Assembly: GCA_030055465.1 (NCBI GenBank)
Contig: JASFYF010000001.1
Coordinates: 894,581-958,580, forward strand
DNA length: 64,000 bases
Reading direction: 5' to 3'
Source of the DNA: Candidatus Nezhaarchaeota archaeon
GTDB taxonomy: Archaea; Thermoproteota; Methanomethylicia; Nezhaarchaeales; WYZ-LMO8
In this document: positions 1-64,000 of the stretch, one piece after another
Layout: the number at the start of each line of letters is the position of its first letter
Numbering within the stretch: position 1 is the first letter of the stretch
Notes under the pieces: generated by a model
Databases searched by the model: none
Told to the model about the DNA's origin: nothing
The model's input: only the letters and a program-made list of their open reading frames with translations
Translations under genes and position numbers: made by a program

Positions 1-24
1 GCGCCTCGCGGCGCTGCATGGTAG

Positions 25-1683
25 ACCCAGCACATTGGCGCCTCCTTTTTACCTTGGTCTACGCTCGAGAAGATGTGCGGAAACCTACTTCAGAGCATAA
101 AGGTCGACATCAAGATACCCGGCTTCTTGGTTATAGATACACCAGGCCACGGGGTCTTTGTAAACCTTAGAAGGAGGGGTGGTTCGATAGCCGACATGGC
201 CGTCCTAGTCATAGATATACTTGAAGGATTTGAGGAGATAACGCATGAATGCCTTGAGATTCTGAAAGCACGAAGAGTGCCTTTCGTCGTGGCCGCCAAC
301 AAGATAGACAAAATCCCCGGATGGATTGAAGGGGAGTTCAGGCCCTTCGTTGAAGCTGTTAAGCATCAACCACCTCACGTTCAGAAGAGGCTTGACGAGC
401 TCGTGTACAGCATAGTGGCTAAGTTTGAGGAGCTCGGCTTTCAAGCCGACAGATACGATAGGGTAAGGGACTTCACGAGGACGGTCGCCGTTATACCTAC
501 AAGCGCAAAGAGCGGCGAAGGAATACCTGATCTACTGCTCGTGCTGGCTGGATTATCCCAGAGGTACATGATTAAGAAGCTCTACGTCAGCGATGCGCCA
601 GCTAAAGGCGTCGTGTTGGAGTGCAGGGATGTGACCGGTCTGGGCACGGTTGCCGATGTTATAATTTACGATGGTGTCTTGAAGAGAGATGACACGGTGG
701 TTCTAGGTGGCGTTGAAGGGCCTATTGTGACTAGGATAAGGGGCATATTGATGCCGAAGCCTATGGATGAAATGAGGGATCCCGAGGACAAGTTCAAGAG
801 CGTCGACGAAGTCGCCGCAGCGGCCGGGGTTAGAATAGTGGCGCCCGGTCTTGGCGAGGCCATGGCTGGAGGACCTATATTCTCGGCGAGGAGTCAGGCT
901 GACGTGGAGGCTGCCGTAAGACTGGTATCCGAGGAGATATCGAAAATCAGGGTTACAACTGACGTTCTAGGTGTCGTGGTGAAAGCGGATACTCTAGGTT
1001 CACTGGAGGCGCTGGTCTCAAGGTTGCGGGAGCTTGGAGTTCCGGTGAGGATTGCAGATGTCGGCAAAATCTCGAAGAGGGATGTAATCGAGGCTACCAT
1101 AACGAGGGACAAAGACCCCTATAGGGGTGTGATACTAGCGTTTAATGTGGATGCGTACCCTGATGCTAGGGAGGAGCTTGAAAGCAGGGGGATACCGGTC
1201 TTCGCAAGCAACGTGATTTACAGGCTCATGGACGACTACTTAGACTGGGTTAAGAAGAGGATGGATGAAGAGAAGAGGCGGACCATGGCCTCAATGGTAC
1301 TGCCCGGCAAAGCCCAGTTGCTGAAGGGCTACGTTTTCAGGAGGAGCGACCCAGCAATAGTCGGAGTCGAGGTTCTAGCGGGAAGATTGAAGTCCGGTTA
1401 TCCAATCATTAACTCCAAGGGGAGGAGGCTGGGAACAATAATGCAGATCCAGGACCAGAAGAAGAGTATAAGCGAAGCCGTGGCAGGGCAGTCTGTCGCG
1501 ATATCAATTAGGGGCGACGTGATCGTTGGAAGACACGTAGATGAGGGAGACTACGTCTACGTTGATGTACCCTTCGAGCACGCCAAAGCATTAAAAGAGA
1601 AGTTTTCGGATCAGCTGTCAAAGGAAGAGCTTGAGCTCCTAGAGGAGATATTAAAGATAAAGCGGGCGGCGGGAAGAACGTGA
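25..1683 (+). CDS. infB: translation initiation factor aIF5B (IF2-type GTPase); 5' part missing or interrupted at the window edge
   Basis: Translation from nt 25 reads TQHIGASF..VIDTPGH..AANKIDK, which are GTPase switch-1, G3 and G4 motifs, followed by the long C-terminal domains typical of aIF5B. The ATG at 73 in the track is internal. There is an in-frame TAG at 22-24. Confidence 0.85.
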   Translation, partial: TQHIGASFLPWSTLEKMCGNLLQSIKVDIKIPGFLVIDTPGHGVFVNLRRRGGSIADMAVLVIDILEGFEEITHECLEILKARRVPFVVAANKIDKIPGWIEGEFRPFVEAVKHQPPHVQKRLDELVYSIVAKFEELGFQADRYDRVRDFTRTVAVIPTSAKSGEGIPDLLLVLAGLSQRYMIKKLYVSDAPAKGVVLECRDVTGLGTVADVIIYDGVLKRDDTVVLGGVEGPIVTRIRGILMPKPMDEMRDPEDKFKSVDEVAAAAGVRIVAPGLGEAMAGGPIFSARSQADVEAAVRLVSEEISKIRVTTDVLGVVVKADTLGSLEALVSRLRELGVPVRIADVGKISKRDVIEATITRDKDPYRGVILAFNVDAYPDAREELESRGIPVFASNVIYRLMDDYLDWVKKRMDEEKRRTMASMVLPGKAQLLKGYVFRRSDPAIVGVEVLAGRLKSGYPIINSKGRRLGTIMQIQDQKKSISEAVAGQSVAISIRGDVIVGRHVDEGDYVYVDVPFEHAKALKEKFSDQLSKEELELLEEILKIKRAAGRT

Positions 1684-1797
1684 AGGCCCCTCTTTCTTCG
1701 AGGCATCAGCGTAGAAGAGCCCTTCGACCTCAAAGTTTTTAGCTGAGTCAATCGGTGAGTTCCCGATAAGGGGTGGATAGGAACGCCGGAGTTTAAG

Positions 1798-2136
1798 GTG
1801 GTAGTATCAGACCCGAAGACCGGGAAAGCGCAGCAGGTGTCTGTGAGCGGACCTCAAGCTAATGCGCTTATAGGACTTCGCATAGGCGATGAAGTGGATG
1901 GAACCATAATAGGGATGCCTGGGTTAAAGCTCGAAATACGAGGTGGAAGCGATAGGGGAGGAGCGCCCATGAGAGCGGAGCTACCCGGTCCCGTAAAGAA
2001 GAGGCTGTTGCTCAGCGAGGGGCCCGGCTTTAGGCCGAAGAAGAAGGGTTTAAGGAAGAGAAAGCTGGTTCGCGGAAACGTGGTAACCGATGATATAGTT
2101 CAAGTAAACATGGTAATAAAGCATGAGGGTGGATGA
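1798..2136 (+). CDS. rps6e: 30S ribosomal protein S6e
   Basis: [37 protein letters not shown] matches the eS6 family. GTG start; no upstream in-frame ATG before the stop at 1756. Confidence 0.85.
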
Positions 2137-3423
2137 GTTGGCCGAGGGCTTGAGGATTCAGGCGGAGCTGAACATAGGCACTGCAGGTCACGTAGATCAT
2201 GGGAAAACCACCTTGACGTGGGCGCTGTCCGGGGTGTGGGCTGCGAAGCACTCAGAGGAGCTTAGAAGAGGAATAACGTTGAGGCTGGGATATGCTGACA
2301 CCATCGTGCTAAGGTGCCCTAAGTGTCCTCCACCTCAATGCTACACAACCTACGCCATGTCAGGCGAGACGTGCAAGCACTGCGGCTCCAAGCTCGAATT
2401 CGTAAGGAAGTACTCATTTGTGGATTGCCCAGGTCACGAAATTGCACGCCCATAATGGACGTGCAACGTGAAATGCTCATGGCTACGATGCTGGCGGGGG
2501 CAACGCTTTTCGACGGTGCAATCCTAGTAGTAGACGCAACGGTTCCATGCCCTCAACCCCAGACGAGGGAACACGTGAAGGCCTTGGAGATATTGGATAT
2601 AAGGAACGTCGTGGTTGTGCAGAACAAGGTGGAAGTGGTTCCAAGGGAGAAGGTGCTCCAAAACTACAGGCAGATAAGGGAGTTTCTAGCCGACACCATA
2701 CTCAGGGATGCACCCATAATACCCATCTCAGCACTTCACAGAGCAAACCTTGACGCTTTGCTCGAAGCCATAGAGAAGCACATACCGACGCCCAAGAGAG
2801 ATCCAAACAAGCCCTTCAAGGCTCTGATAGCCAGGTCCTTTGACGTCAATAAGCCTGGCACGGCGCCAGAAGACCTCAAGGGTGGCGTGCTGGGGGGGTC
2901 TATAGTACAAGGCATTGCTAGGGTGGGCGACGAGATAGAGGTTAAGCCAGGCATCAGAATTGAGAGGGGCGGGGGAAGGGCAGAGTACGAGCCCCTTTTC
3001 AGCGAGATAGTGAGCTTGAAGGCCAGCGACATAGAATTAGAGGAGGCAAAACCAGGCGGCCTGATAGGCTTTGGAACTAAGCTGGACCCATCACTAACGA
3101 AAGCGGACTCGATGGCTGGTAGCATAATAGGCAAGCCCGGAACGCTTCCACCCGTACTAACGCAGGTAAACATGGAGTTGTCGCTTTTCGAGAGGGTCGT
3201 CGGGACAGTGGAGATGGCTAAAGTAGACAACGTTAAGCTCAACGAGGTCTTAATGTTGAGCGTTGGCACCACCGCTACGTTGGGCGTTGTGATCAAAGCG
3301 TCAAGGGATGTAGTGACTTTGAAGCTTCGAAGGCCTATATGCGCTGAGCCTGGGACAAGGGTGGCTGTAAGCCGCCAGCTTGAGGGTAGGTTCAGGCTTA
3401 TAGGCTATGGAATCATAAAGTAG
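2123..3423 (+). CDS. eif2g: translation initiation factor aIF2 gamma subunit, interrupted: join(2123..2440,2473..3423)
   Basis: ORF 2123-2455 carries GHVDHGKTT, a zinc knuckle (CPKC..CKHC) and DCPGHE. ORF 2323-3423 carries [21 protein letters not shown] plus domains II and III. The two frames join only if 32 nt are removed. Confidence 0.9.
2441..2472 (+). other. candidate bulge-helix-bulge (BHB) intron inside the aIF2-gamma mRNA
   Basis: A 4-bp helix, CACG (2435-2438) with CGTG (2467-2470), is flanked by AAA bulges at 2439-2441 and 2471-2473. An inner 7-bp helix, TTGCACG (2442-2448) with CGTGCAA (2460-2466), closes an 11-nt loop. Excision restores the frame and the [11 protein letters not shown] motif. 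Confidence 0.7.
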
Positions 3424-3444
3424 GAGGCCACAAACATAGTTGAA

Positions 3445-3828
3445 GTGCTCTTTGACACCAACCTTTTGATGATGATGTTTGAGAGGCCCATAAATATCGT
3501 AGGTGAAGTGGAGTCACTACTCGAAGTTAAAGTGGAACCGGTAGTCCTAAGGGCGCAGCTTATAGAGCTCGAAAACATATCGAAGTCGAGGAGGAGCAAA
3601 GCGTCGAAAATAGCGAGGACCTTACTAGACCTGATCCGGAGGAAGTTTAAAGTTGTTGAGGGGTTTGGCGCCACGGTGGACGATGCGATTGTGGATGTAG
3701 CCAAAAGGGGCCTCCTAATGGTGGCAACAAACGACTGGGAGCTAAGGCGGAAGCTTAGGGAAAACGGTGTAACAGTCATATACCTGAGGAGGGACGGGAA
3801 AATCATGGTTGAAGGCTGTGCGCCTTAG
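3445..3828 (+). CDS. PIN-domain nuclease (Fcf1/Utp24-like)
   Basis: N-terminal VLFDTNLL, an internal acidic residue, and C-terminal ATND..LR pattern of PIN domains. It sits in the conserved position between aIF2-gamma and rpoE. Confidence 0.6.
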   Translation: MLFDTNLLMMMFERPINIVGEVESLLEVKVEPVVLRAQLIELENISKSRRSKASKIARTLLDLIRRKFKVVEGFGATVDDAIVDVAKRGLLMVATNDWELRRKLRENGVTVIYLRRDGKIMVEGCAP

Positions 3829-3915
3829 CTTTCGTGAAAAAGTTTATTACAAAAAGCTCTAAGGTCTCTACATTTACGCGAAACTTGTCTAGTGAAGAGT
3901 AGCGGTGAACTCACG

Positions 3916-4491
3916 ATGTATTACTTGGCTACCATAATTGATGAGGTGAGGATACCTCCAGATAGGTTCAGCGAGGACCTCGAAAGCGTAGCCTTTGACA
4001 GTTTAAAGTCAGCTTATGAGGGGCTCGTGATAAAAGGTCTTGGAATAATCGTCGCCGTCTTGGAAGTGAAGGTTTCTCCGGAAGGCAGGATAATCCCTGG
4101 GGATGGCGCCACATACCATAAAGCCAAGTTTGATGCCCTGGTATTCTCCCCTATCGAAGGTGAAGTCGTGGAGGGAGAGGTAACCGAGGTGCTCGAGTTC
4201 GGCGCCTTCGTCCGGCTGGGTCCTGTAGAAGGCTTAGTCCACATATCCCAGGTTGCCGATGACTACATTTCATACGATAAAAAGAAGGGCGAGCTCCTCT
4301 GCAAGCAGCTTAGGCGCAAGCTGGCTAAAGGGGACTCCGTGAGGGCAAGAGTGGTGACCTTAAGCATGAGCGGAATGAAGCTCAACGAAGTCAAGGTGGG
4401 ATTAACTATGAGGCAGCCGTTTTTGGGGAAGATAGAGTGGATAGAGGAGGACCTTAAAAAGGAGAAGGCAGCAAAGGTGAAGAAGGGTTGA
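3916..4491 (+). CDS. rpoE: DNA-directed RNA polymerase subunit Rpo7 (E')
   Basis: MYYLATIIDEVRIPP.. N-terminal domain plus an S1 fold (GEVVEGEVTEVLEFGAFVRLGPVEGLVHISQV). The ATG at 3916 is preferred over the GTG at 3892 in the track. Confidence 0.85.
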   Translation: MYYLATIIDEVRIPPDRFSEDLESVAFDSLKSAYEGLVIKGLGIIVAVLEVKVSPEGRIIPGDGATYHKAKFDALVFSPIEGEVVEGEVTEVLEFGAFVRLGPVEGLVHISQVADDYISYDKKKGELLCKQLRRKLAKGDSVRARVVTLSMSGMKLNEVKVGLTMRQPFLGKIEWIEEDLKKEKAAKVKKG

Positions 4492-4697
4492 GCAGGAAGT
4501 CCTCAGCTAGGTTTAAGTGCTGTTTGAAGTGCAGGCTTCTGCTTCAAAGCCAGGCGAACATATGCCCAAACTGTAAATCAGATAACTTCAGCTTCGACTG
4601 GAGCGGGCTGGTAGTGGTCTTCGACCCGGAGAACTCCGCTATAGCTAAGATGCTTAAAATAACGAAGCCGGGAAAATACGCTATAAAGTGCAGGTAG
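4488..4697 (+). CDS. spt4: transcription elongation factor Spt4 (RpoE'')
   Basis: Zn-ribbon CLKC..CPNC followed by W.G.V.V.DPE.S..A. It is located directly after rpoE as in most archaea. Confidence 0.8.
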   Translation: MSRKSSARFKCCLKCRLLLQSQANICPNCKSDNFSFDWSGLVVVFDPENSAIAKMLKITKPGKYAIKCR

Positions 4698-4703
4698 AGG
4701 GGC

Positions 4704-5249
4704 TTGAAGGTTAAAGCGTATAGAGTAAACGAAAAGCTTCGAGGCGAGCTCAGCAAACCGTGGGGTACGCTGTTAACCAACGAGGAGATAGCTTCAGGCG
4801 GGCTTGAAGAAGCCCTTCGGTTGTTGAGGCCCACTCTCGTTGTGACCGTGGGCGATGTGACGACACACCTCTTCTTGGAGAGGGGCATCGATGTGAGGGC
4901 AGCGCTGGTAGACATGAGGACGCTGAGAGGGCCTTACTGTTCAAGCTTGCTGAACAAACTACCCCTCACATGCGAGTTGGTGAACCCTCCGGGCCACATA
5001 ATCTCTTCGGCGATGGAACACATAGTGAGGGCCGCCGATGTGGGCGGGCTACTTAAAGTGAGGGGAGAAGAGGACCTCCTCGTTATACCAGCGGTGCTGG
5101 CCCTCCCCGAGGGAGCCGTTGTAGCCTATGGTCAACCAAGGGTTGGGGTAGTACTAATAAGGGTGGATAAAAATAAGAAGGAGAAGGCTGAGGAAATGCT
5201 GAGATTGATGGAGGAGGTTGAGGTTGATGTCGATGCAGTACCAGGTTAA
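4704..5249 (+). CDS. GTP-dependent dephospho-CoA kinase (DUF359 family)
   Basis: VVTVGDVTT and RGEEDLLVIPAVL motifs characteristic of DUF359. Conserved neighbourhood with spt4 and S24e. Confidence 0.7.
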   Translation: MKVKAYRVNEKLRGELSKPWGTLLTNEEIASGGLEEALRLLRPTLVVTVGDVTTHLFLERGIDVRAALVDMRTLRGPYCSSLLNKLPLTCELVNPPGHIISSAMEHIVRAADVGGLLKVRGEEDLLVIPAVLALPEGAVVAYGQPRVGVVLIRVDKNKKEKAEEMLRLMEEVEVDVDAVPG

Positions 5250-5553
5250 GGTGTTGAGAAGCGTTGATAACAAGGTGTTAAACAGGAAGGAGCTCGTACT
5301 TCATGTGGATCACTCGGGCTCCAAGACCCCTACTAGAGATGAAGTGAGGGGCCTAGTTTCGTCGATGCTTGGTGTACCATTAAACTTGGTGGTTGTCAAA
5401 AGCCTGAAAACCCTTTCGGGAACCAACGTTACCGAGGGACACATCCACGTGTACGGGGACGAGAAGGCCCTAGAAGATGTGGAGGCGAAGCACATCAAGC
5501 TGAGGAACTTCGGCAAGAAGGATGAAGAGTCGAAGGGCGAGGAAAAGAAGTAG
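5227..5553 (+). CDS. rps24e: 30S ribosomal protein S24e
   Basis: NKVLNRKELVLHVDHSGSKTPTRDEVR..YGDEKALEDVE matches the eS24 family. The ATG at 5227 or 5233 is preferred over the TTG at 5218. Confidence 0.85.
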   Translation: MSMQYQVKVLRSVDNKVLNRKELVLHVDHSGSKTPTRDEVRGLVSSMLGVPLNLVVVKSLKTLSGTNVTEGHIHVYGDEKALEDVEAKHIKLRNFGKKDEESKGEEKK

Positions 5554-5566
5554 CGGAGGACGATAA

Positions 5567-6571
5567 TTGAAGGACCTCCTGGTTTTAGGGATAGAGTCCA
5601 CAGCCCATACATTCGGTTGCGGAATAGTCAGCGGCGAAGGCGAAGTAGCAGCTGATGAGAGGAGTACCTACATCCCATCTAAGGGCGGTATACATCCTAG
5701 GGAGAGCGCTCAACACCATTCATCCGTGGCCCCCGGCCTAGTGAAGAGGGCGCTGAGTGCGTCGGGCTTAAGCGCGAATGATATAAGCGCCGTTGCCGTC
5801 GCGCTCGGACCTGGATTAGGCCCCTGCTTGAGGGTCGGCGCCACCATAGCTAGGGCGCTCGCAGCCGCTTACGATAAACCGCTCATTCCCGTAAACCACG
5901 CAGTTGCTCATATAGAGATAGCGAAGCTTACAACTCGATTCCGGGATCCGCTTATAGTTTTCGTTTCAGGCGGCAACACCATAATATCTGCTTACTCCGA
6001 CGGGAGGTACAGGGTTTTCGGGGAAACGCTGGATTTAGCTTTGGGGAACATGCTTGATGCATTTGCCAGGGAGGCGGGTCTACCTCACCCAGGTGGACCT
6101 AAAGTTGAGGAGCTGGCCAAGAAGGGAAACAAGTTCATCAAGCTTCCCTACGTGGTGAAGGGGCAGGACGTCTCCTACTCTGGTTTGCTGACTGCCGCCC
6201 TCAAGCTCTTAAAAGAGGGCTTCAGGCTTGAAGATGTTTGTTACAGCCTTCAGGAATATGCTTTTGCCATGCTGGCCGAAGTTGTTGAGAGGGCTTTAGC
6301 GTTTACGGAGAAGAGGGAAGTTGTCTTAACTGGTGGAGTCGCCAGCAACGTGGAGCTTCAGAGGAAACTTGAAATGGTTGCCAAGGAGCACAACGCTGTC
6401 TTCGGCGTGGTTCCGAGGAGCCTTGCCGGGGACAATGGTGTTATGATAGCTTGGACCGGGGCGCTGGCCTACTCTCATGGAGTAACCATTGATGTTGCAG
6501 AAAGCCACGTAAGGCCGAGGTGGAGGCTTGATGAAGTCGATATACCTTGGGTTTCGAGGGGAACTAATTAA
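5567..6571 (+). CDS. kae1: tRNA N6-adenosine threonylcarbamoyltransferase Kae1 (KEOPS)
   Basis: LGIESTAHTFGCGIV, GIHPRESAQHH, VNHAVAHIE and GGVASN motifs of the Kae1/TsaD family. Confidence 0.9.
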   Translation: MKDLLVLGIESTAHTFGCGIVSGEGEVAADERSTYIPSKGGIHPRESAQHHSSVAPGLVKRALSASGLSANDISAVAVALGPGLGPCLRVGATIARALAAAYDKPLIPVNHAVAHIEIAKLTTRFRDPLIVFVSGGNTIISAYSDGRYRVFGETLDLALGNMLDAFAREAGLPHPGGPKVEELAKKGNKFIKLPYVVKGQDVSYSGLLTAALKLLKEGFRLEDVCYSLQEYAFAMLAEVVERALAFTEKREVVLTGGVASNVELQRKLEMVAKEHNAVFGVVPRSLAGDNGVMIAWTGALAYSHGVTIDVAESHVRPRWRLDEVDIPWVSRGTN

Positions 6572-7199
6572 AAAGGGCGCTGAGGCTGAACTGTACCTAG
6601 TGGACTTTCTGGGCGTGCCCGCAGTATTGAAACAAAGGGTTTCAAAGCCTTATAGAGCTAAGGAGCTCGACGATTACGTTAGGAGGGTGAGGACGGCGCA
6701 CGAGGCTACAATGATGTTTCACGCTAGAGTAAGTGGCGTGCCCGTACCAGCCATCTACGACGTCGATCCTAATGAAGGCATCATAATAATGGAGTACATA
6801 CCTGGAGCAACTCTTAGAGAGCTCACTGCGAGGGGCCTCAACGTGTCACCGCTCTTCAGGCTTGTGGGAGAATACGTCGGGAAAATGCATTGCAACGGCG
6901 TGGTCCACGGCGATTTGACCCCAGCCAACATGGTAGTCCCGGGTCTTGAAAAGCCGTTCATGATAGATTTTGGGCTGGCTGAAAGGAGCCGGGAGCTCGA
7001 AGCCATGGGGACCGACATCCACTTAATGTTGAGGGCTCTTGAAAGCACGTACTACCATAGAGTCAAGGAGCTTTTCAGTGCCTTCATTGAAGGCTACAGA
7101 ACCATCATGGGCAAAGAAGCCGAGATGGTCATTAAAAAGGTTAGGGAGATAAGGAGAAGGGGGAGGTACGTTGAGGAGAGGAGGGCCAAGATTCATTGA
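6531..7199 (+). CDS. bud32: KEOPS complex kinase Bud32
   Basis: Small atypical kinase: LIKKGAEAELY, HGDLTPANM, IDFGLA. It overlaps the kae1 3' end as a separate gene. Confidence 0.8.
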   Translation: MKSIYLGFRGELIKKGAEAELYLVDFLGVPAVLKQRVSKPYRAKELDDYVRRVRTAHEATMMFHARVSGVPVPAIYDVDPNEGIIIMEYIPGATLRELTARGLNVSPLFRLVGEYVGKMHCNGVVHGDLTPANMVVPGLEKPFMIDFGLAERSRELEAMGTDIHLMLRALESTYYHRVKELFSAFIEGYRTIMGKEAEMVIKKVREIRRRGRYVEERRAKIH

Positions 7200-7935
7200 T
7201 GTGCACTGCCACATCCACGATGAGGAATTTGATGGAGATAGGGACGCGGTTGTGGAGAGGGCCTTGATGCGCGGCGTTGAAATCATGGTGACGTCGAGTT
7301 TAAGCGCAGAGGAGCTCCAAAAAGCCATCGGCCTAGCTGAGAGGTACAGTTGCATTAGGGTTGCAGCTGGATTCAACCCTTCAAACACCTACGCATACGA
7401 GGCGGAAAGGCTAGCCGAAGAGGTGAGGAGGCTTAAGCATAGGCTGGTGGCGATAGGCGAGGTAGGCTTAGACTACCTTTCCATTAAGGGAAACGAGAGG
7501 GAGAAGCAGAGAAGCATCTTCAACTTTTGGATTGATGTGGCGTCTGAGATGGATTTACCGATTATTGTGCACTCGCGGAGCGCAGGCAAATACGCCGTAG
7601 AGATGCTGGTGGAGGAAGGCTGCAGCAGGGTCTTGATGCACGCTTTTGACGGAAGCAGCGGCTGGGCTTTGAAGGGCGCCTCAAAGGGTTTCTTCTTCTC
7701 TGTTCCACCCTCGATCGTCAGATCCCAACAAAAGGTGAAACTGGCGAGAGCTTTACCCCTCGACAACCTGATGGTTGAGAGCGATGCACCGGTCCTAGCC
7801 CCACAGCGGGAAGAGAGAAATGAACCATCAAACGTCGCCGTCGCAGCTGCGAAGATAGCTGAGCTCAAGAGGAAGGATCCCCTCGAGGTGTCTGAAGTCC
7901 TTTATTTAAATGCGAAGGATTTCTTCAAGTTATGA
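7171..7935 (+). CDS. tatD: TatD-family metal-dependent hydrolase
   Basis: FIDVHCHIHDEEF, IGEVGLDY, HSR and ESDAP motifs of the TatD family. Confidence 0.8.
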   Translation: MRRGGPRFIDVHCHIHDEEFDGDRDAVVERALMRGVEIMVTSSLSAEELQKAIGLAERYSCIRVAAGFNPSNTYAYEAERLAEEVRRLKHRLVAIGEVGLDYLSIKGNEREKQRSIFNFWIDVASEMDLPIIVHSRSAGKYAVEMLVEEGCSRVLMHAFDGSSGWALKGASKGFFFSVPPSIVRSQQKVKLARALPLDNLMVESDAPVLAPQREERNEPSNVAVAAAKIAELKRKDPLEVSEVLYLNAKDFFKL

Positions 7936-7938
7936 TAA

Positions 7939-8388
7939 CTAGAATATTAGCCTATCCTCCTCTTTCATCGTTCGAAGCACTATCAACGTCTGGGTTGAAG
8001 TAATGCCTTCGATTTCGCCTATCCTATCTATAACTTTGGCCAGCGCATCGCTGCTGCCGGCCCTAACCTTTAGGACCGCGTAGTACTCTCCAGTGACATC
8101 GTAGACCTCGTAAACGTCCTCTATTGCTGCGACCTGCTTCAATGCATCTTTATATTTCATCGGGTCAGCCTTCAGAAGTACTATTGCGGTAACTGCTTTG
8201 CCTACTCGAGCTGGGTCGACCACAGCCCTGAAACCCTTTATGACGCCGAGCTTCCTAAGCTTCTGCACCCTTAAATGTATGGTTGCTTCGCTGACGCCAA
8301 TTGTGGAGGCTATCTTAGAGAAAGGGGTTCTAGCATCCTCTTGAAGCATCCTGAGGATCTTCAAGTCGACTTCATCGAGGAACTCCAT
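7939..8388 (-). CDS. Lrp/AsnC family transcriptional regulator
   Basis: N-terminal HTH (DLKILRMLQEDARTPFSKIASTIGVSEATIHLRVQKL) plus a RAM domain. Confidence 0.85.
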   Translation of the reverse strand: MEFLDEVDLKILRMLQEDARTPFSKIASTIGVSEATIHLRVQKLRKLGVIKGFRAVVDPARVGKAVTAIVLLKADPMKYKDALKQVAAIEDVYEVYDVTGEYYAVLKVRAGSSDALAKVIDRIGEIEGITSTQTLIVLRTMKEEDRLIF

Positions 8389-8907
8389 AAGGGCTTTACG
8401 CCTCCTCCTACGAGGCTGAGGAGTTCTGAATTATATTTTTAGTGTCCTTGTTATTTAAGGCTTGAGGGATGATTGAAGACCTATAAATTGGAGTTTCAAT
8501 CCGTGTCCTCCAGCTTTGTGTTCTGCCTATTGAGCTCGTCGTTGAGCTTTCTGGATGAATTTGTCTCACTGCTCGTTGCGACGTCTCCTACTTCGCTTTC
8601 GCCTTGCAACTCTAGATAATCACATAGCTGAATCGTCAGCTAGCATGCTAGCTCAACTGCCTTGTGAGGATATTTACCGAACCGCCATTGAAGCGGAACC
8701 CCGCACTTCAGGGCGGAGAGGTCAGGTAGGATCAATCATTTTCGAGTTGGCGCGAAAACCGCAATGGACAGGTTCGACTTAGATTATTGTTCTACGGAGT
8801 TCATTGATGTATTCATCGACAAGCCGTCTATACATGCAGTTTTTCAAACAATTAATTCCCCCTTGAAGCGGCCTTCCCTTTGTAGAAAGGTCGCGGAGCT
8901 AAACCAA

Positions 8908-9993
8908 TCATAGATTGGCCTGAACTTCAACGTCAACGGCTACATGCCATTGCCTTGGTGCGACCTGCTTGACAAGTCCCACGTACGGTATGTCAACCAC
9001 TTTCCATCCATTTTCTTCTACTTTGCGAAGAACTTTCTCCTTGACCCTAGCTTCGTAGTCTTCCTCTCGTTCAAACAAGTACAGGTGAAGGATCCCCCTC
9101 CCCCTCAGGGCCTTTAACGCCACGTCTATGTAGTCCACGGCCCTCTCAGGTAAATTCATTATCACCCTGTCCGCGGTTCGCACTACGTTATTCTCAACGA
9201 CTTCTCTAGCATCTCCGAGAAATGTTACCACCTTGCCCTTCAAATTGTTTAACTTAACGTTTTTAACCAGACACTCGTATGCTATGGGGTTTAACTCTAT
9301 GGCGTAAACTAAAGCCTTCTTTCTAAGTGCGATCTGAATTGCGAAGGGTCCAACCCCTGAAAACAAGTCCACTACCACCTCGCCGTCAAGAACCTGCTCT
9401 GCCACCCTCTTTCTTTCAGTTGCAAGCCTAGGACTAAAGTAGACGTTTTTCACGTCTACTACAAGCATGGCCCCATGTTCTCGATGCACCGTCACGCTTT
9501 TATCTTCGCCTCCTATCAGCTTGAGGGGTCTGACCCTGAAGGTTCCGCCTACGGCCCCGGTCTTCGCGTAAACAGATCTTATGTTTTTGTGCACTGCGAG
9601 GATTGCTTCAGCTATCAGCTTCTCGTGTTCAGCCAACTCCGGTGGAAGCTCTACTATTACTACATCGCCGACAGCATCCCATGAGTTGGGCACAGAGGCA
9701 AGAAGGTAAGGTGGAAGCTTGTCTCTAAGCCACTCTAAAATTGATCTAGGCTTTCTAGGTTTTTCTTCGAAGTTAACTATCTCTATTTTGCACTTGAACT
9801 TCTCTTTCAGCTGTTCTTCCTCGAATTTCGTTAACTCCCTTGCTAACGGTAAAAATATTTTTTTGTTCTCCACCTTTATTTTCAAGTTGAAGTCTAAAGC
9901 ACCTATTGATGCTAAGAATAGCCTTACAGCCTCCCCGCTAAGCCTATCTACGATTACTGCCGGTGCGCTTGTCACAACGCCTCCCTTACCCAA
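8908..9993 (-). CDS. trm5: tRNA (guanine37-N1)-methyltransferase Trm5 (Met-10+ family)
   Basis: FSPRLATERKRV, VVDLFSGVGPFAI and NP.A motifs. The length is typical of archaeal Trm5. Confidence 0.75.
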   Translation of the reverse strand: MGKGGVVTSAPAVIVDRLSGEAVRLFLASIGALDFNLKIKVENKKIFLPLARELTKFEEEQLKEKFKCKIEIVNFEEKPRKPRSILEWLRDKLPPYLLASVPNSWDAVGDVVIVELPPELAEHEKLIAEAILAVHKNIRSVYAKTGAVGGTFRVRPLKLIGGEDKSVTVHREHGAMLVVDVKNVYFSPRLATERKRVAEQVLDGEVVVDLFSGVGPFAIQIALRKKALVYAIELNPIAYECLVKNVKLNNLKGKVVTFLGDAREVVENNVVRTADRVIMNLPERAVDYIDVALKALRGRGILHLYLFEREEDYEARVKEKVLRKVEENGWKVVDIPYVGLVKQVAPRQWHVAVDVEVQANL

Positions 9994-10661
9994 CCATGCC
10001 TTCCTTTCAACGGTACGAAGACGCAGCCTCCAAGCCTCTCCTCTCTATAGCTTTCCTCATCCAAACGCGTTATCACAGTTAATTCCTGCACATAATGAGG
10101 TGACCCAATAGGTATAACTAATCGTCCACCTATCTTAAGTTGCTCCTTTAGAGGCTTAGGCGCCCCAGGTGAGGCGGCAGTGACTATTATCGCATCATAG
10201 GGTGCGGCCTGAGGATAACCAAGCGATCCATCGCCGTGTATCACAACTACTCTATCAGCGTAGCCCAGCTTCTTGATGGTCTCTTCGGCTTTACGAGCTA
10301 AATCGCTTATTATCTCAATGGTATACACGCGTCCCCTCCTTCCATTGCTTGGAGGGGCTACTATCTCCGCGTACACCGCTGCCATGTAGCCGCATCCCCC
10401 TCCCACCTCGAGGACTTTATCTCCCGGTTTAAGCTCCGCAGCCTCGCACATCCACGCAACCATGTGTAAAGCTGAAGTTGTCTGGCCCCACCCTATGGGT
10501 ATGGGACTGTCGACGTAAGCTGAGTTCCTGTACGCTTCAGGTATGAAGTCTTCGCGGGGAACCTTCATTAGGGCGTAAGCGACGATGCCCCTTTTTATGA
10601 TGCCCATATCTATGAGGTTCTGCACAGCCCTTTTTCTGTAGCTTTCTAGGCCCTCGGACAT
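9972..10661 (-). CDS. pcm: protein-L-isoaspartate O-methyltransferase
   Basis: VLEVGGGCGYMAAV SAM motif, GDGSLGYPQAAPYDAIIVTAA, GGRLVIPIG. Confidence 0.85.
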   Translation of the reverse strand: MSEGLESYRKRAVQNLIDMGIIKRGIVAYALMKVPREDFIPEAYRNSAYVDSPIPIGWGQTTSALHMVAWMCEAAELKPGDKVLEVGGGCGYMAAVYAEIVAPPSNGRRGRVYTIEIISDLARKAEETIKKLGYADRVVVIHGDGSLGYPQAAPYDAIIVTAASPGAPKPLKEQLKIGGRLVIPIGSPHYVQELTVITRLDEESYREERLGGCVFVPLKGRHGWVREAL

Positions 10662-10739
10662 CTCTACCCCACAATTGTAAAAAGCGTGAAAGGTAATTAG
10701 AGTTCCCCTCAGATACTACTATGGCGGTGGGCTAAGGAA

Positions 10740-11162
10740 ATGCTCTTGATAGAGCGATTCAAAGCTTATGGTCACAACAACGTCAGCGCAACGCACCGAA
10801 CTACCCTTGAAATAACCCGCGAAGAACATCTAACGCCGAGGGGAAACTGCATAGTGGCTGTTAAATCCGAGAAAGGCGTTGCAGGGCTTGGAGAAGACGT
10901 AAAAAAAGCACTGAAACAAAGGCATGCGAAAGTGTCTTTAATATTAAAGGTGCTCGAGTTAGAGGACGTCGTGACAGGCCTCGGCGATGAAAGGCTGATG
11001 TTAACGAGCACCTTGGCTATCATATGCAGGAAAAGCCAATTTGTATGTCCTAAGACCTTGATGATCAAATGCGACAAATCCGCTGCCGACATAAATAGAG
11101 AGTTAGTGGAACTTCTAAGGCGTGGACACCAAGTTGAGGTTACCATAGAGGTTGTAGCATAG
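10740..11162 (+). CDS. DUF371 domain protein
   Basis: The N-terminus AYGHNNVSATHRTTLEITREEHLTPRGNCIV matches the DUF371 signature as I recall it. Confidence 0.55.
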   Translation: MLLIERFKAYGHNNVSATHRTTLEITREEHLTPRGNCIVAVKSEKGVAGLGEDVKKALKQRHAKVSLILKVLELEDVVTGLGDERLMLTSTLAIICRKSQFVCPKTLMIKCDKSAADINRELVELLRRGHQVEVTIEVVA

Positions 11163-11187
11163 TTAATAGCATAGTTAAGATAATATC

Positions 11188-12228
11188 TCAGCCCTTCTTA
11201 AAGAAGACCTCTAAGGTTGACTGCCTCGGCTGCAACTTATCGGTTTTCAGGATCCTATCAAGGGCATTGAGAACCCTCTCCTCCGAGAAGTCTCTTTCAT
11301 CGCATAAGAACTTTAGGATGCCATTCACGTCCGGTTTTCTCCACTCCAGTTTATAAGCATCAGTTACGTGAGGCTCCAAGAACATTCTCTTTACTTCGCT
11401 GGGATCTATGGAAAGCTCAACCCCAGGCAGCGCCTTTAAAGCCTTATCTAGAGAGCCGCAAGACTTTATCAGCTTTAAAGCGGTTTTAGGTCCCACCCCC
11501 CTAACGCCATCAGGATTGTAGTCAGTGCCCACTAGTATCGCCACCTCGATTAACTGCTCCCTTGTTAATTGAAGTTCTTCAAGCACTTTCCTCAGCTCGA
11601 TGAGCTCGGGCTGCACTTCCACGTACTCGTCTCTGCGTGGCAGCTTCCTCCTGCCGCTTATGGTTAAGTTTCGAACAAGCCTGACGGCTCCGAAGAGAAG
11701 GGAGTCGTAGTCTTGGCTTGCGGCGGCGTATGCGTCGCCCCTAATAGTCATGTAGGCTGCTTGGGCTTCTCCCTCTGATGGTGCTTGAACCCATGGAACT
11801 CCGAGGAGATCGAGCAACTGCTTCGCCTCTTTGCACATATCATCAGTTAAGTACGCCGTCTGCTGGGCATAGGTCTTAGCCGTTTTCAGGTCGCCCCTCG
11901 TGATCGCCTCCTCGTATCTTCTCGCCGCCTCCTCCTTAACCTGCCTCCTCCTCGAAATCTCGGCCTCCTTGATTTCAGGAGGCTTTCCGTCGAACACGTA
12001 AACTGGCTTTATGCCCACTTCAAGGAAATTAATGGTTCTGTAGAGAAGCCCGCTTAGGTGGCTTGTCACTCTGCCGAATCTGTCGCGAAGCGGTGTTCCA
12101 TCGGGTTGTCTTATGATTGATAAAAACTGATACAGAGCATTGTAGGAATCTATGGCCATAACTCTGTTACATAAATCTTGAAGCGTTATGCGCGCTCGGG
12201 GCACAATATCTTTAAGATCTACGCCCAT
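11188..12228 (-). CDS. fen: flap endonuclease 1
   Basis: MGVDLKDIV.., AIDSYNALYQFL, VFDGKPP, PSEGEAQAAY and GTDYNP motifs, plus a C-terminal PIP-like tail. Confidence 0.9.
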   Translation of the reverse strand: MGVDLKDIVPRARITLQDLCNRVMAIDSYNALYQFLSIIRQPDGTPLRDRFGRVTSHLSGLLYRTINFLEVGIKPVYVFDGKPPEIKEAEISRRRQVKEEAARRYEEAITRGDLKTAKTYAQQTAYLTDDMCKEAKQLLDLLGVPWVQAPSEGEAQAAYMTIRGDAYAAASQDYDSLLFGAVRLVRNLTISGRRKLPRRDEYVEVQPELIELRKVLEELQLTREQLIEVAILVGTDYNPDGVRGVGPKTALKLIKSCGSLDKALKALPGVELSIDPSEVKRMFLEPHVTDAYKLEWRKPDVNGILKFLCDERDFSEERVLNALDRILKTDKLQPRQSTLEVFFKKG

Positions 12229-12237
12229 AACCTAACG

Positions 12238-12420
12238 TCACATCTCCCTCAACCTCAGTGACTTAACGCTTTTGCTTATGCTGGAGACGTTTATCATGCC
12301 CTTGAGTTCAAGGCGCATAACTGCCTTGTAAAATTCTTTGGGCATCAGGTCTTTATAAACCATCTTAACCATCCTGAAGATCTCCTCGTCTTTTGCTGCC
12401 CCCTTCCTTTGCCTCAACAT
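12238..12420 (-). CDS. hypothetical small protein
   Basis: 60-aa ORF directly upstream of fen on the same strand. No recognisable motif. Confidence 0.3.
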   Translation of the reverse strand: MLRQRKGAAKDEEIFRMVKMVYKDLMPKEFYKAVMRLELKGMINVSSISKSVKSLRLREM

Positions 12421-12485
12421 GTCAACTATTAAATCATCAATGGGAATAGGCCGCCATACTTTAAATATCCTCAGAAGCCGTCACC

Positions 12486-14711
12486 TCAAACGAAGCTTAA
12501 CAGTGGCCCCCTACCTCTTTGGAGGTAGTGCCTCAGCTTTTCAGCCCAAGCCCTATAGCTTTTCACCATATCCTCAGTTATTGATGGATGAACCCTTTTC
12601 AACGCCTCAACGAAGTGCCTCATCTCCACCACCGTTGAGTTGATGTCCTCGCGCAGCGAGAGCATGCCAGCTTCGCGGCATACAGCTTCAATGTCTGAGC
12701 CAGCATAGCCCTCCGTCATCTTCGCAAGATTTGAGAGGTCTACGTCCTTGGCCAGCGGCATGTCCTTCGTGTGTATCTTGAATATGTCGACCCTCGCCTC
12801 GTAATCGGGGGGCGGCACGTATATCAGCCTGTCGAACCTTCCCGGCCTCAGGAGGGCTGGATCCATGAGGTCAGGCCTATTGGTCGCCGCCAACATTATG
12901 ACGTTATCTAAGCTCTGGAGTCCATCTATTTCCGTCAAAAGCTGTGTTATAACCCGCTCAGTTACCGCCGAATCTCCAAACCCTAGGCCGCGTATGGGTG
13001 CTAGGGCATCAATTTCATCGAAGTACACAACGCACGGCGCCGCCTGCCTCGCCTTCCTGAATATCTCCCTTATCGCCTTCTCGCTTTCCCCAACCCATTT
13101 ACTGAATATCTCGGGGCCCTTAACGCTTATGAAGTTCGCCTCGGACTCCGTTGCCACGGCCTTCGCCAGCAGCGTTTTGCCGCATCCCGGCGGGCCGTAG
13201 AGTAGCACGCCCTTGGGAGGTTTGATGCCCATCCGTTTAAATGCCTCAGGATGCTTTAAAGGCCACTCCACGGCTTCTTTGAGCTCCTGCTTTACTTGCT
13301 CAAGTCCCCCAATATCGCTCCACGTCACGCTGGGTATCTCAACGTACACCTCTCTTAACGCTGAAGGCGTCACCTCCTTATACGCCTCTAGGAAGTCTTG
13401 CATCGTCACCTCAATATGTTCGAGGACTTCGAGTGGTATCCTCTCTTGAGATAGATCTATTTTTGGCAAGTACCTTCTTAAGACCTTCATCGCCGCCTCC
13501 TTGCATAGCGCCGCCAGGTCAGCCCCGACGAACCCGTGGGTTATCTCCGCAAGCTTGTTTAGGTCTACGTCCTTGGCCAGCGGCATGTTCCTCGTGTGTA
13601 TCTGGAGTATCTCCAGCCTGCCCTGCTTGTCCGGAACCCCTATCTCTATCTCCCTGTCGAACCTTCCCGGCCTCCTCAAAGCCGGGTCAATCGCGTTAGG
13701 CCTATTAGTAGCTCCGATGACTATGACGTTGCCCCTGGCCTCGAGTCCATCCATTAAGGCCAGGAGCTGGGCGACAACCCTCTTCTCAACCTCGCCCGTA
13801 ACCTCCTCCCGCTTGGGCGCTATCGCGTCTATCTCATCTATGAATATGATCGACGGAGCGTTCTTCTTTGCCTCCTCAAATATCTCCCGTAGCCTCTGCT
13901 CGCTCTCGCCGTAGAACTTGCTCATAATCTCCGGCCCATTGATGGCAAAGAAATGAGCATCCGTCTCGTTCGCCACGGCCTTCGCCAGCAGCGTTTTGCC
14001 GCATCCCGGCGGGCCGTAGAGTAGCACGCCCTTGGGGGGCTCAATGCCTAGGCGCTTAAATATCTCCGGGTGTTTGAGAGGAATTTCAACCATCTCTCTA
14101 ATCTTCTTAATGGCCTCTTGTAGACCTCCAATGTCCTCATATGTTACTCTTACTGCTTTAGCCTCTTCAGCCGGCTTTTCATGGATTACGAGATTCGTTG
14201 ATTCCGTGACAACTATTACTCCTGAAGGCTTAGAGGCTACCACAACGAAGGGTATTGCCTGTCCAAGGACTGGTATGAGCACATGGTCCCCTTCGACGAG
14301 GGGATAGTCGATCAGCCTTCTCTTGACGAAATTCATGAAGCTATGGTCAATGGATATCGTGAAGGATTCGGGTGCTAATCTAACCATTTGGGCTGGTGAC
14401 ACCTTAGCTTTTCTCACCGCAACCTTGTCCCCTATGCTGACACCGGCATTTCTTCGTATCAGCCCATCCATCCTTATAATTCCGGCGCCCTGATCTTCTA
14501 TGTAGGCGGGCCACACTATAGCAGCCGTCTTCTTCTTTCCCTCTATTTCAACTACGTCGCCTACGTTGAGGCTGAGCTTTCGCAGGACCTCGCTATCTAT
14601 CCTAACCTTTCCCCTGCCCACGTCTCTTGCTTTAGCGTCCGCTACTTTTAGTATCGCCTCGTTGGCTGAATCCTTCGTAGACTTTTCTTCATCATTTGTC
14701 AACTTGAACAC
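12486..14711 (-). CDS. cdc48: CDC48/VCP-type AAA+ ATPase
   Basis: N-domain followed by two AAA modules, each with [15 protein letters not shown] (Walker A) and a Walker B DEID. GTG start. Confidence 0.95.
13153..13217 (-). repeat. 65-nt perfect intragenic repeat, copy in the D2 Walker A region of cdc48
   Basis: Identical by eye to 13972-14036 (gccacggccttcgccagcagcgttttgccgcatcccggcgggccgtagagtagcacgcccttggg). Confidence 0.85.
13972..14036 (-). repeat. 65-nt perfect intragenic repeat, copy in the D1 Walker A region of cdc48
   Basis: Identical by eye to 13153-13217, offset 819 nt. A second 28-nt identical patch lies at 12736-12763 and 13561-13588. Confidence 0.85.
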
Positions 14712-14846
14712 CCCTAATTGATTAGGCCTCTAAATCTTCCTCCATTCCAGGTGCGCGGTAAGCGCCTCTCCCCGTTGAGAATGAACAGGTGCTGCCAATT
14801 CCTCTAACTATCATTGTACCTTATATCTTAGTTAAACCTTTCCTAT

Positions 14847-15131
14847 TCAGCTTAGCCTCGTCACAAACTCAACTTCAACTTCTCCTACGCCTTCCACCCT
14901 TTTAACGGCCTCCTCCACTATATATGTTCCTCCTTCGGTTTCTTCGGGCATTACCACCGTGAGCTTAAGGGCCTTCAGGCCGAAGGCTATGGGCTCTACC
15001 TTGTAGGAGTGTATGTTAAACTCCTTTCCCAATGCGGTTAAAGATTCTTTGATCTTCTCCTTTAAGCCCTCAACGTCAACATCCACGTCTACAGGTAAAA
15101 CCCTCAAGAAGGCAGCTACTTTTGCCAACAC
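14847..15131 (-). CDS. ef1b: elongation factor 1-beta
   Basis: The size and the sequence (KVAAFLRVLPVDVDVD..EPIAFGLKALKLTVVMPE..) match the aEF-1beta family. Confidence 0.85.
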   Translation of the reverse strand: MLAKVAAFLRVLPVDVDVDVEGLKEKIKESLTALGKEFNIHSYKVEPIAFGLKALKLTVVMPEETEGGTYIVEEAVKRVEGVGEVEVEFVTRLS

Positions 15132-15138
15132 AATTCAC

Positions 15139-15315
15139 CTATGGTCCCTGAAATCCACACTTTGGACATTTATAAGGTTTCGTGTGTTTCCTGCAATACC
15201 AGCATCTCCAGAAGAGTGCTTCACCGCAGTTGGGGCACTGAAATCTAACGCTCTTGGTTCCGGGTATTATGGGCTTCTTGCATGAAGAACATATGGGCAA
15301 TTGCACCTCAGCCAA
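15139..15315 (-). CDS. Zn-ribbon protein (COG2888-like), absent from the ORF track
   Basis: The minus-strand translation is (M)AEVQLPICSSCKKPIIPGTKSVRFQCPNCGEALFWRCWYCRKHTKPYKCPKCGFQGP*, with four CxxC pairs. GGAGGAGG lies 5 nt upstream of the TTG start. The position upstream of EF-1beta is conserved in archaea. Confidence 0.6.
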   Translation of the reverse strand: MAEVQLPICSSCKKPIIPGTKSVRFQCPNCGEALFWRCWYCRKHTKPYKCPKCGFQGP

Positions 15316-15318
15316 TCT

Positions 15319-16542
15319 TTACCTCCTCCACAGCTTAGAGAGGAAGCCTTTTAGGGAGTATTTAAATGCTTTGAAGGGATCTGTTAAAGCGAAAACCACG
15401 GCCCCCAAGAGCAACGTTTGGGGCCTCCTTAAAATAGAGGAAACTGGATAATCGTAGTCTACTTCACATTCAATCCTTGAAAGAAGCCCGCTTCTAAACG
15501 CCACATTCATGGTACTGGCGGAAACGCACTTCGTAATCACTTCCCTCATTAAAGCCCCTCCCATACGCTCTAAGCCCATGATTTTCTTCCAAGCCTCCTC
15601 GTACAGCAATAGCGTAGCCTCGTCTTGTAAGGCATATGCTGCTATAATTCCAGCCACCGAACCGCATAGAGACCCGTAAACTACGCCTCCCCCCGTCAGC
15701 GGCTTGGTTTGACCGGCCGCATCGCCCACAACTGCAAGCCTATCGGTGCATGCTCTGCGCGCTGATCCTATGACTATTGTTCCGCCGTAGACCTTCTTTA
15801 CAATGGAGTCCTTTAACATTTTAGAAGCCAGTCTATGCCTTTTAAAGACTCTCTTCATAAAAAGATCGCAGCTGCCCATTGAGGATGCTAGCCCAGCTCT
15901 AACCTCACCGTTGCCCAAGGGTATGATCCAAGCAAAGAAACCTGGAGCCCACTCCTCTCCCAGAATCACTACAACCTCGTCTTCCTGTACTTTAGCTCCT
16001 CGAGCCTCTACTTGGAGTGCTGGCAGTTTGCGTTGGGCGCCGCTTAACCCCATTTTTCTTGCCAAAAACGCGGATGCCCCTTCACCGTCAATGGCAAGCT
16101 TGGAAGAAAACGATCCCTTAGTTGTTTCAATAATCAATCCATCGCCAGAGTTTCCGATCTCTTTAACTCGAGCCCCCAAAAATATGTGGGCTCCAGAGCT
16201 TTGAGCCTTCTCGGCCACCTTCTTGTCGAAGAGCTCCCTGTTCAAAACGCAGAGGGGTTCCCCCTTCTTCTCCAGTTTCACGAGGAGGTCATCAACGCAT
16301 ATAAGTGCTCTTCTAACCTTGTTCTCCAAGTATTCGCCCTTAATAGGCACATCAATAAGCTTAAGGCCTTCGCTGCTCACCAAGCCAGCACAATGCAGGG
16401 GAAACCCTATTTCTCCGTGCTCCTCGAACACAACTACGTTGACGCCTCGCGATGCCGCCCTCCAAGCAGCGCTTAGCCCAGATGGACCTCCACCTATCAC
16501 CGCTACGTCAAAGCACCTCAACGCGCGCACCAACACTTTCAT
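15319..16542 (-). CDS. geranylgeranyl reductase family FAD-dependent oxidoreductase
   Basis: FDVAVIGGGPSGLSAA dinucleotide-binding motif and VVGDAAGQTKPLTGGG. Confidence 0.7.
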   Translation of the reverse strand: MKVLVRALRCFDVAVIGGGPSGLSAAWRAASRGVNVVVFEEHGEIGFPLHCAGLVSSEGLKLIDVPIKGEYLENKVRRALICVDDLLVKLEKKGEPLCVLNRELFDKKVAEKAQSSGAHIFLGARVKEIGNSGDGLIIETTKGSFSSKLAIDGEGASAFLARKMGLSGAQRKLPALQVEARGAKVQEDEVVVILGEEWAPGFFAWIIPLGNGEVRAGLASSMGSCDLFMKRVFKRHRLASKMLKDSIVKKVYGGTIVIGSARRACTDRLAVVGDAAGQTKPLTGGGVVYGSLCGSVAGIIAAYALQDEATLLLYEEAWKKIMGLERMGGALMREVITKCVSASTMNVAFRSGLLSRIECEVDYDYPVSSILRRPQTLLLGAVVFALTDPFKAFKYSLKGFLSKLWRR

Positions 16543-16574
16543 TTGGGAGAGCGCTTATAACTTGATAGCTTGTT

Positions 16575-16937
16575 ATGGATCTCGACAGCTGCAAACAAGT
16601 AGTTATCGTGAGAAGAGACTTGAAAATGAGCCAAGGCAAGGCATGCGTTCAGGTAGCGCACGCCTCAGTGTCAAGCCTGGAGGAGGCGCGGAAGGCTAGG
16701 CCTGAATGGGTTGAAGAATGGTTTTCTCAAGGCCAGAAGAAGGTGGTCTTAAAGGCATCTTCCGAAGAAGAGCTGAAAGCCCTCGAACGCAAGGCAAGAG
16801 CTCTTGGCCTGCCCTGCTACTTGGTATGTGATGCCGGATTAACCGAGCTGGAGCCGGGCACCGTCACAGCTTTAGGCATAGGCCCAGCGCCATCACATAT
16901 GATCGATAAAGTTACCGGTAACCTCAAGCTGTTGTGA
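16575..16937 (+). CDS. pth2: peptidyl-tRNA hydrolase Pth2
   Basis: VVIVRRDLKMSQGKACVQVAHASV..GLTELEPGTVTALGIGP matches the archaeal Pth2 family. Confidence 0.85.
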   Translation: MDLDSCKQVVIVRRDLKMSQGKACVQVAHASVSSLEEARKARPEWVEEWFSQGQKKVVLKASSEEELKALERKARALGLPCYLVCDAGLTELEPGTVTALGIGPAPSHMIDKVTGNLKLL

Positions 16938-18229
16938 TGGACATGCTCTTGAACTCAACTTCGGGACTAGACAACTTGATGGGGCTTGAGGTTTACGGTA
17001 CGACGACGCCCGGCATTAAAGGCGCTCTAAGGAGGAGGCTCGAGGACTTTGTCGTTGAAGAAGTGCCGTTGCATTCGAGCTCCGGAAGCTCGACAGGCCC
17101 TTACATGCTGCTGGTTATAGAAAAACGAGGGGTAGACACCCTGACGGTTGCCTTGAGATTATCGAGAAAGCTTCGGATTCCTCTGAATCGCGTGGGGTTC
17201 GCTGGGCTTAAGGATGCAAGGTCTGTTTCGAGGCAGCCATTCACCGTAAAGCTTCATGGTTCCATTGATGACGTTTCAGGACTTGAGGACGGCAACATTA
17301 GAATAATAGCCGTGGGCAGGACCAATAAACCGCTTAGGCCCGGCATGCATTATGGAAACCGCTTCTCAGTCACCATCAGTGGTGTGGAAATCAACACCTC
17401 TGATGTTGATGCCATACTTGAGGATCTCCGCGCGCAGATAAACGATGTGGGAGGAATTCCAAATTTCTACGGCTACCAAAGGTTTGGTCTGACAAGGTCG
17501 AACACCCACATAATCGGAAGGCTCCTCCTCCTCGAGAGGTACGAGGAGGCCGTTATGGAGCTTCTGAAGCCATCATCCCTCAGCGATATAGGGGCGGAGC
17601 GCCCCGCCTGCCAAGAGGCGAGCCTCGTGAAGTTGTTGCAGGCTCTCCCCAAGAGGCTCGTCTTTGAGCGCATGATCGTTAAACACCTCTTGAACAATAA
17701 AGATGATTACCTGGGAGCCGTCAAGAGATTACCTAAGCGTTTATTGACGTTATACATAGATGCTTACTTTTCTTATGTTTTCAACAAAGCTCTCTCAAAG
17801 AGGCTACGCAAGATGGGTTCCCTCAAAAAGTTGCTGGAAGGAGACATAGTAGCTAAGACAGATACCTACGGTAATCCTCTTAGGCCTACGAGGATCGTGA
17901 AGGAACCCTGTGGAGAGCTGGAGGAACAAGAAGCCATACTAGCATTTATACCAGTTACTCTTCGAGGCGTAGAAGGCTATATGAGCGAGTTGACGTCCTC
18001 AATTATGAAGGACGATGGTTTAGAGCCGCCCTTCCGTGCGCTTCAAGTTCTAAACATAAGAGGCAGAACGGGGCTTCTACGCCAAATAGCCTTTAAGCCA
18101 TTAAACTTGACGTATCAAGCCTTGGAGGGCGGCTTGACGTTGAACTTCTTTTTACCGAGATCCAGCTACGCAACAATACTCTTGCGAGAAGTTATTAAAC
18201 CGAATGATCCCCTTGCAGCAGGCTTTTAA
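16934..18229 (+). CDS. truD: tRNA pseudouridine synthase TruD/Pus7
   Basis: GFAGLKDARSVSRQ catalytic Asp motif and NFYGYQRFG. Confidence 0.85.
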   Translation: MMDMLLNSTSGLDNLMGLEVYGTTTPGIKGALRRRLEDFVVEEVPLHSSSGSSTGPYMLLVIEKRGVDTLTVALRLSRKLRIPLNRVGFAGLKDARSVSRQPFTVKLHGSIDDVSGLEDGNIRIIAVGRTNKPLRPGMHYGNRFSVTISGVEINTSDVDAILEDLRAQINDVGGIPNFYGYQRFGLTRSNTHIIGRLLLLERYEEAVMELLKPSSLSDIGAERPACQEASLVKLLQALPKRLVFERMIVKHLLNNKDDYLGAVKRLPKRLLTLYIDAYFSYVFNKALSKRLRKMGSLKKLLEGDIVAKTDTYGNPLRPTRIVKEPCGELEEQEAILAFIPVTLRGVEGYMSELTSSIMKDDGLEPPFRALQVLNIRGRTGLLRQIAFKPLNLTYQALEGGLTLNFFLPRSSYATILLREVIKPNDPLAAGF

Positions 18230-18269
18230 AGGGATAGCCTTGCCAAAATCTCGTTGTCTATAACGTTCT

Positions 18270-18899
18270 ATGGCTAGGGAATCCATTATGGCTGGAATCT
18301 ACATATCTATTGACGGCGTTGACGGTTCAGGCTCCACGACGCAGACGAGGCTTCTTTCGGAGTGGCTTAGGTCTAAAGGCTTGAACGTGTTTGAGACCAA
18401 GGAGCCCACGAACGGCAAGGTGGGCAAGGTTATCAGGGCGTACCTAAGCGAAGGGGAGACAGCGCATCCGGCTATCGATGCGCTGCTATTCGCTGCCGAT
18501 AGGGTCGAACACTCTTTAGCCATCAAGAAATACGTTGAAGGCGGCTTCATAGTCGTATCTGACAGGTCCTTGATATCTTCCCTGGCTTACCAGCAGGCGC
18601 AAGGACTCGAATTGGACTGGCTTTTAAGCGTTAACAGGTTTGCCGTAAAGCCCGACATCTCGATAATCTTAGACGTAGATCCAGCGGAATCTATAGCTAG
18701 GAAGCCACATCCCCGAGAAAGGTTTGAGAATGTGGATTTCCTCAGGAGGGTAAGAAAGATATTCATAGATATGTCCTTGAGGAACAAGTGGATCCTGGTA
18801 GACTCTTCGAGGCCACTAGAGGTTGTCGCTTCGGATATAAGAAGCCGCGTCCTATGTGAGCTCGCGAGGCGCGGGGTTCACCTCAATGAGAAGCATTAA
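18270..18899 (+). CDS. tmk: thymidylate kinase
   Basis: ISIDGVDGSGSTTQ P-loop, DR motif (VSDRS), LID region. Confidence 0.8.
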   Translation: MARESIMAGIYISIDGVDGSGSTTQTRLLSEWLRSKGLNVFETKEPTNGKVGKVIRAYLSEGETAHPAIDALLFAADRVEHSLAIKKYVEGGFIVVSDRSLISSLAYQQAQGLELDWLLSVNRFAVKPDISIILDVDPAESIARKPHPRERFENVDFLRRVRKIFIDMSLRNKWILVDSSRPLEVVASDIRSRVLCELARRGVHLNEKH

Positions 18900-20157
18900 A
18901 AGCTGGGGTGAAATAAGGGATCCCGTACACGGTTACATATTCCTGAACAGCTTTGAGAAAGATATAGTGGATACTTACCCCATGCAAAGGCTTCATAGGA
19001 TCAAACAGCTGGGGAACGCCTATTTAACGTACCCAGGAGCTGACCACTCGCGCTTCAGCCACTCCTTAGGCGTATTCCACTTGGCATCTGTGGTGAGCCG
19101 GAAGCTTTTGGATTTGGGCTTCAACCATGAAGAGCTTCAAGAACTAAGGCTTGCAGCGCTTTTACACGATGTAGGTCACGGCCCGTTCTCGCACTTGTTC
19201 GAAGAGGCCGTTCTGAGGAGAAAGCAGTTAACACATGAAGAGTTGACCTCCCTTATAATTAGGGGGACAGAGGTAGGTGAGGTTATCGGGAGCTACGGTT
19301 ATGATCCTTGCAGGGTCTCGCTTTTATCCATCGGAAAGCTGCAGTCCCCCCTCAACATCCTAATATCAGGGCCATTCGACATGGATAAGCTCGACTTCCT
19401 GTCAAGGGACTCTTACTTTACGGGAGTTGAGTATGGCAAGGTTGATGTGGCGAGGCTGCTGATGTCTATTGGGGTTGTAGACGGTTCCTTGGCCTTAGAA
19501 CTTCCTTCAAGCCTCTACGCCCTTGAGACGTTTCTAATCTCAAGGTACGAGATGTTCAAGGCCGTGTACTTTCATCGCACTGTGAGGGCAGCCTGGATAA
19601 TGCTCGCCGAGGCCATACGCGTTGCGTGCGAGCACGGCGGTCTATTCGACTTCAAGGACGTAAACGACTTCTTAGTAATGGATGATGGATACGTGGAGAC
19701 GAACCTGAGAAGAATGGCGAGGGATGCTGTCGGAGTTGAGGATGAACTGAAGCCAGCACGTGAGCTCTACTCTATGCTTGAGAGAAGGGAGCTCTTCAAA
19801 TCAGTTTACGAGGCTGTACTACACGCTGAAAGCGGCAGACCGCTTATAGATAAGCGACGTAAAGAGGAGCTCGAGAGAACCATGGCTGAGAGGGCAGGAA
19901 TCGAGCAGTGGATGGTGGTTGTGGACACACCGATGATCCCCTCGCTGCCTTACACTCCAACTCAACCAGATCCCATGGATATACCGGTGTTCGAAGAGAT
20001 AGGAGGCACGCTCGTTAAAAGGAAGCTAACGGAGTTTTCAAAGCTCATCGAAAGCCTTAGAGGGTATGTTGACATAGTCAGGATATACTCGCACCCGAAG
20101 TTCAAAGACAAAGTGAGATCGATCGCTGAAAGCGAGGTTGAATCGTTACTTCCTTGA
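18886..20157 (+). CDS. HD-domain phosphohydrolase (dGTPase/SAMHD1-like)
   Basis: DPVHGYI, RLHRIKQLG, HSRFSHSLGV and LLHDVGHGPFSH motifs. An internal ATG is preferred as the start. Confidence 0.8.
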   Translation: MRSIKSWGEIRDPVHGYIFLNSFEKDIVDTYPMQRLHRIKQLGNAYLTYPGADHSRFSHSLGVFHLASVVSRKLLDLGFNHEELQELRLAALLHDVGHGPFSHLFEEAVLRRKQLTHEELTSLIIRGTEVGEVIGSYGYDPCRVSLLSIGKLQSPLNILISGPFDMDKLDFLSRDSYFTGVEYGKVDVARLLMSIGVVDGSLALELPSSLYALETFLISRYEMFKAVYFHRTVRAAWIMLAEAIRVACEHGGLFDFKDVNDFLVMDDGYVETNLRRMARDAVGVEDELKPARELYSMLERRELFKSVYEAVLHAESGRPLIDKRRKEELERTMAERAGIEQWMVVVDTPMIPSLPYTPTQPDPMDIPVFEEIGGTLVKRKLTEFSKLIESLRGYVDIVRIYSHPKFKDKVRSIAESEVESLLP

Positions 20158-20583
20158 GAGCTTCCTCACAACCCCTTGAAATGCGTCTACCTCTACTATG
20201 TCTCCGCACTTTAAAGCTCTCAGCGCCTCTTCCGGAATACCACATACGAGAGGTATCTCGCTGATAGCGCAACCAGTGATAGTCATCAAGTCCATTTTCA
20301 CCGTTGCTATGGCTCCGGGTGCCTTCCCCTTCTTCGCTAGGCTGTAAATAACATAGGAGCCAACCGTGCTTCCCTTACCTTGGAGCATTACAAGAACCTT
20401 ACCGGCCAAGCCCTTCCCTTCAAGGTCATGTCCCTTTTCCAGAACTACGCCGGTATCGGGATCAACTCCACCAAGAAGGGAGAGGGGCTTAACGGATACT
20501 AGGGCTTCTCCCCTAAAGCGTCCTGCTACGACTCCCTTACCCTTATAACTCACGACCCCAAAGCCTCCTCTATGCATCTCCAT
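20146..20583 (-). CDS. aconitase X swivel-domain subunit (DUF126), phosphomevalonate dehydratase small subunit
   Basis: GEALVS.KPLSLLGGVDP.TG and GKGSTVGSYV motifs of DUF126. It overlaps the upstream DUF521 gene. Confidence 0.7.
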   Translation of the reverse strand: MEMHRGGFGVVSYKGKGVVAGRFRGEALVSVKPLSLLGGVDPDTGVVLEKGHDLEGKGLAGKVLVMLQGKGSTVGSYVIYSLAKKGKAPGAIATVKMDLMTITGCAISEIPLVCGIPEEALRALKCGDIVEVDAFQGVVRKLSRK

Positions 20584-21740
20584 CTCTTTCCAATCGATAT
20601 GTTAGAGCTAGTCATAGTTTCAGCGTAGTGAGCCGCTTTGGCCGAGTCCGTTAACACCACATCGTCTTTGGAAAGCTTAATGGGCGAGACCACCAGACAG
20701 GTATCCTTGACCAAGTGCGCTCCTGCCCTCTCTATTGCGGCTACTAGGCCCCTCCGTGCAGCCTCCGCGTAAACGCTCCTCGACGTTGAGATGAGGAGCC
20801 TCACGTCCTTCTTAACCTTCCTGCCGCGAAGTCTTTCAGCTATTGCCCTCAGCTCTCCAAGGCTGCAATGCGGGCAACCTATAAACACCAAAGAAGGGGT
20901 TCTCGTGAGAGCCCACCTATCGTAGATATCCGCTATCTCTGGTTGATCTATTTGAACCTCCTCGAGCTTTCTTGAGCTCCACCCTACCTCATCAAGCAAG
21001 AACATGGATGTAGAGCTTGAGGTTCCTAAGCCGGCTGCAAGGTACTTCAGACTCTCTCTAGTGTACCCTTTTCTTAGCAGCAGTAGAGGAACCTGAGAGG
21101 GGACCTTCAATCCTATAAGATAGCCAAGGATTCCCCAGTCAGCGCAGTCTCTAACGGCTAACGGCGCCTCAACTTTAACCTCCGGGCCCCTATCCTCCTT
21201 GTGCTCCTTTGTCATCGCAGTCCTCCCGGTTATAGCTGCCGCCAACGCTGAGGGCCCGCTCTCTCTGTTCGTATAGGCGCCGATGACGCTGTTTACGTAC
21301 ACGACAGCGGACGACTCAGCCCATGCTACGTGATCGCCCTTTCTAGGTTTATTGTCCGCATAGTATGGGGTGCAGCTTAACGTCGGCTCGACACCCATAG
21401 ATTTAAGGAGCTCTATTATCTCCATCTGTTTCTTGAAAAATGGTTCATCGACGTCAAATAGCCAAGGTTTGTCCAAGTCGAAGCCACAGGGATTCATAGT
21501 TGTCTTAACTCTTACCTTACAACCTTCACGGCTCATATCTTTCAGGAACTCTATTCCCGGATCACCTATGTTTTTGTAGGAGACGCCCGAAACGTGGGCG
21601 CTTCGTATCTTTATGGTGGTGCCGCATCCATACGAGTCGGCAATGGTTAAAATAAGTTTAATAGCCTTCTTGCAGGACTCGCCGTAATATCCCCTAAGCA
21701 TTAACTCCTCAGCCTTGCCAAGCCTCATAATAGTCTTCAC
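20550..21740 (-). CDS. aconitase X catalytic subunit (DUF521), phosphomevalonate dehydratase large subunit
   Basis: About 400 aa with conserved Cys residues (LSCTPY, GCPHCS), typical of the AcnX large subunit. In an operon with DUF126 and UbiD-like genes. Confidence 0.7.
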   Translation of the reverse strand: MKTIMRLGKAEELMLRGYYGESCKKAIKLILTIADSYGCGTTIKIRSAHVSGVSYKNIGDPGIEFLKDMSREGCKVRVKTTMNPCGFDLDKPWLFDVDEPFFKKQMEIIELLKSMGVEPTLSCTPYYADNKPRKGDHVAWAESSAVVYVNSVIGAYTNRESGPSALAAAITGRTAMTKEHKEDRGPEVKVEAPLAVRDCADWGILGYLIGLKVPSQVPLLLLRKGYTRESLKYLAAGLGTSSSTSMFLLDEVGWSSRKLEEVQIDQPEIADIYDRWALTRTPSLVFIGCPHCSLGELRAIAERLRGRKVKKDVRLLISTSRSVYAEAARRGLVAAIERAGAHLVKDTCLVVSPIKLSKDDVVLTDSAKAAHYAETMTSSNISIGKRWRCIEEALGS

Positions 21741-23013
21741 CTGGTATTACGGCTTTTTCAAATCTCTCTTTGCTTGCTCCTAGAGGTCTTGTAGCATCTA
21801 CACCCACCTTGCACGTTAAGAGGGTTTCCGGGTCGACTGAAGGGTCAAGGCTCGACCCGCGCGCGCGGTTTACCACTACGAGCCCTCTATCCGCTTGGAA
21901 CCTCGTGGCTATGGCCCACTCCACATCTTTTGGGTCGTCCACGTTTATGTCTTCATCAACAACCACGACGCTTTTAAGGCTTGGATGGCACCCGAACGCC
22001 ATCATAATAGCAGTTTTGGCATCTCCCTCTGTCGCCTTTTCCAGTGATATCACTGCGTGAAGCCATCCACATCCACCCTCGCTTAGCCGTACTTTACGTA
22101 CTCTCGGAATCACTTTTCTAAGCCCCATCCAGAGCTCAGCTTCTTTGGGGAAGCCCATCAAAAGCTTGTGCTCCAAGCCTGCCGGAAGAACGGCTTGATA
22201 CACAGCTTCCTCATTGATGTATATGCCGTCGACTCGTAGGACCGGCTGCATTCTAACAGCGTCATAGGTCCCAGTGATGTCGGTGAAAGGTCCCTCAGCG
22301 ACGTATTCGTCAGCCTTTATAACCCCTTCCAACACTATTTCAGAGCTTACGGGAACGTCTATGCCGTGCTTGGGCGTTGCAACGACTTTTACCCCGTCGC
22401 CCATAATTCTGTTGGCAACCCAAAGCTCGTTGACTCCAAAAGGAGGAGAAGACGCTGCTGCCAGCGTAATTGATGGATGACATCCTATGACTACGGCTAC
22501 AGGTAAATCTAGACCCTTCTTCTTAGCTTCTGCGTGCATTGCGTTGAGGTGGCGGGGCACTATCCTTATGGCTGCTCTATTGTCGTCCAAAACTAGAAGC
22601 CTGTGGACTGAGGCGTTGCAAGATTCATCGAGCTTCGCTATCACTATGGAACTTGTAATGTACCGGCCAGCATCCCTTTCATAGTACTTGAAGGCCGGAA
22701 GCCCGCTTAAACCTCCCTTAAACGCCGCGTAGAAGTTGCCGAATTGGCCTCCCGCCTCCTTCGGCCTGAGAGGCCTCTCTAATCCCTCGGCTAATATGTT
22801 GTAAGCGTCAGACATCGTCCTAGCACCCAAGCACTTAAGCAACCTAGCCCTCGATCCTACTACGTTCCCCACGGCCGGCATGTCGTGACCCTTCAGCCTC
22901 TTGAAGAGCACTATGGGCCCGCCATCATTCTTCTTTAAGATGAGAGCGGCCTCAAATATTGGCGATACCTCTTGCTCGATGATTTTTACCTCGTTGCTCA
23001 GCACGAAGTCCAT
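21709..23013 (-). CDS. UbiD-family decarboxylase (likely anhydromevalonate phosphate decarboxylase)
   Basis: UbiD-family length and motifs (GPFTDITGTYD, VVVVDEDINV.D..DVEWA). The functional assignment comes from the AcnX gene context. Confidence 0.65.
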   Translation of the reverse strand: MDFVLSNEVKIIEQEVSPIFEAALILKKNDGGPIVLFKRLKGHDMPAVGNVVGSRARLLKCLGARTMSDAYNILAEGLERPLRPKEAGGQFGNFYAAFKGGLSGLPAFKYYERDAGRYITSSIVIAKLDESCNASVHRLLVLDDNRAAIRIVPRHLNAMHAEAKKKGLDLPVAVVIGCHPSITLAAASSPPFGVNELWVANRIMGDGVKVVATPKHGIDVPVSSEIVLEGVIKADEYVAEGPFTDITGTYDAVRMQPVLRVDGIYINEEAVYQAVLPAGLEHKLLMGFPKEAELWMGLRKVIPRVRKVRLSEGGCGWLHAVISLEKATEGDAKTAIMMAFGCHPSLKSVVVVDEDINVDDPKDVEWAIATRFQADRGLVVVNRARGSSLDPSVDPETLLTCKVGVDATRPLGASKERFEKAVIPGEDYYEAWQG

Positions 23014-23148
23014 TAATCTTATGGCTTAGACCCCCTCGTCACCTATGTATGATTAAGCCTTTAGGTAAATTTTAAGGAAGAGAAAAGGTTTTAGCCTTAT
23101 GGTTTCATCTAGAGCAGGAGCTATAGGAGCTTGGTGGAGAGGAGCTCA

Positions 23149-24321
23149 ATGGGCGAGCTCATTCCTGCCAACCCTCAGGACTTGCTTGAGGGCAAGATCA
23201 CCGACGTGTACTTTGAGCGGACTAAGGAGGTACTGGAGAGGGAAAACCTGTCACATGTAAGGGTGATAGCCGAGATTCACTGCTACTCCATGCCCGAGGG
23301 GTGCAGCTGGGCGGTTCTAGCGGGAGTCTACGACGTTATAAACCTCTTAGAGGGAAAAAACCTCAACGTTTATTCCATGCCTGAGGGGACATTGTTTAGG
23401 CCCCTTCAGCCGGTCATGAACATTGAGGGGTCATACGTGGATTTCTGCAGCTATGAGACCTCTATACTTGGAATCCTGAGGCATATGTCTAGCGTTGCAA
23501 CCAAAGCCGCCAGGTGCAAAAAAGCTGCTGGAGATAAGGTGTTGCTGTTTTTTGGGACTAGATCCGTGCACCCACTCATTGCGCCTATAATTGATCGAGC
23601 TGCGTTTATTGGTGGATGCGACGGCATCTCGGATGCTTACGGAGCTGAAAAGCTGGGGCTTAAGCCTGTAGGCACGATCCCCCACTCCTTGATAGTAATC
23701 TTTGGGGATCAGGTGGCTGCATGGAAGGCCTTCGACAAACACGCCCCAGAAGAGGTGCCGCGCATCGTGCTGTGCGACACGTGGTTTGATGAAAGGGTAG
23801 AAGCCTTGATGGCGGCCGAAGCCTTGGGTTCAAGGCTTTACGGCGTGAGGTTCGATACGCCTAGCTCGAGGAGGGGAAACATGAGGAGGATAGTTGAGGA
23901 GGCCAGGTGGACCCTTAATGTTAAGGGATTCGAACACGTGAAGATAATAGTAAGCGGTGGAATAGATGAGGAGGCAATTAAAGATTTGAGGGACCTAGTT
24001 GACGGCTTTGGTGTAGGCACCGCCATAGCGTTTCCCACCTCAGTAGACCTCTCAATGGATATAGTCGAGGTGGAAGGCGAACCCAGATCTAAGAGGGGCA
24101 AACTGCCAGGAAGAAAAGAGGTGTACAGGTGCTGGAGCTGCTTTGAAGATTACATGAGGCCGGCTGGGCACGGAATGAACTACTGCCCCAAGTGTGGCTC
24201 TGCCGTTGAACCCCTGCTGAAACCGATGATACTGAACGGCAGGAAGATGTGCAAGGAAGAGTCCATCCAAGAAATCAGAAGCTACGTCTTAAAGCAGCTT
24301 AGCCTTTTAAGGGACTTCTAA
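23149..24321 (+). CDS. nicotinate phosphoribosyltransferase family protein with C-terminal Zn-ribbon
   Basis: Type II PRTase pattern (TDVYF, GTIPHSLI, DT., SGGI) with a CWSC..CPKC tail. Confidence 0.65.
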   Translation: MGELIPANPQDLLEGKITDVYFERTKEVLERENLSHVRVIAEIHCYSMPEGCSWAVLAGVYDVINLLEGKNLNVYSMPEGTLFRPLQPVMNIEGSYVDFCSYETSILGILRHMSSVATKAARCKKAAGDKVLLFFGTRSVHPLIAPIIDRAAFIGGCDGISDAYGAEKLGLKPVGTIPHSLIVIFGDQVAAWKAFDKHAPEEVPRIVLCDTWFDERVEALMAAEALGSRLYGVRFDTPSSRRGNMRRIVEEARWTLNVKGFEHVKIIVSGGIDEEAIKDLRDLVDGFGVGTAIAFPTSVDLSMDIVEVEGEPRSKRGKLPGRKEVYRCWSCFEDYMRPAGHGMNYCPKCGSAVEPLLKPMILNGRKMCKEESIQEIRSYVLKQLSLLRDF

Positions 24322-24843
24322 GCTGACGTGTTTTCTTCTTTTTTCCTCCACTCCTTTGAAGGCGCTTTTGATAGCTTTGACTATGAGGTTAGCGGCAGCC
24401 ACAACCTCGCCACTCATCGGGGATCCTATTTCCAGATTCTTCGGCTGAGCACCAAGCAGTATTACCTTGGATCCCACTTCTGCCTCTATGTACTTCGCAA
24501 GCATCGTAAACGAAGGTCTATGAGAAGATATGGTGACCTCGTCGAACTTTGGGTCAAGCGATAGGACAACGTCGCCGGGTGAGCCGCCGAAGTCGACCGC
24601 ATCGACTATCACTACGTGGGTTGGCTTGATATTTCTGATCACGCTCGTGTAGTTTTCCGGAGTGTTTCCACTGTCAATGATTTTTGCGAAGTCCTTTGCC
24701 TTGCCTCTTTTAAGGCTCCTCGCTACGTAGGGTCCTAAGCCGTCATCCCCTCTTTCATCGTTGCCTACACATAAGACAACTACGAGGGGCTCCTTTTCCC
24801 TCGTTAACTCATCGAGCAGCACCTTAGAGAGCTTCTTCCACAA
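24307..24843 (-). CDS. hydrogenase maturation endopeptidase (HycI/FrhD-like)
   Basis: VVLCVGNDERGDDGLGPYVA and H..S motifs of the hydrogenase maturation protease family. Confidence 0.7.
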   Translation of the reverse strand: MWKKLSKVLLDELTREKEPLVVVLCVGNDERGDDGLGPYVARSLKRGKAKDFAKIIDSGNTPENYTSVIRNIKPTHVVIVDAVDFGGSPGDVVLSLDPKFDEVTISSHRPSFTMLAKYIEAEVGSKVILLGAQPKNLEIGSPMSGEVVAAANLIVKAIKSAFKGVEEKRRKHVSLEVP

Positions 24844-24919
24844 TTTCTCTCAAAGAGAATTTTTATCAAGCTCTAGGTTTAAATAATGTTCCCCTAGTCT
24901 TTAAGATGCTGAGGAGGCC

Positions 24920-25453
24920 TTGATCAGCCCAAAACCAACCATCAGGTGTGAAGTCGGGGAAAGACTGACAGTGAAAGGTGAAGAGGCTGTAAAGCTTAGG
25001 GAGCTTGGATACTACGGTGAAGTAGATGAGAAAGGGAACGTAGTGCTGGACCCTGTTGAGGCTGCCTACCTCCTTGAGAAGGGGGCTCTGAGCTTAGATT
25101 TCCAAGGCAAATCCCTAGATTTCCATGAATTTACGCAATTAATGCTTATGAGGAATCCGATTTTCTGGTATAGATATCTTGTATACTCGGACCTTAAGCG
25201 AAGGGGATATACGGTCAAGCCCGGCTTTTCGACTAGCGATGTAGAATTCAGGCTTTACAGGAGGGGGGTTGAAATAGGCAGGGAAGGTGCTAAGTACATA
25301 GTGTTCGGAGTTGTTGAGGGCAAACCAATAGATCTAAGATCTTTAATCGAAAAGGCCAGAGAAGCCAGGAACTTAAGGAAAGAACTTGTGACTGCTATTG
25401 TAGATGCTCAAGGAGAGGTATGCTACTATTCAGTAGCCTTATCAGATTTGTAG
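24920..25453 (+). CDS. endA: tRNA-splicing endonuclease family subunit (EndA-like; catalytic His not conserved)
   Basis: YLVYSDLKRRGYTVKPGF...FRLYRRG...NLRKELVTAIVDAQGEVCYYSV aligns to the EndA C-terminal domain. The Tyr and Lys are present, but the His of the EHS.Y motif reads EGAKY. Confidence 0.75.
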   Translation: MISPKPTIRCEVGERLTVKGEEAVKLRELGYYGEVDEKGNVVLDPVEAAYLLEKGALSLDFQGKSLDFHEFTQLMLMRNPIFWYRYLVYSDLKRRGYTVKPGFSTSDVEFRLYRRGVEIGREGAKYIVFGVVEGKPIDLRSLIEKAREARNLRKELVTAIVDAQGEVCYYSVALSDL

Positions 25454-25472
25454 CGAAGTGGAGGTTGTGTCG

Positions 25473-26768
25473 ATGAGCAAGCCAAGCTATAAGCGCCCTC
25501 GGGGAACCAGGGATTTCCTTCCTTGGGACATGATAAAGAGGCGGCACGTGATAGAAACAATCAGGAGCGTTTTCGAGCTCCACGGTTACGATGAGGTTGA
25601 AACACCTGCCTTCGAGTTTCTAGAGGTTCTCACGGCTAAGTGCGGGTCAGACGTCAAAGAGCAGATATACTCCTTTAAAGATAAGGCTGGAAGAGACCTA
25701 GGCTTAAGATTCGACCTCACCGTGCCGCTGGCGAGAATCGCCGCGAACAACCCGAACTTGTTGAAGCCATTTAAGAGGTACTGCATATCGAAGGTTTGGA
25801 GGTACGAGGAACCGCAAAGCGGTAGGTTCAGGGAGTTTTGGCAAGCCGACGTGGACATTGTTGGCAGTCCAAAAATGGACTCGGATGCCGAGGTCATAGC
25901 CGTTGCCATCATGTGCCTTGAAAGGCTTGGAATGAAGAACTTCAAGGTCAGGGTCAACAACAGAAAGATACTTGAATCCATAGCGTCAACCATCGGTTTG
26001 GAAGGAGAACAATCTCTGAGCTTTTTCAGGACCATAGATAAGCTGGACAAAATAGGAGCGGAAGGAGTGAAGAGAGAGTTGGTGAAGATGGGTTTAGAGG
26101 GCTTTCAGGTTGATAACGTAATGAATCTGATGTCAAAGTCCGGTGATGTAGATCGCATAGAGGCGGAGGTAAGCAATGCCTTGACGCAGGAAGGCCAGGA
26201 GGGCATCAAGGAGCTGAGCGAGCTTATAAGCTCTCTAGAGCTGCACGGTTACTCAAAGTACGTGGTTGTGGATTTAAGCCTAGCAAGGGGCTTGGACTAC
26301 TACACCGGACCGATATTCGAGGTGTCGGCTGAGACTACGGTCAGCGTCGGCAGTGTGGCGGGTGGAGGAAGATACGACAACTTGGTGGAGCTGCTGGGGG
26401 GGCCTCCAACACCTGCAACGGGCATATCGCTTGGGGTGGACAGGCTGGTTGAGGTGCTTGAGGAGGCAAACATGTTGCCCTCATCTAAAACGGTAACCAA
26501 GGTGTTCGTAGCGTGCGCGTTGCCACACTTGAAGCGAGATGCATTACGATTGGCTGGCGCGCTGAGGGCTAAAGGGGTAAACGCCGAGACGGATTTAATG
26601 GAAAGAAAGCTTGACAGACAGTTAAAGTACTCCGATGCCAAGGGCATCCCCTACACGATCATAGTAGGACCCGAAGAACTCAGCCGTGGAGTTTATAGGT
26701 TAAGGGATATGAAGAGTCGAACGGAATATGTGGTAAACTTTGAAGAGCTCCTCCAAAAGCTCAGCTAA
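25473..26768 (+). CDS. hisS: histidyl-tRNA synthetase
   Basis: RGTRDFLP, class II motifs (FRYE.PQ.GR.REF.Q, GGGRYD), anticodon-binding C-terminus. Confidence 0.9.
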   Translation: MSKPSYKRPRGTRDFLPWDMIKRRHVIETIRSVFELHGYDEVETPAFEFLEVLTAKCGSDVKEQIYSFKDKAGRDLGLRFDLTVPLARIAANNPNLLKPFKRYCISKVWRYEEPQSGRFREFWQADVDIVGSPKMDSDAEVIAVAIMCLERLGMKNFKVRVNNRKILESIASTIGLEGEQSLSFFRTIDKLDKIGAEGVKRELVKMGLEGFQVDNVMNLMSKSGDVDRIEAEVSNALTQEGQEGIKELSELISSLELHGYSKYVVVDLSLARGLDYYTGPIFEVSAETTVSVGSVAGGGRYDNLVELLGGPPTPATGISLGVDRLVEVLEEANMLPSSKTVTKVFVACALPHLKRDALRLAGALRAKGVNAETDLMERKLDRQLKYSDAKGIPYTIIVGPEELSRGVYRLRDMKSRTEYVVNFEELLQKLS

Positions 26769-26908
26769 CCCCTCCACTTCAAAGGGCAAGGCTCGAGTAC
26801 TTGTCGCTCACTAATCGAACCGTTTGAAGCTGCCGCGCGCTCCGCGCACTGCTAAACACCCGTGAAGAGCTTGCCAAGAGCTATGCTAGCGCATACCAAG
26901 ATCGACCT

Positions 26909-27895
26909 CTAATCGTTGCTTTCCAATCGGAGCTTTGCCCGAACACCTCTTACTGCCCTTACCATAGCATCCATTTTTTTGAGGGCTACTTCGAAGGCAC
27001 TCTCAGAGCCGCATTGCTCTAGCAGCCCTCTAAAGCCACAATCAGGCGCTACCACAATGCTGATGCCGTACCTTTCCAAGGCCCTGTTCAAGAGCTCCTC
27101 AATCTCGCTCTCGCCCTCTATTCTTATATTGACATCTATGGGTCTCGTCGTCACCGCCCCTATCCCAAGCATCTTACCTGACTCAAGAAGTTGCGATTGG
27201 TCGTACGCCTCCAGATTTCTCGGAAACCCCATAACTTCATGATGTATGACGTCCACGTCAAGCTTTAACGTTACCCGGTGGAGGCCCATGGCGTCGCCGC
27301 ATACGTGGATGCCCCTCTCCACACTTCCATCAACCCTCTTGAAGGTCCTATTTATGATGCTTGCCGCTGTTTTTTCATCGTAACCGTACCACAATGCATG
27401 ATATAGCACAGGCTCATCTACGAATGCAACTTCAACATTATCATAGCTGCATGCAGCTGCCAATATTTCAGCCAAAGCATCCGCAAAGCTTTCCGCGACG
27501 TCGGGGTAGGACATGGCTGTCTTGTCCATAAACCTAACAGCGGATGAAAGCGTTAAAGGTCCAGTAACCTGCACCTTCAACCTTAATTCCCTTCCAAGTT
27601 CGCGGAGCTTCGAGATAGCTAAAGCAACTTCTTGAGTTATTGCAGGTTCTTTGGGGGCCTCAACCGGTCCAACAAGCATGAAGTTATTTCCCCTTTTCTG
27701 GAGCCCCCTTCCCCTCTCAGCTATATCTTGTAGAAAGACCTCGCAGAAGTCCTTCAACTGGGGTAGCGCCGGGTAGTCTATCCCAACCTTGGCTTGGACT
27801 TCAATGCTCAGCTTAAAATTATCGATGGTTGAAGGTAGAGGAAAGCTACCTATGGTTGTAGTAGTTAAGCACCTCAAGCTCGTCCACCCACTCAA
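26909..27895 (-). CDS. MetE-like cobalamin-independent methionine synthase family protein (single-domain archaeal form)
   Basis: TTTIGSFPLP and the zinc ligand motifs IHVCGD and APDCGF. Confidence 0.65.
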   Translation of the reverse strand: MSGWTSLRCLTTTTIGSFPLPSTIDNFKLSIEVQAKVGIDYPALPQLKDFCEVFLQDIAERGRGLQKRGNNFMLVGPVEAPKEPAITQEVALAISKLRELGRELRLKVQVTGPLTLSSAVRFMDKTAMSYPDVAESFADALAEILAAACSYDNVEVAFVDEPVLYHALWYGYDEKTAASIINRTFKRVDGSVERGIHVCGDAMGLHRVTLKLDVDVIHHEVMGFPRNLEAYDQSQLLESGKMLGIGAVTTRPIDVNIRIEGESEIEELLNRALERYGISIVVAPDCGFRGLLEQCGSESAFEVALKKMDAMVRAVRGVRAKLRLESND

Positions 27896-27973
27896 GCTGT
27901 CCGTAGTTAAGGGGCAGCGAAGAAGTAAAAAGTTCCTCGGTAGTTTAATTTAAATCCTGCTATCGGTGTCCCT

Positions 27974-28684
27974 ATGGATCATGCTGTTTCCCTGCTTGAG
28001 GCTTTAAGGCAGAGAAGGTACGACTATGTAGACGTCGTAAGTCGAAGAACCGTGGACCTCCTCAAGGAATACGTTTTGACCCTAGATCAACGCGAGCTAT
28101 GGCGATTGATAGACTCAACCACCGGAGGCCTCGGATACACGCTAGAGGACAAGGAAATCACCAGATTGATGGTTTATGGCTCATACATAGCTTGGGTTGA
28201 AGTGGCCCAGGAAGGCTCGAAAATCCTTGAGGTGGGAACAGGCCTCGGCAGGACGTGCCACGTCATTCTCTCGTCTATAAGATCTTCTCTGTACCTTACC
28301 CTAGACTCATCCCAGGAAGTCTTGGCCATAGCCCTACACAAAAATCCGTACCCCCAACTTCAGCGCTCCCTTTGGGATCCTTGCGTCAAAATTTGCCTTC
28401 AAGATGCTGTAGAGGCGGTCAACGCCATCTCCGACGTTTTTGACCACATAATTCATGATGGTGGTCCAAGCCCAAGTAAAAACCACCGACTTTTCTCGGC
28501 TGCCTTTCTGGGAAGGTTGGTGAAGCTCCTCAGAAGTGGTGGCACCATGTCTGTATTTGGAGGCAAAGATAGAAGATGGCAGGATAAAATATTTAATACT
28601 CTAAACCGTTTGGGCCTTCACGTTAAGACGGAGCCTTTGCCGTACTCTCCTATAGTTGTCTTTCACTGCACGAAGGGAAAGTAG
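27974..28684 (+). CDS. class I SAM-dependent methyltransferase-like protein
   Basis: ILEVGTGLGRT motif I and an acidic post-I residue (LTLDSS). Substrate unknown. Confidence 0.45.
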   Translation: MDHAVSLLEALRQRRYDYVDVVSRRTVDLLKEYVLTLDQRELWRLIDSTTGGLGYTLEDKEITRLMVYGSYIAWVEVAQEGSKILEVGTGLGRTCHVILSSIRSSLYLTLDSSQEVLAIALHKNPYPQLQRSLWDPCVKICLQDAVEAVNAISDVFDHIIHDGGPSPSKNHRLFSAAFLGRLVKLLRSGGTMSVFGGKDRRWQDKIFNTLNRLGLHVKTEPLPYSPIVVFHCTKGK

Positions 28685-28687
28685 TGG

Positions 28688-28816
28688 TGGTCCCCGGGGC
28701 AGGATTTGAACCTGCGACCACTCGGTCTCGGCCGACGGGTTTTCATCGCAACGGGGACCGCCCCTCGACCCGTGCACAAGCTACAGCCGAGCGCTCTACC
28801 ACTGAGCTACCCGGGG
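28688..28816 (-). tRNA. tRNA-Tyr(GTA) with a 54-nt intron in the anticodon loop; CCA encoded
   Basis: The reverse complement folds as CCCCGGG/CCCGGGG acceptor (C1-G72), GCTC/GAGC D arm, CTCGG/CCGAG anticodon stem, loop CTGTAG[intron]A, and GCAGG-TTCAAAT-CCTGC T arm. Confidence 0.85.
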
Positions 28817-28965
28817 GGGTGGACTTCGATGTTTCCACTAGCTTCAAGCGCCCACTTAAGCTTTACTTTAACAAACAGTTTTTATCTCACTTAAGGTGAG
28901 GGAAATGGTAGGAGGGAACAGAAACGGCCTCGGAAGGCAAGCTGTTAAGCCTAGCCCTCACGTTA

Positions 28966-29205
28966 GTGGCGCTCCTAGTAGGTTTATTGTCTTCAATGCC
29001 TTTAATTCTAGCATCTCAAGCTGGTCTCCTCAACATAAATGTTCTATTTGGTATGACGGGAAGCATAAAAAATAGCCTTACCATCTTCTTCCTCTTGTGG
29101 TTTTCCCTTACGATCCTCGTTCCATCAATCATTATCGCAGCGCTTTACTTGGTTTACAGGATCTATAGCAAGAAGCTCAGCTCAAAAGACATGAGTGAGC
29201 GTTAA
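28966..29205 (+). CDS. hypothetical small membrane protein
   Basis: Two hydrophobic helices. GTG start. No homology recognised. Confidence 0.3.
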   Translation: MALLVGLLSSMPLILASQAGLLNINVLFGMTGSIKNSLTIFFLLWFSLTILVPSIIIAALYLVYRIYSKKLSSKDMSER

Positions 29206-29286
29206 AGATCCGTTGGAGAGCTTGTGGTCTTAAAGTTGTTTGTAAAGGGTGAGGCCTGTTAGCCCCAATGGAAGAGGTGCGCTTGA

Positions 29287-29378
29287 CGCCCCGGGGAGGA
29301 CTCGAACCTCCGACCTACGGGTTTCCGCCGGCTGCTGAGCTAACAGCCCGCCGCTCTGCCTAACTGAGCTACCGGGGC
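29287..29378 (-). tRNA. tRNA-Asn(GTT) with an 18-nt intron after position 36/37; CCA not encoded
   Basis: The reverse complement folds as GCCCCGG/CCGGGGC acceptor, GCTC/GAGC D arm, GCGGG/CCCGT anticodon stem, loop CTGTTA[intron]A, and GGAGG-TTCGAGT-CCTCC T arm. Confidence 0.85.
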
Positions 29379-29433
29379 TTACCGCTAGCATACTAAGGAC
29401 ACCTCATTAAAACTTTGCGGGCCTCAGCTCTTT

Positions 29434-30051
29434 TTAAAACTCCTGGGGGACCACCGGCTTAACCTTCAAGGAGCCTTCGTAGACCTTCTTAAGGTAGAAT
29501 ATCTCGGCTGAGTGCTCAACCATGCAGAGCACTTGGTAGGTATGATCAATGAACTTCGATGACGCAAAGACCCCGTGCCCCCGTACTACGACGGCCCAGC
29601 TGTCCCTTAACGCCTCCGCTACCCTGCTGGCCAGTGCAGCCGATCCGGGCCTTCCTTCAATTATTGGCACACGCCTCAAAACGTGATACCCCTCTGAGTC
29701 TGGTGGAACCAACCTATCCACGAAGTATGAGACCGCTACGGTGTATGGCGGATGCGCATGCATGACTACGAGGTTGCTGGTTCTCTTGTATACCTCTCTA
29801 TGAACTGGTGTCTCAGTGGAAGCTATGACATCCCTGCTCGAAGGCCTATCAACTGGGACTTTGACTACGTCTTCAACTCTAAGATCTTCGAGGGAGCAAG
29901 CATGCCTAGTGATCCACATGTTGTTGCCCGACCTTATGCTTAGGTTTCCGCCATGAGCTGTTACGTAACCTCTACGGGCTATCCTCGAAGCATAACCCCT
30001 AAGCACCTCGTAGACTTCTTTATCAATGCCTTCTGCAATCACAGGCGGCAC
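29434..30051 (-). CDS. class II aldolase/adducin family protein
   Basis: HGGNLSIR, H.HPPYT and VRGHG motifs of the class II aldolase family. Confidence 0.7.
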   Translation of the reverse strand: MPPVIAEGIDKEVYEVLRGYASRIARRGYVTAHGGNLSIRSGNNMWITRHACSLEDLRVEDVVKVPVDRPSSRDVIASTETPVHREVYKRTSNLVVMHAHPPYTVAVSYFVDRLVPPDSEGYHVLRRVPIIEGRPGSAALASRVAEALRDSWAVVVRGHGVFASSKFIDHTYQVLCMVEHSAEIFYLKKVYEGSLKVKPVVPQEF

Positions 30052-31883
30052 CTCAAGTTCAGCCTATCTAAAAGCTTACGTGAAGGAATGCCTTGGGAAT
30101 CCCAGTCCCTGACGGAGTAATATTCTTTAATCATATCCTGGATTGGAGGCACCCTACCAGCTATTGGTCCCTTGGTGAGGGGTGCCTGAAGTTTTGGCGG
30201 CAAAACATCGTCTCTTCCCGTAAACCCTTCTCGAATGTTGAATAGCCTGGCAATGGTCCAAATTCTTTCGCCAGCTGCGAGCAGCTCCTCTTTTGAAAAA
30301 TCAAGGCCTGTAACGGCGCTGAGCAGCGAGCTCAAGGGCTCCTCGTTGAACTCCACCGCGAAGTGCTTACATACAAGCAGCGAGTCGTAGACCGCTGCGA
30401 GGTCTTGAGTGTACTTGACAAGTGCAGGCTTCTCTAAGACCGAAAACCTGTCAACTAAGTTTGGCGTTCCTATAACCTCGAATGATATAGTCCAACTCCT
30501 TAAATGACAGGCCCCCCTATAGGATGTCGCGTAGGATAATGCCATGCCGAAAGCTCCCCGAGGATCGTAGGCTGGAACCTCTAATCCCTTTACGCTTACC
30601 GAGGCCTCTATCATGCCGTACTTCCTGGCCAGTCGAAGCGAACCTTCAGCAACATCGTTTCCAATGCCTCTCCTATAGGCGGTTTCAATTATTAGTGCTT
30701 TAACCTTCTCCGAATCGCCCCACATCAAATCTATGTTTACCTTATTTAATGTTGCCAATTCTATGAGGCAGGCTAGGGTTCCCCCCATCGATATAGTGTC
30801 AAGTCCGAGGTCGTTGCACAAGTGGTTCAACTCGATAACGTCGCCTAGATCGCTGATGCCTAACATGCTGCCTAGATTTACTATGCTTTCGTATTCCGGC
30901 CCATCACCTTTTGTCTCTCCAATCTTTGTAACCCTCTTGCATGCTATTGGACAATTATAGCAGCCTCTCCTTCCAACCACGAACTTGGTAAGCTCCTCGC
31001 CTGCCAACTTCTCTGCGCTCTCCGAGAAGCCCTCCGAGAAGTTCATCACTGGCAGGAGCCCCCAATCGTTTATTACCGTTAGCAGTGCGCTCGTGCCGAG
31101 GTTTCTGAGCGCCCCCCAAAGGTATGGATTCCACGTAATCCTGACCTTCATGTTTTCGAGCATTTCGTCAACTTTTTCGGGCTTAGCCTCTTCAACAGTT
31201 TTGGTGCCGCTTGCAACTATCGCTTTAACCTTTTTGGAGCCGAGGACTGCTCCCACGCCTCCTCTTCCAAAGGCATGTCCGTTATCATCTGCTATCGATG
31301 CCATTCTGACAAGGTTTTCACCTGCAGGTCCTATCGCCACTGCCGAGCAATTAAATCCATGCCTTTTTCTCAATTCGAGCACTGCCTCCTTTGTTTTTAA
31401 GCCCCATAGGTCCCCTGCGGGGAGCACCTCTCCGCACCCCTCGTTCAAGTATATGTAGACTGGTTTTGAGGAAGCACCTTGAATTATGAGCGCATCTAAG
31501 CCACACCTTTTAAAGTAGGTGGGGAAGACGCCTCCGCACGTGGAATCAAAAAGCGTCATAGTCAATGGAGACCTCGTGATCATTGATGCCCTTGAGGTGC
31601 CGTAGACCCTGCTGCCGGTTAACGGTCCCACAGCCAATACAACCGCGTTGTCGGGTGAAAGCGGCTCCACGCCCGGCCTCGTGTTCTCGTAAAGCCACAT
31701 GGCTCCGAAGCCCGACCCTCCAAGGTATTCCTTTAGGACAACATCTTTGACCTCCTCAACTGTTATGGTTTTCCTGCTCAAGTCGATCCGAAGGAGCTTC
31801 TTCCACCACCCTGCCACGGTGTTTCCACCCTCAAAAAGGTCATCACTGGATGCAGCGGCAATCCTACTATCGATGAGAATCAT
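30039..31883 (-). CDS. aor: aldehyde:ferredoxin oxidoreductase (tungstopterin AOR family)
   Basis: About 610 aa. N-terminal LGGSGFGA.. and the C..C..C cluster region (CYNCPIACKR) are typical of the AOR family. Confidence 0.85.
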   Translation of the reverse strand: MILIDSRIAAASSDDLFEGGNTVAGWWKKLLRIDLSRKTITVEEVKDVVLKEYLGGSGFGAMWLYENTRPGVEPLSPDNAVVLAVGPLTGSRVYGTSRASMITRSPLTMTLFDSTCGGVFPTYFKRCGLDALIIQGASSKPVYIYLNEGCGEVLPAGDLWGLKTKEAVLELRKRHGFNCSAVAIGPAGENLVRMASIADDNGHAFGRGGVGAVLGSKKVKAIVASGTKTVEEAKPEKVDEMLENMKVRITWNPYLWGALRNLGTSALLTVINDWGLLPVMNFSEGFSESAEKLAGEELTKFVVGRRGCYNCPIACKRVTKIGETKGDGPEYESIVNLGSMLGISDLGDVIELNHLCNDLGLDTISMGGTLACLIELATLNKVNIDLMWGDSEKVKALIIETAYRRGIGNDVAEGSLRLARKYGMIEASVSVKGLEVPAYDPRGAFGMALSYATSYRGACHLRSWTISFEVIGTPNLVDRFSVLEKPALVKYTQDLAAVYDSLLVCKHFAVEFNEEPLSSLLSAVTGLDFSKEELLAAGERIWTIARLFNIREGFTGRDDVLPPKLQAPLTKGPIAGRVPPIQDMIKEYYSVRDWDSQGIPSRKLLDRLNLRCRL

Positions 31884-31898
31884 ATAAAAGGGCTTTCT

Positions 31899-33065
31899 TT
31901 ATTTTTCGGCTTTGCGCTTTACGAAAAGTAACGGCAGCATTGACGATGCAGCTACTGCCGTGTTCAGGGCGAAGGTGACTTTAAGCGTGTTGTAAGCGTC
32001 GGCTACAGCCCCTGAAATCAAAGGCGAAAGTATCGAACCCAACCCCAAAAAGAAGGTCCAGAAACCTACGACTTTCCCGGCGTTTACTTCTCCAAAGTAC
32101 TCTGAGGCGCAGGAGCTGTACAGCGGCCATATGGAGCCATACGATAATCCGAAGAGAATGGCCGAAGCCACCAATGCTGGATAATCGGTTACGACGGCCA
32201 CCGCCGATGCGATCGCCGTTAAGCTGTTGCTCACAAATATCATGTCTCTCCTTTCGCCTAACCTATCGGACAACGTTGAAATACCCAGTGCGCCTGCTAC
32301 ACCCCCTAATGCCATGAGGGATATAAGCCATATGGAAGCGTGTTCGGGTAGACTCGCCTCTCTAATTGAGTAGCTTGGCAAGTAGGTGAATGGAACCAAT
32401 ATTGCGAAGCCTATGAGGAAGTAGGAGATGCCCATCAGCCATACGTTCCTGTTTAAGTATATCCTGCCGCTGCTCGGCCCCTCTCTTGTCTTCTCTATGT
32501 GCTGTCTCTCTCCGAACATTTGAGATGTAAATACAGCAATGGCGAGGCTGGTTAAGCCGAGAAGCAACCAACAAAACCTCCAACCATACCCCCCTATTAT
32601 GTAGGGGGTTACGTAGGTTGCGACGCCAAAACCTAAGCATATACCCGTAACCATAATGCCTAACGCTAGTCCCCTTCTCTTCCTCTCAAACCATCGCTGA
32701 ACAGCGGCGGAGACAGAAGTCCATGTTCCCGACGCACCTAGGCCCACCGCTCCATAGCAGATGCACGCCTCAAGCAGGTTTCTCGCAGCGCTGAGCGCAA
32801 TGGCGCTTAACCCCATTATAGCACATGATGCTATTACAACAGGTCTAGCCGTTAATTTATCGCTGAGGCCGCCCATAATTGGGGAGAAAACGGTGTAGGC
32901 GATGAAATAACTTGTGAATATGAGCCCGCCGAGCTTAAGTTCCACCAGCCCAAAATCCTCCATCATGCTTGGAAGCAGCGCTCCAAAGTCATATCTTATG
33001 GCATAAGCTATGAACATTACAGTTAAGCCCGAGATCAATACTTTAATTCTTGTTGCTTGCTTCAT
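31899..33065 (-). CDS. MFS transporter
   Basis: About 12 predicted hydrophobic helices and a GGLSDKL.ARP loop motif between TM2 and TM3. Confidence 0.7.
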   Translation of the reverse strand: MKQATRIKVLISGLTVMFIAYAIRYDFGALLPSMMEDFGLVELKLGGLIFTSYFIAYTVFSPIMGGLSDKLTARPVVIASCAIMGLSAIALSAARNLLEACICYGAVGLGASGTWTSVSAAVQRWFERKRRGLALGIMVTGICLGFGVATYVTPYIIGGYGWRFCWLLLGLTSLAIAVFTSQMFGERQHIEKTREGPSSGRIYLNRNVWLMGISYFLIGFAILVPFTYLPSYSIREASLPEHASIWLISLMALGGVAGALGISTLSDRLGERRDMIFVSNSLTAIASAVAVVTDYPALVASAILFGLSYGSIWPLYSSCASEYFGEVNAGKVVGFWTFFLGLGSILSPLISGAVADAYNTLKVTFALNTAVAASSMLPLLFVKRKAEK

Positions 33066-33262
33066 GGGCTTCTAAACGCTTATAGACATGCTTTTTATAA
33101 GTTGCTCTCGCAAGCCTTCGTCTCAAAGATGGGATCCACAGCTCCAATTTTATTTGAAGCCTGTTTTTTAAGCTGCGAACTTCATGCTCCCTTCCAGCAG
33201 CTAGGAGAAGCTATAAGCCTTCTTCAGCCATATATCATGTGGCGAACCCCGAGTTGATGTGA

Positions 33263-34132
33263 ATGGAGGTAAAGTTCCTCGCCTATGACAGCATGGGAGC
33301 AAGATCTATGGCAACCTTGGTTATCACAAAAGATATGAGGTTAATGATCGATCCGGGAGTCGCGCTAGCGCCCTCCCGTTACGGTCTACCTCCCCATCCA
33401 GTTGAGGTGGAAAAAATGAGGGAGATGTGGCTTCTTATCTCGGATAACCTTGCAGACTGCACGCATGTAATCGTAACTCATTATCATTACGATCATCATG
33501 AACCAAATGCCCCAGAGCTCTTAGTCAAGAAAAGGGTCTTGGTAAAGCATCCCAGCTGGAAGATCAACTTCAGCCAGAGGCGAAGAGCCTCCTACTTCCT
33601 GTCGAGGATAGACGAGGTCGGAGGCACCTACGAGTACGCTGATGGAATCGAAATAAGGGAGGGATCGACGTTGGTTAGAATCTCAGAGCCCGTACCTCAT
33701 GGAGTTAACACCAAGCTAGGCTACGTGATTATGGTATCGGTAGATGACGGAGATCGGAAGTTCCTCTACACCTCCGACGTTGAAGGCATGAGCATAGGGG
33801 ATCAAGTCAACGTAGTTCTACGGGAGAAACCTGAAATATTGGTAATTGATGGTCCCATGACCTACATGCTTGGCTACAGGTATTCGCATGTTGACCTCGA
33901 GAGATCAGTGAACAACATCGTTAAAGTGATGCGCGAAACCCCTCTTGAGGTCATAATATTGGAGCACCACCTGATGAGGGACCTCGACTACAAGCGAAAG
34001 ATAAATCAAGTTTTTCTGGAGGCCGAGGAGAGGGGCGTTGAGGTTTTGTCTGCCGCCGAGTTTGAAGGCAAACCAGTGGAAATGTTGGAGGCGCGTAGAA
34101 AAGACCTGTACGGGCTTGATGAAAGCGAGTAG
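33263..34132 (+). CDS. MBL-fold metallo-hydrolase
   Basis: VTHYHYDHH metal-binding motif and downstream His/Asp residues. Confidence 0.65.
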   Translation: MEVKFLAYDSMGARSMATLVITKDMRLMIDPGVALAPSRYGLPPHPVEVEKMREMWLLISDNLADCTHVIVTHYHYDHHEPNAPELLVKKRVLVKHPSWKINFSQRRRASYFLSRIDEVGGTYEYADGIEIREGSTLVRISEPVPHGVNTKLGYVIMVSVDDGDRKFLYTSDVEGMSIGDQVNVVLREKPEILVIDGPMTYMLGYRYSHVDLERSVNNIVKVMRETPLEVIILEHHLMRDLDYKRKINQVFLEAEERGVEVLSAAEFEGKPVEMLEARRKDLYGLDESE

Positions 34133-34262
34133 GGCTAGGCCCTATCATGCGTTGCCGTGGCTTTGCAAAAATTTCTTTTAGTATAGGAGGAAAAGGATGG
34201 TATTCGTAGTCCAAAAAGAATTTTTCGTTTATCTGGCGAGCTTTATTTGAGGTCTCTAGACT

Positions 34263-34886
34263 ATGTTGTGCGCTAAATGCAACGTAATGGCATGTGTAAG
34301 AGGAGGGGAACCGCCGATCAATTGCCCTATGAAGGATATGCCCACGATAGTAACTGAAGCTACCAGACTCTACTTCGATGAAAAAGAGAGGGCCATAGCG
34401 AAAATAGCGGCCGAAGTCGAGAAGGACGGGTACGCTTTTTGGCCTAGAATAAGGGAGTTTGCGGAGTTTTCGAAAAGGTTGGGCGCTAATAGGGTTGGGA
34501 TCGCTTTTTGCCTCGGCTTAAAAGATGTGGCTAGACAGATTGTGGAGTACTTGGAGGAAATGGATTTCCAGGTGTTTTCTGTTGCTTGCAAGTGCGGCGG
34601 TATTGATAAGTCGCAGGTTTTAGGTGAAGGTGCAAAGATGAAGCGCGAGGCCTTTGAGCCTATGTGCAATCCTATAGCCCAAGCTCTGATATTGAACTCG
34701 CTGAGGACAGAAGTCAACGGCGTAGTTGGACTTTGCGTTGGCCACGACTCGCTGTTCTACATGCACTCTAAAGCGCCCACCGTGACAATGGTGGTTAAAG
34801 ACAGAGTCACCGGTCACAATCCCGTAGCAGCCCTCTACGCTAAGAACTACTTCGCTCAGAGGCTCTATGGCTCTAAGCCCTCTTAA
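34263..34886 (+). CDS. Cys-rich metal-binding protein (DUF1847-like)
   Basis: N-terminal C..C..C...C pattern (CAKCNVMACVRGGEPPINCP) and further conserved Cys residues. The family assignment is from memory. Confidence 0.45.
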   Translation: MLCAKCNVMACVRGGEPPINCPMKDMPTIVTEATRLYFDEKERAIAKIAAEVEKDGYAFWPRIREFAEFSKRLGANRVGIAFCLGLKDVARQIVEYLEEMDFQVFSVACKCGGIDKSQVLGEGAKMKREAFEPMCNPIAQALILNSLRTEVNGVVGLCVGHDSLFYMHSKAPTVTMVVKDRVTGHNPVAALYAKNYFAQRLYGSKPS

Positions 34887-35541
34887 CGTAGGAGCTGTTA
34901 ATCCTTTGGAGCTTCCCTCTAATCACCATCTCTTCGAGTACCTCCTCGAAAGTAGCTGGGGAAAAGCCCACGTCGTACCATTCCCTAAACTTTTCAGATA
35001 TTTTTTTAGCGCTCAAAGACTCGTTTGGGTGCTCGTTGATTATCCTCGCTGTGAGGTTCACCATGTCCTCTGTAAAGTTCCAAGGGTACATGTACCACGT
35101 CCACTCTTTGACCTCGTCGACGTAGTAGTCCGGGATGATCATGGACGTTGAGGGTATGAGCTGCATGGTCGCAGTTTTGACCTCATCGGGTTTGCACGTC
35201 TCTGCTATGTGCTTTCTGGCAACCATGATGCTCCTGCCCGTGTCAGCTATATCGTCGACTATTAAGACCCTTTTACCGCTGAAGTTGTAGGCAAATGGAT
35301 ACTTTATGGTGGCCTCGTCTTTGTGTTTTCCAGTTTCAATCCAATGCTCAATTTTAATGCTCAGGAGGTCGACAATGTCGAGGTAGTCGCATATAAGCCT
35401 AGCAGGAGCGAAGCCACCTCTCGCCACAGCCACAACGACGTCGGGTTTAAAACCCGAGCAGCGAATTTTTTTTGCTAAGGCCTTGCACCAATCGACAACG
35501 TCGTTCCAGCTTACAACCTTAACCTTCATTTTTTGGCCCAC
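34873..35541 (-). CDS. purine phosphoribosyltransferase family protein
   Basis: PRPP-binding motif VLIVDDIADTGRS with a C-terminal extension of about 70 aa. Confidence 0.7.
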   Translation of the reverse strand: MGQKMKVKVVSWNDVVDWCKALAKKIRCSGFKPDVVVAVARGGFAPARLICDYLDIVDLLSIKIEHWIETGKHKDEATIKYPFAYNFSGKRVLIVDDIADTGRSIMVARKHIAETCKPDEVKTATMQLIPSTSMIIPDYYVDEVKEWTWYMYPWNFTEDMVNLTARIINEHPNESLSAKKISEKFREWYDVGFSPATFEEVLEEMVIRGKLQRINSSYVKRA

Positions 35542-35633
35542 AGCCCTACGCCTCCGCTTGAGCTGGTCGCTGCCTTAAATCTTAAGGCGTAAGCAATTTT
35601 AACTTTAACTATTACTCTTCTGTTGGTGTTGAT

Positions 35634-36428
35634 ATGCAAGTGGAGAAAGCCGATATAGGGATTATAGGGGGCTCGGGTCTTTACGATCTATCGTTGTTTG
35701 GGTCACCTCAAGAACTGAAGGTATATACGCCCTATGGTCCCACATCCGATTCGGTGTTTCTCGCCGAATACAAGGGTAAAAGGATAGCATTCATACCTAG
35801 ACATGGGCGAGGTCATAGGATACCACCTCACAAGATTAATTATAGAGCCAACATGTGGGCCCTTAAAGAGCTGGGCGTTAAAAGAGTCGTAGCGGTATCA
35901 GCGGTGGGTAGCTTAAGAGAGGACTACCGTCCTGGAGACATAGTTGTGGTAGATCAATTCATAGATTTCACTAAGGGAAGGGAGTACACATTCTATGACG
36001 GTAACCTTGTTTGCCACGTATCGCTTGCCGACCCCTTCTGCCCTCAGTTGAGGGATCTAGCTATAAGAATCCTTGCCGATTTAAACGTGAGCTTCCATGA
36101 TAGGGGTACTTACGTATGCATTGAGGGGCCGCGCTTCTCCACAAGGGCCGAATCAAGGCTCTTTAGGAGCTGGAACGCAGACGTCATAGGCATGACCCTG
36201 GTGCCAGAAGTCAATCTTGCTAGAGAAGCAGAAATGTGTTATCTGGCGGTAACGCTAGTTACCGACTACGACGTCTGGGCTCCCAGACATGTGACAGCAG
36301 AAGAGGTTTCGAGAGTTATGTCCGAGAACATTGATAAGGCTAAAAGGCTCCTATCGGTTTTAATACCGCAAATACCCGCTGAAGGCACTTGTAAGTGCGG
36401 AGCAGCCCTCAAGGAGGCATTGGTGTAA
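35634..36428 (+). CDS. mtnP: S-methyl-5'-thioadenosine phosphorylase
   Basis: [25 protein letters not shown] motifs. Confidence 0.85.
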
Positions 36429-37729
36429 TGAGTTACAGGGTAAAGGACATAGCCCTTGCAGAGAGGGGAAGGAGCCTCGTTGCTTGGGCTAGAGACCATA
36501 TGCCCGTGCTCTCACGAGTAAGGGAGATGTTCAGCTCTGAGAAGCCGCTCTCAGGTGCTAGGATAGGGGCTTGCCTTCACGTCACAAAGGAGACGGCAGT
36601 GCTCGTGGAAGCCCTAATGGAAGGAGGTGCCACCGTTGCTCTATGCGCATCAAACCCTCTTTCCACTCAAGACGAAGTAGCGGCTTACCTAGCCTCAATA
36701 GGAGTCCACGTGTATGCTTGGAGGGGCATGTCCTCTGAAGAGTACTATGAGGCCATAGGTAAAGTCCTCTCTAAAGCCCCCCACATAACTATTGATGACG
36801 GTGCTGACCTGGTTTCCACGCTTCATAAGTTGAAGTACGGCGAAGGCTCTCAAGAGCTAAAGATAGTTGAAAAAATAGTTGGAGGAGACCATATTCCCAA
36901 AGTCATTGGAGGAACCGAGGAGACAACTACCGGCGTTGTGAGGCTGAGGTCCCTCGCCGAGGAGGGCAAACTTCTATACCCCATAATAGCCGTTAACGAT
37001 GCGTACACTAAGTTCCTCTTCGACAATAGGTACGGAACCGGTCAAAGCACCATTGATGGAATCCTGAGAGCAACCAATACGTTGTTGTGTGGCAAGACGT
37101 TTGTTGTAGCCGGCTACGGCTGGTGTGGTAGAGGTATAGCGTTAAGGGCTCGCGGCATGGGCGCTAATGTCGTGGTAACTGAAGTAAACCCCCTCAGAGC
37201 CTTGGAAGCGGTGATGGATGGCTTCACCGTAAAGTCTATGGTCGAGGCATGTAGGGTGGGCGACATATTCGTAACCGCGACTGGAAACATTAACGTGATA
37301 AGAGGCGAGCACATCTTAAAGATGAAGGATGGAGCCATATTGGCGAACAGCGGGCACTTCAACGTCGAAATAAACCTAAACGACTTGGAGGTTATAACTA
37401 AAGAGAAGAGGGAGATAAAGGCAAACATCGCAGAACACGTCTTAATCAACGGAAAGAAAGTCTACGTGTTAGCCGAGGGTCGCCTTGTCAACCTCGTAGC
37501 CGCTGAAGGACATCCAAGCGAGGTGATGGACATGTCGTTCGCCAACCAAGCGCTATCGGTCGAGTACCTTGTAAAGAGGGGGAGAGAGCTAAGGCCGGCA
37601 GTGTATTCGGTGCCCAAAGAGATAGATGAAGAAGTTGCCAGGTTAAAGCTAGAGTCAATGAATGTTAAAATAGACGAATTAACCGAGGAGCAAAAGAAAT
37701 ATCTCGGGAGCTGGAAACTAGGAACCTGA
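36428..37729 (+). CDS. ahcY: adenosylhomocysteinase
   Basis: [20 protein letters not shown], the NAD motif GYGWCGRG, and GHF..EI. The start ATG overlaps the mtnP stop (TAATG). Confidence 0.9.
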
Positions 37730-37779
37730 GCGTAAAACCTGTAGCCTAGCGTTGTAGCAAACTTGAGGAGTTGCTGTAA

Positions 37780-38211
37780 ATGGTGAGTGCTGAAGAAGGA
37801 AGAGAGGAGAAATACCTCCTATTGCTTGATAGAGCGTTAAACCTAGTACCCTCAAGGGCCTTGGCGGGAGGCCGTTTTCAAACCCCCAAAGCTAAAATCG
37901 CAGTCGTGGGCAATAGGACTATAATATCCAACTTTAAGGAGATAACCTCAACGTTGAACAGGAAACCTGAGCAGTTCTTCAACTTTTTGTTGCACGAGCT
38001 TGGGACGGCAGGAACAATGGAGGACACTAGGGCTGTACTGCATGGTAAATTCTCAAGTGACAAGATAAATGGCCTCATAGAAGTATACATAAAGCTATAC
38101 GTGATATGCCCTGTATGCAAAGGCGTAGACACAAGCCTACAGAAAGAAGGCAAGGTGCTCCTAATTCGCTGTGAAGCATGCGGCGCAATAAGCCCAGCTA
38201 GAGGGGCCTAG
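37780..38211 (+). CDS. eif2b: translation initiation factor aIF2 beta subunit
   Basis: Central domain plus a C-terminal Zn-ribbon (CPVCKGVDT..CEACGA). Confidence 0.85.
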   Translation: MVSAEEGREEKYLLLLDRALNLVPSRALAGGRFQTPKAKIAVVGNRTIISNFKEITSTLNRKPEQFFNFLLHELGTAGTMEDTRAVLHGKFSSDKINGLIEVYIKLYVICPVCKGVDTSLQKEGKVLLIRCEACGAISPARGA

Positions 38212-38212
38212 C

Positions 38213-38530
38213 GTGAAAGAAAAAAAAGATGTAGAGGTCTACGTGAAGGTCCACCACCACGGAAAGGACGTGGTCGTTGCCATATGTGATGTGAACCTCA
38301 TTGGTAAGACGTTCACGGACGGCCCCCTCAGAATAGAGGTAAGCGAGGAGTTCTACGGCGGGGAGAAGGTCAACATTCAAGAGGCAATGAACATAGCTAA
38401 GAAGGCAACCATTGCCAACTTCTTGGGAGAAGAAGCCGTCAAGCATGCTATTAAGCGTAAACTCGTACACAAGGACTGCGTGATCGAAGTCGCCTCGATT
38501 CCCCACGCACAACTCATAAAGATAGTTTAG
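38213..38530 (+). CDS. DUF424 domain protein
   Basis: VKVHHHGKDVVVAICDVNLIGK pattern. Its position after aIF2-beta is conserved in archaea. Confidence 0.55.
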   Translation: MKEKKDVEVYVKVHHHGKDVVVAICDVNLIGKTFTDGPLRIEVSEEFYGGEKVNIQEAMNIAKKATIANFLGEEAVKHAIKRKLVHKDCVIEVASIPHAQLIKIV

Positions 38531-38575
38531 TATTTATGGCTCGAACTCCTACTCTTAGCGTGGGGAAACGGCCAG

Positions 38576-39331
38576 TTGAAGTTGAAAAGGTTCTGCGCTA
38601 AGTGCGGCGTCGAAGTAACGCTTGAGGAGTCCTTGAATTTTAAGAACTTATGTCTAAACTGCTACAAGGAGCTTCACGGTAAAGTAGCGCTCCCACCGGT
38701 AAATGTGGTTTTATGTAGAAAGTGCTTTTCTGTCAAGGTTAGAGGCAGATGGCAACCATTAGACCTCTCGTCTGAAGAGTTGGCGGCATCAACCATAGCC
38801 CAACTGATAGAGGGTGAGGTGAAAAGGACCTGTGGACTTGAAGTGAAGGTTTACCTTACACCACAAGAGGTCTACAAGCTTTTTTCGGGTGAAAGAATAG
38901 GCGTGAACGCCACGGTGAATGAGGCTTTACATCCACGTGCAGCCTCTAGTCTTCCCCCTCTTGATGTTAGGGGCACCTTCTCGGTATGCCATACCTGTCT
39001 GAGGGTTGCAGGTAAAAATTTTGAAGCTACGCTACAGCTTCGTGATTTCGCTCCGAGAGAGCTTGACCAAATAAAGTTCATTGTTAATAAGCTCGTAGTC
39101 GAAAGGTCGGGGGGCTCACATAATTTACAGACGGGAGTCACATGGGAGGAAGTGGATGGAGGCGTCGACATTAAGGTGCCGTCCATCTACATGGCCCGCG
39201 CCATAGCAAGCCACATTAAGAGGAGATTCGCTGTTTTGGTTAGAGAATCGTACAAAGATGCTGGATGGAGCAGAAGTAGAGGCAAGCCCTTCCGGAAGCT
39301 TACAATCCTTCTTAGGCTTCGAAACACTTAA
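38576..39331 (+). CDS. NMD3-family ribosome biogenesis protein
   Basis: N-terminal CxxC clusters (CAKCG..CLNC..CRKC) followed by an NMD3-like body. Confidence 0.6.
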   Translation: MKLKRFCAKCGVEVTLEESLNFKNLCLNCYKELHGKVALPPVNVVLCRKCFSVKVRGRWQPLDLSSEELAASTIAQLIEGEVKRTCGLEVKVYLTPQEVYKLFSGERIGVNATVNEALHPRAASSLPPLDVRGTFSVCHTCLRVAGKNFEATLQLRDFAPRELDQIKFIVNKLVVERSGGSHNLQTGVTWEEVDGGVDIKVPSIYMARAIASHIKRRFAVLVRESYKDAGWSRSRGKPFRKLTILLRLRNT

Positions 39332-39365
39332 TAGTTCATCCACTTATCCACACACTGGATACAAC

Positions 39366-39668
39366 GTGAGGCAGAAAGAAGATAGCAGAGACCTGAGAAC
39401 TCCAGCGGAGGGCGAAACCATAGGTTTAGTAACAAAGCTGCTCGGTAACGATAGGGTTGAAGTAAAGACGGCAGATGGAAAAATCCTTCGATGTAGAATA
39501 CCGGGCAAGCTAAGAAAAAGGCTATGGTTTAGGGAAGGAGACTTCGTCCTCGTAGCACCTTGGGACTTCCAAGGTGGTAAAGGAGACCTCCTTTGGAGGT
39601 ACACAAGAGATGAAGTGGAAGAGCTTAGGCGAAGAGGCCTATTAGGTGCTTTAGCTGAGGAAAGCTAG
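39366..39668 (+). CDS. eif1a: translation initiation factor aIF1A
   Basis: S1-like OB fold: GETIGLVTKLLGNDRVEVKTADGKILRCRIPGKLRKRLWFREGDFVLV. GTG start at 39366 inside the longer track ORF. Confidence 0.85.
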   Translation: MRQKEDSRDLRTPAEGETIGLVTKLLGNDRVEVKTADGKILRCRIPGKLRKRLWFREGDFVLVAPWDFQGGKGDLLWRYTRDEVEELRRRGLLGALAEES

Positions 39669-40438
39669 CAGCCCAGAACTTCGTTTAAGACGTCCTCAAC
39701 GGTGGCGTTCACCCCCTTTCTCCTGAAGAAGTTGACCACGTTTTTTACGTCCCTCTCCAAGAACATCTGCGAACTTGGGTGGCTTACTAGGACCGCTTGA
39801 CCGAAGTCAAATAATATGGGCTCATCCCTCCAAACCATGATGTTGTACTCGCTTAAATCGGCATGGATGAGCTTAGCTTTACAGTAGAGTAGCTTCAGGC
39901 TCTTAATGACCTTCTCGAATACGGATCCGAAGTTCACGTGATCTACGTCTTTGAGAAGTGGTGCGGGTGATCCGTTATCACCTATGAATGACATGACCAC
40001 CACGTTTTTGTAGACATCTATAGGCTTAGGGACGCTTACGCCAACATTATAGGCCTTAACCAAGTTCTTGTACTCCTTAAGCGCCCATGCGTAGATGAGT
40101 GGCCTCGTAGCCCTTCTAACCTTCTTGTTGAACCTCACGTCACCTTCAATGTATTGCGAGAAGGTTTTTTTGAACTCTCGAGTTGATGTGAGGAAGATCT
40201 TGACCGCTAGGTCTTCACCATCAGGTGATTTCGCCCAATAAACTCTAGACTCCTTACCAGTGCTTACAACACCGTGTATTACATCTATGACCTTCCGGTT
40301 TATAAGCTTGTAAAGTGCTTCCAACGTAAACTTGTCGAAGACTTCTTCAACTGTTTCGAGCAGATCCCTATCTTTCCTTCTTTTCTCCTCCTTCGTTTTA
40401 AAGGCGCCCTCGCCCTTCCCTCTTAGATACTTACCCAC
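39665..40438 (-). CDS. rio1: RIO-type serine/threonine kinase (Rio1)
   Basis: STGKESRVY, LIHADLSEYN and IDFGQA motifs. Confidence 0.85.
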   Translation of the reverse strand: MGKYLRGKGEGAFKTKEEKRRKDRDLLETVEEVFDKFTLEALYKLINRKVIDVIHGVVSTGKESRVYWAKSPDGEDLAVKIFLTSTREFKKTFSQYIEGDVRFNKKVRRATRPLIYAWALKEYKNLVKAYNVGVSVPKPIDVYKNVVVMSFIGDNGSPAPLLKDVDHVNFGSVFEKVIKSLKLLYCKAKLIHADLSEYNIMVWRDEPILFDFGQAVLVSHPSSQMFLERDVKNVVNFFRRKGVNATVEDVLNEVLGC

Positions 40439-40509
40439 TACATACCAAGACTATTAAGGATGACTTCGCTTATATATAACCTTACTTAGTTGAAGTAGTA
40501 GCACGATAG

Positions 40510-41154
40510 ATGGTGATAGCGTTGTGGGGAACCGTGTACAAGGACTATGTTCAAGTACCAATGGATAGGATAGGGGTCCTCATAGGCAAAGGCGGAGCCG
40601 TAAAGAAGGAGATAGAGGAGACATATAATGTTAAGCTAGACATAGATAGCTCTACGGGAACCGTATGTATCGAGCTCCTCGAAAACTCAAATCCATCATC
40701 TTTGTTGACCGTTAAGAACATAGTTCAAGCAATAGGATGCGGAATAAATCCAAATAGGGCATTAGAGGTCTTCAGCTCTGAAGATGGCGCACTGCACGTT
40801 ATAGACTTGAAAAACCTCGCGAGGGGTTCAAGAGATAACCTCGTGAGAATTAAGGGGAGAATTATAGGTGAGAAAGGCAAGGCGAGGAGACTTATAGAGG
40901 AGCTCACGAATGCTTCGATCTCAATATCGGAGAACACAGTCACAATAGTCGGCAAATTGGAGAACGTGGAGATAGCCCGACGGGCCGTAGAGATGTTGAT
41001 ATCCGGAAGCCCCCACAACGTTGTTTGGAAATACCTTTACAAGATGAGGAGAGAGCTTAAAAGAAGGGGTTTTATACTTTGGGAGCCGAAAAGCCCTTCC
41101 TTGGAGGGCAAGGTTAACAACGCCGAAAAAGCGCGTGGTGAAGAAGATGAGTAA
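40510..41154 (+). CDS. KH-domain RNA-binding protein (Dim2/Pno1-like)
   Basis: Two KH-type GxxG motifs (IGKGG, IGEKGKARR). Its position next to rio1 is typical. Confidence 0.65.
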   Translation: MVIALWGTVYKDYVQVPMDRIGVLIGKGGAVKKEIEETYNVKLDIDSSTGTVCIELLENSNPSSLLTVKNIVQAIGCGINPNRALEVFSSEDGALHVIDLKNLARGSRDNLVRIKGRIIGEKGKARRLIEELTNASISISENTVTIVGKLENVEIARRAVEMLISGSPHNVVWKYLYKMRRELKRRGFILWEPKSPSLEGKVNNAEKARGEEDE

Positions 41155-42778
41155 GTGGATCGTGACTTGCGCATGGCCCTACGTTAATTACATTCCCCAC
41201 CTAGGCACCATGATAGGCTCCGCACTCTCGGCGGACGTAATAGCCCGGTACTTGAGAATGAAGGGCGAAGAGGTTGTCTTTGTTAGCGGCTCCGACGAGC
41301 ATGGAACACCAATAGAGGTAGAGGCCGTGAGGAGAGGGACAAATCCAAAGTCCCTTTGCGATGAAAATCACAGGAAGATAAGTGAACTTTTCAAAAGGTG
41401 GAACATTTCATTCGATAACTACTCGAGAACTGAAAGCGAATACCATAAGGAGTTCGTAAAGAACTTCTATTTGAGGTTATATGGGAAAGGCTTCGTTTAC
41501 GAAGAGGAGGTTGAGCTTCCTTTTTGTCCTCGTTGCCAAAGATTCCTGCCTGACAGGTTTATAAGCGGGGCATGTCCCTATTGCAATTTTGAAGATGCTA
41601 GGGGAGATCAATGCGATGGTTGCGGTCGCCTTCTAGAGCCTTTAAAGCTTCTTCAACCCAAGTGCGCCATTTGCGGCTCAAAACCCGAAGTCAAGAAGAC
41701 GAAGCACTGGTTTTTTGATTTTCCCAAGCTGACAGAAAAGCTTAAAGAATACATAGAGAGCGCTCCTCTCCTCACAGAGAACGCCAAAAACATGAGTTTA
41801 AGCCTCCTCAAGGAGGGGCTGAGGGCTAGATCTCTTACAAGAGATAACAAGTGGGGTATAGAGGCGCCTTTCCCCGGTTCCGAGGGGAAAACCATATACG
41901 TATGGATGGAGGCGATTCTCGGATACATATCAGCCACAATAGAGTATTTTGCCAACGTTGGCTCTAAAGACAAGTGGAGGGAGTATTGGTTTGATAAGAA
42001 ATGCCGACTGCTATGCTTTATAGGCAAGGATAACATACCATTCCACACGTTGATATTACCAGCGCTCCTCATGGCCTCCAATGAGGGCTACGTTCTGCCT
42101 TGGGGGGTCTCGGCCACGGAATACTTGTTGTTTGAAGGCCAGAAGTTCTCCAAGAGCAGGAGAATAGGGATTTGGATAGATGAGGCGTTGGAGATGTTTC
42201 CCGTGGACTACTGGAGATATGTCCTCTTAAGCACCAGACCTGAAGGAAGAGATTCGAGCTTTTCGTGGTCCGTGTTCAAGGAACTTGTCAACACTCAACT
42301 TAATGATACGTTGGGCAACTTCGTTCACAGGGTTTTAACGTTCACTTCAAGAACCTTCAGTTCCCTGATCCCGGCACCTAGAAGTAGTTGGGTAAGCGAA
42401 GAACTTTGGGTACAAGTTTTAAAGAGATTTAGCGCCTGCACCCATAACCTTGACAACTTGCGGATTAAAGATGCTTTGCAGGAAGTTATGAACTTGGCTA
42501 GGGACGGTAATAAATACTTAAATGAGCAAGCTCCATGGGATCTAATAAAGAGAGGTGACGTAGAGCGCGCATCCACGTGTATTTACGTTTGTTTAAACGC
42601 AATCAAATCATTATCAATCATGCTGACACCATTTATACCCACAACTGCGAATGAGATATGGAAGGCGCTAGGTCTCCAATCACACGTGTGGGAGGAGAGC
42701 TGGTACGAAGCGACGAAGCCATTGGAACCTGGTACAAGGATTCTCGAAGTGAAGCCCATCTTCACTAAGATAAAGTAG
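41147..42778 (+). CDS. metG: methionyl-tRNA synthetase
   Basis: PYVNYIPHLGT (HIGH-type), Zn knuckles (CPRC..CPYC, CDGC..CAIC), KFSKSRR (KMSKS). Confidence 0.9.
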   Translation: MSKWIVTCAWPYVNYIPHLGTMIGSALSADVIARYLRMKGEEVVFVSGSDEHGTPIEVEAVRRGTNPKSLCDENHRKISELFKRWNISFDNYSRTESEYHKEFVKNFYLRLYGKGFVYEEEVELPFCPRCQRFLPDRFISGACPYCNFEDARGDQCDGCGRLLEPLKLLQPKCAICGSKPEVKKTKHWFFDFPKLTEKLKEYIESAPLLTENAKNMSLSLLKEGLRARSLTRDNKWGIEAPFPGSEGKTIYVWMEAILGYISATIEYFANVGSKDKWREYWFDKKCRLLCFIGKDNIPFHTLILPALLMASNEGYVLPWGVSATEYLLFEGQKFSKSRRIGIWIDEALEMFPVDYWRYVLLSTRPEGRDSSFSWSVFKELVNTQLNDTLGNFVHRVLTFTSRTFSSLIPAPRSSWVSEELWVQVLKRFSACTHNLDNLRIKDALQEVMNLARDGNKYLNEQAPWDLIKRGDVERASTCIYVCLNAIKSLSIMLTPFIPTTANEIWKALGLQSHVWEESWYEATKPLEPGTRILEVKPIFTKIK

Positions 42779-43228
42779 GGAACTTTCCAGTCGTGGTTAA
42801 AGCAGTCCATTTCTAACTAAGCTTTTAGCTTCCTTGCTCCTCGCAGAGAACTTTGGACCCTTATCTTCTGAAATAACATCCAACCCCTTGACGAAGGACT
42901 CTGAAACGCTACCCTCATTCCTTTTGCACAAGGACGCTACCTCCACAAGTCTAATTTCACAATCTGCTTTTAAGCTTAGGTCTTACTCTTTAAATACGTT
43001 GAGGCAGCCTTCAACCTTGAGGCTTCCATGAGATGATATGGCTAAGGGAGGGCCTCAGTACTTCAACTCGGCGTTGACTTTACGAGCCTTTAAAGGAGTT
43101 TAGAAAAGTTTATAGAAAATATTTGCGTTTTGCCTTCTGTAAAGTTGCCGTATGGAATTCCTATACGCGACACCAATCTAAGGATAAACGTGTTCCTGCG
43201 AATTCCGGTTGAAAGAGGTGCCGCTTGT

Positions 43229-44506
43229 TTGAAGGTGTACATCGAAACTTATGGTTGCTGGCTAAACAAGGCTGATAGTGACGTTGCTGCATCGATGCTA
43301 GAAGAGCGGGGCCATCTCATAGTTGAGTCTCCATCAGAGGCCGATGTGGTTGTAATTAACACTTGTGCTGTCCGAAGCGAAACCGAGAGGAAGATCATTA
43401 GAAGGCTTAAGCACTTCGAAGAATGGTCTAGAGGCGGAGCAGACAGAAAAGTAGTGGTCATGGGCTGCTTGGCTAGGGTCCGGCCAGCTTTAATTGCGTA
43501 TCAATCACCTTCGGCGAGCATAATAGGGCCCAACGCTTTGCCATCCCTGCTGAGGGCTTTGGAAACGAAGGTTATAGATGTAGGCCCAGACAGGCGCCTC
43601 CCCTTCCTGCTTCCAAGGTTTAGGGGCGTTGGATCAAGGCGCCTCCTTATCCCAATAGCTAGCGGGTGCTTAGGGTGTTGCTCCTACTGTATAATGCCTA
43701 TTTCAAGGGGTAAGCTGTCGAGCAGTCCACCCCAACAGGTAAAGGACTTACTTCAAAGGGGGATACTTCAAGGCGTAAAGGAGGTTTACCTCGTTGCTCA
43801 AGACTTGGCATCGTATGGACGAGATATAGGTTGCAGCCTTCCTGAACTTCTCAAGGCCCTCATCGAGGTTAGGGGAGAGTACAGGATAAGGCTAGGAATG
43901 ATGGAGCCGTCGACTCTCGGCGCGGTGGCAAACGAAATGGTGAAGGTCTACTCAAACCCAACAATTTACAAATACCTTCATCTGCCCCTTCAATCTGGGA
44001 GCAATAGAATATTAGAACTTATGAACCGCAGGTATACGAGGGAGTTCTTCTTCAAAGTCGTGGAGCTCTTCAGAAGCTCACTTGACGACCTCTATCTTGC
44101 CACTGACGTCATAGTTGGCTTTCCAACAGAGACAGAAGAGGATTTCGAGGAGACGCTAAGAACCATAGAGAAGCTCAATCCAGATAAAGTTCACGTAGCT
44201 AGGTATGCTATGAGACCATTTACGCAGGCCTCATCCATGCACCAGCTCTCCGATGAGGTAAAGAAGAAGAGATCAAAAGCTCTAGGTGAGCTAGTAGAAG
44301 AGATAACCCTTAAAAACAACGTGAGGTATGTGGGAAGGGAGGTTGAAGTACTCTTAGTCGATATGGCCCCGAGGGGAGGTCTTGTAGGTAGGATGGCCAA
44401 CTATAGGCCAGTCGTAGTCGAATGCGAACCTTCGCTGATGTGGAGGAAGATAAGCGTCATAATAGACGAGGCGAAACCCCACGTTTTGATGGGTCGACCA
44501 GCTTAG
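43229..44506 (+). CDS. radical SAM methylthiotransferase (MtaB/CDKAL1-like, tRNA t6A37)
   Basis: N-terminal UPF0004 domain (YIETYGCWLNKADS), radical SAM CLGCCSYC, and a TRAM-like C-terminus. The TTG at 43229, preceded by AGAGGTG, is preferred to the track start at 43130. Confidence 0.75.
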   Translation: MKVYIETYGCWLNKADSDVAASMLEERGHLIVESPSEADVVVINTCAVRSETERKIIRRLKHFEEWSRGGADRKVVVMGCLARVRPALIAYQSPSASIIGPNALPSLLRALETKVIDVGPDRRLPFLLPRFRGVGSRRLLIPIASGCLGCCSYCIMPISRGKLSSSPPQQVKDLLQRGILQGVKEVYLVAQDLASYGRDIGCSLPELLKALIEVRGEYRIRLGMMEPSTLGAVANEMVKVYSNPTIYKYLHLPLQSGSNRILELMNRRYTREFFFKVVELFRSSLDDLYLATDVIVGFPTETEEDFEETLRTIEKLNPDKVHVARYAMRPFTQASSMHQLSDEVKKKRSKALGELVEEITLKNNVRYVGREVEVLLVDMAPRGGLVGRMANYRPVVVECEPSLMWRKISVIIDEAKPHVLMGRPA

Positions 44507-44787
44507 CCACCGCTCACTGGAGGTAGCAGAGCTACTTCATCCCCATCTTTAAGGATGGTCTCGAGCCCCTTGAGTTCGCTTATCCCCTTACCGTTAACTA
44601 GAACTATAAGGAACCTCGATATCGCGCCGCCTTCCTCAAGTACGTACTCTCCAAATTTTGGGGGCAACTTTCGGGCCAAGATATTTAATAGATTCAGGAT
44701 GCTTGTGCCCTCTTCGACCTCCACGTCGAGTTCTTTGACGCCTGCTACCTCCCTTATTATGGCGAAGAACTTAACCTTTACCTTCAT
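44503..44787 (-). CDS. MoaD/ThiS-family ubiquitin-like sulfur carrier
   Basis: About 94 aa, ending LLPPVSGG (di-glycine C-terminus). Confidence 0.75.
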   Translation of the reverse strand: MKVKVKFFAIIREVAGVKELDVEVEEGTSILNLLNILARKLPPKFGEYVLEEGGAISRFLIVLVNGKGISELKGLETILKDGDEVALLPPVSGG

Positions 44788-45086
44788 ATGTTACTCCTCG
44801 GTCTATTAACGAAGTCGTTTATCTGATCATCCATCATGTGTCCTCGGCTGAAGACCTTAGCGCTTTTGACGCCTTCAACGTTCTCAACGGCCTGCTTTAT
44901 TGAGGTTGCTAGGAGAAATGCCATAGGGCAGAACGGCGACGTTGGCGTGAACTCGACCACTACTTCACCATCCTTCTCGCTTATGTTCTTGATGCAGCCC
45001 ATCTCAACAAGGCTCAACCCCGTCTCGGGGTCCACAACTTTTTCAAGGGCCTCTCTAACTTTCTTCTCAACTTCGCCTTCACTCAT
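44784..45086 (-). CDS. DUF59/MIP18-family Fe-S assembly protein
   Basis: VVDPETGLSLVEMGCI..TPTSPFCP motif. Confidence 0.7.
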   Translation of the reverse strand: MSEGEVEKKVREALEKVVDPETGLSLVEMGCIKNISEKDGEVVVEFTPTSPFCPMAFLLATSIKQAVENVEGVKSAKVFSRGHMMDDQINDFVNRPRSNI

Positions 45087-45196
45087 TTTCGGTCAATCCC
45101 CTTTCACCAGCTCGTAGTAAAGGCATAAACAACCTTAAAAACCTTAGTTTAACGTACTTATCAAGTAGCAAAATCCTCTTCGTTGAGGAGGAGCTG

Positions 45197-46831
45197 GTGA
45201 AGTTGAAACGCGCACACATCAACACTGCTATGATAATTGCAGCTATCTTGTTGTTGCTCCTCGAGAGCGCACATTGCATGGAGCAAGAAGCACCTCGTGC
45301 CTATTTAACAACCGAGGTTGCCACATCATACACTTATGCTGTGGCCACTTACACGCTTCACTTAGAGGGCCTTCGGGGGGCTACAACTTTAAATGTAAGC
45401 ATAAGCGATGCCCCCTCCCTCTACGATGCTGTGTGCGGAGGGACTTCCTCGAGATTTTGGCTGATAGAGGTGCCAAGCTCCGCGTCGACTTTCAACATTA
45501 CCGTCAAGGCCTTGTACCTCATCGAGCCAAGGTCGGCGGGAGAAGAAGGATACCTGCTTAGGCTTCCACTTAATCCATCCGTATCGACGACGATTGCAAG
45601 CGTCAACGCAACTATTCACTTGCCTTCGGAGATCGCTGAAGTTAGTTTCACGTCCGGAAGCAACGACATCAACATTACGTCTACGGGACCCTTAATTAAC
45701 GCGCAAGCCTTTAATGTTTCACCCTATGAAGTTAGGGATTTAAGCATCGTGATTAACTTCAACAACTCCGCTTTACCTTGGCTTTTCAAGGTAAAAAAAG
45801 CTTCTAGGGAAATATACCTTGACTCGAAGACCGTGGTAGACCAAATAACTATTGAGGGGTTATCCAACAGTTATTGGGTTAGGCAATCCATCTTTAACTT
45901 TGAGGTGCCCAGTGCTCTGAATATCTTAGAGGTAGGGGACTTCGCAGGACCCTACATTGAAACGAATTCCCATCCTAGCTTTGGACAATTCAGGCTTCTC
46001 AGCCTGAACGATACTTGCCTACTGCAAGTCCAGCCGCGGGTTTCAATCTCGAGTGGGGAACAAACAACCTTCTACATCAAATACGAGCTTAAAGAAACCT
46101 CTCCCGTGTCCCTGATGCCTCCCTACCTTCAATACGTAGATGAAATTGAAGTTAACATCCGCCTACCAGAGGGCTCACAGCTGAGGAAGGTTGATCCGGA
46201 ACCATACTGCATCAATGGCTTAACGATATTTTATAGGGCTACGAACATTTCGCGCCTACGAATTCTCAGCTCAACTGTTGAGTACGCACCTCCCCTTATT
46301 TCGCGAGGCCTAGTTGTCCTCATAGGATTTTTGATGGCTTTAGTGGTCGGGGGCGTGGCTGCAGTATCGGTTAGGAGCAAGAGGCTTAAGCGCAAGACGC
46401 AAGAAAAACGCTTGGTTATTCCAACTTTAGAGCAACTTGAAAGCTCGCTTAACGCATATCTAAAAATAGCCGGTGAGCTTTGGGGACTACGTGAGGATTA
46501 CGTAAAAAGCAGGATAAAGGAACCTATTTATAGGAGGAGGGCTAACCAGCTTAAATCGCTTCACCTAGAATACTTGAAGAGAAACATGGAGCTATCAAGG
46601 CAGCTCGAAGAGCTTCCAGGGCTACGCAAGATTTGCCAGAAGGTGCGCTCCCTGCTTGAAGGCGCTCTGAACCTTGAAGAGGAGTTTGAAAAGCTCTGCA
46701 ACTTGATAGACGATAAAAAGATGGCTAGGGCCGAGGCGCTTCGAAGAAGCGCGTCCCTGAAAAGAAAGGCCGAGGTCATATGGGGCGATCTTCAAAGGTT
46801 GAAATCAAAGATTCGTGAAGCGATAGTTTAA
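45197..46831 (+). CDS. hypothetical surface-exposed membrane protein with a cytoplasmic coiled-coil tail
   Basis: N-terminal signal or anchor, at least 8 N-x-S/T sequons in the first 350 aa, one TM (LVVLIGFLMALVVGGVAAV), and a charged helical C-terminus. Confidence 0.45.
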   Translation: MKLKRAHINTAMIIAAILLLLLESAHCMEQEAPRAYLTTEVATSYTYAVATYTLHLEGLRGATTLNVSISDAPSLYDAVCGGTSSRFWLIEVPSSASTFNITVKALYLIEPRSAGEEGYLLRLPLNPSVSTTIASVNATIHLPSEIAEVSFTSGSNDINITSTGPLINAQAFNVSPYEVRDLSIVINFNNSALPWLFKVKKASREIYLDSKTVVDQITIEGLSNSYWVRQSIFNFEVPSALNILEVGDFAGPYIETNSHPSFGQFRLLSLNDTCLLQVQPRVSISSGEQTTFYIKYELKETSPVSLMPPYLQYVDEIEVNIRLPEGSQLRKVDPEPYCINGLTIFYRATNISRLRILSSTVEYAPPLISRGLVVLIGFLMALVVGGVAAVSVRSKRLKRKTQEKRLVIPTLEQLESSLNAYLKIAGELWGLREDYVKSRIKEPIYRRRANQLKSLHLEYLKRNMELSRQLEELPGLRKICQKVRSLLEGALNLEEEFEKLCNLIDDKKMARAEALRRSASLKRKAEVIWGDLQRLKSKIREAIV

Positions 46832-46866
46832 AAAGTAGACCGCGATACCTAAGTAAGGGCTTTAAC

Positions 46867-47049
46867 ATGGTGGAGGTCATAGTAGACAAGGAGAAGTGTA
46901 CGAACTGTGGTACATGCGTCTCGGTATGCCCTTCAGGAGTCTACGAGATGAAGGAAGGCAAGGTAGAAGTAGTGAACAAAGATGCTTGTTTAGCGTGCAG
47001 GGCATGCGAATCGCAGTGTCCCAACCAAGCAATACAGATAGTTGAATGA
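46867..47049 (+). CDS. 2x[4Fe-4S] ferredoxin
   Basis: CTNCGTCVSVCP and CLACRACESQCP motifs in 60 aa. Confidence 0.85.
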   Translation: MVEVIVDKEKCTNCGTCVSVCPSGVYEMKEGKVEVVNKDACLACRACESQCPNQAIQIVE

Positions 47050-47161
47050 CAGCGGAACCATTCCTCGCTCCATTAGTAGGGGAAAACGCCCTCTTCATTC
47101 CACCTTTTTTCCCTTCGCACCATTAAACTTTAAATCGGCCTTCCTGAAATGAAAAGAGTAA

Positions 47162-47237
47162 AGCCCGGTGGTGTAGCGGCCAAGCATGACGGGCTTTGGC
47201 CCCGTCGACGGGAGTTCGAATCTCCCCCGGGCTACCA
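47162..47237 (+). tRNA. tRNA-Gln(TTG), no intron, CCA encoded
   Basis: AGCCCGG/CCGGGCT acceptor, ACGGG-CTTTGGC-CCCGT anticodon arm, GGGAG-TTCGAAT-CTCCC T arm. 76 nt. Confidence 0.9.
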
Positions 47238-47381
47238 AACCTCCACGCATAGAAACCTTGATTTTTTGCGGTGGGAACAGCGTCAGGAAGTGAAGGTCAC
47301 GGGAAGCACTTGGGGAGATTTTATTAGACCCCCTGCTTGAAGGGGCTCTCGTAAGATGCGAAGTGCCCAGACCCATGTGAG

Positions 47382-48095
47382 GTGTCGTCCTTGGAGAGGT
47401 TTTTTTCGATAGTAATACCTACGCTCAACGAGGAGAAGTACCTTCCGCGCCTTCTTTACAGCCTTTCAAGGCAGACCTTCAAGGATTTCGAAGTTATAGT
47501 TGTAGATGGCGGCAGCTCCGACGCTACTGTTGAGGTAGCAGCGACGTGTGTTGACAAAGTTTTGGTCAGCAAGTGCAATCAATCCGAAGCGAGAAATATG
47601 GGTGTACGGGTTTCAAGTGGAGATTACTTAGTCTTTCTGGACGCCGACGCGTATGTTGAGCACTCCTTTCTAGAGAAGGTCTGCCGACTCATTTCATTAT
47701 ATGCGCCTGCCAAAGAACGCGTATGTCTTGTTGGCAGGCCGGAACCGCTTCAGGTGAGAGTATTAAGCAGGGTGGCGTTCGCGTTCGGGTGGTTTTTAGC
47801 CAAACTTAAAGCAACTTTTCCCGGGTATATGGGAATAATCGTTGAGAAATCAATCTTCAAAAGGGTTGGTGGCTTCAACCCTAACTTGTCCTACGGTGAG
47901 GACCTTGACCTCCTAATGAGAATATCGCGAACAACAAGGATAGTTTATCCGAAAGATCTAGTGGTTTACAGCGACACCAGAAGGTGGATGAAAGACGGAA
48001 AAATCAACGCTGTTGAAACCCTCAGGATTGTTGGAATGGTTATTGAGTTCTTAGCAACCAAGAAGAGCCATACTTCATACCCAGTTATAAGGTGA
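47382..48095 (+). CDS. family 2 glycosyltransferase
   Basis: FSIVIPTLNEEKYL, VVDGGSSD and FLDADA motifs. Confidence 0.75.
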   Translation: MSSLERFFSIVIPTLNEEKYLPRLLYSLSRQTFKDFEVIVVDGGSSDATVEVAATCVDKVLVSKCNQSEARNMGVRVSSGDYLVFLDADAYVEHSFLEKVCRLISLYAPAKERVCLVGRPEPLQVRVLSRVAFAFGWFLAKLKATFPGYMGIIVEKSIFKRVGGFNPNLSYGEDLDLLMRISRTTRIVYPKDLVVYSDTRRWMKDGKINAVETLRIVGMVIEFLATKKSHTSYPVIR

Positions 48096-48134
48096 AGGAT
48101 GCGTGGGTTCGAAGCTGCTCATAGCGGCTAAAAG

Positions 48135-48596
48135 CTAAACCGCCTCTATGAGAAGAGGGTCAGCTGCCGCCTCTTTCCTCACGTTTAAGACCACATGCGT
48201 TATAGTTCTTTCAACGCATTCTCCAGCTAACAGCTTCTTTATAAATTTGCTCAGCTCAATCCTATTCTTGAACCTGGCAATTATGATCGCATCGCTTTGC
48301 CCGGTAACATCGTAGACCGCCTGAACGTTGTGGCTCTTCGCTACAATCTCTTCAACCTCGGTTATCTTACCCCTCGAAGCTACGACCTCTATGATTGCGG
48401 TAACGTCATAGCCCAACTTCTCCAAATCTAAGGTTACGGTGTAGCCTTTTATTATGCCGTTTTCCTCGAGCCTCCTAACCTTGTTAGCTACTGTAACTGT
48501 TGACGTCCCTATTCTTCTGGCTATCTCGCGAAAAGAGAGACGCGCATTCGTTAGAAGTTCTCTTAGGATGGCTTTATCAACATCATCCAGCTTCAA
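48135..48596 (-). CDS. Lrp/AsnC family transcriptional regulator
   Basis: HTH (DKAILRELLTNARLSFREIARRIGTSTVTVANKVRRL) plus a RAM domain. TTG start. Confidence 0.85.
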   Translation of the reverse strand: MKLDDVDKAILRELLTNARLSFREIARRIGTSTVTVANKVRRLEENGIIKGYTVTLDLEKLGYDVTAIIEVVASRGKITEVEEIVAKSHNVQAVYDVTGQSDAIIIARFKNRIELSKFIKKLLAGECVERTITHVVLNVRKEAAADPLLIEAV

Positions 48597-48812
48597 AGCA
48601 CATCAAAAATCCAGTATTACTCCAAGCGGATAAAAGCGTTTTCAGACTTGCAACCTCTCCTCCTCTGCATAGAGTTAGCCTTGGGGCCACTCGGCGACTC
48701 CTCCCGTTGTCGAGGCTTGGCACCTGTACCCGTTTAACTGTAGGGTGAAGTCACCTCACTGTTGCCTCAAGGGTTACCAGCGGGCCTTCGAAGTTGGATG
48801 GATAGTCGTAGA

Positions 48813-49112
48813 TCACAAGGCATCCGATTCGTGGTCTAAAGCCCTCGCTATTGCCCTTCCAAGCCCTTCAACATCCACTCCAAATAGCAGCACGCCGTTG
48901 CTATTAATGTATTCCTCTACGTTTTTGAGCGCGATGCCTAGGTTATACACGTTAACACCCTCCAATTTCTTGCAGATGGCCTCAAGCGCCTCCGGTGGCT
49001 CCAGGAAGAAGTCTCCGGTTATGATTATGCCGCTTATCCTGCTTTCCTCAAGTGAGATGACGACTTTTACGAGTTTACCATCTCTAGCCTTATACTCGCC
49101 CACTCTTATCAA
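48813..49112 (-). CDS. lplB: lipoate-protein ligase C-terminal domain protein (LplB-type)
   Basis: About 99 aa, with KLVKV.I..E...I..I.ITGDFF. Encoded right after the catalytic lplA domain gene and overlapping it. Confidence 0.65.
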   Translation of the reverse strand: MIRVGEYKARDGKLVKVVISLEESRISGIIITGDFFLEPPEALEAICKKLEGVNVYNLGIALKNVEEYINSNGVLLFGVDVEGLGRAIARALDHESDAL

Positions 49113-49929
49113 GTTCGGTGACCCCGGCTAATGCTTCCACCTTTTCTTCATGTTCCGCCCTTAAAGGGCAATAAGTGCATAATAGCGCCAGCCAATCCCT
49201 GCTCAGGTACTTTTCTCTACATAGCTTGTCAATTAAGACACACTCGACCTTCGTTAATCTGACTTCTTGAAGGTCCCGTATGCCTACGCGCGTCACCACT
49301 TCGCATAACAGGCTTTCCTCAACTTCTTTAATCGATACTTCGCGGCCAACTTCACTGCTCAGCGTTGTCACCCTTCTTCTAACGGATTCAACAGCTTTAT
49401 CCGAAAGCTTCTCTTTTGAAACGTTGAGCACTGTAGCTAACGCCTCTAGGTTTGAGTTTACAAGCAGGCAACCGTGGACTAGCACGATGTTACCTTGAAT
49501 CCCTCCGGCTAAACCAGCAACTTTCTTAGGCCCTACGAGAACATCGTTGATTGGTTTAAATGCCGCATTGAAACCCATCTTCTTTAGCGCTGCGGACACT
49601 ATGTTCCCCACGAATTCAAACAGCTCCGGAAGCCTCTTGTTATTGGACTTGAAAACTAACGTAAAATTAAGGTTCCCCTGGTCGTGGTATACCGCCCCTC
49701 CACCAGTGAATCGCCGCACCACCTTAGTTCTCATCTCCATCGCTTTATAGTAGTTTACCTCTGAGAGTGGACATTGGAATCTGCCAATGACTACCACGTT
49801 GTCGTTGCGCCAGAAGCGCACAAAGCCTTCGTAACCAGTGTTGCTGAGATTTTTAAAAAGAAACTCTTCAAGAGCCATATTTAGGTAAGGGTTGCCAGGG
49901 CTCTCGGCCCTTATAAGCCCCCACGTCAT
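49090..49929 (-). CDS. lplA: lipoate-protein ligase A, catalytic domain
   Basis: NMALEEFLF, VRRFTGGGAVYHD and KVAG motifs. Confidence 0.8.
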   Translation of the reverse strand: MTWGLIRAESPGNPYLNMALEEFLFKNLSNTGYEGFVRFWRNDNVVVIGRFQCPLSEVNYYKAMEMRTKVVRRFTGGGAVYHDQGNLNFTLVFKSNNKRLPELFEFVGNIVSAALKKMGFNAAFKPINDVLVGPKKVAGLAGGIQGNIVLVHGCLLVNSNLEALATVLNVSKEKLSDKAVESVRRRVTTLSSEVGREVSIKEVEESLLCEVVTRVGIRDLQEVRLTKVECVLIDKLCREKYLSRDWLALLCTYCPLRAEHEEKVEALAGVTELDKSGRV

Positions 49930-49949
49930 CGTTTGAAACCTTTCCCGCT

Positions 49950-50582
49950 TTACTTCGTGAAGAGCAGCTTAGCAACTTCAACTCTTAAGTTCTTCCACTT
50001 CCTTTCAAGGATTCCTTCCACGGTGTAGTCAACTTCTATTCCTGTCTCAGCCGATTTAGCTACGAGACCGGCTAGAAAGCTTCCTTCAGACACCCTTAAC
50101 TCCACGCTTCTGTTGAGCTCTCTGCCAAGCTCGGCCGATATAGCCTTCAGATCTAGGTTTAGTGCTAGGTCTCTTCTGTTAAGCCTTAATTCGATGGGAC
50201 CTCCATTGAGGACCCTTATTGCCTCTTTGATGAGGTTAACCAGCCTGTTTTTGTAATCTTCTGTTTTCACGTACTCATTAACGCGTCTTTTCGCCTCTTC
50301 AACTACTTCTTCTATTAGCCTTTCTTTATGCTCAAGAACCTTCCTGAAGGCTTCCATGCGCATCTTCGTTATTTCACTTCGCCTCTTTCTGAGAGCCCCC
50401 TCCCTCTCCTTTTTGAGAAGCTCTGAAGCCTCCCTCTCAGCTCTAGATTTGGCTTCTTCTACCGCCCCCTTTATTATGTCGTTCGCCCTTTCCTTGGCTT
50501 TAGCTATTACCCTCTGGGCTTCCTCTTCAGCGTTCTTGGCTATCACTTCAATGAGCTTATCAAGATTGCCAATTATTGCCAT
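49950..50582 (-). CDS. atpE: A-type ATP synthase subunit E
   Basis: Long N-terminal charged helix plus a globular C-terminus, about 210 aa. Adjacent to the H and I subunit genes. Confidence 0.75.
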   Translation of the reverse strand: MAIIGNLDKLIEVIAKNAEEEAQRVIAKAKERANDIIKGAVEEAKSRAEREASELLKKEREGALRKRRSEITKMRMEAFRKVLEHKERLIEEVVEEAKRRVNEYVKTEDYKNRLVNLIKEAIRVLNGGPIELRLNRRDLALNLDLKAISAELGRELNRSVELRVSEGSFLAGLVAKSAETGIEVDYTVEGILERKWKNLRVEVAKLLFTK

Positions 50583-50596
50583 TTTTGGCTCACCAC

Positions 50597-50920
50597 TTAA
50601 GGTTTAAACACTTCATCTAGTACTAACTTCACAGCGCTTTCGAAGTTCTTGAGCGCAGTCCTCTTAAGGTTTTCAAGCTCCTTCTTAAGGTCCTCTTCGA
50701 CCTTTTTAACCTCTTCTAAAGTTTCTTCCTCTATTCTTTTAACTTCATCGGCAGCGAGTTTCCTTGCACCTTCAATGACCTCTTCGTACACCTTCTTGGA
50801 CAGGTCATCAGCCTTCGCTTTGGCCTCAGCCTCCATTCTCTTCGCCTCATTATACGCGTCGTCCACAAGTTTTCTCGCTGCCCTCTCGGCCTCTAATAGG
50901 CGAGTTACCACCTCATCCAT
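50597..50920 (-). CDS. atpH: A-type ATP synthase subunit H (peripheral stalk)
   Basis: About 107-aa all-helical charged protein (MDEVVTRLLEAERAARKLVDDA..). The ATG at 50920 is preferred to the longer track ORF. Confidence 0.6.
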   Translation of the reverse strand: MDEVVTRLLEAERAARKLVDDAYNEAKRMEAEAKAKADDLSKKVYEEVIEGARKLAADEVKRIEEETLEEVKKVEEDLKKELENLKRTALKNFESAVKLVLDEVFKP

Positions 50921-51039
50921 TTTGGAGCCCCCCTCGAAACTATTAGAGAAGCTTGTCTCTCTCCTAAAGCTTAGCAAACTTTATAAATTCTTTCATTTTT
51001 AACGAGGAGTACGCATGAGCAGCGAAGGAGGTCGTTCAA

Positions 51040-53481
51040 GTGCTCACGCCGGCACCTCTATTAAAGGTTAAGGTTTATGTCAACAAGAGGCACTTAGAGA
51101 GAACCTTATTCAATATCGCTATGGAAGGTTTCATCCACTTAATTGACGCTAAAGATGAATTTAAAGAAGAGGTAGGTAAAGGTTTGCTAAGGCCTCTTGA
51201 AACCTCCACGAACCTATACAGGATCTCCACGCTTCGATCTAAGGTTGAAAACCTCATCTCCACTCTGAAGCTAGCCCTGAGGGCCTACCCCGAGTCCTTT
51301 TACAGAGAGGAGTTGCCGAAGTTTTCCTTGATAGACGCTGAAGCCTTCGCGGACTCTATTGAAAGGGCTACAGCCCCTCTTAGCGAGGCAGCTCTCGAAA
51401 AGATTAGAAACGAATATGGAGATAAACTCTGCAAGCTTGAAGCCCTATTAAGGGTTGTGGAAGCCCTTGAATCAGCCAAAGCTAAGATCGCTGAGACCTC
51501 CACGACGGCGGTCTTCGTGGGGTGGATTCCTAAGAACTCTCTACAGCGACTTTCAAAGGTCGTTGAGGAGTCCACTAACGGCCAAGGAGTCGTAAGATAC
51601 GAGGAACCGCAAATACACTTTGAAGAGCCTGTTTCTAGGGAAAGCGAAAAAGGGGAGAGAGAAGTATCAACCTTGAGATTTTACATACCCAAGAAGCACT
51701 TAGATGACGTTGTTTACGCTTTAACAGGGATTTATCATCAAGTGGTGGACTTGAGGGAATTCATGCAGGCAGAATTTAAAGAGAAAGTCAAGCCCCTTGA
51801 ACCTTCTCCAAAACTATTTAGGTTATCATCCCTCTCGTCTAGGCTCGACGTAGTGCTCTCATCATTAGGTCTATCGGTGCCTAAGGACATAAAACCTGTG
51901 AGTACCCCCCTTCGGGGTGAGGAGATAGAGGAGATGGAAGCATTCCTATCACCTATCGAAGGCGAAGTCTTCTCCATAACGTCAAAGCTTGAAGGCATAA
52001 AAAGGTCAATGGATGCCGCGTCAAAGATTGAAAGTGAAGTATCAACAATAGTCCTACCGCAGGTGCCCTCCACAGAGATGTTGCTTCGCGATGTAAAGGG
52101 CCCTATTAGAAGCGTAGTACTTCAGCTTACCGATGAAACCGCTAAGCTACACGCCTACCTTAATAAGATAAGGGCAGAGAAGGGGGATCAATTAGTCGAG
52201 TTGAAACGAAAAGTTGAAGGGGCTAGGCTTGTGGAGGAGGAGAAGCTCAAAATGCTCTCAACTGACAGCTTCATAGTGTTTCAGGTCTCAGTTTCCAAAG
52301 AGGACGTAGAAAAATTGATTTCAAGAATCAAGGACGCCACTGGGGGAAGCTTCCTCCTCAAAGAGGCGGAGTTGCCCAGAAAATTTAAGGCAAAGAAAGA
52401 AGTTGAGGAAAAGCACCGTGAAGAGGTTAAAGTGCCTACATTGATGGATAATCCGTGGTGGACCAAAGTCTATGAAAACATAGTAAGGGGCTTCGGCATC
52501 TTAAACTACAGAGAGATAGACCCGACCATTATATGGTACTTTACTTTTCCGTTGTTCTTTGGCATAATGTTCTGCGACATGGGTCATGGGCTTGTGCTCC
52601 TTATTCTATCGTCGATACTTTACCACTTTAAAAGAAAGGGCATCAAAGGTGGGGAAACAACAAACTACATAATACAAGGATCACCCATATTGTTGGCAGG
52701 TGCCATCTCCTCGACGTTCTTCGGCTTCCTATTCGGCGAGTTCTTCGGCTACATAGAGGATCCCGTATCGCTCGGGCACCTATTGAGCGGGTTCTTCGAA
52801 AGCGAGGCCGTGAAGAGCGTTAGAGCAAGTGTACTGGGTTTACTAGGCTTATCGGGTAGCTACCACTTCCACTTAATGGATCCCAACGGGGCGAGGGCCC
52901 TGCTTAAACTCTCGATATACATCGCGATATTCCACATATCTCTAGGTCTAATTATATCGATAGTCAACAAGGTGAGGCTTAAGGAATACAAGGAGGCCAT
53001 AGTTGGACCGGGTCTCTGGCTATGGCTCTACTTAAGCGGCTCAATAGCCTTCATAACCATGGGGAGGAACATATTTAACGCTGTCTTCAGTGACATGATG
53101 ATAGGCTTCGTATTTATATGGTTGCCGTTCATCGTTATGATAGTGGCACGGAGCCTCCACCTAGGAATGATAGACGGCTTCAGCGAGAGCTTGGATTCAT
53201 TCATAGCCTCCCTTTCCAACACGATATCCTATGCTAGGCTTTTCGCCTTCGCTATGATACATGGAATAATAACTAGCATATTCACCATGGTGGACAGGGG
53301 ATTAATGGATATGGTAGGCGTACCCCTCTATATAGGGGCAATCGCCGGAACACTGTTCTTCGTGTTCTTCGAAATAATATTCGTATTCTTGCAAGCGCTC
53401 AGGCTTCACTGGGTGGAACATGGACTTAAGTTCCTAGTAGCGGATGGAGTTCGATTCCAACCATTTACAATAGAGAAGTGA
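51040..53481 (+). CDS. atpI: A-type ATP synthase subunit I with a duplicated N-terminal cytosolic domain
   Basis: The C-terminal 340 aa are the membrane domain (YREIDPT.., RLHWVE). The N-terminal 470 aa contain two similar copies of the cytosolic domain. Confidence 0.8.
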   Translation: MLTPAPLLKVKVYVNKRHLERTLFNIAMEGFIHLIDAKDEFKEEVGKGLLRPLETSTNLYRISTLRSKVENLISTLKLALRAYPESFYREELPKFSLIDAEAFADSIERATAPLSEAALEKIRNEYGDKLCKLEALLRVVEALESAKAKIAETSTTAVFVGWIPKNSLQRLSKVVEESTNGQGVVRYEEPQIHFEEPVSRESEKGEREVSTLRFYIPKKHLDDVVYALTGIYHQVVDLREFMQAEFKEKVKPLEPSPKLFRLSSLSSRLDVVLSSLGLSVPKDIKPVSTPLRGEEIEEMEAFLSPIEGEVFSITSKLEGIKRSMDAASKIESEVSTIVLPQVPSTEMLLRDVKGPIRSVVLQLTDETAKLHAYLNKIRAEKGDQLVELKRKVEGARLVEEEKLKMLSTDSFIVFQVSVSKEDVEKLISRIKDATGGSFLLKEAELPRKFKAKKEVEEKHREEVKVPTLMDNPWWTKVYENIVRGFGILNYREIDPTIIWYFTFPLFFGIMFCDMGHGLVLLILSSILYHFKRKGIKGGETTNYIIQGSPILLAGAISSTFFGFLFGEFFGYIEDPVSLGHLLSGFFESEAVKSVRASVLGLLGLSGSYHFHLMDPNGARALLKLSIYIAIFHISLGLIISIVNKVRLKEYKEAIVGPGLWLWLYLSGSIAFITMGRNIFNAVFSDMMIGFVFIWLPFIVMIVARSLHLGMIDGFSESLDSFIASLSNTISYARLFAFAMIHGIITSIFTMVDRGLMDMVGVPLYIGAIAGTLFFVFFEIIFVFLQALRLHWVEHGLKFLVADGVRFQPFTIEK

Positions 53482-53612
53482 CGCCATCTTAACACATTGT
53501 TTGCTTTTTTATTTAGGCCCCCTATCCTTGCTGGGGGAATTCGTCTAAGCGCCTTGGCAACCCACCTTCAGGGGAGAGGTGGGATGCGCCCCGCGAGAAT
53601 GAGCATTGCCTC

Positions 53613-54743
53613 TTATAAGGGTAGGAAAGCGTAATTATATGCCATTTGGGCGCTTATCTCCCCTCTCGAAGCCATGAAGGCTAGTTTCAGGCTTACCTTC
53701 TCACACCACCTAATCATTAGGTAAGAGATGACGGTTTCGGCTTTCAGTGGGAGCCTTACCGCCCTTGTTAAGGCTCTATAAGAGTTGCGCGAAAAACCGC
53801 TTATGACATCGTACTCTGACGATACGGTCTCATGGAACTTCAGCAGGTCTTTCTGGCTGAGTTTCTCTATGACTTTGGGCGTGGAGTAGCGCTTTCTCTT
53901 AACTTCAGTGATGGCTATAGAATACAGATTGTTAGCTATTCCTTTAAGGGTATGAGCATAGGCCCTACCGAAGTCGAGCTTTTCAAGTTCTCTTCCACAA
54001 AGAGCCAACGAGTATGAAGCAACTACCAATACGGGTGATCGGGAGCCTAAGGCGAGCGCCTCTTCCAGCGCCTCTTGGTATAGACCTTGAACTTCATGGT
54101 CTATTATTAGATCTTTTAAGCCATGTAATAGAACTTTCCCAAAGTCCAGTTTACACGCTGTTCGCAGCGGCAAAACGACGAAAGCCTTCGAAGCAGCATC
54201 TCCTTCAACTTCATGTTTAAACGCAAAGTTCGCCGAGAGAAGCGTTAGGAAGTCGCTGAACTTATCTAGGGCTCTCATAAAATCGAGTGGTATCCTAGCA
54301 CGAACATCAATCATTATATGCGAAAAATCCATTAAACTTGAGGTTACCTCGTTTAACTTGTCGAGCTCGTAAAAATCCTCCTCAAGAAGCGACATGCTCT
54401 TTAGGATGTTTAACAGCTGAACATCTCCACGGGTGCCTGCTATCTTAAGGATATCGGATTTCCTCATAAGCTTATACCGTTCCCTCTCAACAAGTGATAC
54501 TGCACCCCTCAGCTTCTCGCTTTCAACTTCGTAGGTGGACTTCAACTCCGTTGATAGCCCCAGCCTCCAAATGTTCCAAAACATCAAGCAAAAGCCGATA
54601 ATAACTCCTACGAGTGCTCCCCCTAGGCTGCTGCCACCTAGATATGGGGCGGAATACCATCCGACAACCGCAAATATTACGGGCTCAAGCCCTACACTAA
54701 GGTATATAAGTGCCCTCTTGTAACCCTCAACGCTCATTTTCAT
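53613..54743 (-). CDS. hypothetical membrane-anchored protein (2 N-terminal TM helices plus an all-helical domain)
   Basis: Long ORF with protein-like composition. No family recognised. It lies between atpI and atpK on the opposite strand. Confidence 0.45.
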   Translation of the reverse strand: MKMSVEGYKRALIYLSVGLEPVIFAVVGWYSAPYLGGSSLGGALVGVIIGFCLMFWNIWRLGLSTELKSTYEVESEKLRGAVSLVERERYKLMRKSDILKIAGTRGDVQLLNILKSMSLLEEDFYELDKLNEVTSSLMDFSHIMIDVRARIPLDFMRALDKFSDFLTLLSANFAFKHEVEGDAASKAFVVLPLRTACKLDFGKVLLHGLKDLIIDHEVQGLYQEALEEALALGSRSPVLVVASYSLALCGRELEKLDFGRAYAHTLKGIANNLYSIAITEVKRKRYSTPKVIEKLSQKDLLKFHETVSSEYDVISGFSRNSYRALTRAVRLPLKAETVISYLMIRWCEKVSLKLAFMASRGEISAQMAYNYAFLPL

Positions 54744-54805
54744 CTTTGTTAGCGAATAGTCCTCCCCACATATAAAGCATATTTAAGTGGAAGAACTCGA
54801 CATTC

Positions 54806-55102
54806 TTGAATAGGCGAGCGTGGCGCAATTTGCCTTCGCGGCGTAGAGAATCAGTAGACGTGAGAGTCATAGTTAAAGCCTTTATAGTAGCCTCTGCCAT
54901 CGGTCTTTTAGTGCCGTTATCCGTTGTAGCTATGATTTTCTTGGCCTCTTGGATTTTTGGGGGTTGGAAGTCGCTGTTGCGGGCCCTCGGAATGATAGTA
55001 TTCGGGCTGTTTGGTCTAGGTCTAGGAACTTTCGCATTTACGAAAGTACTTCCCTTTATAACTCCAAGGGAGTTAAAAAGAAGAGAACAGCAAACCTCTT
55101 AA
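54806..55102 (+). CDS. hypothetical small membrane protein
   Basis: Arg-rich N-terminus followed by hydrophobic helices. Immediately upstream of atpK. TTG start. Confidence 0.35.
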   Translation: MNRRAWRNLPSRRRESVDVRVIVKAFIVASAIGLLVPLSVVAMIFLASWIFGGWKSLLRALGMIVFGLFGLGLGTFAFTKVLPFITPRELKRREQQTS

Positions 55103-55200
55103 GTCCTCCGCCACGTCTTGTAAAGTTTTTGTGGAAACCAATATAAGACCAGCTGCATGATAACTGTAAAGCCTGAAAAACGTAACTCGGGGGTTTAACC

Positions 55201-55542
55201 ATGAAGAAGCTAACCATGTTAAGCCTAATGTTGGTTGCATTGAGTTTAGCGGTTATCAGCGCCAGCCTCGTTGAAGCGTACAACCAGATGAACGTAGCTG
55301 CTGAGACGGGAGCCACAGAGGACGAGTCCTTTAAAGTTGGGCTAAGCAGAATAGGTTCAGGCTTAGCTATAGGTCTCGCAGGTCTGGGAGCAGGTCTAGG
55401 TTTAGGAACCGCTTCAGCGGCCGCTATAGGAGCCGTGGCTGAGAAGCCGGAAATGTTCGGTAGAACCATGATATACGTGGTTTTCACCGAGGCCATAGCC
55501 ATTTACGGCTTGGTAATAGCGTTGCTACTTTGGTTGGGCTGA
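55201..55542 (+). CDS. atpK: A-type ATP synthase subunit K (proteolipid c)
   Basis: Gly-rich helix [16 protein letters not shown] and the ion-binding Glu in [12 protein letters not shown]. There is an extra N-terminal hydrophobic segment. Confidence 0.85.
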
Positions 55543-55573
55543 AGACGAGCTCCATGAACTTTTATTTTTTTCT

Positions 55574-56764
55574 TTAATAGCCATGTGCTTTTGCCAGAGC
55601 CGAGTCTATGTCCTCTATCAGGTCGTCTACGTCCTCAAGACCGACCGATAACCTCACGAGCCTTTCATTTATACCGAGCCTTACCTTCTCTTCCTCCGGT
55701 AAGTCTTTATGGGAGGAAGATGCTGGATGCGAAGCCAAACTCTCGCATCCCCCTAAGCTTGGGGATGGCTTTATGAATTTCAGGCTCCTCAAAAACCTTT
55801 CAGCTGTGCTGCCGTTGCCCTTCAGCTCGAAGGTTACTACTGAGCCAAACCCATTCAAAAGCCTTTTGGCGACGTCGTATGATGGATGTGATGGTAATCC
55901 AGGATAATAAACTTTACTCACGAACTTGTGTCCTTCTAGGAATTCAGCTATAGCCCTAGCGTTTTCCTGGCTGACCTTTAATCTGGCCCCTAGAGTTTTG
56001 AGACCTCTGAGTATCAGAAAGGAAGCATGGGGGTCGAGTGTGCAGCCTAGGCGTGTCCTCACATACCATAAACCATCTATGCTCCTCGAATCGGAGACTA
56101 CGCAGCCACCAACGACATCATTGTGTCCACTCAAGTACTTTGTCAAGCTGTGAACTACAATGTTGGCACCGTGATTTAACGGTTGAAGGTTTAAAGGCGT
56201 AGCGAAGGTGTTATCGACGATTAGTATTGCTCCGGACTCCTTGCATTCAGATGATACTAGATCTAAATCTATAACCCTCAAAAACGGATTCGACATCGAC
56301 TCGACGAATACTACCAGCTTGCCGTCACCGTTACGCGCGGCGCCGTGAAGGGCATCTATTATGTCTTCAACGTCTGGGCCGCGCAATTCAACTTTTACGC
56401 CGAACTTCTCGAAGCTTTTTGCCAAAAGCATCGTGGACCCGTAAACATCTCTTGACAATATGAGTTTCGACCCGTCCTCCAGCAGGTGGAAGAGGCAGGC
56501 GGCTATAGCGGCCATGCCCGACGAGAAAACGAGAGCGTCTTCACCCATTTCTAGGGTGGCGAGCCTCTTTTCTAGCACGAGGTTTGTCGGGTTATCTTCC
56601 CGTGAATATTTTAATGGTCTCCCCCTGAACTTCTTCTCCCCGTTTCCTGGATATGGAAAAACCGCGCTCTGGTATATTGGAGTTATAAAAGTCACTGGTC
56701 CTTCTATCAGGTCCTCTCCACCATGGATGCTGGACGTATTCATTTTGGGCATAGCAGTTGACAC
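55574..56764 (-). CDS. Cys/Met-metabolism PLP-dependent enzyme (cystathionine gamma-synthase/O-acetylhomoserine sulfhydrylase family)
   Basis: HSLTKYLSGHNDVVGG, the PLP lysine motif, and the family-typical length. Confidence 0.8.
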   Translation of the reverse strand: MSTAMPKMNTSSIHGGEDLIEGPVTFITPIYQSAVFPYPGNGEKKFRGRPLKYSREDNPTNLVLEKRLATLEMGEDALVFSSGMAAIAACLFHLLEDGSKLILSRDVYGSTMLLAKSFEKFGVKVELRGPDVEDIIDALHGAARNGDGKLVVFVESMSNPFLRVIDLDLVSSECKESGAILIVDNTFATPLNLQPLNHGANIVVHSLTKYLSGHNDVVGGCVVSDSRSIDGLWYVRTRLGCTLDPHASFLILRGLKTLGARLKVSQENARAIAEFLEGHKFVSKVYYPGLPSHPSYDVAKRLLNGFGSVVTFELKGNGSTAERFLRSLKFIKPSPSLGGCESLASHPASSSHKDLPEEEKVRLGINERLVRLSVGLEDVDDLIEDIDSALAKAHGY

Positions 56765-57038
56765 TTAGAGTAATTTTACTTTAACTTTATTATTACTGAT
56801 AGTAATAGAAATCGCCTTGGTAGGGCAAGGCTTCTCTGAAGTCGAAGATGATCAACAACCTTCTGTGGCCCTCAACCTATTGCGGGCCCTCCTTGAGGGC
56901 ATTGAGGGCTGTACTTGCCCTTCTTTCAGCCTTTCCGAGGGGCCCTTAAAAGTTTTTCTTAATAGAAGCTAAATATTATAATCCTCTAAAAATATCACAG
57001 TATCGCGCGGCCTAACCTTTACGGGTGGTCCGGACACG

Positions 57039-58346
57039 ATGGTCAAGGATACGCGTTTAAACTTCTCAAACAGCTGGAAACCCGAAAACCTGTGGGTGAT
57101 ATTCCCCGTTGGCGGCGAAGCAAAAAGGCTTAAACCCCTAACAGCTGAGGTTTCCAAGGCATGTGTTCGCTTTGCGAATAGACCCTTAATAGAATTTTCT
57201 CTATTGCATTTAGCCAGGCAAGGCATAAGGAACTTCGTGTTTGGCGTTAAGGGTTATTTGAACTACAAGAGCCTACATGATTACTTCAAGGAAGGTATAG
57301 ACATATCTACAAGATATGGGCTGCATCCTAGAGTGCACATAAAGTACCAGCCCAACGTTGATGATGTGGGCAGCGCTGACAGCGTTAGAATAAACTCGGA
57401 GTACTATAACATTTCGACGCCAATATTCGTCGTTCAAGGGGATAGCATCTTTACAATTGACGTAAAAGACCTTATAAGCTACCACCTGAAGAAGAGGGCG
57501 TTTATGACGATAGTGTTGGCCCAAGTTGATAACGTGGAGGGCTTCGGCATAGCCAAAATGATGCATGATGGAAGGATCGAAGCTTTTGTTGAGAAGCCTA
57601 AAAGAGATCAAGCCCCCTCCAACCTTGCGAACACCGGCATATACCTTTGCAACCCGGAGATAAGGGACGTGTTCAAGGAACCTGAAGTTTTACGCATGGT
57701 GGAGAAGGGAAGGCTCGACTTTGGATATGACTTAATACCATACATAATAAAAAGCGGGCACCCAGTCTACGGCTACATTATGAAGGGTCGATGGCATGAC
57801 GTGGGGACACCTTCAAGATACTTAGCAGCCCTTTTAGACGTACTCAATGGTAGGGTTGAAGGCCTAGAGGACTTTGAAGGTAGGCTCAGCAACGATAGGA
57901 ACCTATGGATTCAAGGTCTAAGTCCGGAGTCTGCGCAGAGAAGAGAGGATATCCTTGGAAAATATCGTAGAAACTCTATAAGGCTTGAAGGGGGGGTCTT
58001 GATAGGTAGGCATTGTACCATAGGAGATAACGTTACTATCGTGAATTCATGCATAGACAACTACACTATAATTGAAGACGACGTGTACATTGAAAACTCC
58101 GCAATAATGGACAGGGTGAAAATAGGGCAGGGAGCGGTAATCAAGAACAGCATAATTGGTAGGCACGTTACGGTAAAGTCGTCGCACACTAACGTTACGA
58201 AGATCTTATCGACGTCGGTTGTATCTGATGAGGTCGTAGTGGAGGAGGGCTGCATACTGATAGGCACTCGCGTTTATCCTCATATAAGGTCTAAGCCCGG
58301 AAAGCACTATGTGCACACCACCCTTTACACGCAGGACGACGCTTAA
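57039..58346 (+). CDS. sugar-phosphate nucleotidyltransferase with a C-terminal left-handed beta-helix
   Basis: FPVGGEAKRLKPLT N-terminal signature and hexapeptide repeats in the last 120 aa. Confidence 0.7.
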   Translation: MVKDTRLNFSNSWKPENLWVIFPVGGEAKRLKPLTAEVSKACVRFANRPLIEFSLLHLARQGIRNFVFGVKGYLNYKSLHDYFKEGIDISTRYGLHPRVHIKYQPNVDDVGSADSVRINSEYYNISTPIFVVQGDSIFTIDVKDLISYHLKKRAFMTIVLAQVDNVEGFGIAKMMHDGRIEAFVEKPKRDQAPSNLANTGIYLCNPEIRDVFKEPEVLRMVEKGRLDFGYDLIPYIIKSGHPVYGYIMKGRWHDVGTPSRYLAALLDVLNGRVEGLEDFEGRLSNDRNLWIQGLSPESAQRREDILGKYRRNSIRLEGGVLIGRHCTIGDNVTIVNSCIDNYTIIEDDVYIENSAIMDRVKIGQGAVIKNSIIGRHVTVKSSHTNVTKILSTSVVSDEVVVEEGCILIGTRVYPHIRSKPGKHYVHTTLYTQDDA

Positions 58347-58387
58347 GGCTCGCTGGCGCATGGAGATTTCGGTAGTGGCCCTTGAGT

Positions 58388-59029
58388 TTACGCATTGCGA
58401 GTGGCACCCTTGACATAAATAAGTGCCTCCTTAACCTTAGAGGTTATCTCATCAATTTTGTGGTGGGCTACGCTTATTCCTCTGATGACGCCTGTAACGA
58501 CATCGTAGATCTCACCTAGACTTTCTTCTTTACCAACAGGTGGGCGTACAACGCGTGTTTTAATTCCCCTCTTAGCGAAATCCTCGAAATCCACAGGTGC
58601 TTGACATACTACTACCGTTGGAATGGCTATATACCTCAAGAAAAACCTCGCTTTGTATACCACGTGTTCTTTTATGCTGCCTAAATGTAGGATTGCAAGC
58701 TTGTGCTTGTTGATTTCCAGAACCTCCTCTTCCTCAAGGAAACACACGTTAGCTCCAGGGGCCCCAGCTGAAGGCGAGTCGGGAGCCCCTCCACCCCCTT
58801 TATTCAGCACCAGCACGCTTACATCGATGTTTGCAGCTCTAAGAGCGTAAGTTATTTCGCACACAGGCTTGGTAACGTGCCTTTTGCTGGGAGACATGGC
58901 AATGACTATGACTTCCGGCCTCATGGCTCGGGCTATGGTGCCGCTCTGCGCCAGCCCTCCTCCGGTCTTAAGGGACATGGTTCTCCTACAATTTACTATA
59001 TGTGTTTTTCTTCCAATCCTCAACTCCAT
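58388..59029 (-). CDS. mcrC: methyl-coenzyme M reductase operon protein C
   Basis: THIVNCRRTMSLKTGGGLAQSGT..AMSPSKRHVTKPVCEITYALRAANI..PVDFEDFAKRGIKTRVV..VTGVIRG closely parallels McrC of classical methanogens, as recalled. Confidence 0.85.
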   Translation of the reverse strand: MELRIGRKTHIVNCRRTMSLKTGGGLAQSGTIARAMRPEVIVIAMSPSKRHVTKPVCEITYALRAANIDVSVLVLNKGGGGAPDSPSAGAPGANVCFLEEEEVLEINKHKLAILHLGSIKEHVVYKARFFLRYIAIPTVVVCQAPVDFEDFAKRGIKTRVVRPPVGKEESLGEIYDVVTGVIRGISVAHHKIDEITSKVKEALIYVKGATRNA

Positions 59030-59143
59030 GGTCAGCCACTTTCCCAGTTGTACAACGTTTCGCTCGGTAAGCCCAAACGCTTATGTCTAGGCTCAAATAC
59101 TTGATTCTAGCGCTCCCTATAAATCTCTCACGGGTATCCAGGA

Positions 59144-60676
59144 ATGGAAGAAATAGTAGATGTGATAGTTGATGGAAAGCCTTTGAAGTGTAGAAGGGGC
59201 CTTAGCGTTGGCGAATTGCTTGGGAAACTTGGAGTGGATTGCGGAGAATGCCTGGTCGTGGGTTTAAGCGCTGCTAAAGAGGAACTGCTATCGGAGATTA
59301 GAAGTTACGCCTTCGAAACGCCTAGGGGCACCTTCATACTAGAGGTAGATGAGGACTGCGTAAAGCTCTGGAGGGACCTTCTAAACAATGTTAAGCTTAT
59401 AGGGGTAAAGTGGGCTACCCGTCGAGATGTTGGCTTAGGCACCTTCAGTGCACCCATTATACCCGAAGTTAAGTCTAGGGAATGGAAACCCTGGGACGTG
59501 CTAATCAGCGCTGAAGGACTCCAAGCAGATAACATACATGTAGTGGTCTTAAAGACAAGCCAAGTAGCCACCTACGCCCCCCCGCGTGGAATGGAAAGGT
59601 TGGGAAGGATTTCCAAGGGTAAAGGCATAATATTGAAGCTTCAAGCTGGGGACCCGATTCTATCCATAACTCCAGTTATAGCTTCTCAGCATTTACGCAA
59701 GGTTGCAGTGAAGCTAAGCCCAAGCGACCGCATATCCGAACCCATGGAAGTGCTCACCACGGTCAGAGTGAAGTTGCTTGACGCAGCTCCTGCGGGCAGC
59801 GAACACCTCCTCTCCATTGCGGAGTTGAGTGGAGTCAGGGTGGCCGCAGCGCACTCTACATTCATCAGGGTTGACGAGCTGAGAGGGCTACCCTTGCCGC
59901 TTGAAAACAAATCTCGTAGGGTTCGAGGAGCCGTGACCGTCAAAGTTGATGGTAACCATAGAGGTTCAGTCTACCTATACAAGGAAACATCCCCCTCTTC
60001 ATATCATCACAGTGTTGTTGGTTACGTTGAGGGCGGCATGGAGATAGTAGACTTGGCCTCCTATGGAGATAAGGTAAGGATCGAAACTGAACCTAAAAGG
60101 GTGAACCTGCTGGGCCTAACCCAACTTGAAGCCTCTGAAACCCTGAAATCCATGGGCATACGGCATGAGAGAGCGGGTTCCTCGAACAATGATGATATAG
60201 TAGTTGAGCAAGAACCAGAAATAACATTCCACGTGCTGAGGAGGGGTGAAGCGAAGACTTACGGACTGCCCTCAAAACTAATACTTAAAGTCAAGTTATT
60301 CAGCGACCTTGCCCCCCGAACCACATGGTACTTCAAGGCACTGACAGGTTTACTTAAGAACAAGGTTGGGAAGCTGAGAGTGTACATGGCTGACCCGCTG
60401 GTAGGCTTTGTGCTCTTTGAAGGCAGCAAAGAGAATTTGGGTTTGCTCCTTCCTGAGAATGCGCCACGCGAAAAAGTTGAACCTTTAACTTTAGGCGTCA
60501 CAAACTCCTCCAAGAAATTCGTGGGTTTGGTGGGCGTAAGGTTAACGGGAAGCGACAGGTATGGCCCTACAGGCGAGGATTTCGAGGGAACCAACATTGT
60601 GGGTAAGGTCGTCAATGGCATTGAAGCCTTGAAGGGAGTACGCGAAGGATCAACGGTTTACTTGATGGAGGTATGA
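59144..60676 (+). CDS. methanogenesis marker protein 3 (Mmp3)-like
   Basis: About 510 aa, divergent from mcrC and followed by a marker-6-like gene. The assignment rests on size, context and my recollection of the family. Confidence 0.6.
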   Translation: MEEIVDVIVDGKPLKCRRGLSVGELLGKLGVDCGECLVVGLSAAKEELLSEIRSYAFETPRGTFILEVDEDCVKLWRDLLNNVKLIGVKWATRRDVGLGTFSAPIIPEVKSREWKPWDVLISAEGLQADNIHVVVLKTSQVATYAPPRGMERLGRISKGKGIILKLQAGDPILSITPVIASQHLRKVAVKLSPSDRISEPMEVLTTVRVKLLDAAPAGSEHLLSIAELSGVRVAAAHSTFIRVDELRGLPLPLENKSRRVRGAVTVKVDGNHRGSVYLYKETSPSSYHHSVVGYVEGGMEIVDLASYGDKVRIETEPKRVNLLGLTQLEASETLKSMGIRHERAGSSNNDDIVVEQEPEITFHVLRRGEAKTYGLPSKLILKVKLFSDLAPRTTWYFKALTGLLKNKVGKLRVYMADPLVGFVLFEGSKENLGLLLPENAPREKVEPLTLGVTNSSKKFVGLVGVRLTGSDRYGPTGEDFEGTNIVGKVVNGIEALKGVREGSTVYLMEV

Positions 60677-61117
60677 TTGTTGAAGAAAACGTACATAGCG
60701 GTGATAAACCCTCAGTCCCAGCTAAGCGCGGATGGGCTTCTTGAAGAAGTCCTAAACTTGGGCGTTAACGTCACTGTTAAGTGCACGTGCTTCGGGTTAA
60801 TGGTTGAAGGAGAGGAAGATGAAACAGCTAAGATAATAGGATACCTTAGAAGAAAGCACCCATACGATGTATTCATAAAGCTGAGGGGTTACCCCATAAA
60901 TGATAGGCGAGTCTGCCGTGCATATCGAGGCGGCGGCCAAAGACCTGGATTTCATCAGCTAGATGCCGAATACGAGCTTTTACCAATAATATCAGAGGCG
61001 CTTAGGGATCTTGCCAAGGAGCCAGCAAAGAATCTAAAGCTTCAAAGAGAAGAGAGACCGATAAGCGTTGGAGAATTGAAGGAGGTAGTTGAGGCGGTGT
61101 TGAAAGGTGAAGGTTAA
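60677..61117 (+). CDS. methanogenesis marker protein 6 (Mmp6)-like
   Basis: VTVKCTCFGLMVEGEED..RGYPINDRRVCRAYRGGGQRPGFHQLDAE resembles the Mmp6 pattern as recalled. Its start abuts the mmp3 stop. Confidence 0.55.
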   Translation: MLKKTYIAVINPQSQLSADGLLEEVLNLGVNVTVKCTCFGLMVEGEEDETAKIIGYLRRKHPYDVFIKLRGYPINDRRVCRAYRGGGQRPGFHQLDAEYELLPIISEALRDLAKEPAKNLKLQREERPISVGELKEVVEAVLKGEG

Positions 61118-61670
61118 CATTAAAATGGAGGATGAAGCGGCATCGTTATTTAGAGACCTAATAAATGATCTGATAGTTGACCTTAACATCTCAGGTATTT
61201 TGGACTCAATTGATGTATTTCTAGACCCAAATAAAACATTGTTTGCTATGAGCGTAAAGACCAAACCAGCCCTGAGGAGCATTAGGTTAAGTGATGTAGC
61301 TGAGGTATCGAGCACAAACCATGAATTAAGGGTAAAGATAAACGATGAACGGTTTTCGCCGCTTGTAGTTAAGGTGCTCGAGGAAAAATACGGCGATTCA
61401 GTTAAGCATGTAAGCAGGCTAGAGGTGATCGTCAGTCGTCCTATAAAAGAAGAGGAACTCAAGGATTTGCCCCTTTGCAGCTACGTTGAAGCCTCCGAGG
61501 GCTTACTTATGGACTTCGTGCAGAAAATAGTTCCCGAGGGATTTAGGTCTCTTAAAATTTTGAAGAACGGCAATGCCCTATTAATAATAGCCTCTGAAGA
61601 TCCGTTGACGGAGGACGTCGAAGTTGAAATCGGATCTATCTCTAGTGTTTTTTGCTCTTCCTTCCCTTAG
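61107..61670 (+). CDS. methanogenesis-marker cluster protein, possibly Mmp17-like
   Basis: 187 aa, translationally coupled to the mmp6-like gene (11-nt overlap). Assigned only by size and context. Confidence 0.35.
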   Translation: MKVNIKMEDEAASLFRDLINDLIVDLNISGILDSIDVFLDPNKTLFAMSVKTKPALRSIRLSDVAEVSSTNHELRVKINDERFSPLVVKVLEEKYGDSVKHVSRLEVIVSRPIKEEELKDLPLCSYVEASEGLLMDFVQKIVPEGFRSLKILKNGNALLIIASEDPLTEDVEVEIGSISSVFCSSFP

Positions 61671-62265
61671 CTTCCTCAGCTATCCACGCCCTCATGGCGC
61701 TTTCCTCATCATTCTTTCTGTCAACGCTTAGTTCTTTGCAAGCCCTCTTGAATGCAGATGCAAAACAAAATCCAACTATGGATGATAGGGTATACCTTCC
61801 TTCGTTCTCTTCGAAGGCCCTCTCCACTATATCGTAACCTTCCTCTATTATGCGCGAGAAGGCCTCTAGGAACTCGTGAGACGCCTTATCTATTATGTGA
61901 TCCAAGCCCTCTATGTCTCCATCATAGTATAGCGGTAGCAAAGCCCTTGCGAAAACCTTCTTTATTTTTCTTTCCTCTGCTTCATCTACCTTTACTAGAC
62001 CAGCACTCTCCATTTCATTTAATATATCCTTTATAATGCTGCTGCTAATGCCTGTCACAGCTGATAATATTTCGAGCGATAGGGGACCCTTCGACAGCGC
62101 TTCTAGAATCCTTCGCTTAGCTGGGTCGCTCAGGTGGGAGCATATTAAAGCGCATTGCATCGGATTCTCGAATATCAACATATAACTGCACCCTCGGACC
62201 CCTAATGCCTCCATGACGGATAAAAACTTTCCCTCAACATAAACTTCGAAGAGCATCGTTGACAA
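61642..62265 (-). CDS. winged-HTH (ArsR-like) transcriptional regulator
   Basis: LSDPAKRRILEALSKGPLSLEILSAVTGISSSIIKDILNEMESAGLVKV. Divergently oriented to mcrB. Confidence 0.6.
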   Translation of the reverse strand: MSTMLFEVYVEGKFLSVMEALGVRGCSYMLIFENPMQCALICSHLSDPAKRRILEALSKGPLSLEILSAVTGISSSIIKDILNEMESAGLVKVDEAEERKIKKVFARALLPLYYDGDIEGLDHIIDKASHEFLEAFSRIIEEGYDIVERAFEENEGRYTLSSIVGFCFASAFKRACKELSVDRKNDEESAMRAWIAEEAKGRKSKKH

Positions 62266-62281
62266 CAGTTGAGAGTTGATG

Positions 62282-62374
62282 CTCTAAAAGTCCTAAAATT
62301 TTGTTAAAGCAATTCCATCAAGGTAACATGCAAAAAACTTAAAAACTTACACCATCATATTTTTATGACCTCAT
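62282..62374 (+). promoter_or_regulatory. AT-rich mcrB upstream region with a tandem AAAAACTT repeat
   Basis: AAAATTTTGTTAAAG, AAAAACTT x2 (62333-62348) and ATATTTTTAT lie upstream of the ATG at 62375. No Shine-Dalgarno sequence is visible. Confidence 0.35.
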
Positions 62375-63709
62375 ATGCCTAAGTTTCCGGATAAAGTAGA
62401 TCTCTACGACGATCGCGGTGCGCTTATCGATACTAAGGTTCCCATCGAGGCCTTAAGCCCTCTCTATAACTCCGCCATAAAGAGGATAGTCTCAATAGTA
62501 AAAAGGGCTGTGGCCGTGGATCTCAAGGGTGTTGAGAGAGCTTTAGCAACGGGCGCTGTGGGAGGGCGCGGATGCATAATCAAGGGTCGAGAACTAAAGT
62601 TAAACGTAGTGGCAAACGCCGCAGCAATCGCCGACAAAATTGAGAAGCTCATCAGGGTGAAACCGGGTGACGACACTCAGGTCAAGATTTTGAGAAACGG
62701 TGAAAACCTCCTAGTTATGGCTCCGTCAGCTAGGCTTGAGGCAGGCGTCGAGTACACAACTGCTTTAACAGCGGTGGCCTCGGCTTTATGCTGTGCGTTG
62801 ATAGAGACTTTTAACATATCGATGTGGGATTACGACATGGTTCACGCAGCGGTGTGGGGCAGGTATCCACAATCTGTTGATACCATGGGCGCCAATGTGT
62901 CGATGTTGTTGGCAGTTCCTCAACAAAACGAAGGAATGGGCTACGCCTTAAGGAACATACCTGCCGCGCATATAGCTACAATAACGAGGAAAAATGCCAT
63001 GAATGCCGCCGCGCTAAGCGCAATACTAGAGCAAACGGCAATGTATGAAATGGGTGATGCCATCGGACCCTTCGAGAGATACCAACTCTTGGGCCTGGCT
63101 TATCAAGGGTTAAACGCAAACAACCTAGTCTACGACTTAGTGAGGGAGAACGGTAAGTCAGGTACACTGGGTGATGTGGTTGCATCTACCGTTAAGAGGG
63201 CTGCATCTGATGGAGTGATAAAGCCCCTAAAGAAGCTACCTTCTGGCTACGTCCTCTATGCATCTGATGATATTCCGCTATGGAACGCGTATGCTGCTGC
63301 CGGCCTACTGGCCGGAACCATGGTTACGTGCGGTGCTGCAAGGGCAATGCAACACATAACAAGCGTTCTCGTCTACTACAACGATCTAATAGAAAGGGAA
63401 ACAGGCCTGCCGGGCGTGGACTTCGGCAGGGCCGAAGGTACGGGTATAGAGATGAGCTTCTTCAGCCACTCGATATACGGTGGAGGAAACCCCTGCGTAT
63501 TCCACGGCAACCACATAGTCACGAGGCACAGCAAGGGCTTTGTGATACCTTGCGTGTCAGCTGCAGTAGCCCTTGATGCCGGCACGGTTTACTATGCTCC
63601 AGAGAGGATCAGCGGCGTAGTAGGCGAGGTCTTAGGTGAAATTCCTGAACTTCGCCAGCCCCTCAGATATGTTAACGAAGCGGCTTCCAAGATAAAAGGG
63701 GAGGTGTAA
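62375..63709 (+). CDS. mcrB: methyl-coenzyme M reductase beta subunit
   Basis: Collinear similarity to McrB along the whole length: KVDLYDDRG, RYPQSV..MGAN, LEQTAMYEMGDA, LGLAYQGLNANNLV, WNAYAAAGL, FFSHSIYGGG, NHIVTRHSKGF. Confidence 0.95.
   Translation: MPKFPDKVDLYDDRGALIDTKVPIEALSPLYNSAIKRIVSIVKRAVAVDLKGVERALATGAVGGRGCIIKGRELKLNVVANAAAIADKIEKLIRVKPGDDTQVKILRNGENLLVMAPSARLEAGVEYTTALTAVASALCCALIETFNISMWDYDMVHAAVWGRYPQSVDTMGANVSMLLAVPQQNEGMGYALRNIPAAHIATITRKNAMNAAALSAILEQTAMYEMGDAIGPFERYQLLGLAYQGLNANNLVYDLVRENGKSGTLGDVVASTVKRAASDGVIKPLKKLPSGYVLYASDDIPLWNAYAAAGLLAGTMVTCGAARAMQHITSVLVYYNDLIERETGLPGVDFGRAEGTGIEMSFFSHSIYGGGNPCVFHGNHIVTRHSKGFVIPCVSAAVALDAGTVYYAPERISGVVGEVLGEIPELRQPLRYVNEAASKIKGEV
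63698..63706 (+). promoter_or_regulatory. Shine-Dalgarno sequence for mcrG
   Basis: GGGGAGGTG lies 6 nt upstream of the ATG at 63713, inside the end of mcrB. Confidence 0.5.
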
Positions 63710-63712
63710 ATC

Positions 63713-64000
63713 ATGTCCGAACTCACATATAAACCTCAATACTACCCCGGTTCGAGCATTGTGGCCAAGAACAGGAGGAAATACTTGGATCCGAACTACC
63801 AGCTTCGAAAGCTGAGAAGCATAAGCGATGAAGATATAGTTAGGCTCCTCGGGCATAGAGCACCTGGAGAAGCGTACAAGACGGTTCATCCTCCACTCGA
63901 GGAGATGGGTGAGCCCGACTGCCCGATAAGGAAGCTGGTTGAACCAACACCTGGAGCTAAGGCGGGCGACAGGATAAGGTACATACAGTTCACGGATTCC
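63713..64000 (+). CDS. mcrG: methyl-coenzyme M reductase gamma subunit (3' truncated by the window end)
   Basis: [66 protein letters not shown] matches the McrG N-terminus. Not in the ORF track because no stop lies in the window. Confidence 0.9.

Follow-up and report, generated by a model that had tools for sequence, protein, structure and literature searches.

Bulge-helix-bulge (BHB) motifs are cut by the tRNA-splicing endonuclease, and BHB introns in protein genes are very rare, the classic case being cbf5. The intron of the cbf5 pre-mRNA was reportedly described by Watanabe in 2002 and Yoshinari in 2006. It is found in Crenarchaeota (Desulfurococcales/Sulfolobales), and its cuts fall between the second and third bulge bases (Yokobori 2009, PMC2738675). 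In Haloferax volcanii, HVO_1309 carries a BHB intron in the 5' UTR, and a 2023 review stated that more endonuclease-type mRNA introns 'remain to be discovered' (PMC7714728, PMC10485636). [quoted passage not shown] In the literature that we searched, endonuclease introns inside archaeal protein-coding sequences are known from one gene family only, cbf5, and we found no paper on a BHB intron in aIF2 or on introns of any type in Nezhaarchaeota.

The locus described here lies in a stretch of 64,000 nt from a Candidatus Nezhaarchaeota archaeon, which was analysed as a whole and is referred to as the window. An insert of 32 nt is located exactly at the Glu/Met codon boundary of the switch-2 motif of aIF2-gamma, between DCPGHE and MLMATML, and divides the gene as follows.

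2123 to 2440, forward strand: aIF2-gamma exon 1, codons 1-106, placed by the ORF list, translation and the alignment to 1kk0
2441 to 2472, forward strand: candidate intron of 32 nt, ATTGCACGCCCATAATGGACGTGCAACGTGAA, with homologous inserts at the same codon boundary in relatives
2473 to 3423, forward strand: aIF2-gamma exon 2, 316 codons and a TAG stop, beginning with the ATG of MLMATML

Exon 1 contains the G1 motif GHVDHGKT, the zinc-knuckle cysteines and the G3 motif DCPGHE, and the reading frame without splicing stops at the TAA at 2453-2455. The sequence-only reading of this DNA had proposed that the ORFs 2123-2455 and 2323-3423 are the N- and C-terminal parts of a single aIF2-gamma and that excising the 32 nt joins GGT CAC GAA to ATG CTC ATG. 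Both proposals were borne out. Deletion of 2441-2472 gives precisely this junction in an ORF of 422 aa, which scores 614 bits against the aIF2-gamma model NCBIfam NF003077 and aligns to the Pyrococcus abyssi aIF2-gamma 1kk0 without a gap across the junction (1kk0 segment idapghealmttmlaga).

Together with the last bases of exon 1, the insert folds into a relaxed bulge-helix-bulge structure of the HBh' class, with the following elements.

2435 to 2438, forward strand: 5' strand of the central helix H, CACG, made of the His codon and the first Glu-codon base of exon 1; pairs with 2467-2470
2439 to 2441, forward strand: 5' bulge AAA, predicted 5' cut between 2440 and 2441
2442 to 2466, forward strand: inner helix h' and loop, TTGCACG (2442-2448) with CGTGCAA (2460-2466) and an 11-nt loop
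2467 to 2470, forward strand: 3' strand of H, CGTG, inside the intron; pairs with 2435-2438
2471 to 2473, forward strand: 3' 'bulge' AAA, predicted 3' cut between 2472 and 2473

Helix H between the two splice sites has exactly 4 bp and is flanked by two 3-nt bulges on opposite strands. These helices, bulges and the loop had all been described in the sequence-only reading and were found as described, and the minimum-free-energy RNA fold of 2415-2495, a check that it had asked for over 2425-2485, recovers the same helices, adding 3 bp (CCA/UGG) within the loop and a U2434-A2471 pair. The former extend the h' stem of the window by CCA 2450-2452 with TGG 2456-2458, beyond the C2449/A2459 mismatch. 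That it had found no outer exon-exon helix also agrees with our results. The 3' bulge of the window is closed by no helix, since U2434 faces U2474, and a search for an outer exon-exon helix returned solely coding-constrained pairs that do not covary. The element has an h' of 7-10 bp and an outer h that is absent or 1 bp with scattered coding-constrained pairs; by the definitions of PMC5829648 it is thus of the relaxed HBh' type and not of the canonical hBHBh' form. Likewise, cuts between the second and third nucleotide of each bulge, the rule known for cbf5 (PMC2738675), remove exactly the predicted 32 nt and leave a mature RNA that encodes the gapless aIF2-gamma. Shifting the register by +1 would leave the mRNA unchanged, and the exact phosphodiester bond is thus not fixed by the sequence.

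The structure by itself is no better than chance, and it is the comparative evidence that decides. We scanned both strands of the window for a bare motif (4 Watson-Crick bp, a 3-nt bulge, an inner helix of at least 7 bp and an intron of at most 150 nt) and obtained 7 matches, whereas 20 shuffles gave 3.75 on average (range 0-9). The 81-nt fold of 2415-2495 has a z-score of -1.29. At 37 C the minimum-free-energy folds of roughly 10/17 sequences include the H helix, a number that drops at 75 C. The copy in the window is the least regular among the carriers of the insert, its h' containing a C/A mismatch and U.U standing where A-U would close the bulge. What makes the arrangement more than chance is that the cuts fall exactly at the frame-restoring points and that it is conserved in relatives; the coincidence of the predicted cut sites with restoration of the ancestral frame has a chance by position on the order of 1e-4.

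The sequence-only reading had asked for an alignment of orthologs to see whether they have the insert at the same codon. Independent genome and metagenome assemblies (GTDB genomes, JGI metagenomes and Logan) yielded 25 related loci in which the insert interrupts the same codon boundary, and it is absent in sister lineages. The carriers are monophyletic with an intron-free sister clade, and their distinct sequences number 20 with the window and 19 without it. Insert lengths are 31, 32, 33 and 35 nt. Both exons are intact in 17/17 carriers, including all GTPase motifs of aIF2-gamma, and dN/dS is about 0.03 in each exon (for exon 1, in 15 carriers), with synonymous sites saturated (pS about 0.73). 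Among carriers, the difference at the 24 paired intron bases is just 0.054, falling to 0.023 when the carrier L018 is left out. By contrast, the loop and the last intron base, which is the middle one of the 3' bulge, are free to vary. By this comparison, the exons and the paired intron bases are alike under purifying selection.

In the relatives h' is a continuous 10-bp stem, TTGCACGCCC/GGGCGTGCAA, the 5' bulge reads A-A/G-A and the 3' site has the consensus A-N-A, its middle base being A, T, C or G. Paired cells amount to 98.9%, compared to 20-51% in slid controls, and RNAalifold independently yields the same structure from the carrier alignment. L018 shows two compensatory swaps, U-A to C-G and C-G to U-A, and G.U intermediates occur in L054, L006 and L018; a count of two swaps was reached in 7/500 shuffles, with both swaps coming from one lineage. 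The structure is thus kept or covaries while the unpaired parts drift. The H helix is paired and invariant in 19/19 distinct sequences, so that covariation is absent from it, and coding constraint acts on its 5' strand as well. In 17/17 carriers the His codon taking part in this pairing is CAC, as it is in only 8/17 intron-free relatives (Fisher p = 0.0009). Immediately 5' of H, an A stands in 15/17 carriers and in 7/17 intron-free relatives (p = 0.010); it provides the one A-U pair by which the 3' bulge is closed in 18/20 aligned carrier sequences, though not in the window. Synonymous sites are thus constrained where exon bases pair with the intron.

We therefore consider it likely, on the comparative evidence, that 2441-2472 is a genuine BHB-type intron in the coding sequence of aIF2-gamma, removed by the splicing endonuclease and an RNA ligase. 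The sequence-only reading had claimed a relaxed BHB intron whose removal is needed for full-length aIF2-gamma, and clade-wide conservation, selection and compensatory changes all argue for it. We infer cleavage, ligation and the enzymes involved as follows. In the pre-mRNA, the 4-bp central helix would arise by pairing of CACG, among the last bases of exon 1, with CGUG at the intron's 3' end, and the 7-10 bp hairpin of the intron would serve as the inner helix, so placing the splice sites in 3-nt bulges on opposite strands; with no real exon-exon outer helix to close the 3' site, the motif would have the relaxed HBh' form. The tRNA-splicing endonuclease would cut after the second nucleotide of each bulge, between 2440 and 2441 and between 2472 and 2473, and an RtcB-type RNA ligase would join the exons to GGU CAC GAA and AUG CUC, from which the 422-aa aIF2-gamma could be translated. 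In carriers the spliced junction would read ...CCNGGNCACGAR followed by ATGYTNATGGC. The unspliced RNA would give only a 110-aa fragment ending in GHEIARP and a stop. Translation in archaea can start on the nascent transcript, so unspliced RNA would yield this truncated fragment, and we counted this against the intron reading.

Further support comes from the window itself, which holds a subunit of the splicing endonuclease and two intron-containing tRNA genes.

24920 to 25453, forward strand: EndA-family tRNA-splicing endonuclease subunit of 177 aa (Pfam PF01974, PF02778)
28691 to 28816, reverse strand: tRNA gene with an anticodon-loop insert of about 54-57 nt (Rfam RF00005, 61.7 bits)
29287 to 29378, reverse strand: tRNA-Asn(GTT) with an insert of 18-19 nt after the anticodon (ARAGORN, Rfam)

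The subunit is identical (100%) to MDI9620129.1 of a Ca. Nezhaarchaeota archaeon. The His of its Tyr/His/Lys triad is replaced by Gly, and the catalytic His is also missing in homologues of the clade and in the N-terminal units of two-unit EndAs. The missing His implies a hetero-oligomeric enzyme, of which this protein is probably the structural subunit, as judged from its sequence. A catalytic EndA subunit, and with it the Crenarchaea-specific loop, was found neither in the window nor in the fetched loci, and the same holds for RtcB and Cbf5. The tRNA at 28691-28816 would be expected to be a further substrate of the same enzyme; a clean canonical BHB was not placed for either tRNA intron by eye or by minimum-free-energy folding.

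A covariance model of the element found no other copy in the window, where the next-best match had 10 bits, and across 53 loci it matched solely the aIF2-gamma site. A 10-mer search for more copies of the element gave matches at chance level. Pfam scans of adjacent same-strand ORF pairs of the window gave families that differ within pairs, and hence no other split gene. A relaxed-motif scan for further split genes was also tried; it returned about 3,500 matches, the ORF-joining filter mostly fused adjacent genes, and the scan was uninformative.

Split protein genes exist in some archaea, and two cistrons, one encoding 110 aa (G1-G3) and one encoding 316 aa from the ATG at 2473, might assemble into a working factor without splicing. 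Most carriers have a stop within a few codons of exon 1, and exon 2 starts with ATG. The 3' strand of the stem, GGGCGTG, lies 9 nt before that ATG and could be read as weakly Shine-Dalgarno-like, and in many public Nezhaarchaeales records aIF2-gamma is annotated as a gene of 314-322 aa, truncated N-terminally and lacking G1-G3. However, the putative ribosome-binding bases are tied up in the 10-bp stem, intron-free relatives also have the junction Met, which is hence ancestral, and the break would sit inside switch 2 of the GTPase core. The tail of the N-terminal fragment is unconserved (IARP and a stop in most carriers, IACRYGHAT and a stop in L018, a long read-on in L006). Moreover, a split gene leaves the complementarity of the exon CACG to the intron, the exact 3-nt spacers and the constraint on the His codon without a reason, and we regard it as improbable.

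It is still less probable that the endonuclease cuts this site while the exons are seldom or never religated, the element being an mRNA-destabilising or dosage-limiting site. There is a precedent in yeast, where TSEN cleaves some mRNAs for decay rather than splicing (PMC10485636). Here, however, the exons would meet perfectly in frame at the predicted cuts, and the strong purifying selection on both exons means that a full-length product must be made. The sequence-only reading had asked for a search for an intact paralog: none was present in the window, and a peptide-pattern scan, which is a weak test, found no second aIF2-gamma locus in any carrier assembly. Against the intron reading itself, the protein collection contained no full-length spliced-type aIF2-gamma from a carrier lineage.

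A ribosome might instead bypass the insert in the manner of T4 gene 60, taking off at the Glu codon 2438-2440 and landing on GAA 2470-2472, with a product identical to the spliced one. The two loci resemble each other in a short untranslated gap, a hairpin and a stop codon inside the coding sequence; in the window, a stable hairpin carries the stop in its loop, and the take-off and landing triplets are both GAA. T4 gene 60 requires matched take-off and landing codons, whereas the landing triplet is GAT or GAC in 10/17 carriers and its third base is A, T, C or G without constraint, so that no matched landing codon is conserved among carriers. The different insert lengths also rule out a fixed frameshift, and the geometry of the H helix would be left unexplained. 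We give this reading very little credence. A pseudogene or a sequencing or assembly artefact, for which speak the broken frame of the raw sequence and the absence of any ORF fragment of this genome's aIF2-gamma from the protein collection although the product of the neighbour gene is there, is the least credible of all and effectively refuted, because independent assemblies contain the same insert at 25 loci, purifying selection acts on the insert as well, and the low dN/dS and intact GTPase motifs reveal neither relaxed selection nor further inactivating changes.

If the BHB-intron reading is true, aIF2-gamma would be the second archaeal coding sequence in the literature searched that needs tRNA-type splicing, in another lineage and in an essential translation factor. 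Its clade-wide conservation would offer a natural system for studying how such introns originate, persist and are spliced alongside translation of the nascent transcript. The aIF2-gamma of the window's genome seems to be uncalled as a gene, and marker-gene and completeness analyses for Nezhaarchaeales inherit the annotation error. The coupling of initiation capacity to RNA-processing activity put forward in the sequence-only reading is speculation. By analogy, splicing of aIF2-gamma could be a rate-limiting, regulated step that gates translation initiation by EndA/RtcB activity, following a HAC1/XBP1-like logic in archaea, which would tie the supply of the initiator-tRNA-binding GTPase to the capacity for tRNA and rRNA maturation; we think this unlikely. 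On this reading, the near-invariant intron stem, which seems to be conserved beyond what pairing alone requires, might point to a further role of the intron or of RNA left unspliced.

The resemblance to HAC1/XBP1, processed by Ire1 and tRNA ligase/RtcB, is a functional analogy only. It includes a short intron (26 nt in XBP1) that is not a multiple of 3, stem-loops, a protein endonuclease with a tRNA-type ligase, and spliced and unspliced mRNAs that encode different products. However, the nuclease and recognition motif are unrelated, and HAC1/XBP1 is a regulated stress switch. In HVO_1309, as proposed for the present locus, the tRNA-splicing endonuclease acts on an mRNA rather than on tRNA or rRNA. 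Its intron, however, is a canonical BHB, lies in an untranslated region, leaves the frame uninterrupted and belongs to a euryarchaeon whose enzyme is of the alpha'2 type. Structurally, the candidate intron belongs with the non-canonical HBh'/hBH/BHL tRNA introns of TACK archaea, which likewise have a 4-bp central helix with one formed bulge and an open second site, fall in the same size range and would be processed by the same enzymes; it differs from them in having no tRNA body and in that the 5' strand of H must encode His-Glu. With respect to cbf5, the gene is a pseudouridine synthase instead of aIF2-gamma, the lineage is Crenarchaeota instead of Nezhaarchaeota/Nezhaarchaeales, and the intron follows the first base of an Asp codon, whereas here it lies between codons. 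Splicing of cbf5 was shown by cDNA and in vitro cleavage, while that of aIF2-gamma is predicted from sequence. In both cases a short intron interrupts a protein-coding sequence at a catalytically central motif, adopts a relaxed BHB-like structure cut, or here predicted to be cut, between the second and third bulge bases, and occurs in one clade only, where it has been gained and lost. Both are linked to a hetero-oligomeric splicing endonuclease, which for aIF2-gamma is implied by the His-less subunit.

The segment at 2435-2473 reads CACG AAA TTGCACG [CCCATAATGGA] CGTGCAA CGTG AAA. The ORF listing and its translation contain both reading frames (2123-2455 and 2323-3423) that the sequence-only reading had described as parts of one aIF2-gamma, and removal of 2441-2472 (32 nt) joins them, as claimed there, into a single ORF of 422 codons. 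The spliced product scores 614 bits against the NCBIfam aIF2-gamma model NF003077, and aligns over its full length, gap-free at the junction, with solved aIF2-gamma structures; the match to P. abyssi 1kk0 (junction stretch idapghealmttmlaga) has E = 4e-164. Folding 2415-2495 with RNAfold, a check proposed in the same reading, recovered the 4-bp central helix H (CACG 2435-2438 with CGTG 2467-2470), the 3-nt bulge and the inner hairpin, plus three further pairs within the loop, beyond a C/A mismatch. CACG occurs twice in 2435-2470 (exon 2435-2438, intron 2445-2448) and CGTG twice within the intron (2460-2463 and 2467-2470). The element thus contains internal repeats and is palindromic, a possible sign that it arose through inverted duplication of local sequence; its reverse strand is also matched by a covariance model (27 bits).

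By structure alone, the motif is not above chance. The 81-nt fold has z = -1.29, and a search of both strands of the window for a strict motif (4 Watson-Crick bp, a 3-nt bulge, an uninterrupted inner helix of at least 7 bp and an intron no longer than 150 nt) gave 7 instances, compared to a mean of 3.75 (range 0-9) in 20 shuffles. Another strict motif lies in frame inside exon 2 (2740-2769, + strand, 30 nt); since its excision would delete residues that have counterparts in P. abyssi aIF2-gamma, we took it for a chance match. That the rule-predicted cuts should fall at the sole place and length restoring an ancestral, universally conserved motif is improbable (~1e-4 by position). We consider the comparative evidence decisive for the proposed intron.

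The spliced product, used as query in a protein search, returned two classes of matches, namely full-length aIF2-gamma with identities of up to 69%, and proteins of 314-322 aa at 75-80% identity that begin at or just before MLMATML and have the length of exon 2. DNA of relatives was taken from GTDB genomes, JGI metagenomes and two Logan contigs. In the ortholog alignment, the insert sits at precisely the same codon boundary in 25 loci, which with the window represent 20 distinct carrier sequences. Carriers have the layout A + TTGCACGCCC + variable loop of 5-8 nt + GGGCGTGCAA + CGTG + A + N, then ATG. Every intron-free relative has an uninterrupted ...CCN GGN CAY GAR ATG...; this set is labelled as another subgroup of Nezhaarchaeales, Methanomethylicia, Culexarchaeum, Methanodesulfokora and Woesearchaeota, together with unlabelled metagenome contigs. 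Neighbour-joining of the exon-2 proteins places the 19 distinct carriers in a single clade, in which the window is the first to branch, and the sister of this clade is without the insert. A single gain would be the most parsimonious history. Gene order around aIF2-gamma is identical in the window and in the carrier locus L018.

Public annotation missed the intron, and relatives are recorded as aIF2-gamma of 314-322 aa. More than 20 GenBank protein accessions from Ca. Nezhaarchaeales MAGs, traced via the protein-collection matches P0052 and P0070 and cluster members, are of this kind; they have no G1-G3 and correspond to exon 2 only. The exon-1 product of L018 (111 aa) is annotated as a separate GTP_EFTU gene (2682-3017). 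The window's own aIF2-gamma fragments were not found in the protein collection.

Exon 1 (2123-2440) and exon 2 (2473-3423) are intact in 17/17 carriers examined, with exon 1 keeping G1, the zinc-knuckle cysteines and G3. Nei-Gojobori estimates for the 15 carriers with complete flanks show saturated synonymous differences (pS 0.72-0.74), with pN ~0.06 and dN/dS ~0.03 in both exons alike. Over that divergence, the intron's 24 paired bases change more than 10 times slower than synonymous sites (mean difference 0.054; 0.023 without L018). The loop differs between carriers in both length and sequence, and any of the four bases occurs at the final intron position, the central one of the 3' bulge. 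Standard pairs fill 98.9% of cells on the named structure versus 20-51% after the 3' partners have been shifted along. In the inner helix of L018, two pairs have undergone compensatory swaps (U-A to C-G; C-G to U-A), G.U intermediates are present in carriers L054, L006 and L018, and RNAalifold independently yields the same helices.

Helix H, whose 5' strand is coding, is invariant across carriers. The His codon that pairs with the intron by its third base is CAC in all 17 distinct carriers, versus 8 CAC and 9 CAT in intron-free sequences (Fisher p = 0.0009, not corrected for phylogeny). Immediately 5' of H, 15/17 carriers have A, versus 7/17 intron-free sequences (p = 0.010), and this A pairs with the U of AUG as a lone A-U pair closing the 3-nt 3' bulge. 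Pairs further out in the carrier alignment are invariant and under coding constraint and do not make a convincing outer helix, which places the motif in the relaxed HBh' class, as the sequence-only reading had suspected. The inner stem (window 2442-2466 and homologous positions in the fetched loci L001-L054) is a near-invariant TTGCACGCCC/GGGCGTGCAA in 16/17 lineages, with synonymous sites saturated; L018 is the only lineage with swapped pairs. This conservation looks to be beyond what pairing needs. It may reflect contacts that depend on sequence, a further function for the intron, or compensatory evolution that proceeds slowly in an essential gene of a thermophile.

In BHB motifs, relaxed ones included, the tRNA-splicing endonuclease cuts each bulge after its second nucleotide (PMC2738675). 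Cuts at 2440|2441 and 2472|2473 would thus produce a GAA|AUG junction, and a register shifted one base 3' gives the identical mRNA. After such cuts, exons are joined by RNA ligase. We infer this cleavage and ligation for the aIF2-gamma pre-mRNA. Production of two polypeptides from a split gene is unlikely, since it leaves unexplained the H complementarity, the exact 3-nt spacers and the synonymous constraint, and the tails of the N-terminal fragment vary between lineages. Strong selection on both exons makes it quite improbable that they are cut and left unligated, and no intact second aIF2-gamma copy was found in the window or, by peptide patterns, in carrier assemblies. Translational bypassing across the insert fits the GAA...GAA of the window but is very improbable, as 10/17 carriers have GAT or GAC at the "landing" site and insert lengths of 31, 32, 33 and 35 nt exclude a common frameshift. 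An artefact or pseudogene is hardly credible, being refuted by independent assemblies that share the insert and by the dN/dS of ~0.03 in both exons. On the comparative evidence, 2441-2472 is probably a genuine endonuclease-spliced intron, in agreement with the original proposal.

Window features, including two translation-gene-rich neighbourhoods (73-6571 and 37780-42778), are as follows.

73-6571: aIF5B (cut by the window start), S6e, aIF2-gamma, PIN-domain protein, Rpo7, DUF359, S24e, Kae1/TsaD
24920-25453, + strand: EndA-family gene, the only one in the window; product 100% identical to MDI9620129.1
25458-26768: HisRS, starting just past the EndA-family gene, which ends 4 nt before
28691-28816, - strand: tRNA of 126 nt with an anticodon-loop insert of ~54-57 nt (Rfam; no ARAGORN report)
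29287-29378, - strand: tRNA-Asn with an anticodon-loop insert of 18-19 nt
37780-42778: aIF2-beta (37780-38211), DUF424, NMD3, aIF1A (39258-39668), KH-domain protein, MetRS
60677-61670, + strand: adjacent DUF2102 and DUF2113 genes

The EndA catalytic triad is Tyr/His/Lys (PMC5829648). The 24920-25453 product keeps Tyr and Lys and has Gly in place of the His (REGAKY versus KEHSVY in M. jannaschii). Twelve clade homologues also lack the His (Gly in 11, Glu in the twelfth), and Gly stands in its place in single-unit relatives at a greater distance; among the closest two-unit endonucleases, the replacement is confined to the N-terminal unit. The product is thus most likely a structural subunit of a hetero-oligomeric endonuclease. 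Enzymes of the (alpha-beta)2 and epsilon2 types with a specific loop process relaxed motifs, including non-tRNA ones (PMC5829648, PMC2738675). Neither a catalytic EndA partner with its specificity loop nor a ligase was found in the window or fetched loci. The adjacency to HisRS resembles the endA-trpS1 pairing in Haloferax. The tRNA at 28691-28816 looks like tRNA-Tyr (anticodon GUA); a clean canonical BHB could not be placed for either tRNA insert. The DUF2102/DUF2113 pair, which we take to be of methanogenesis-marker type, fits the methane metabolism that has been proposed for Nezhaarchaeota. No Pfam family matched the long ORFs 45197-46831 (+, 544 aa) and 53613-54743 (-, 376 aa) at E <= 1e-5.

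In the literature searched, cbf5 of Desulfurococcales and Sulfolobales has the only BHB intron within an archaeal coding sequence, the other mRNA case being the 5' UTR of HVO_1309 (PMC7714728, PMC10485636); the searches found no paper on a BHB intron in aIF2 or on introns in Nezhaarchaeota. The proposed aIF2-gamma intron is noteworthy to the specialist and directly testable, and a coupling of splicing to translation initiation, as put forward in the sequence-only reading, is possible but speculative. Compared to the cbf5 intron, the mechanism class appears the same, whereas the gene, an essential initiation-factor GTPase, and the lineage differ, and the insert is clade-conserved. We therefore class it with a known kind of element, apparently in a new gene and a new lineage.
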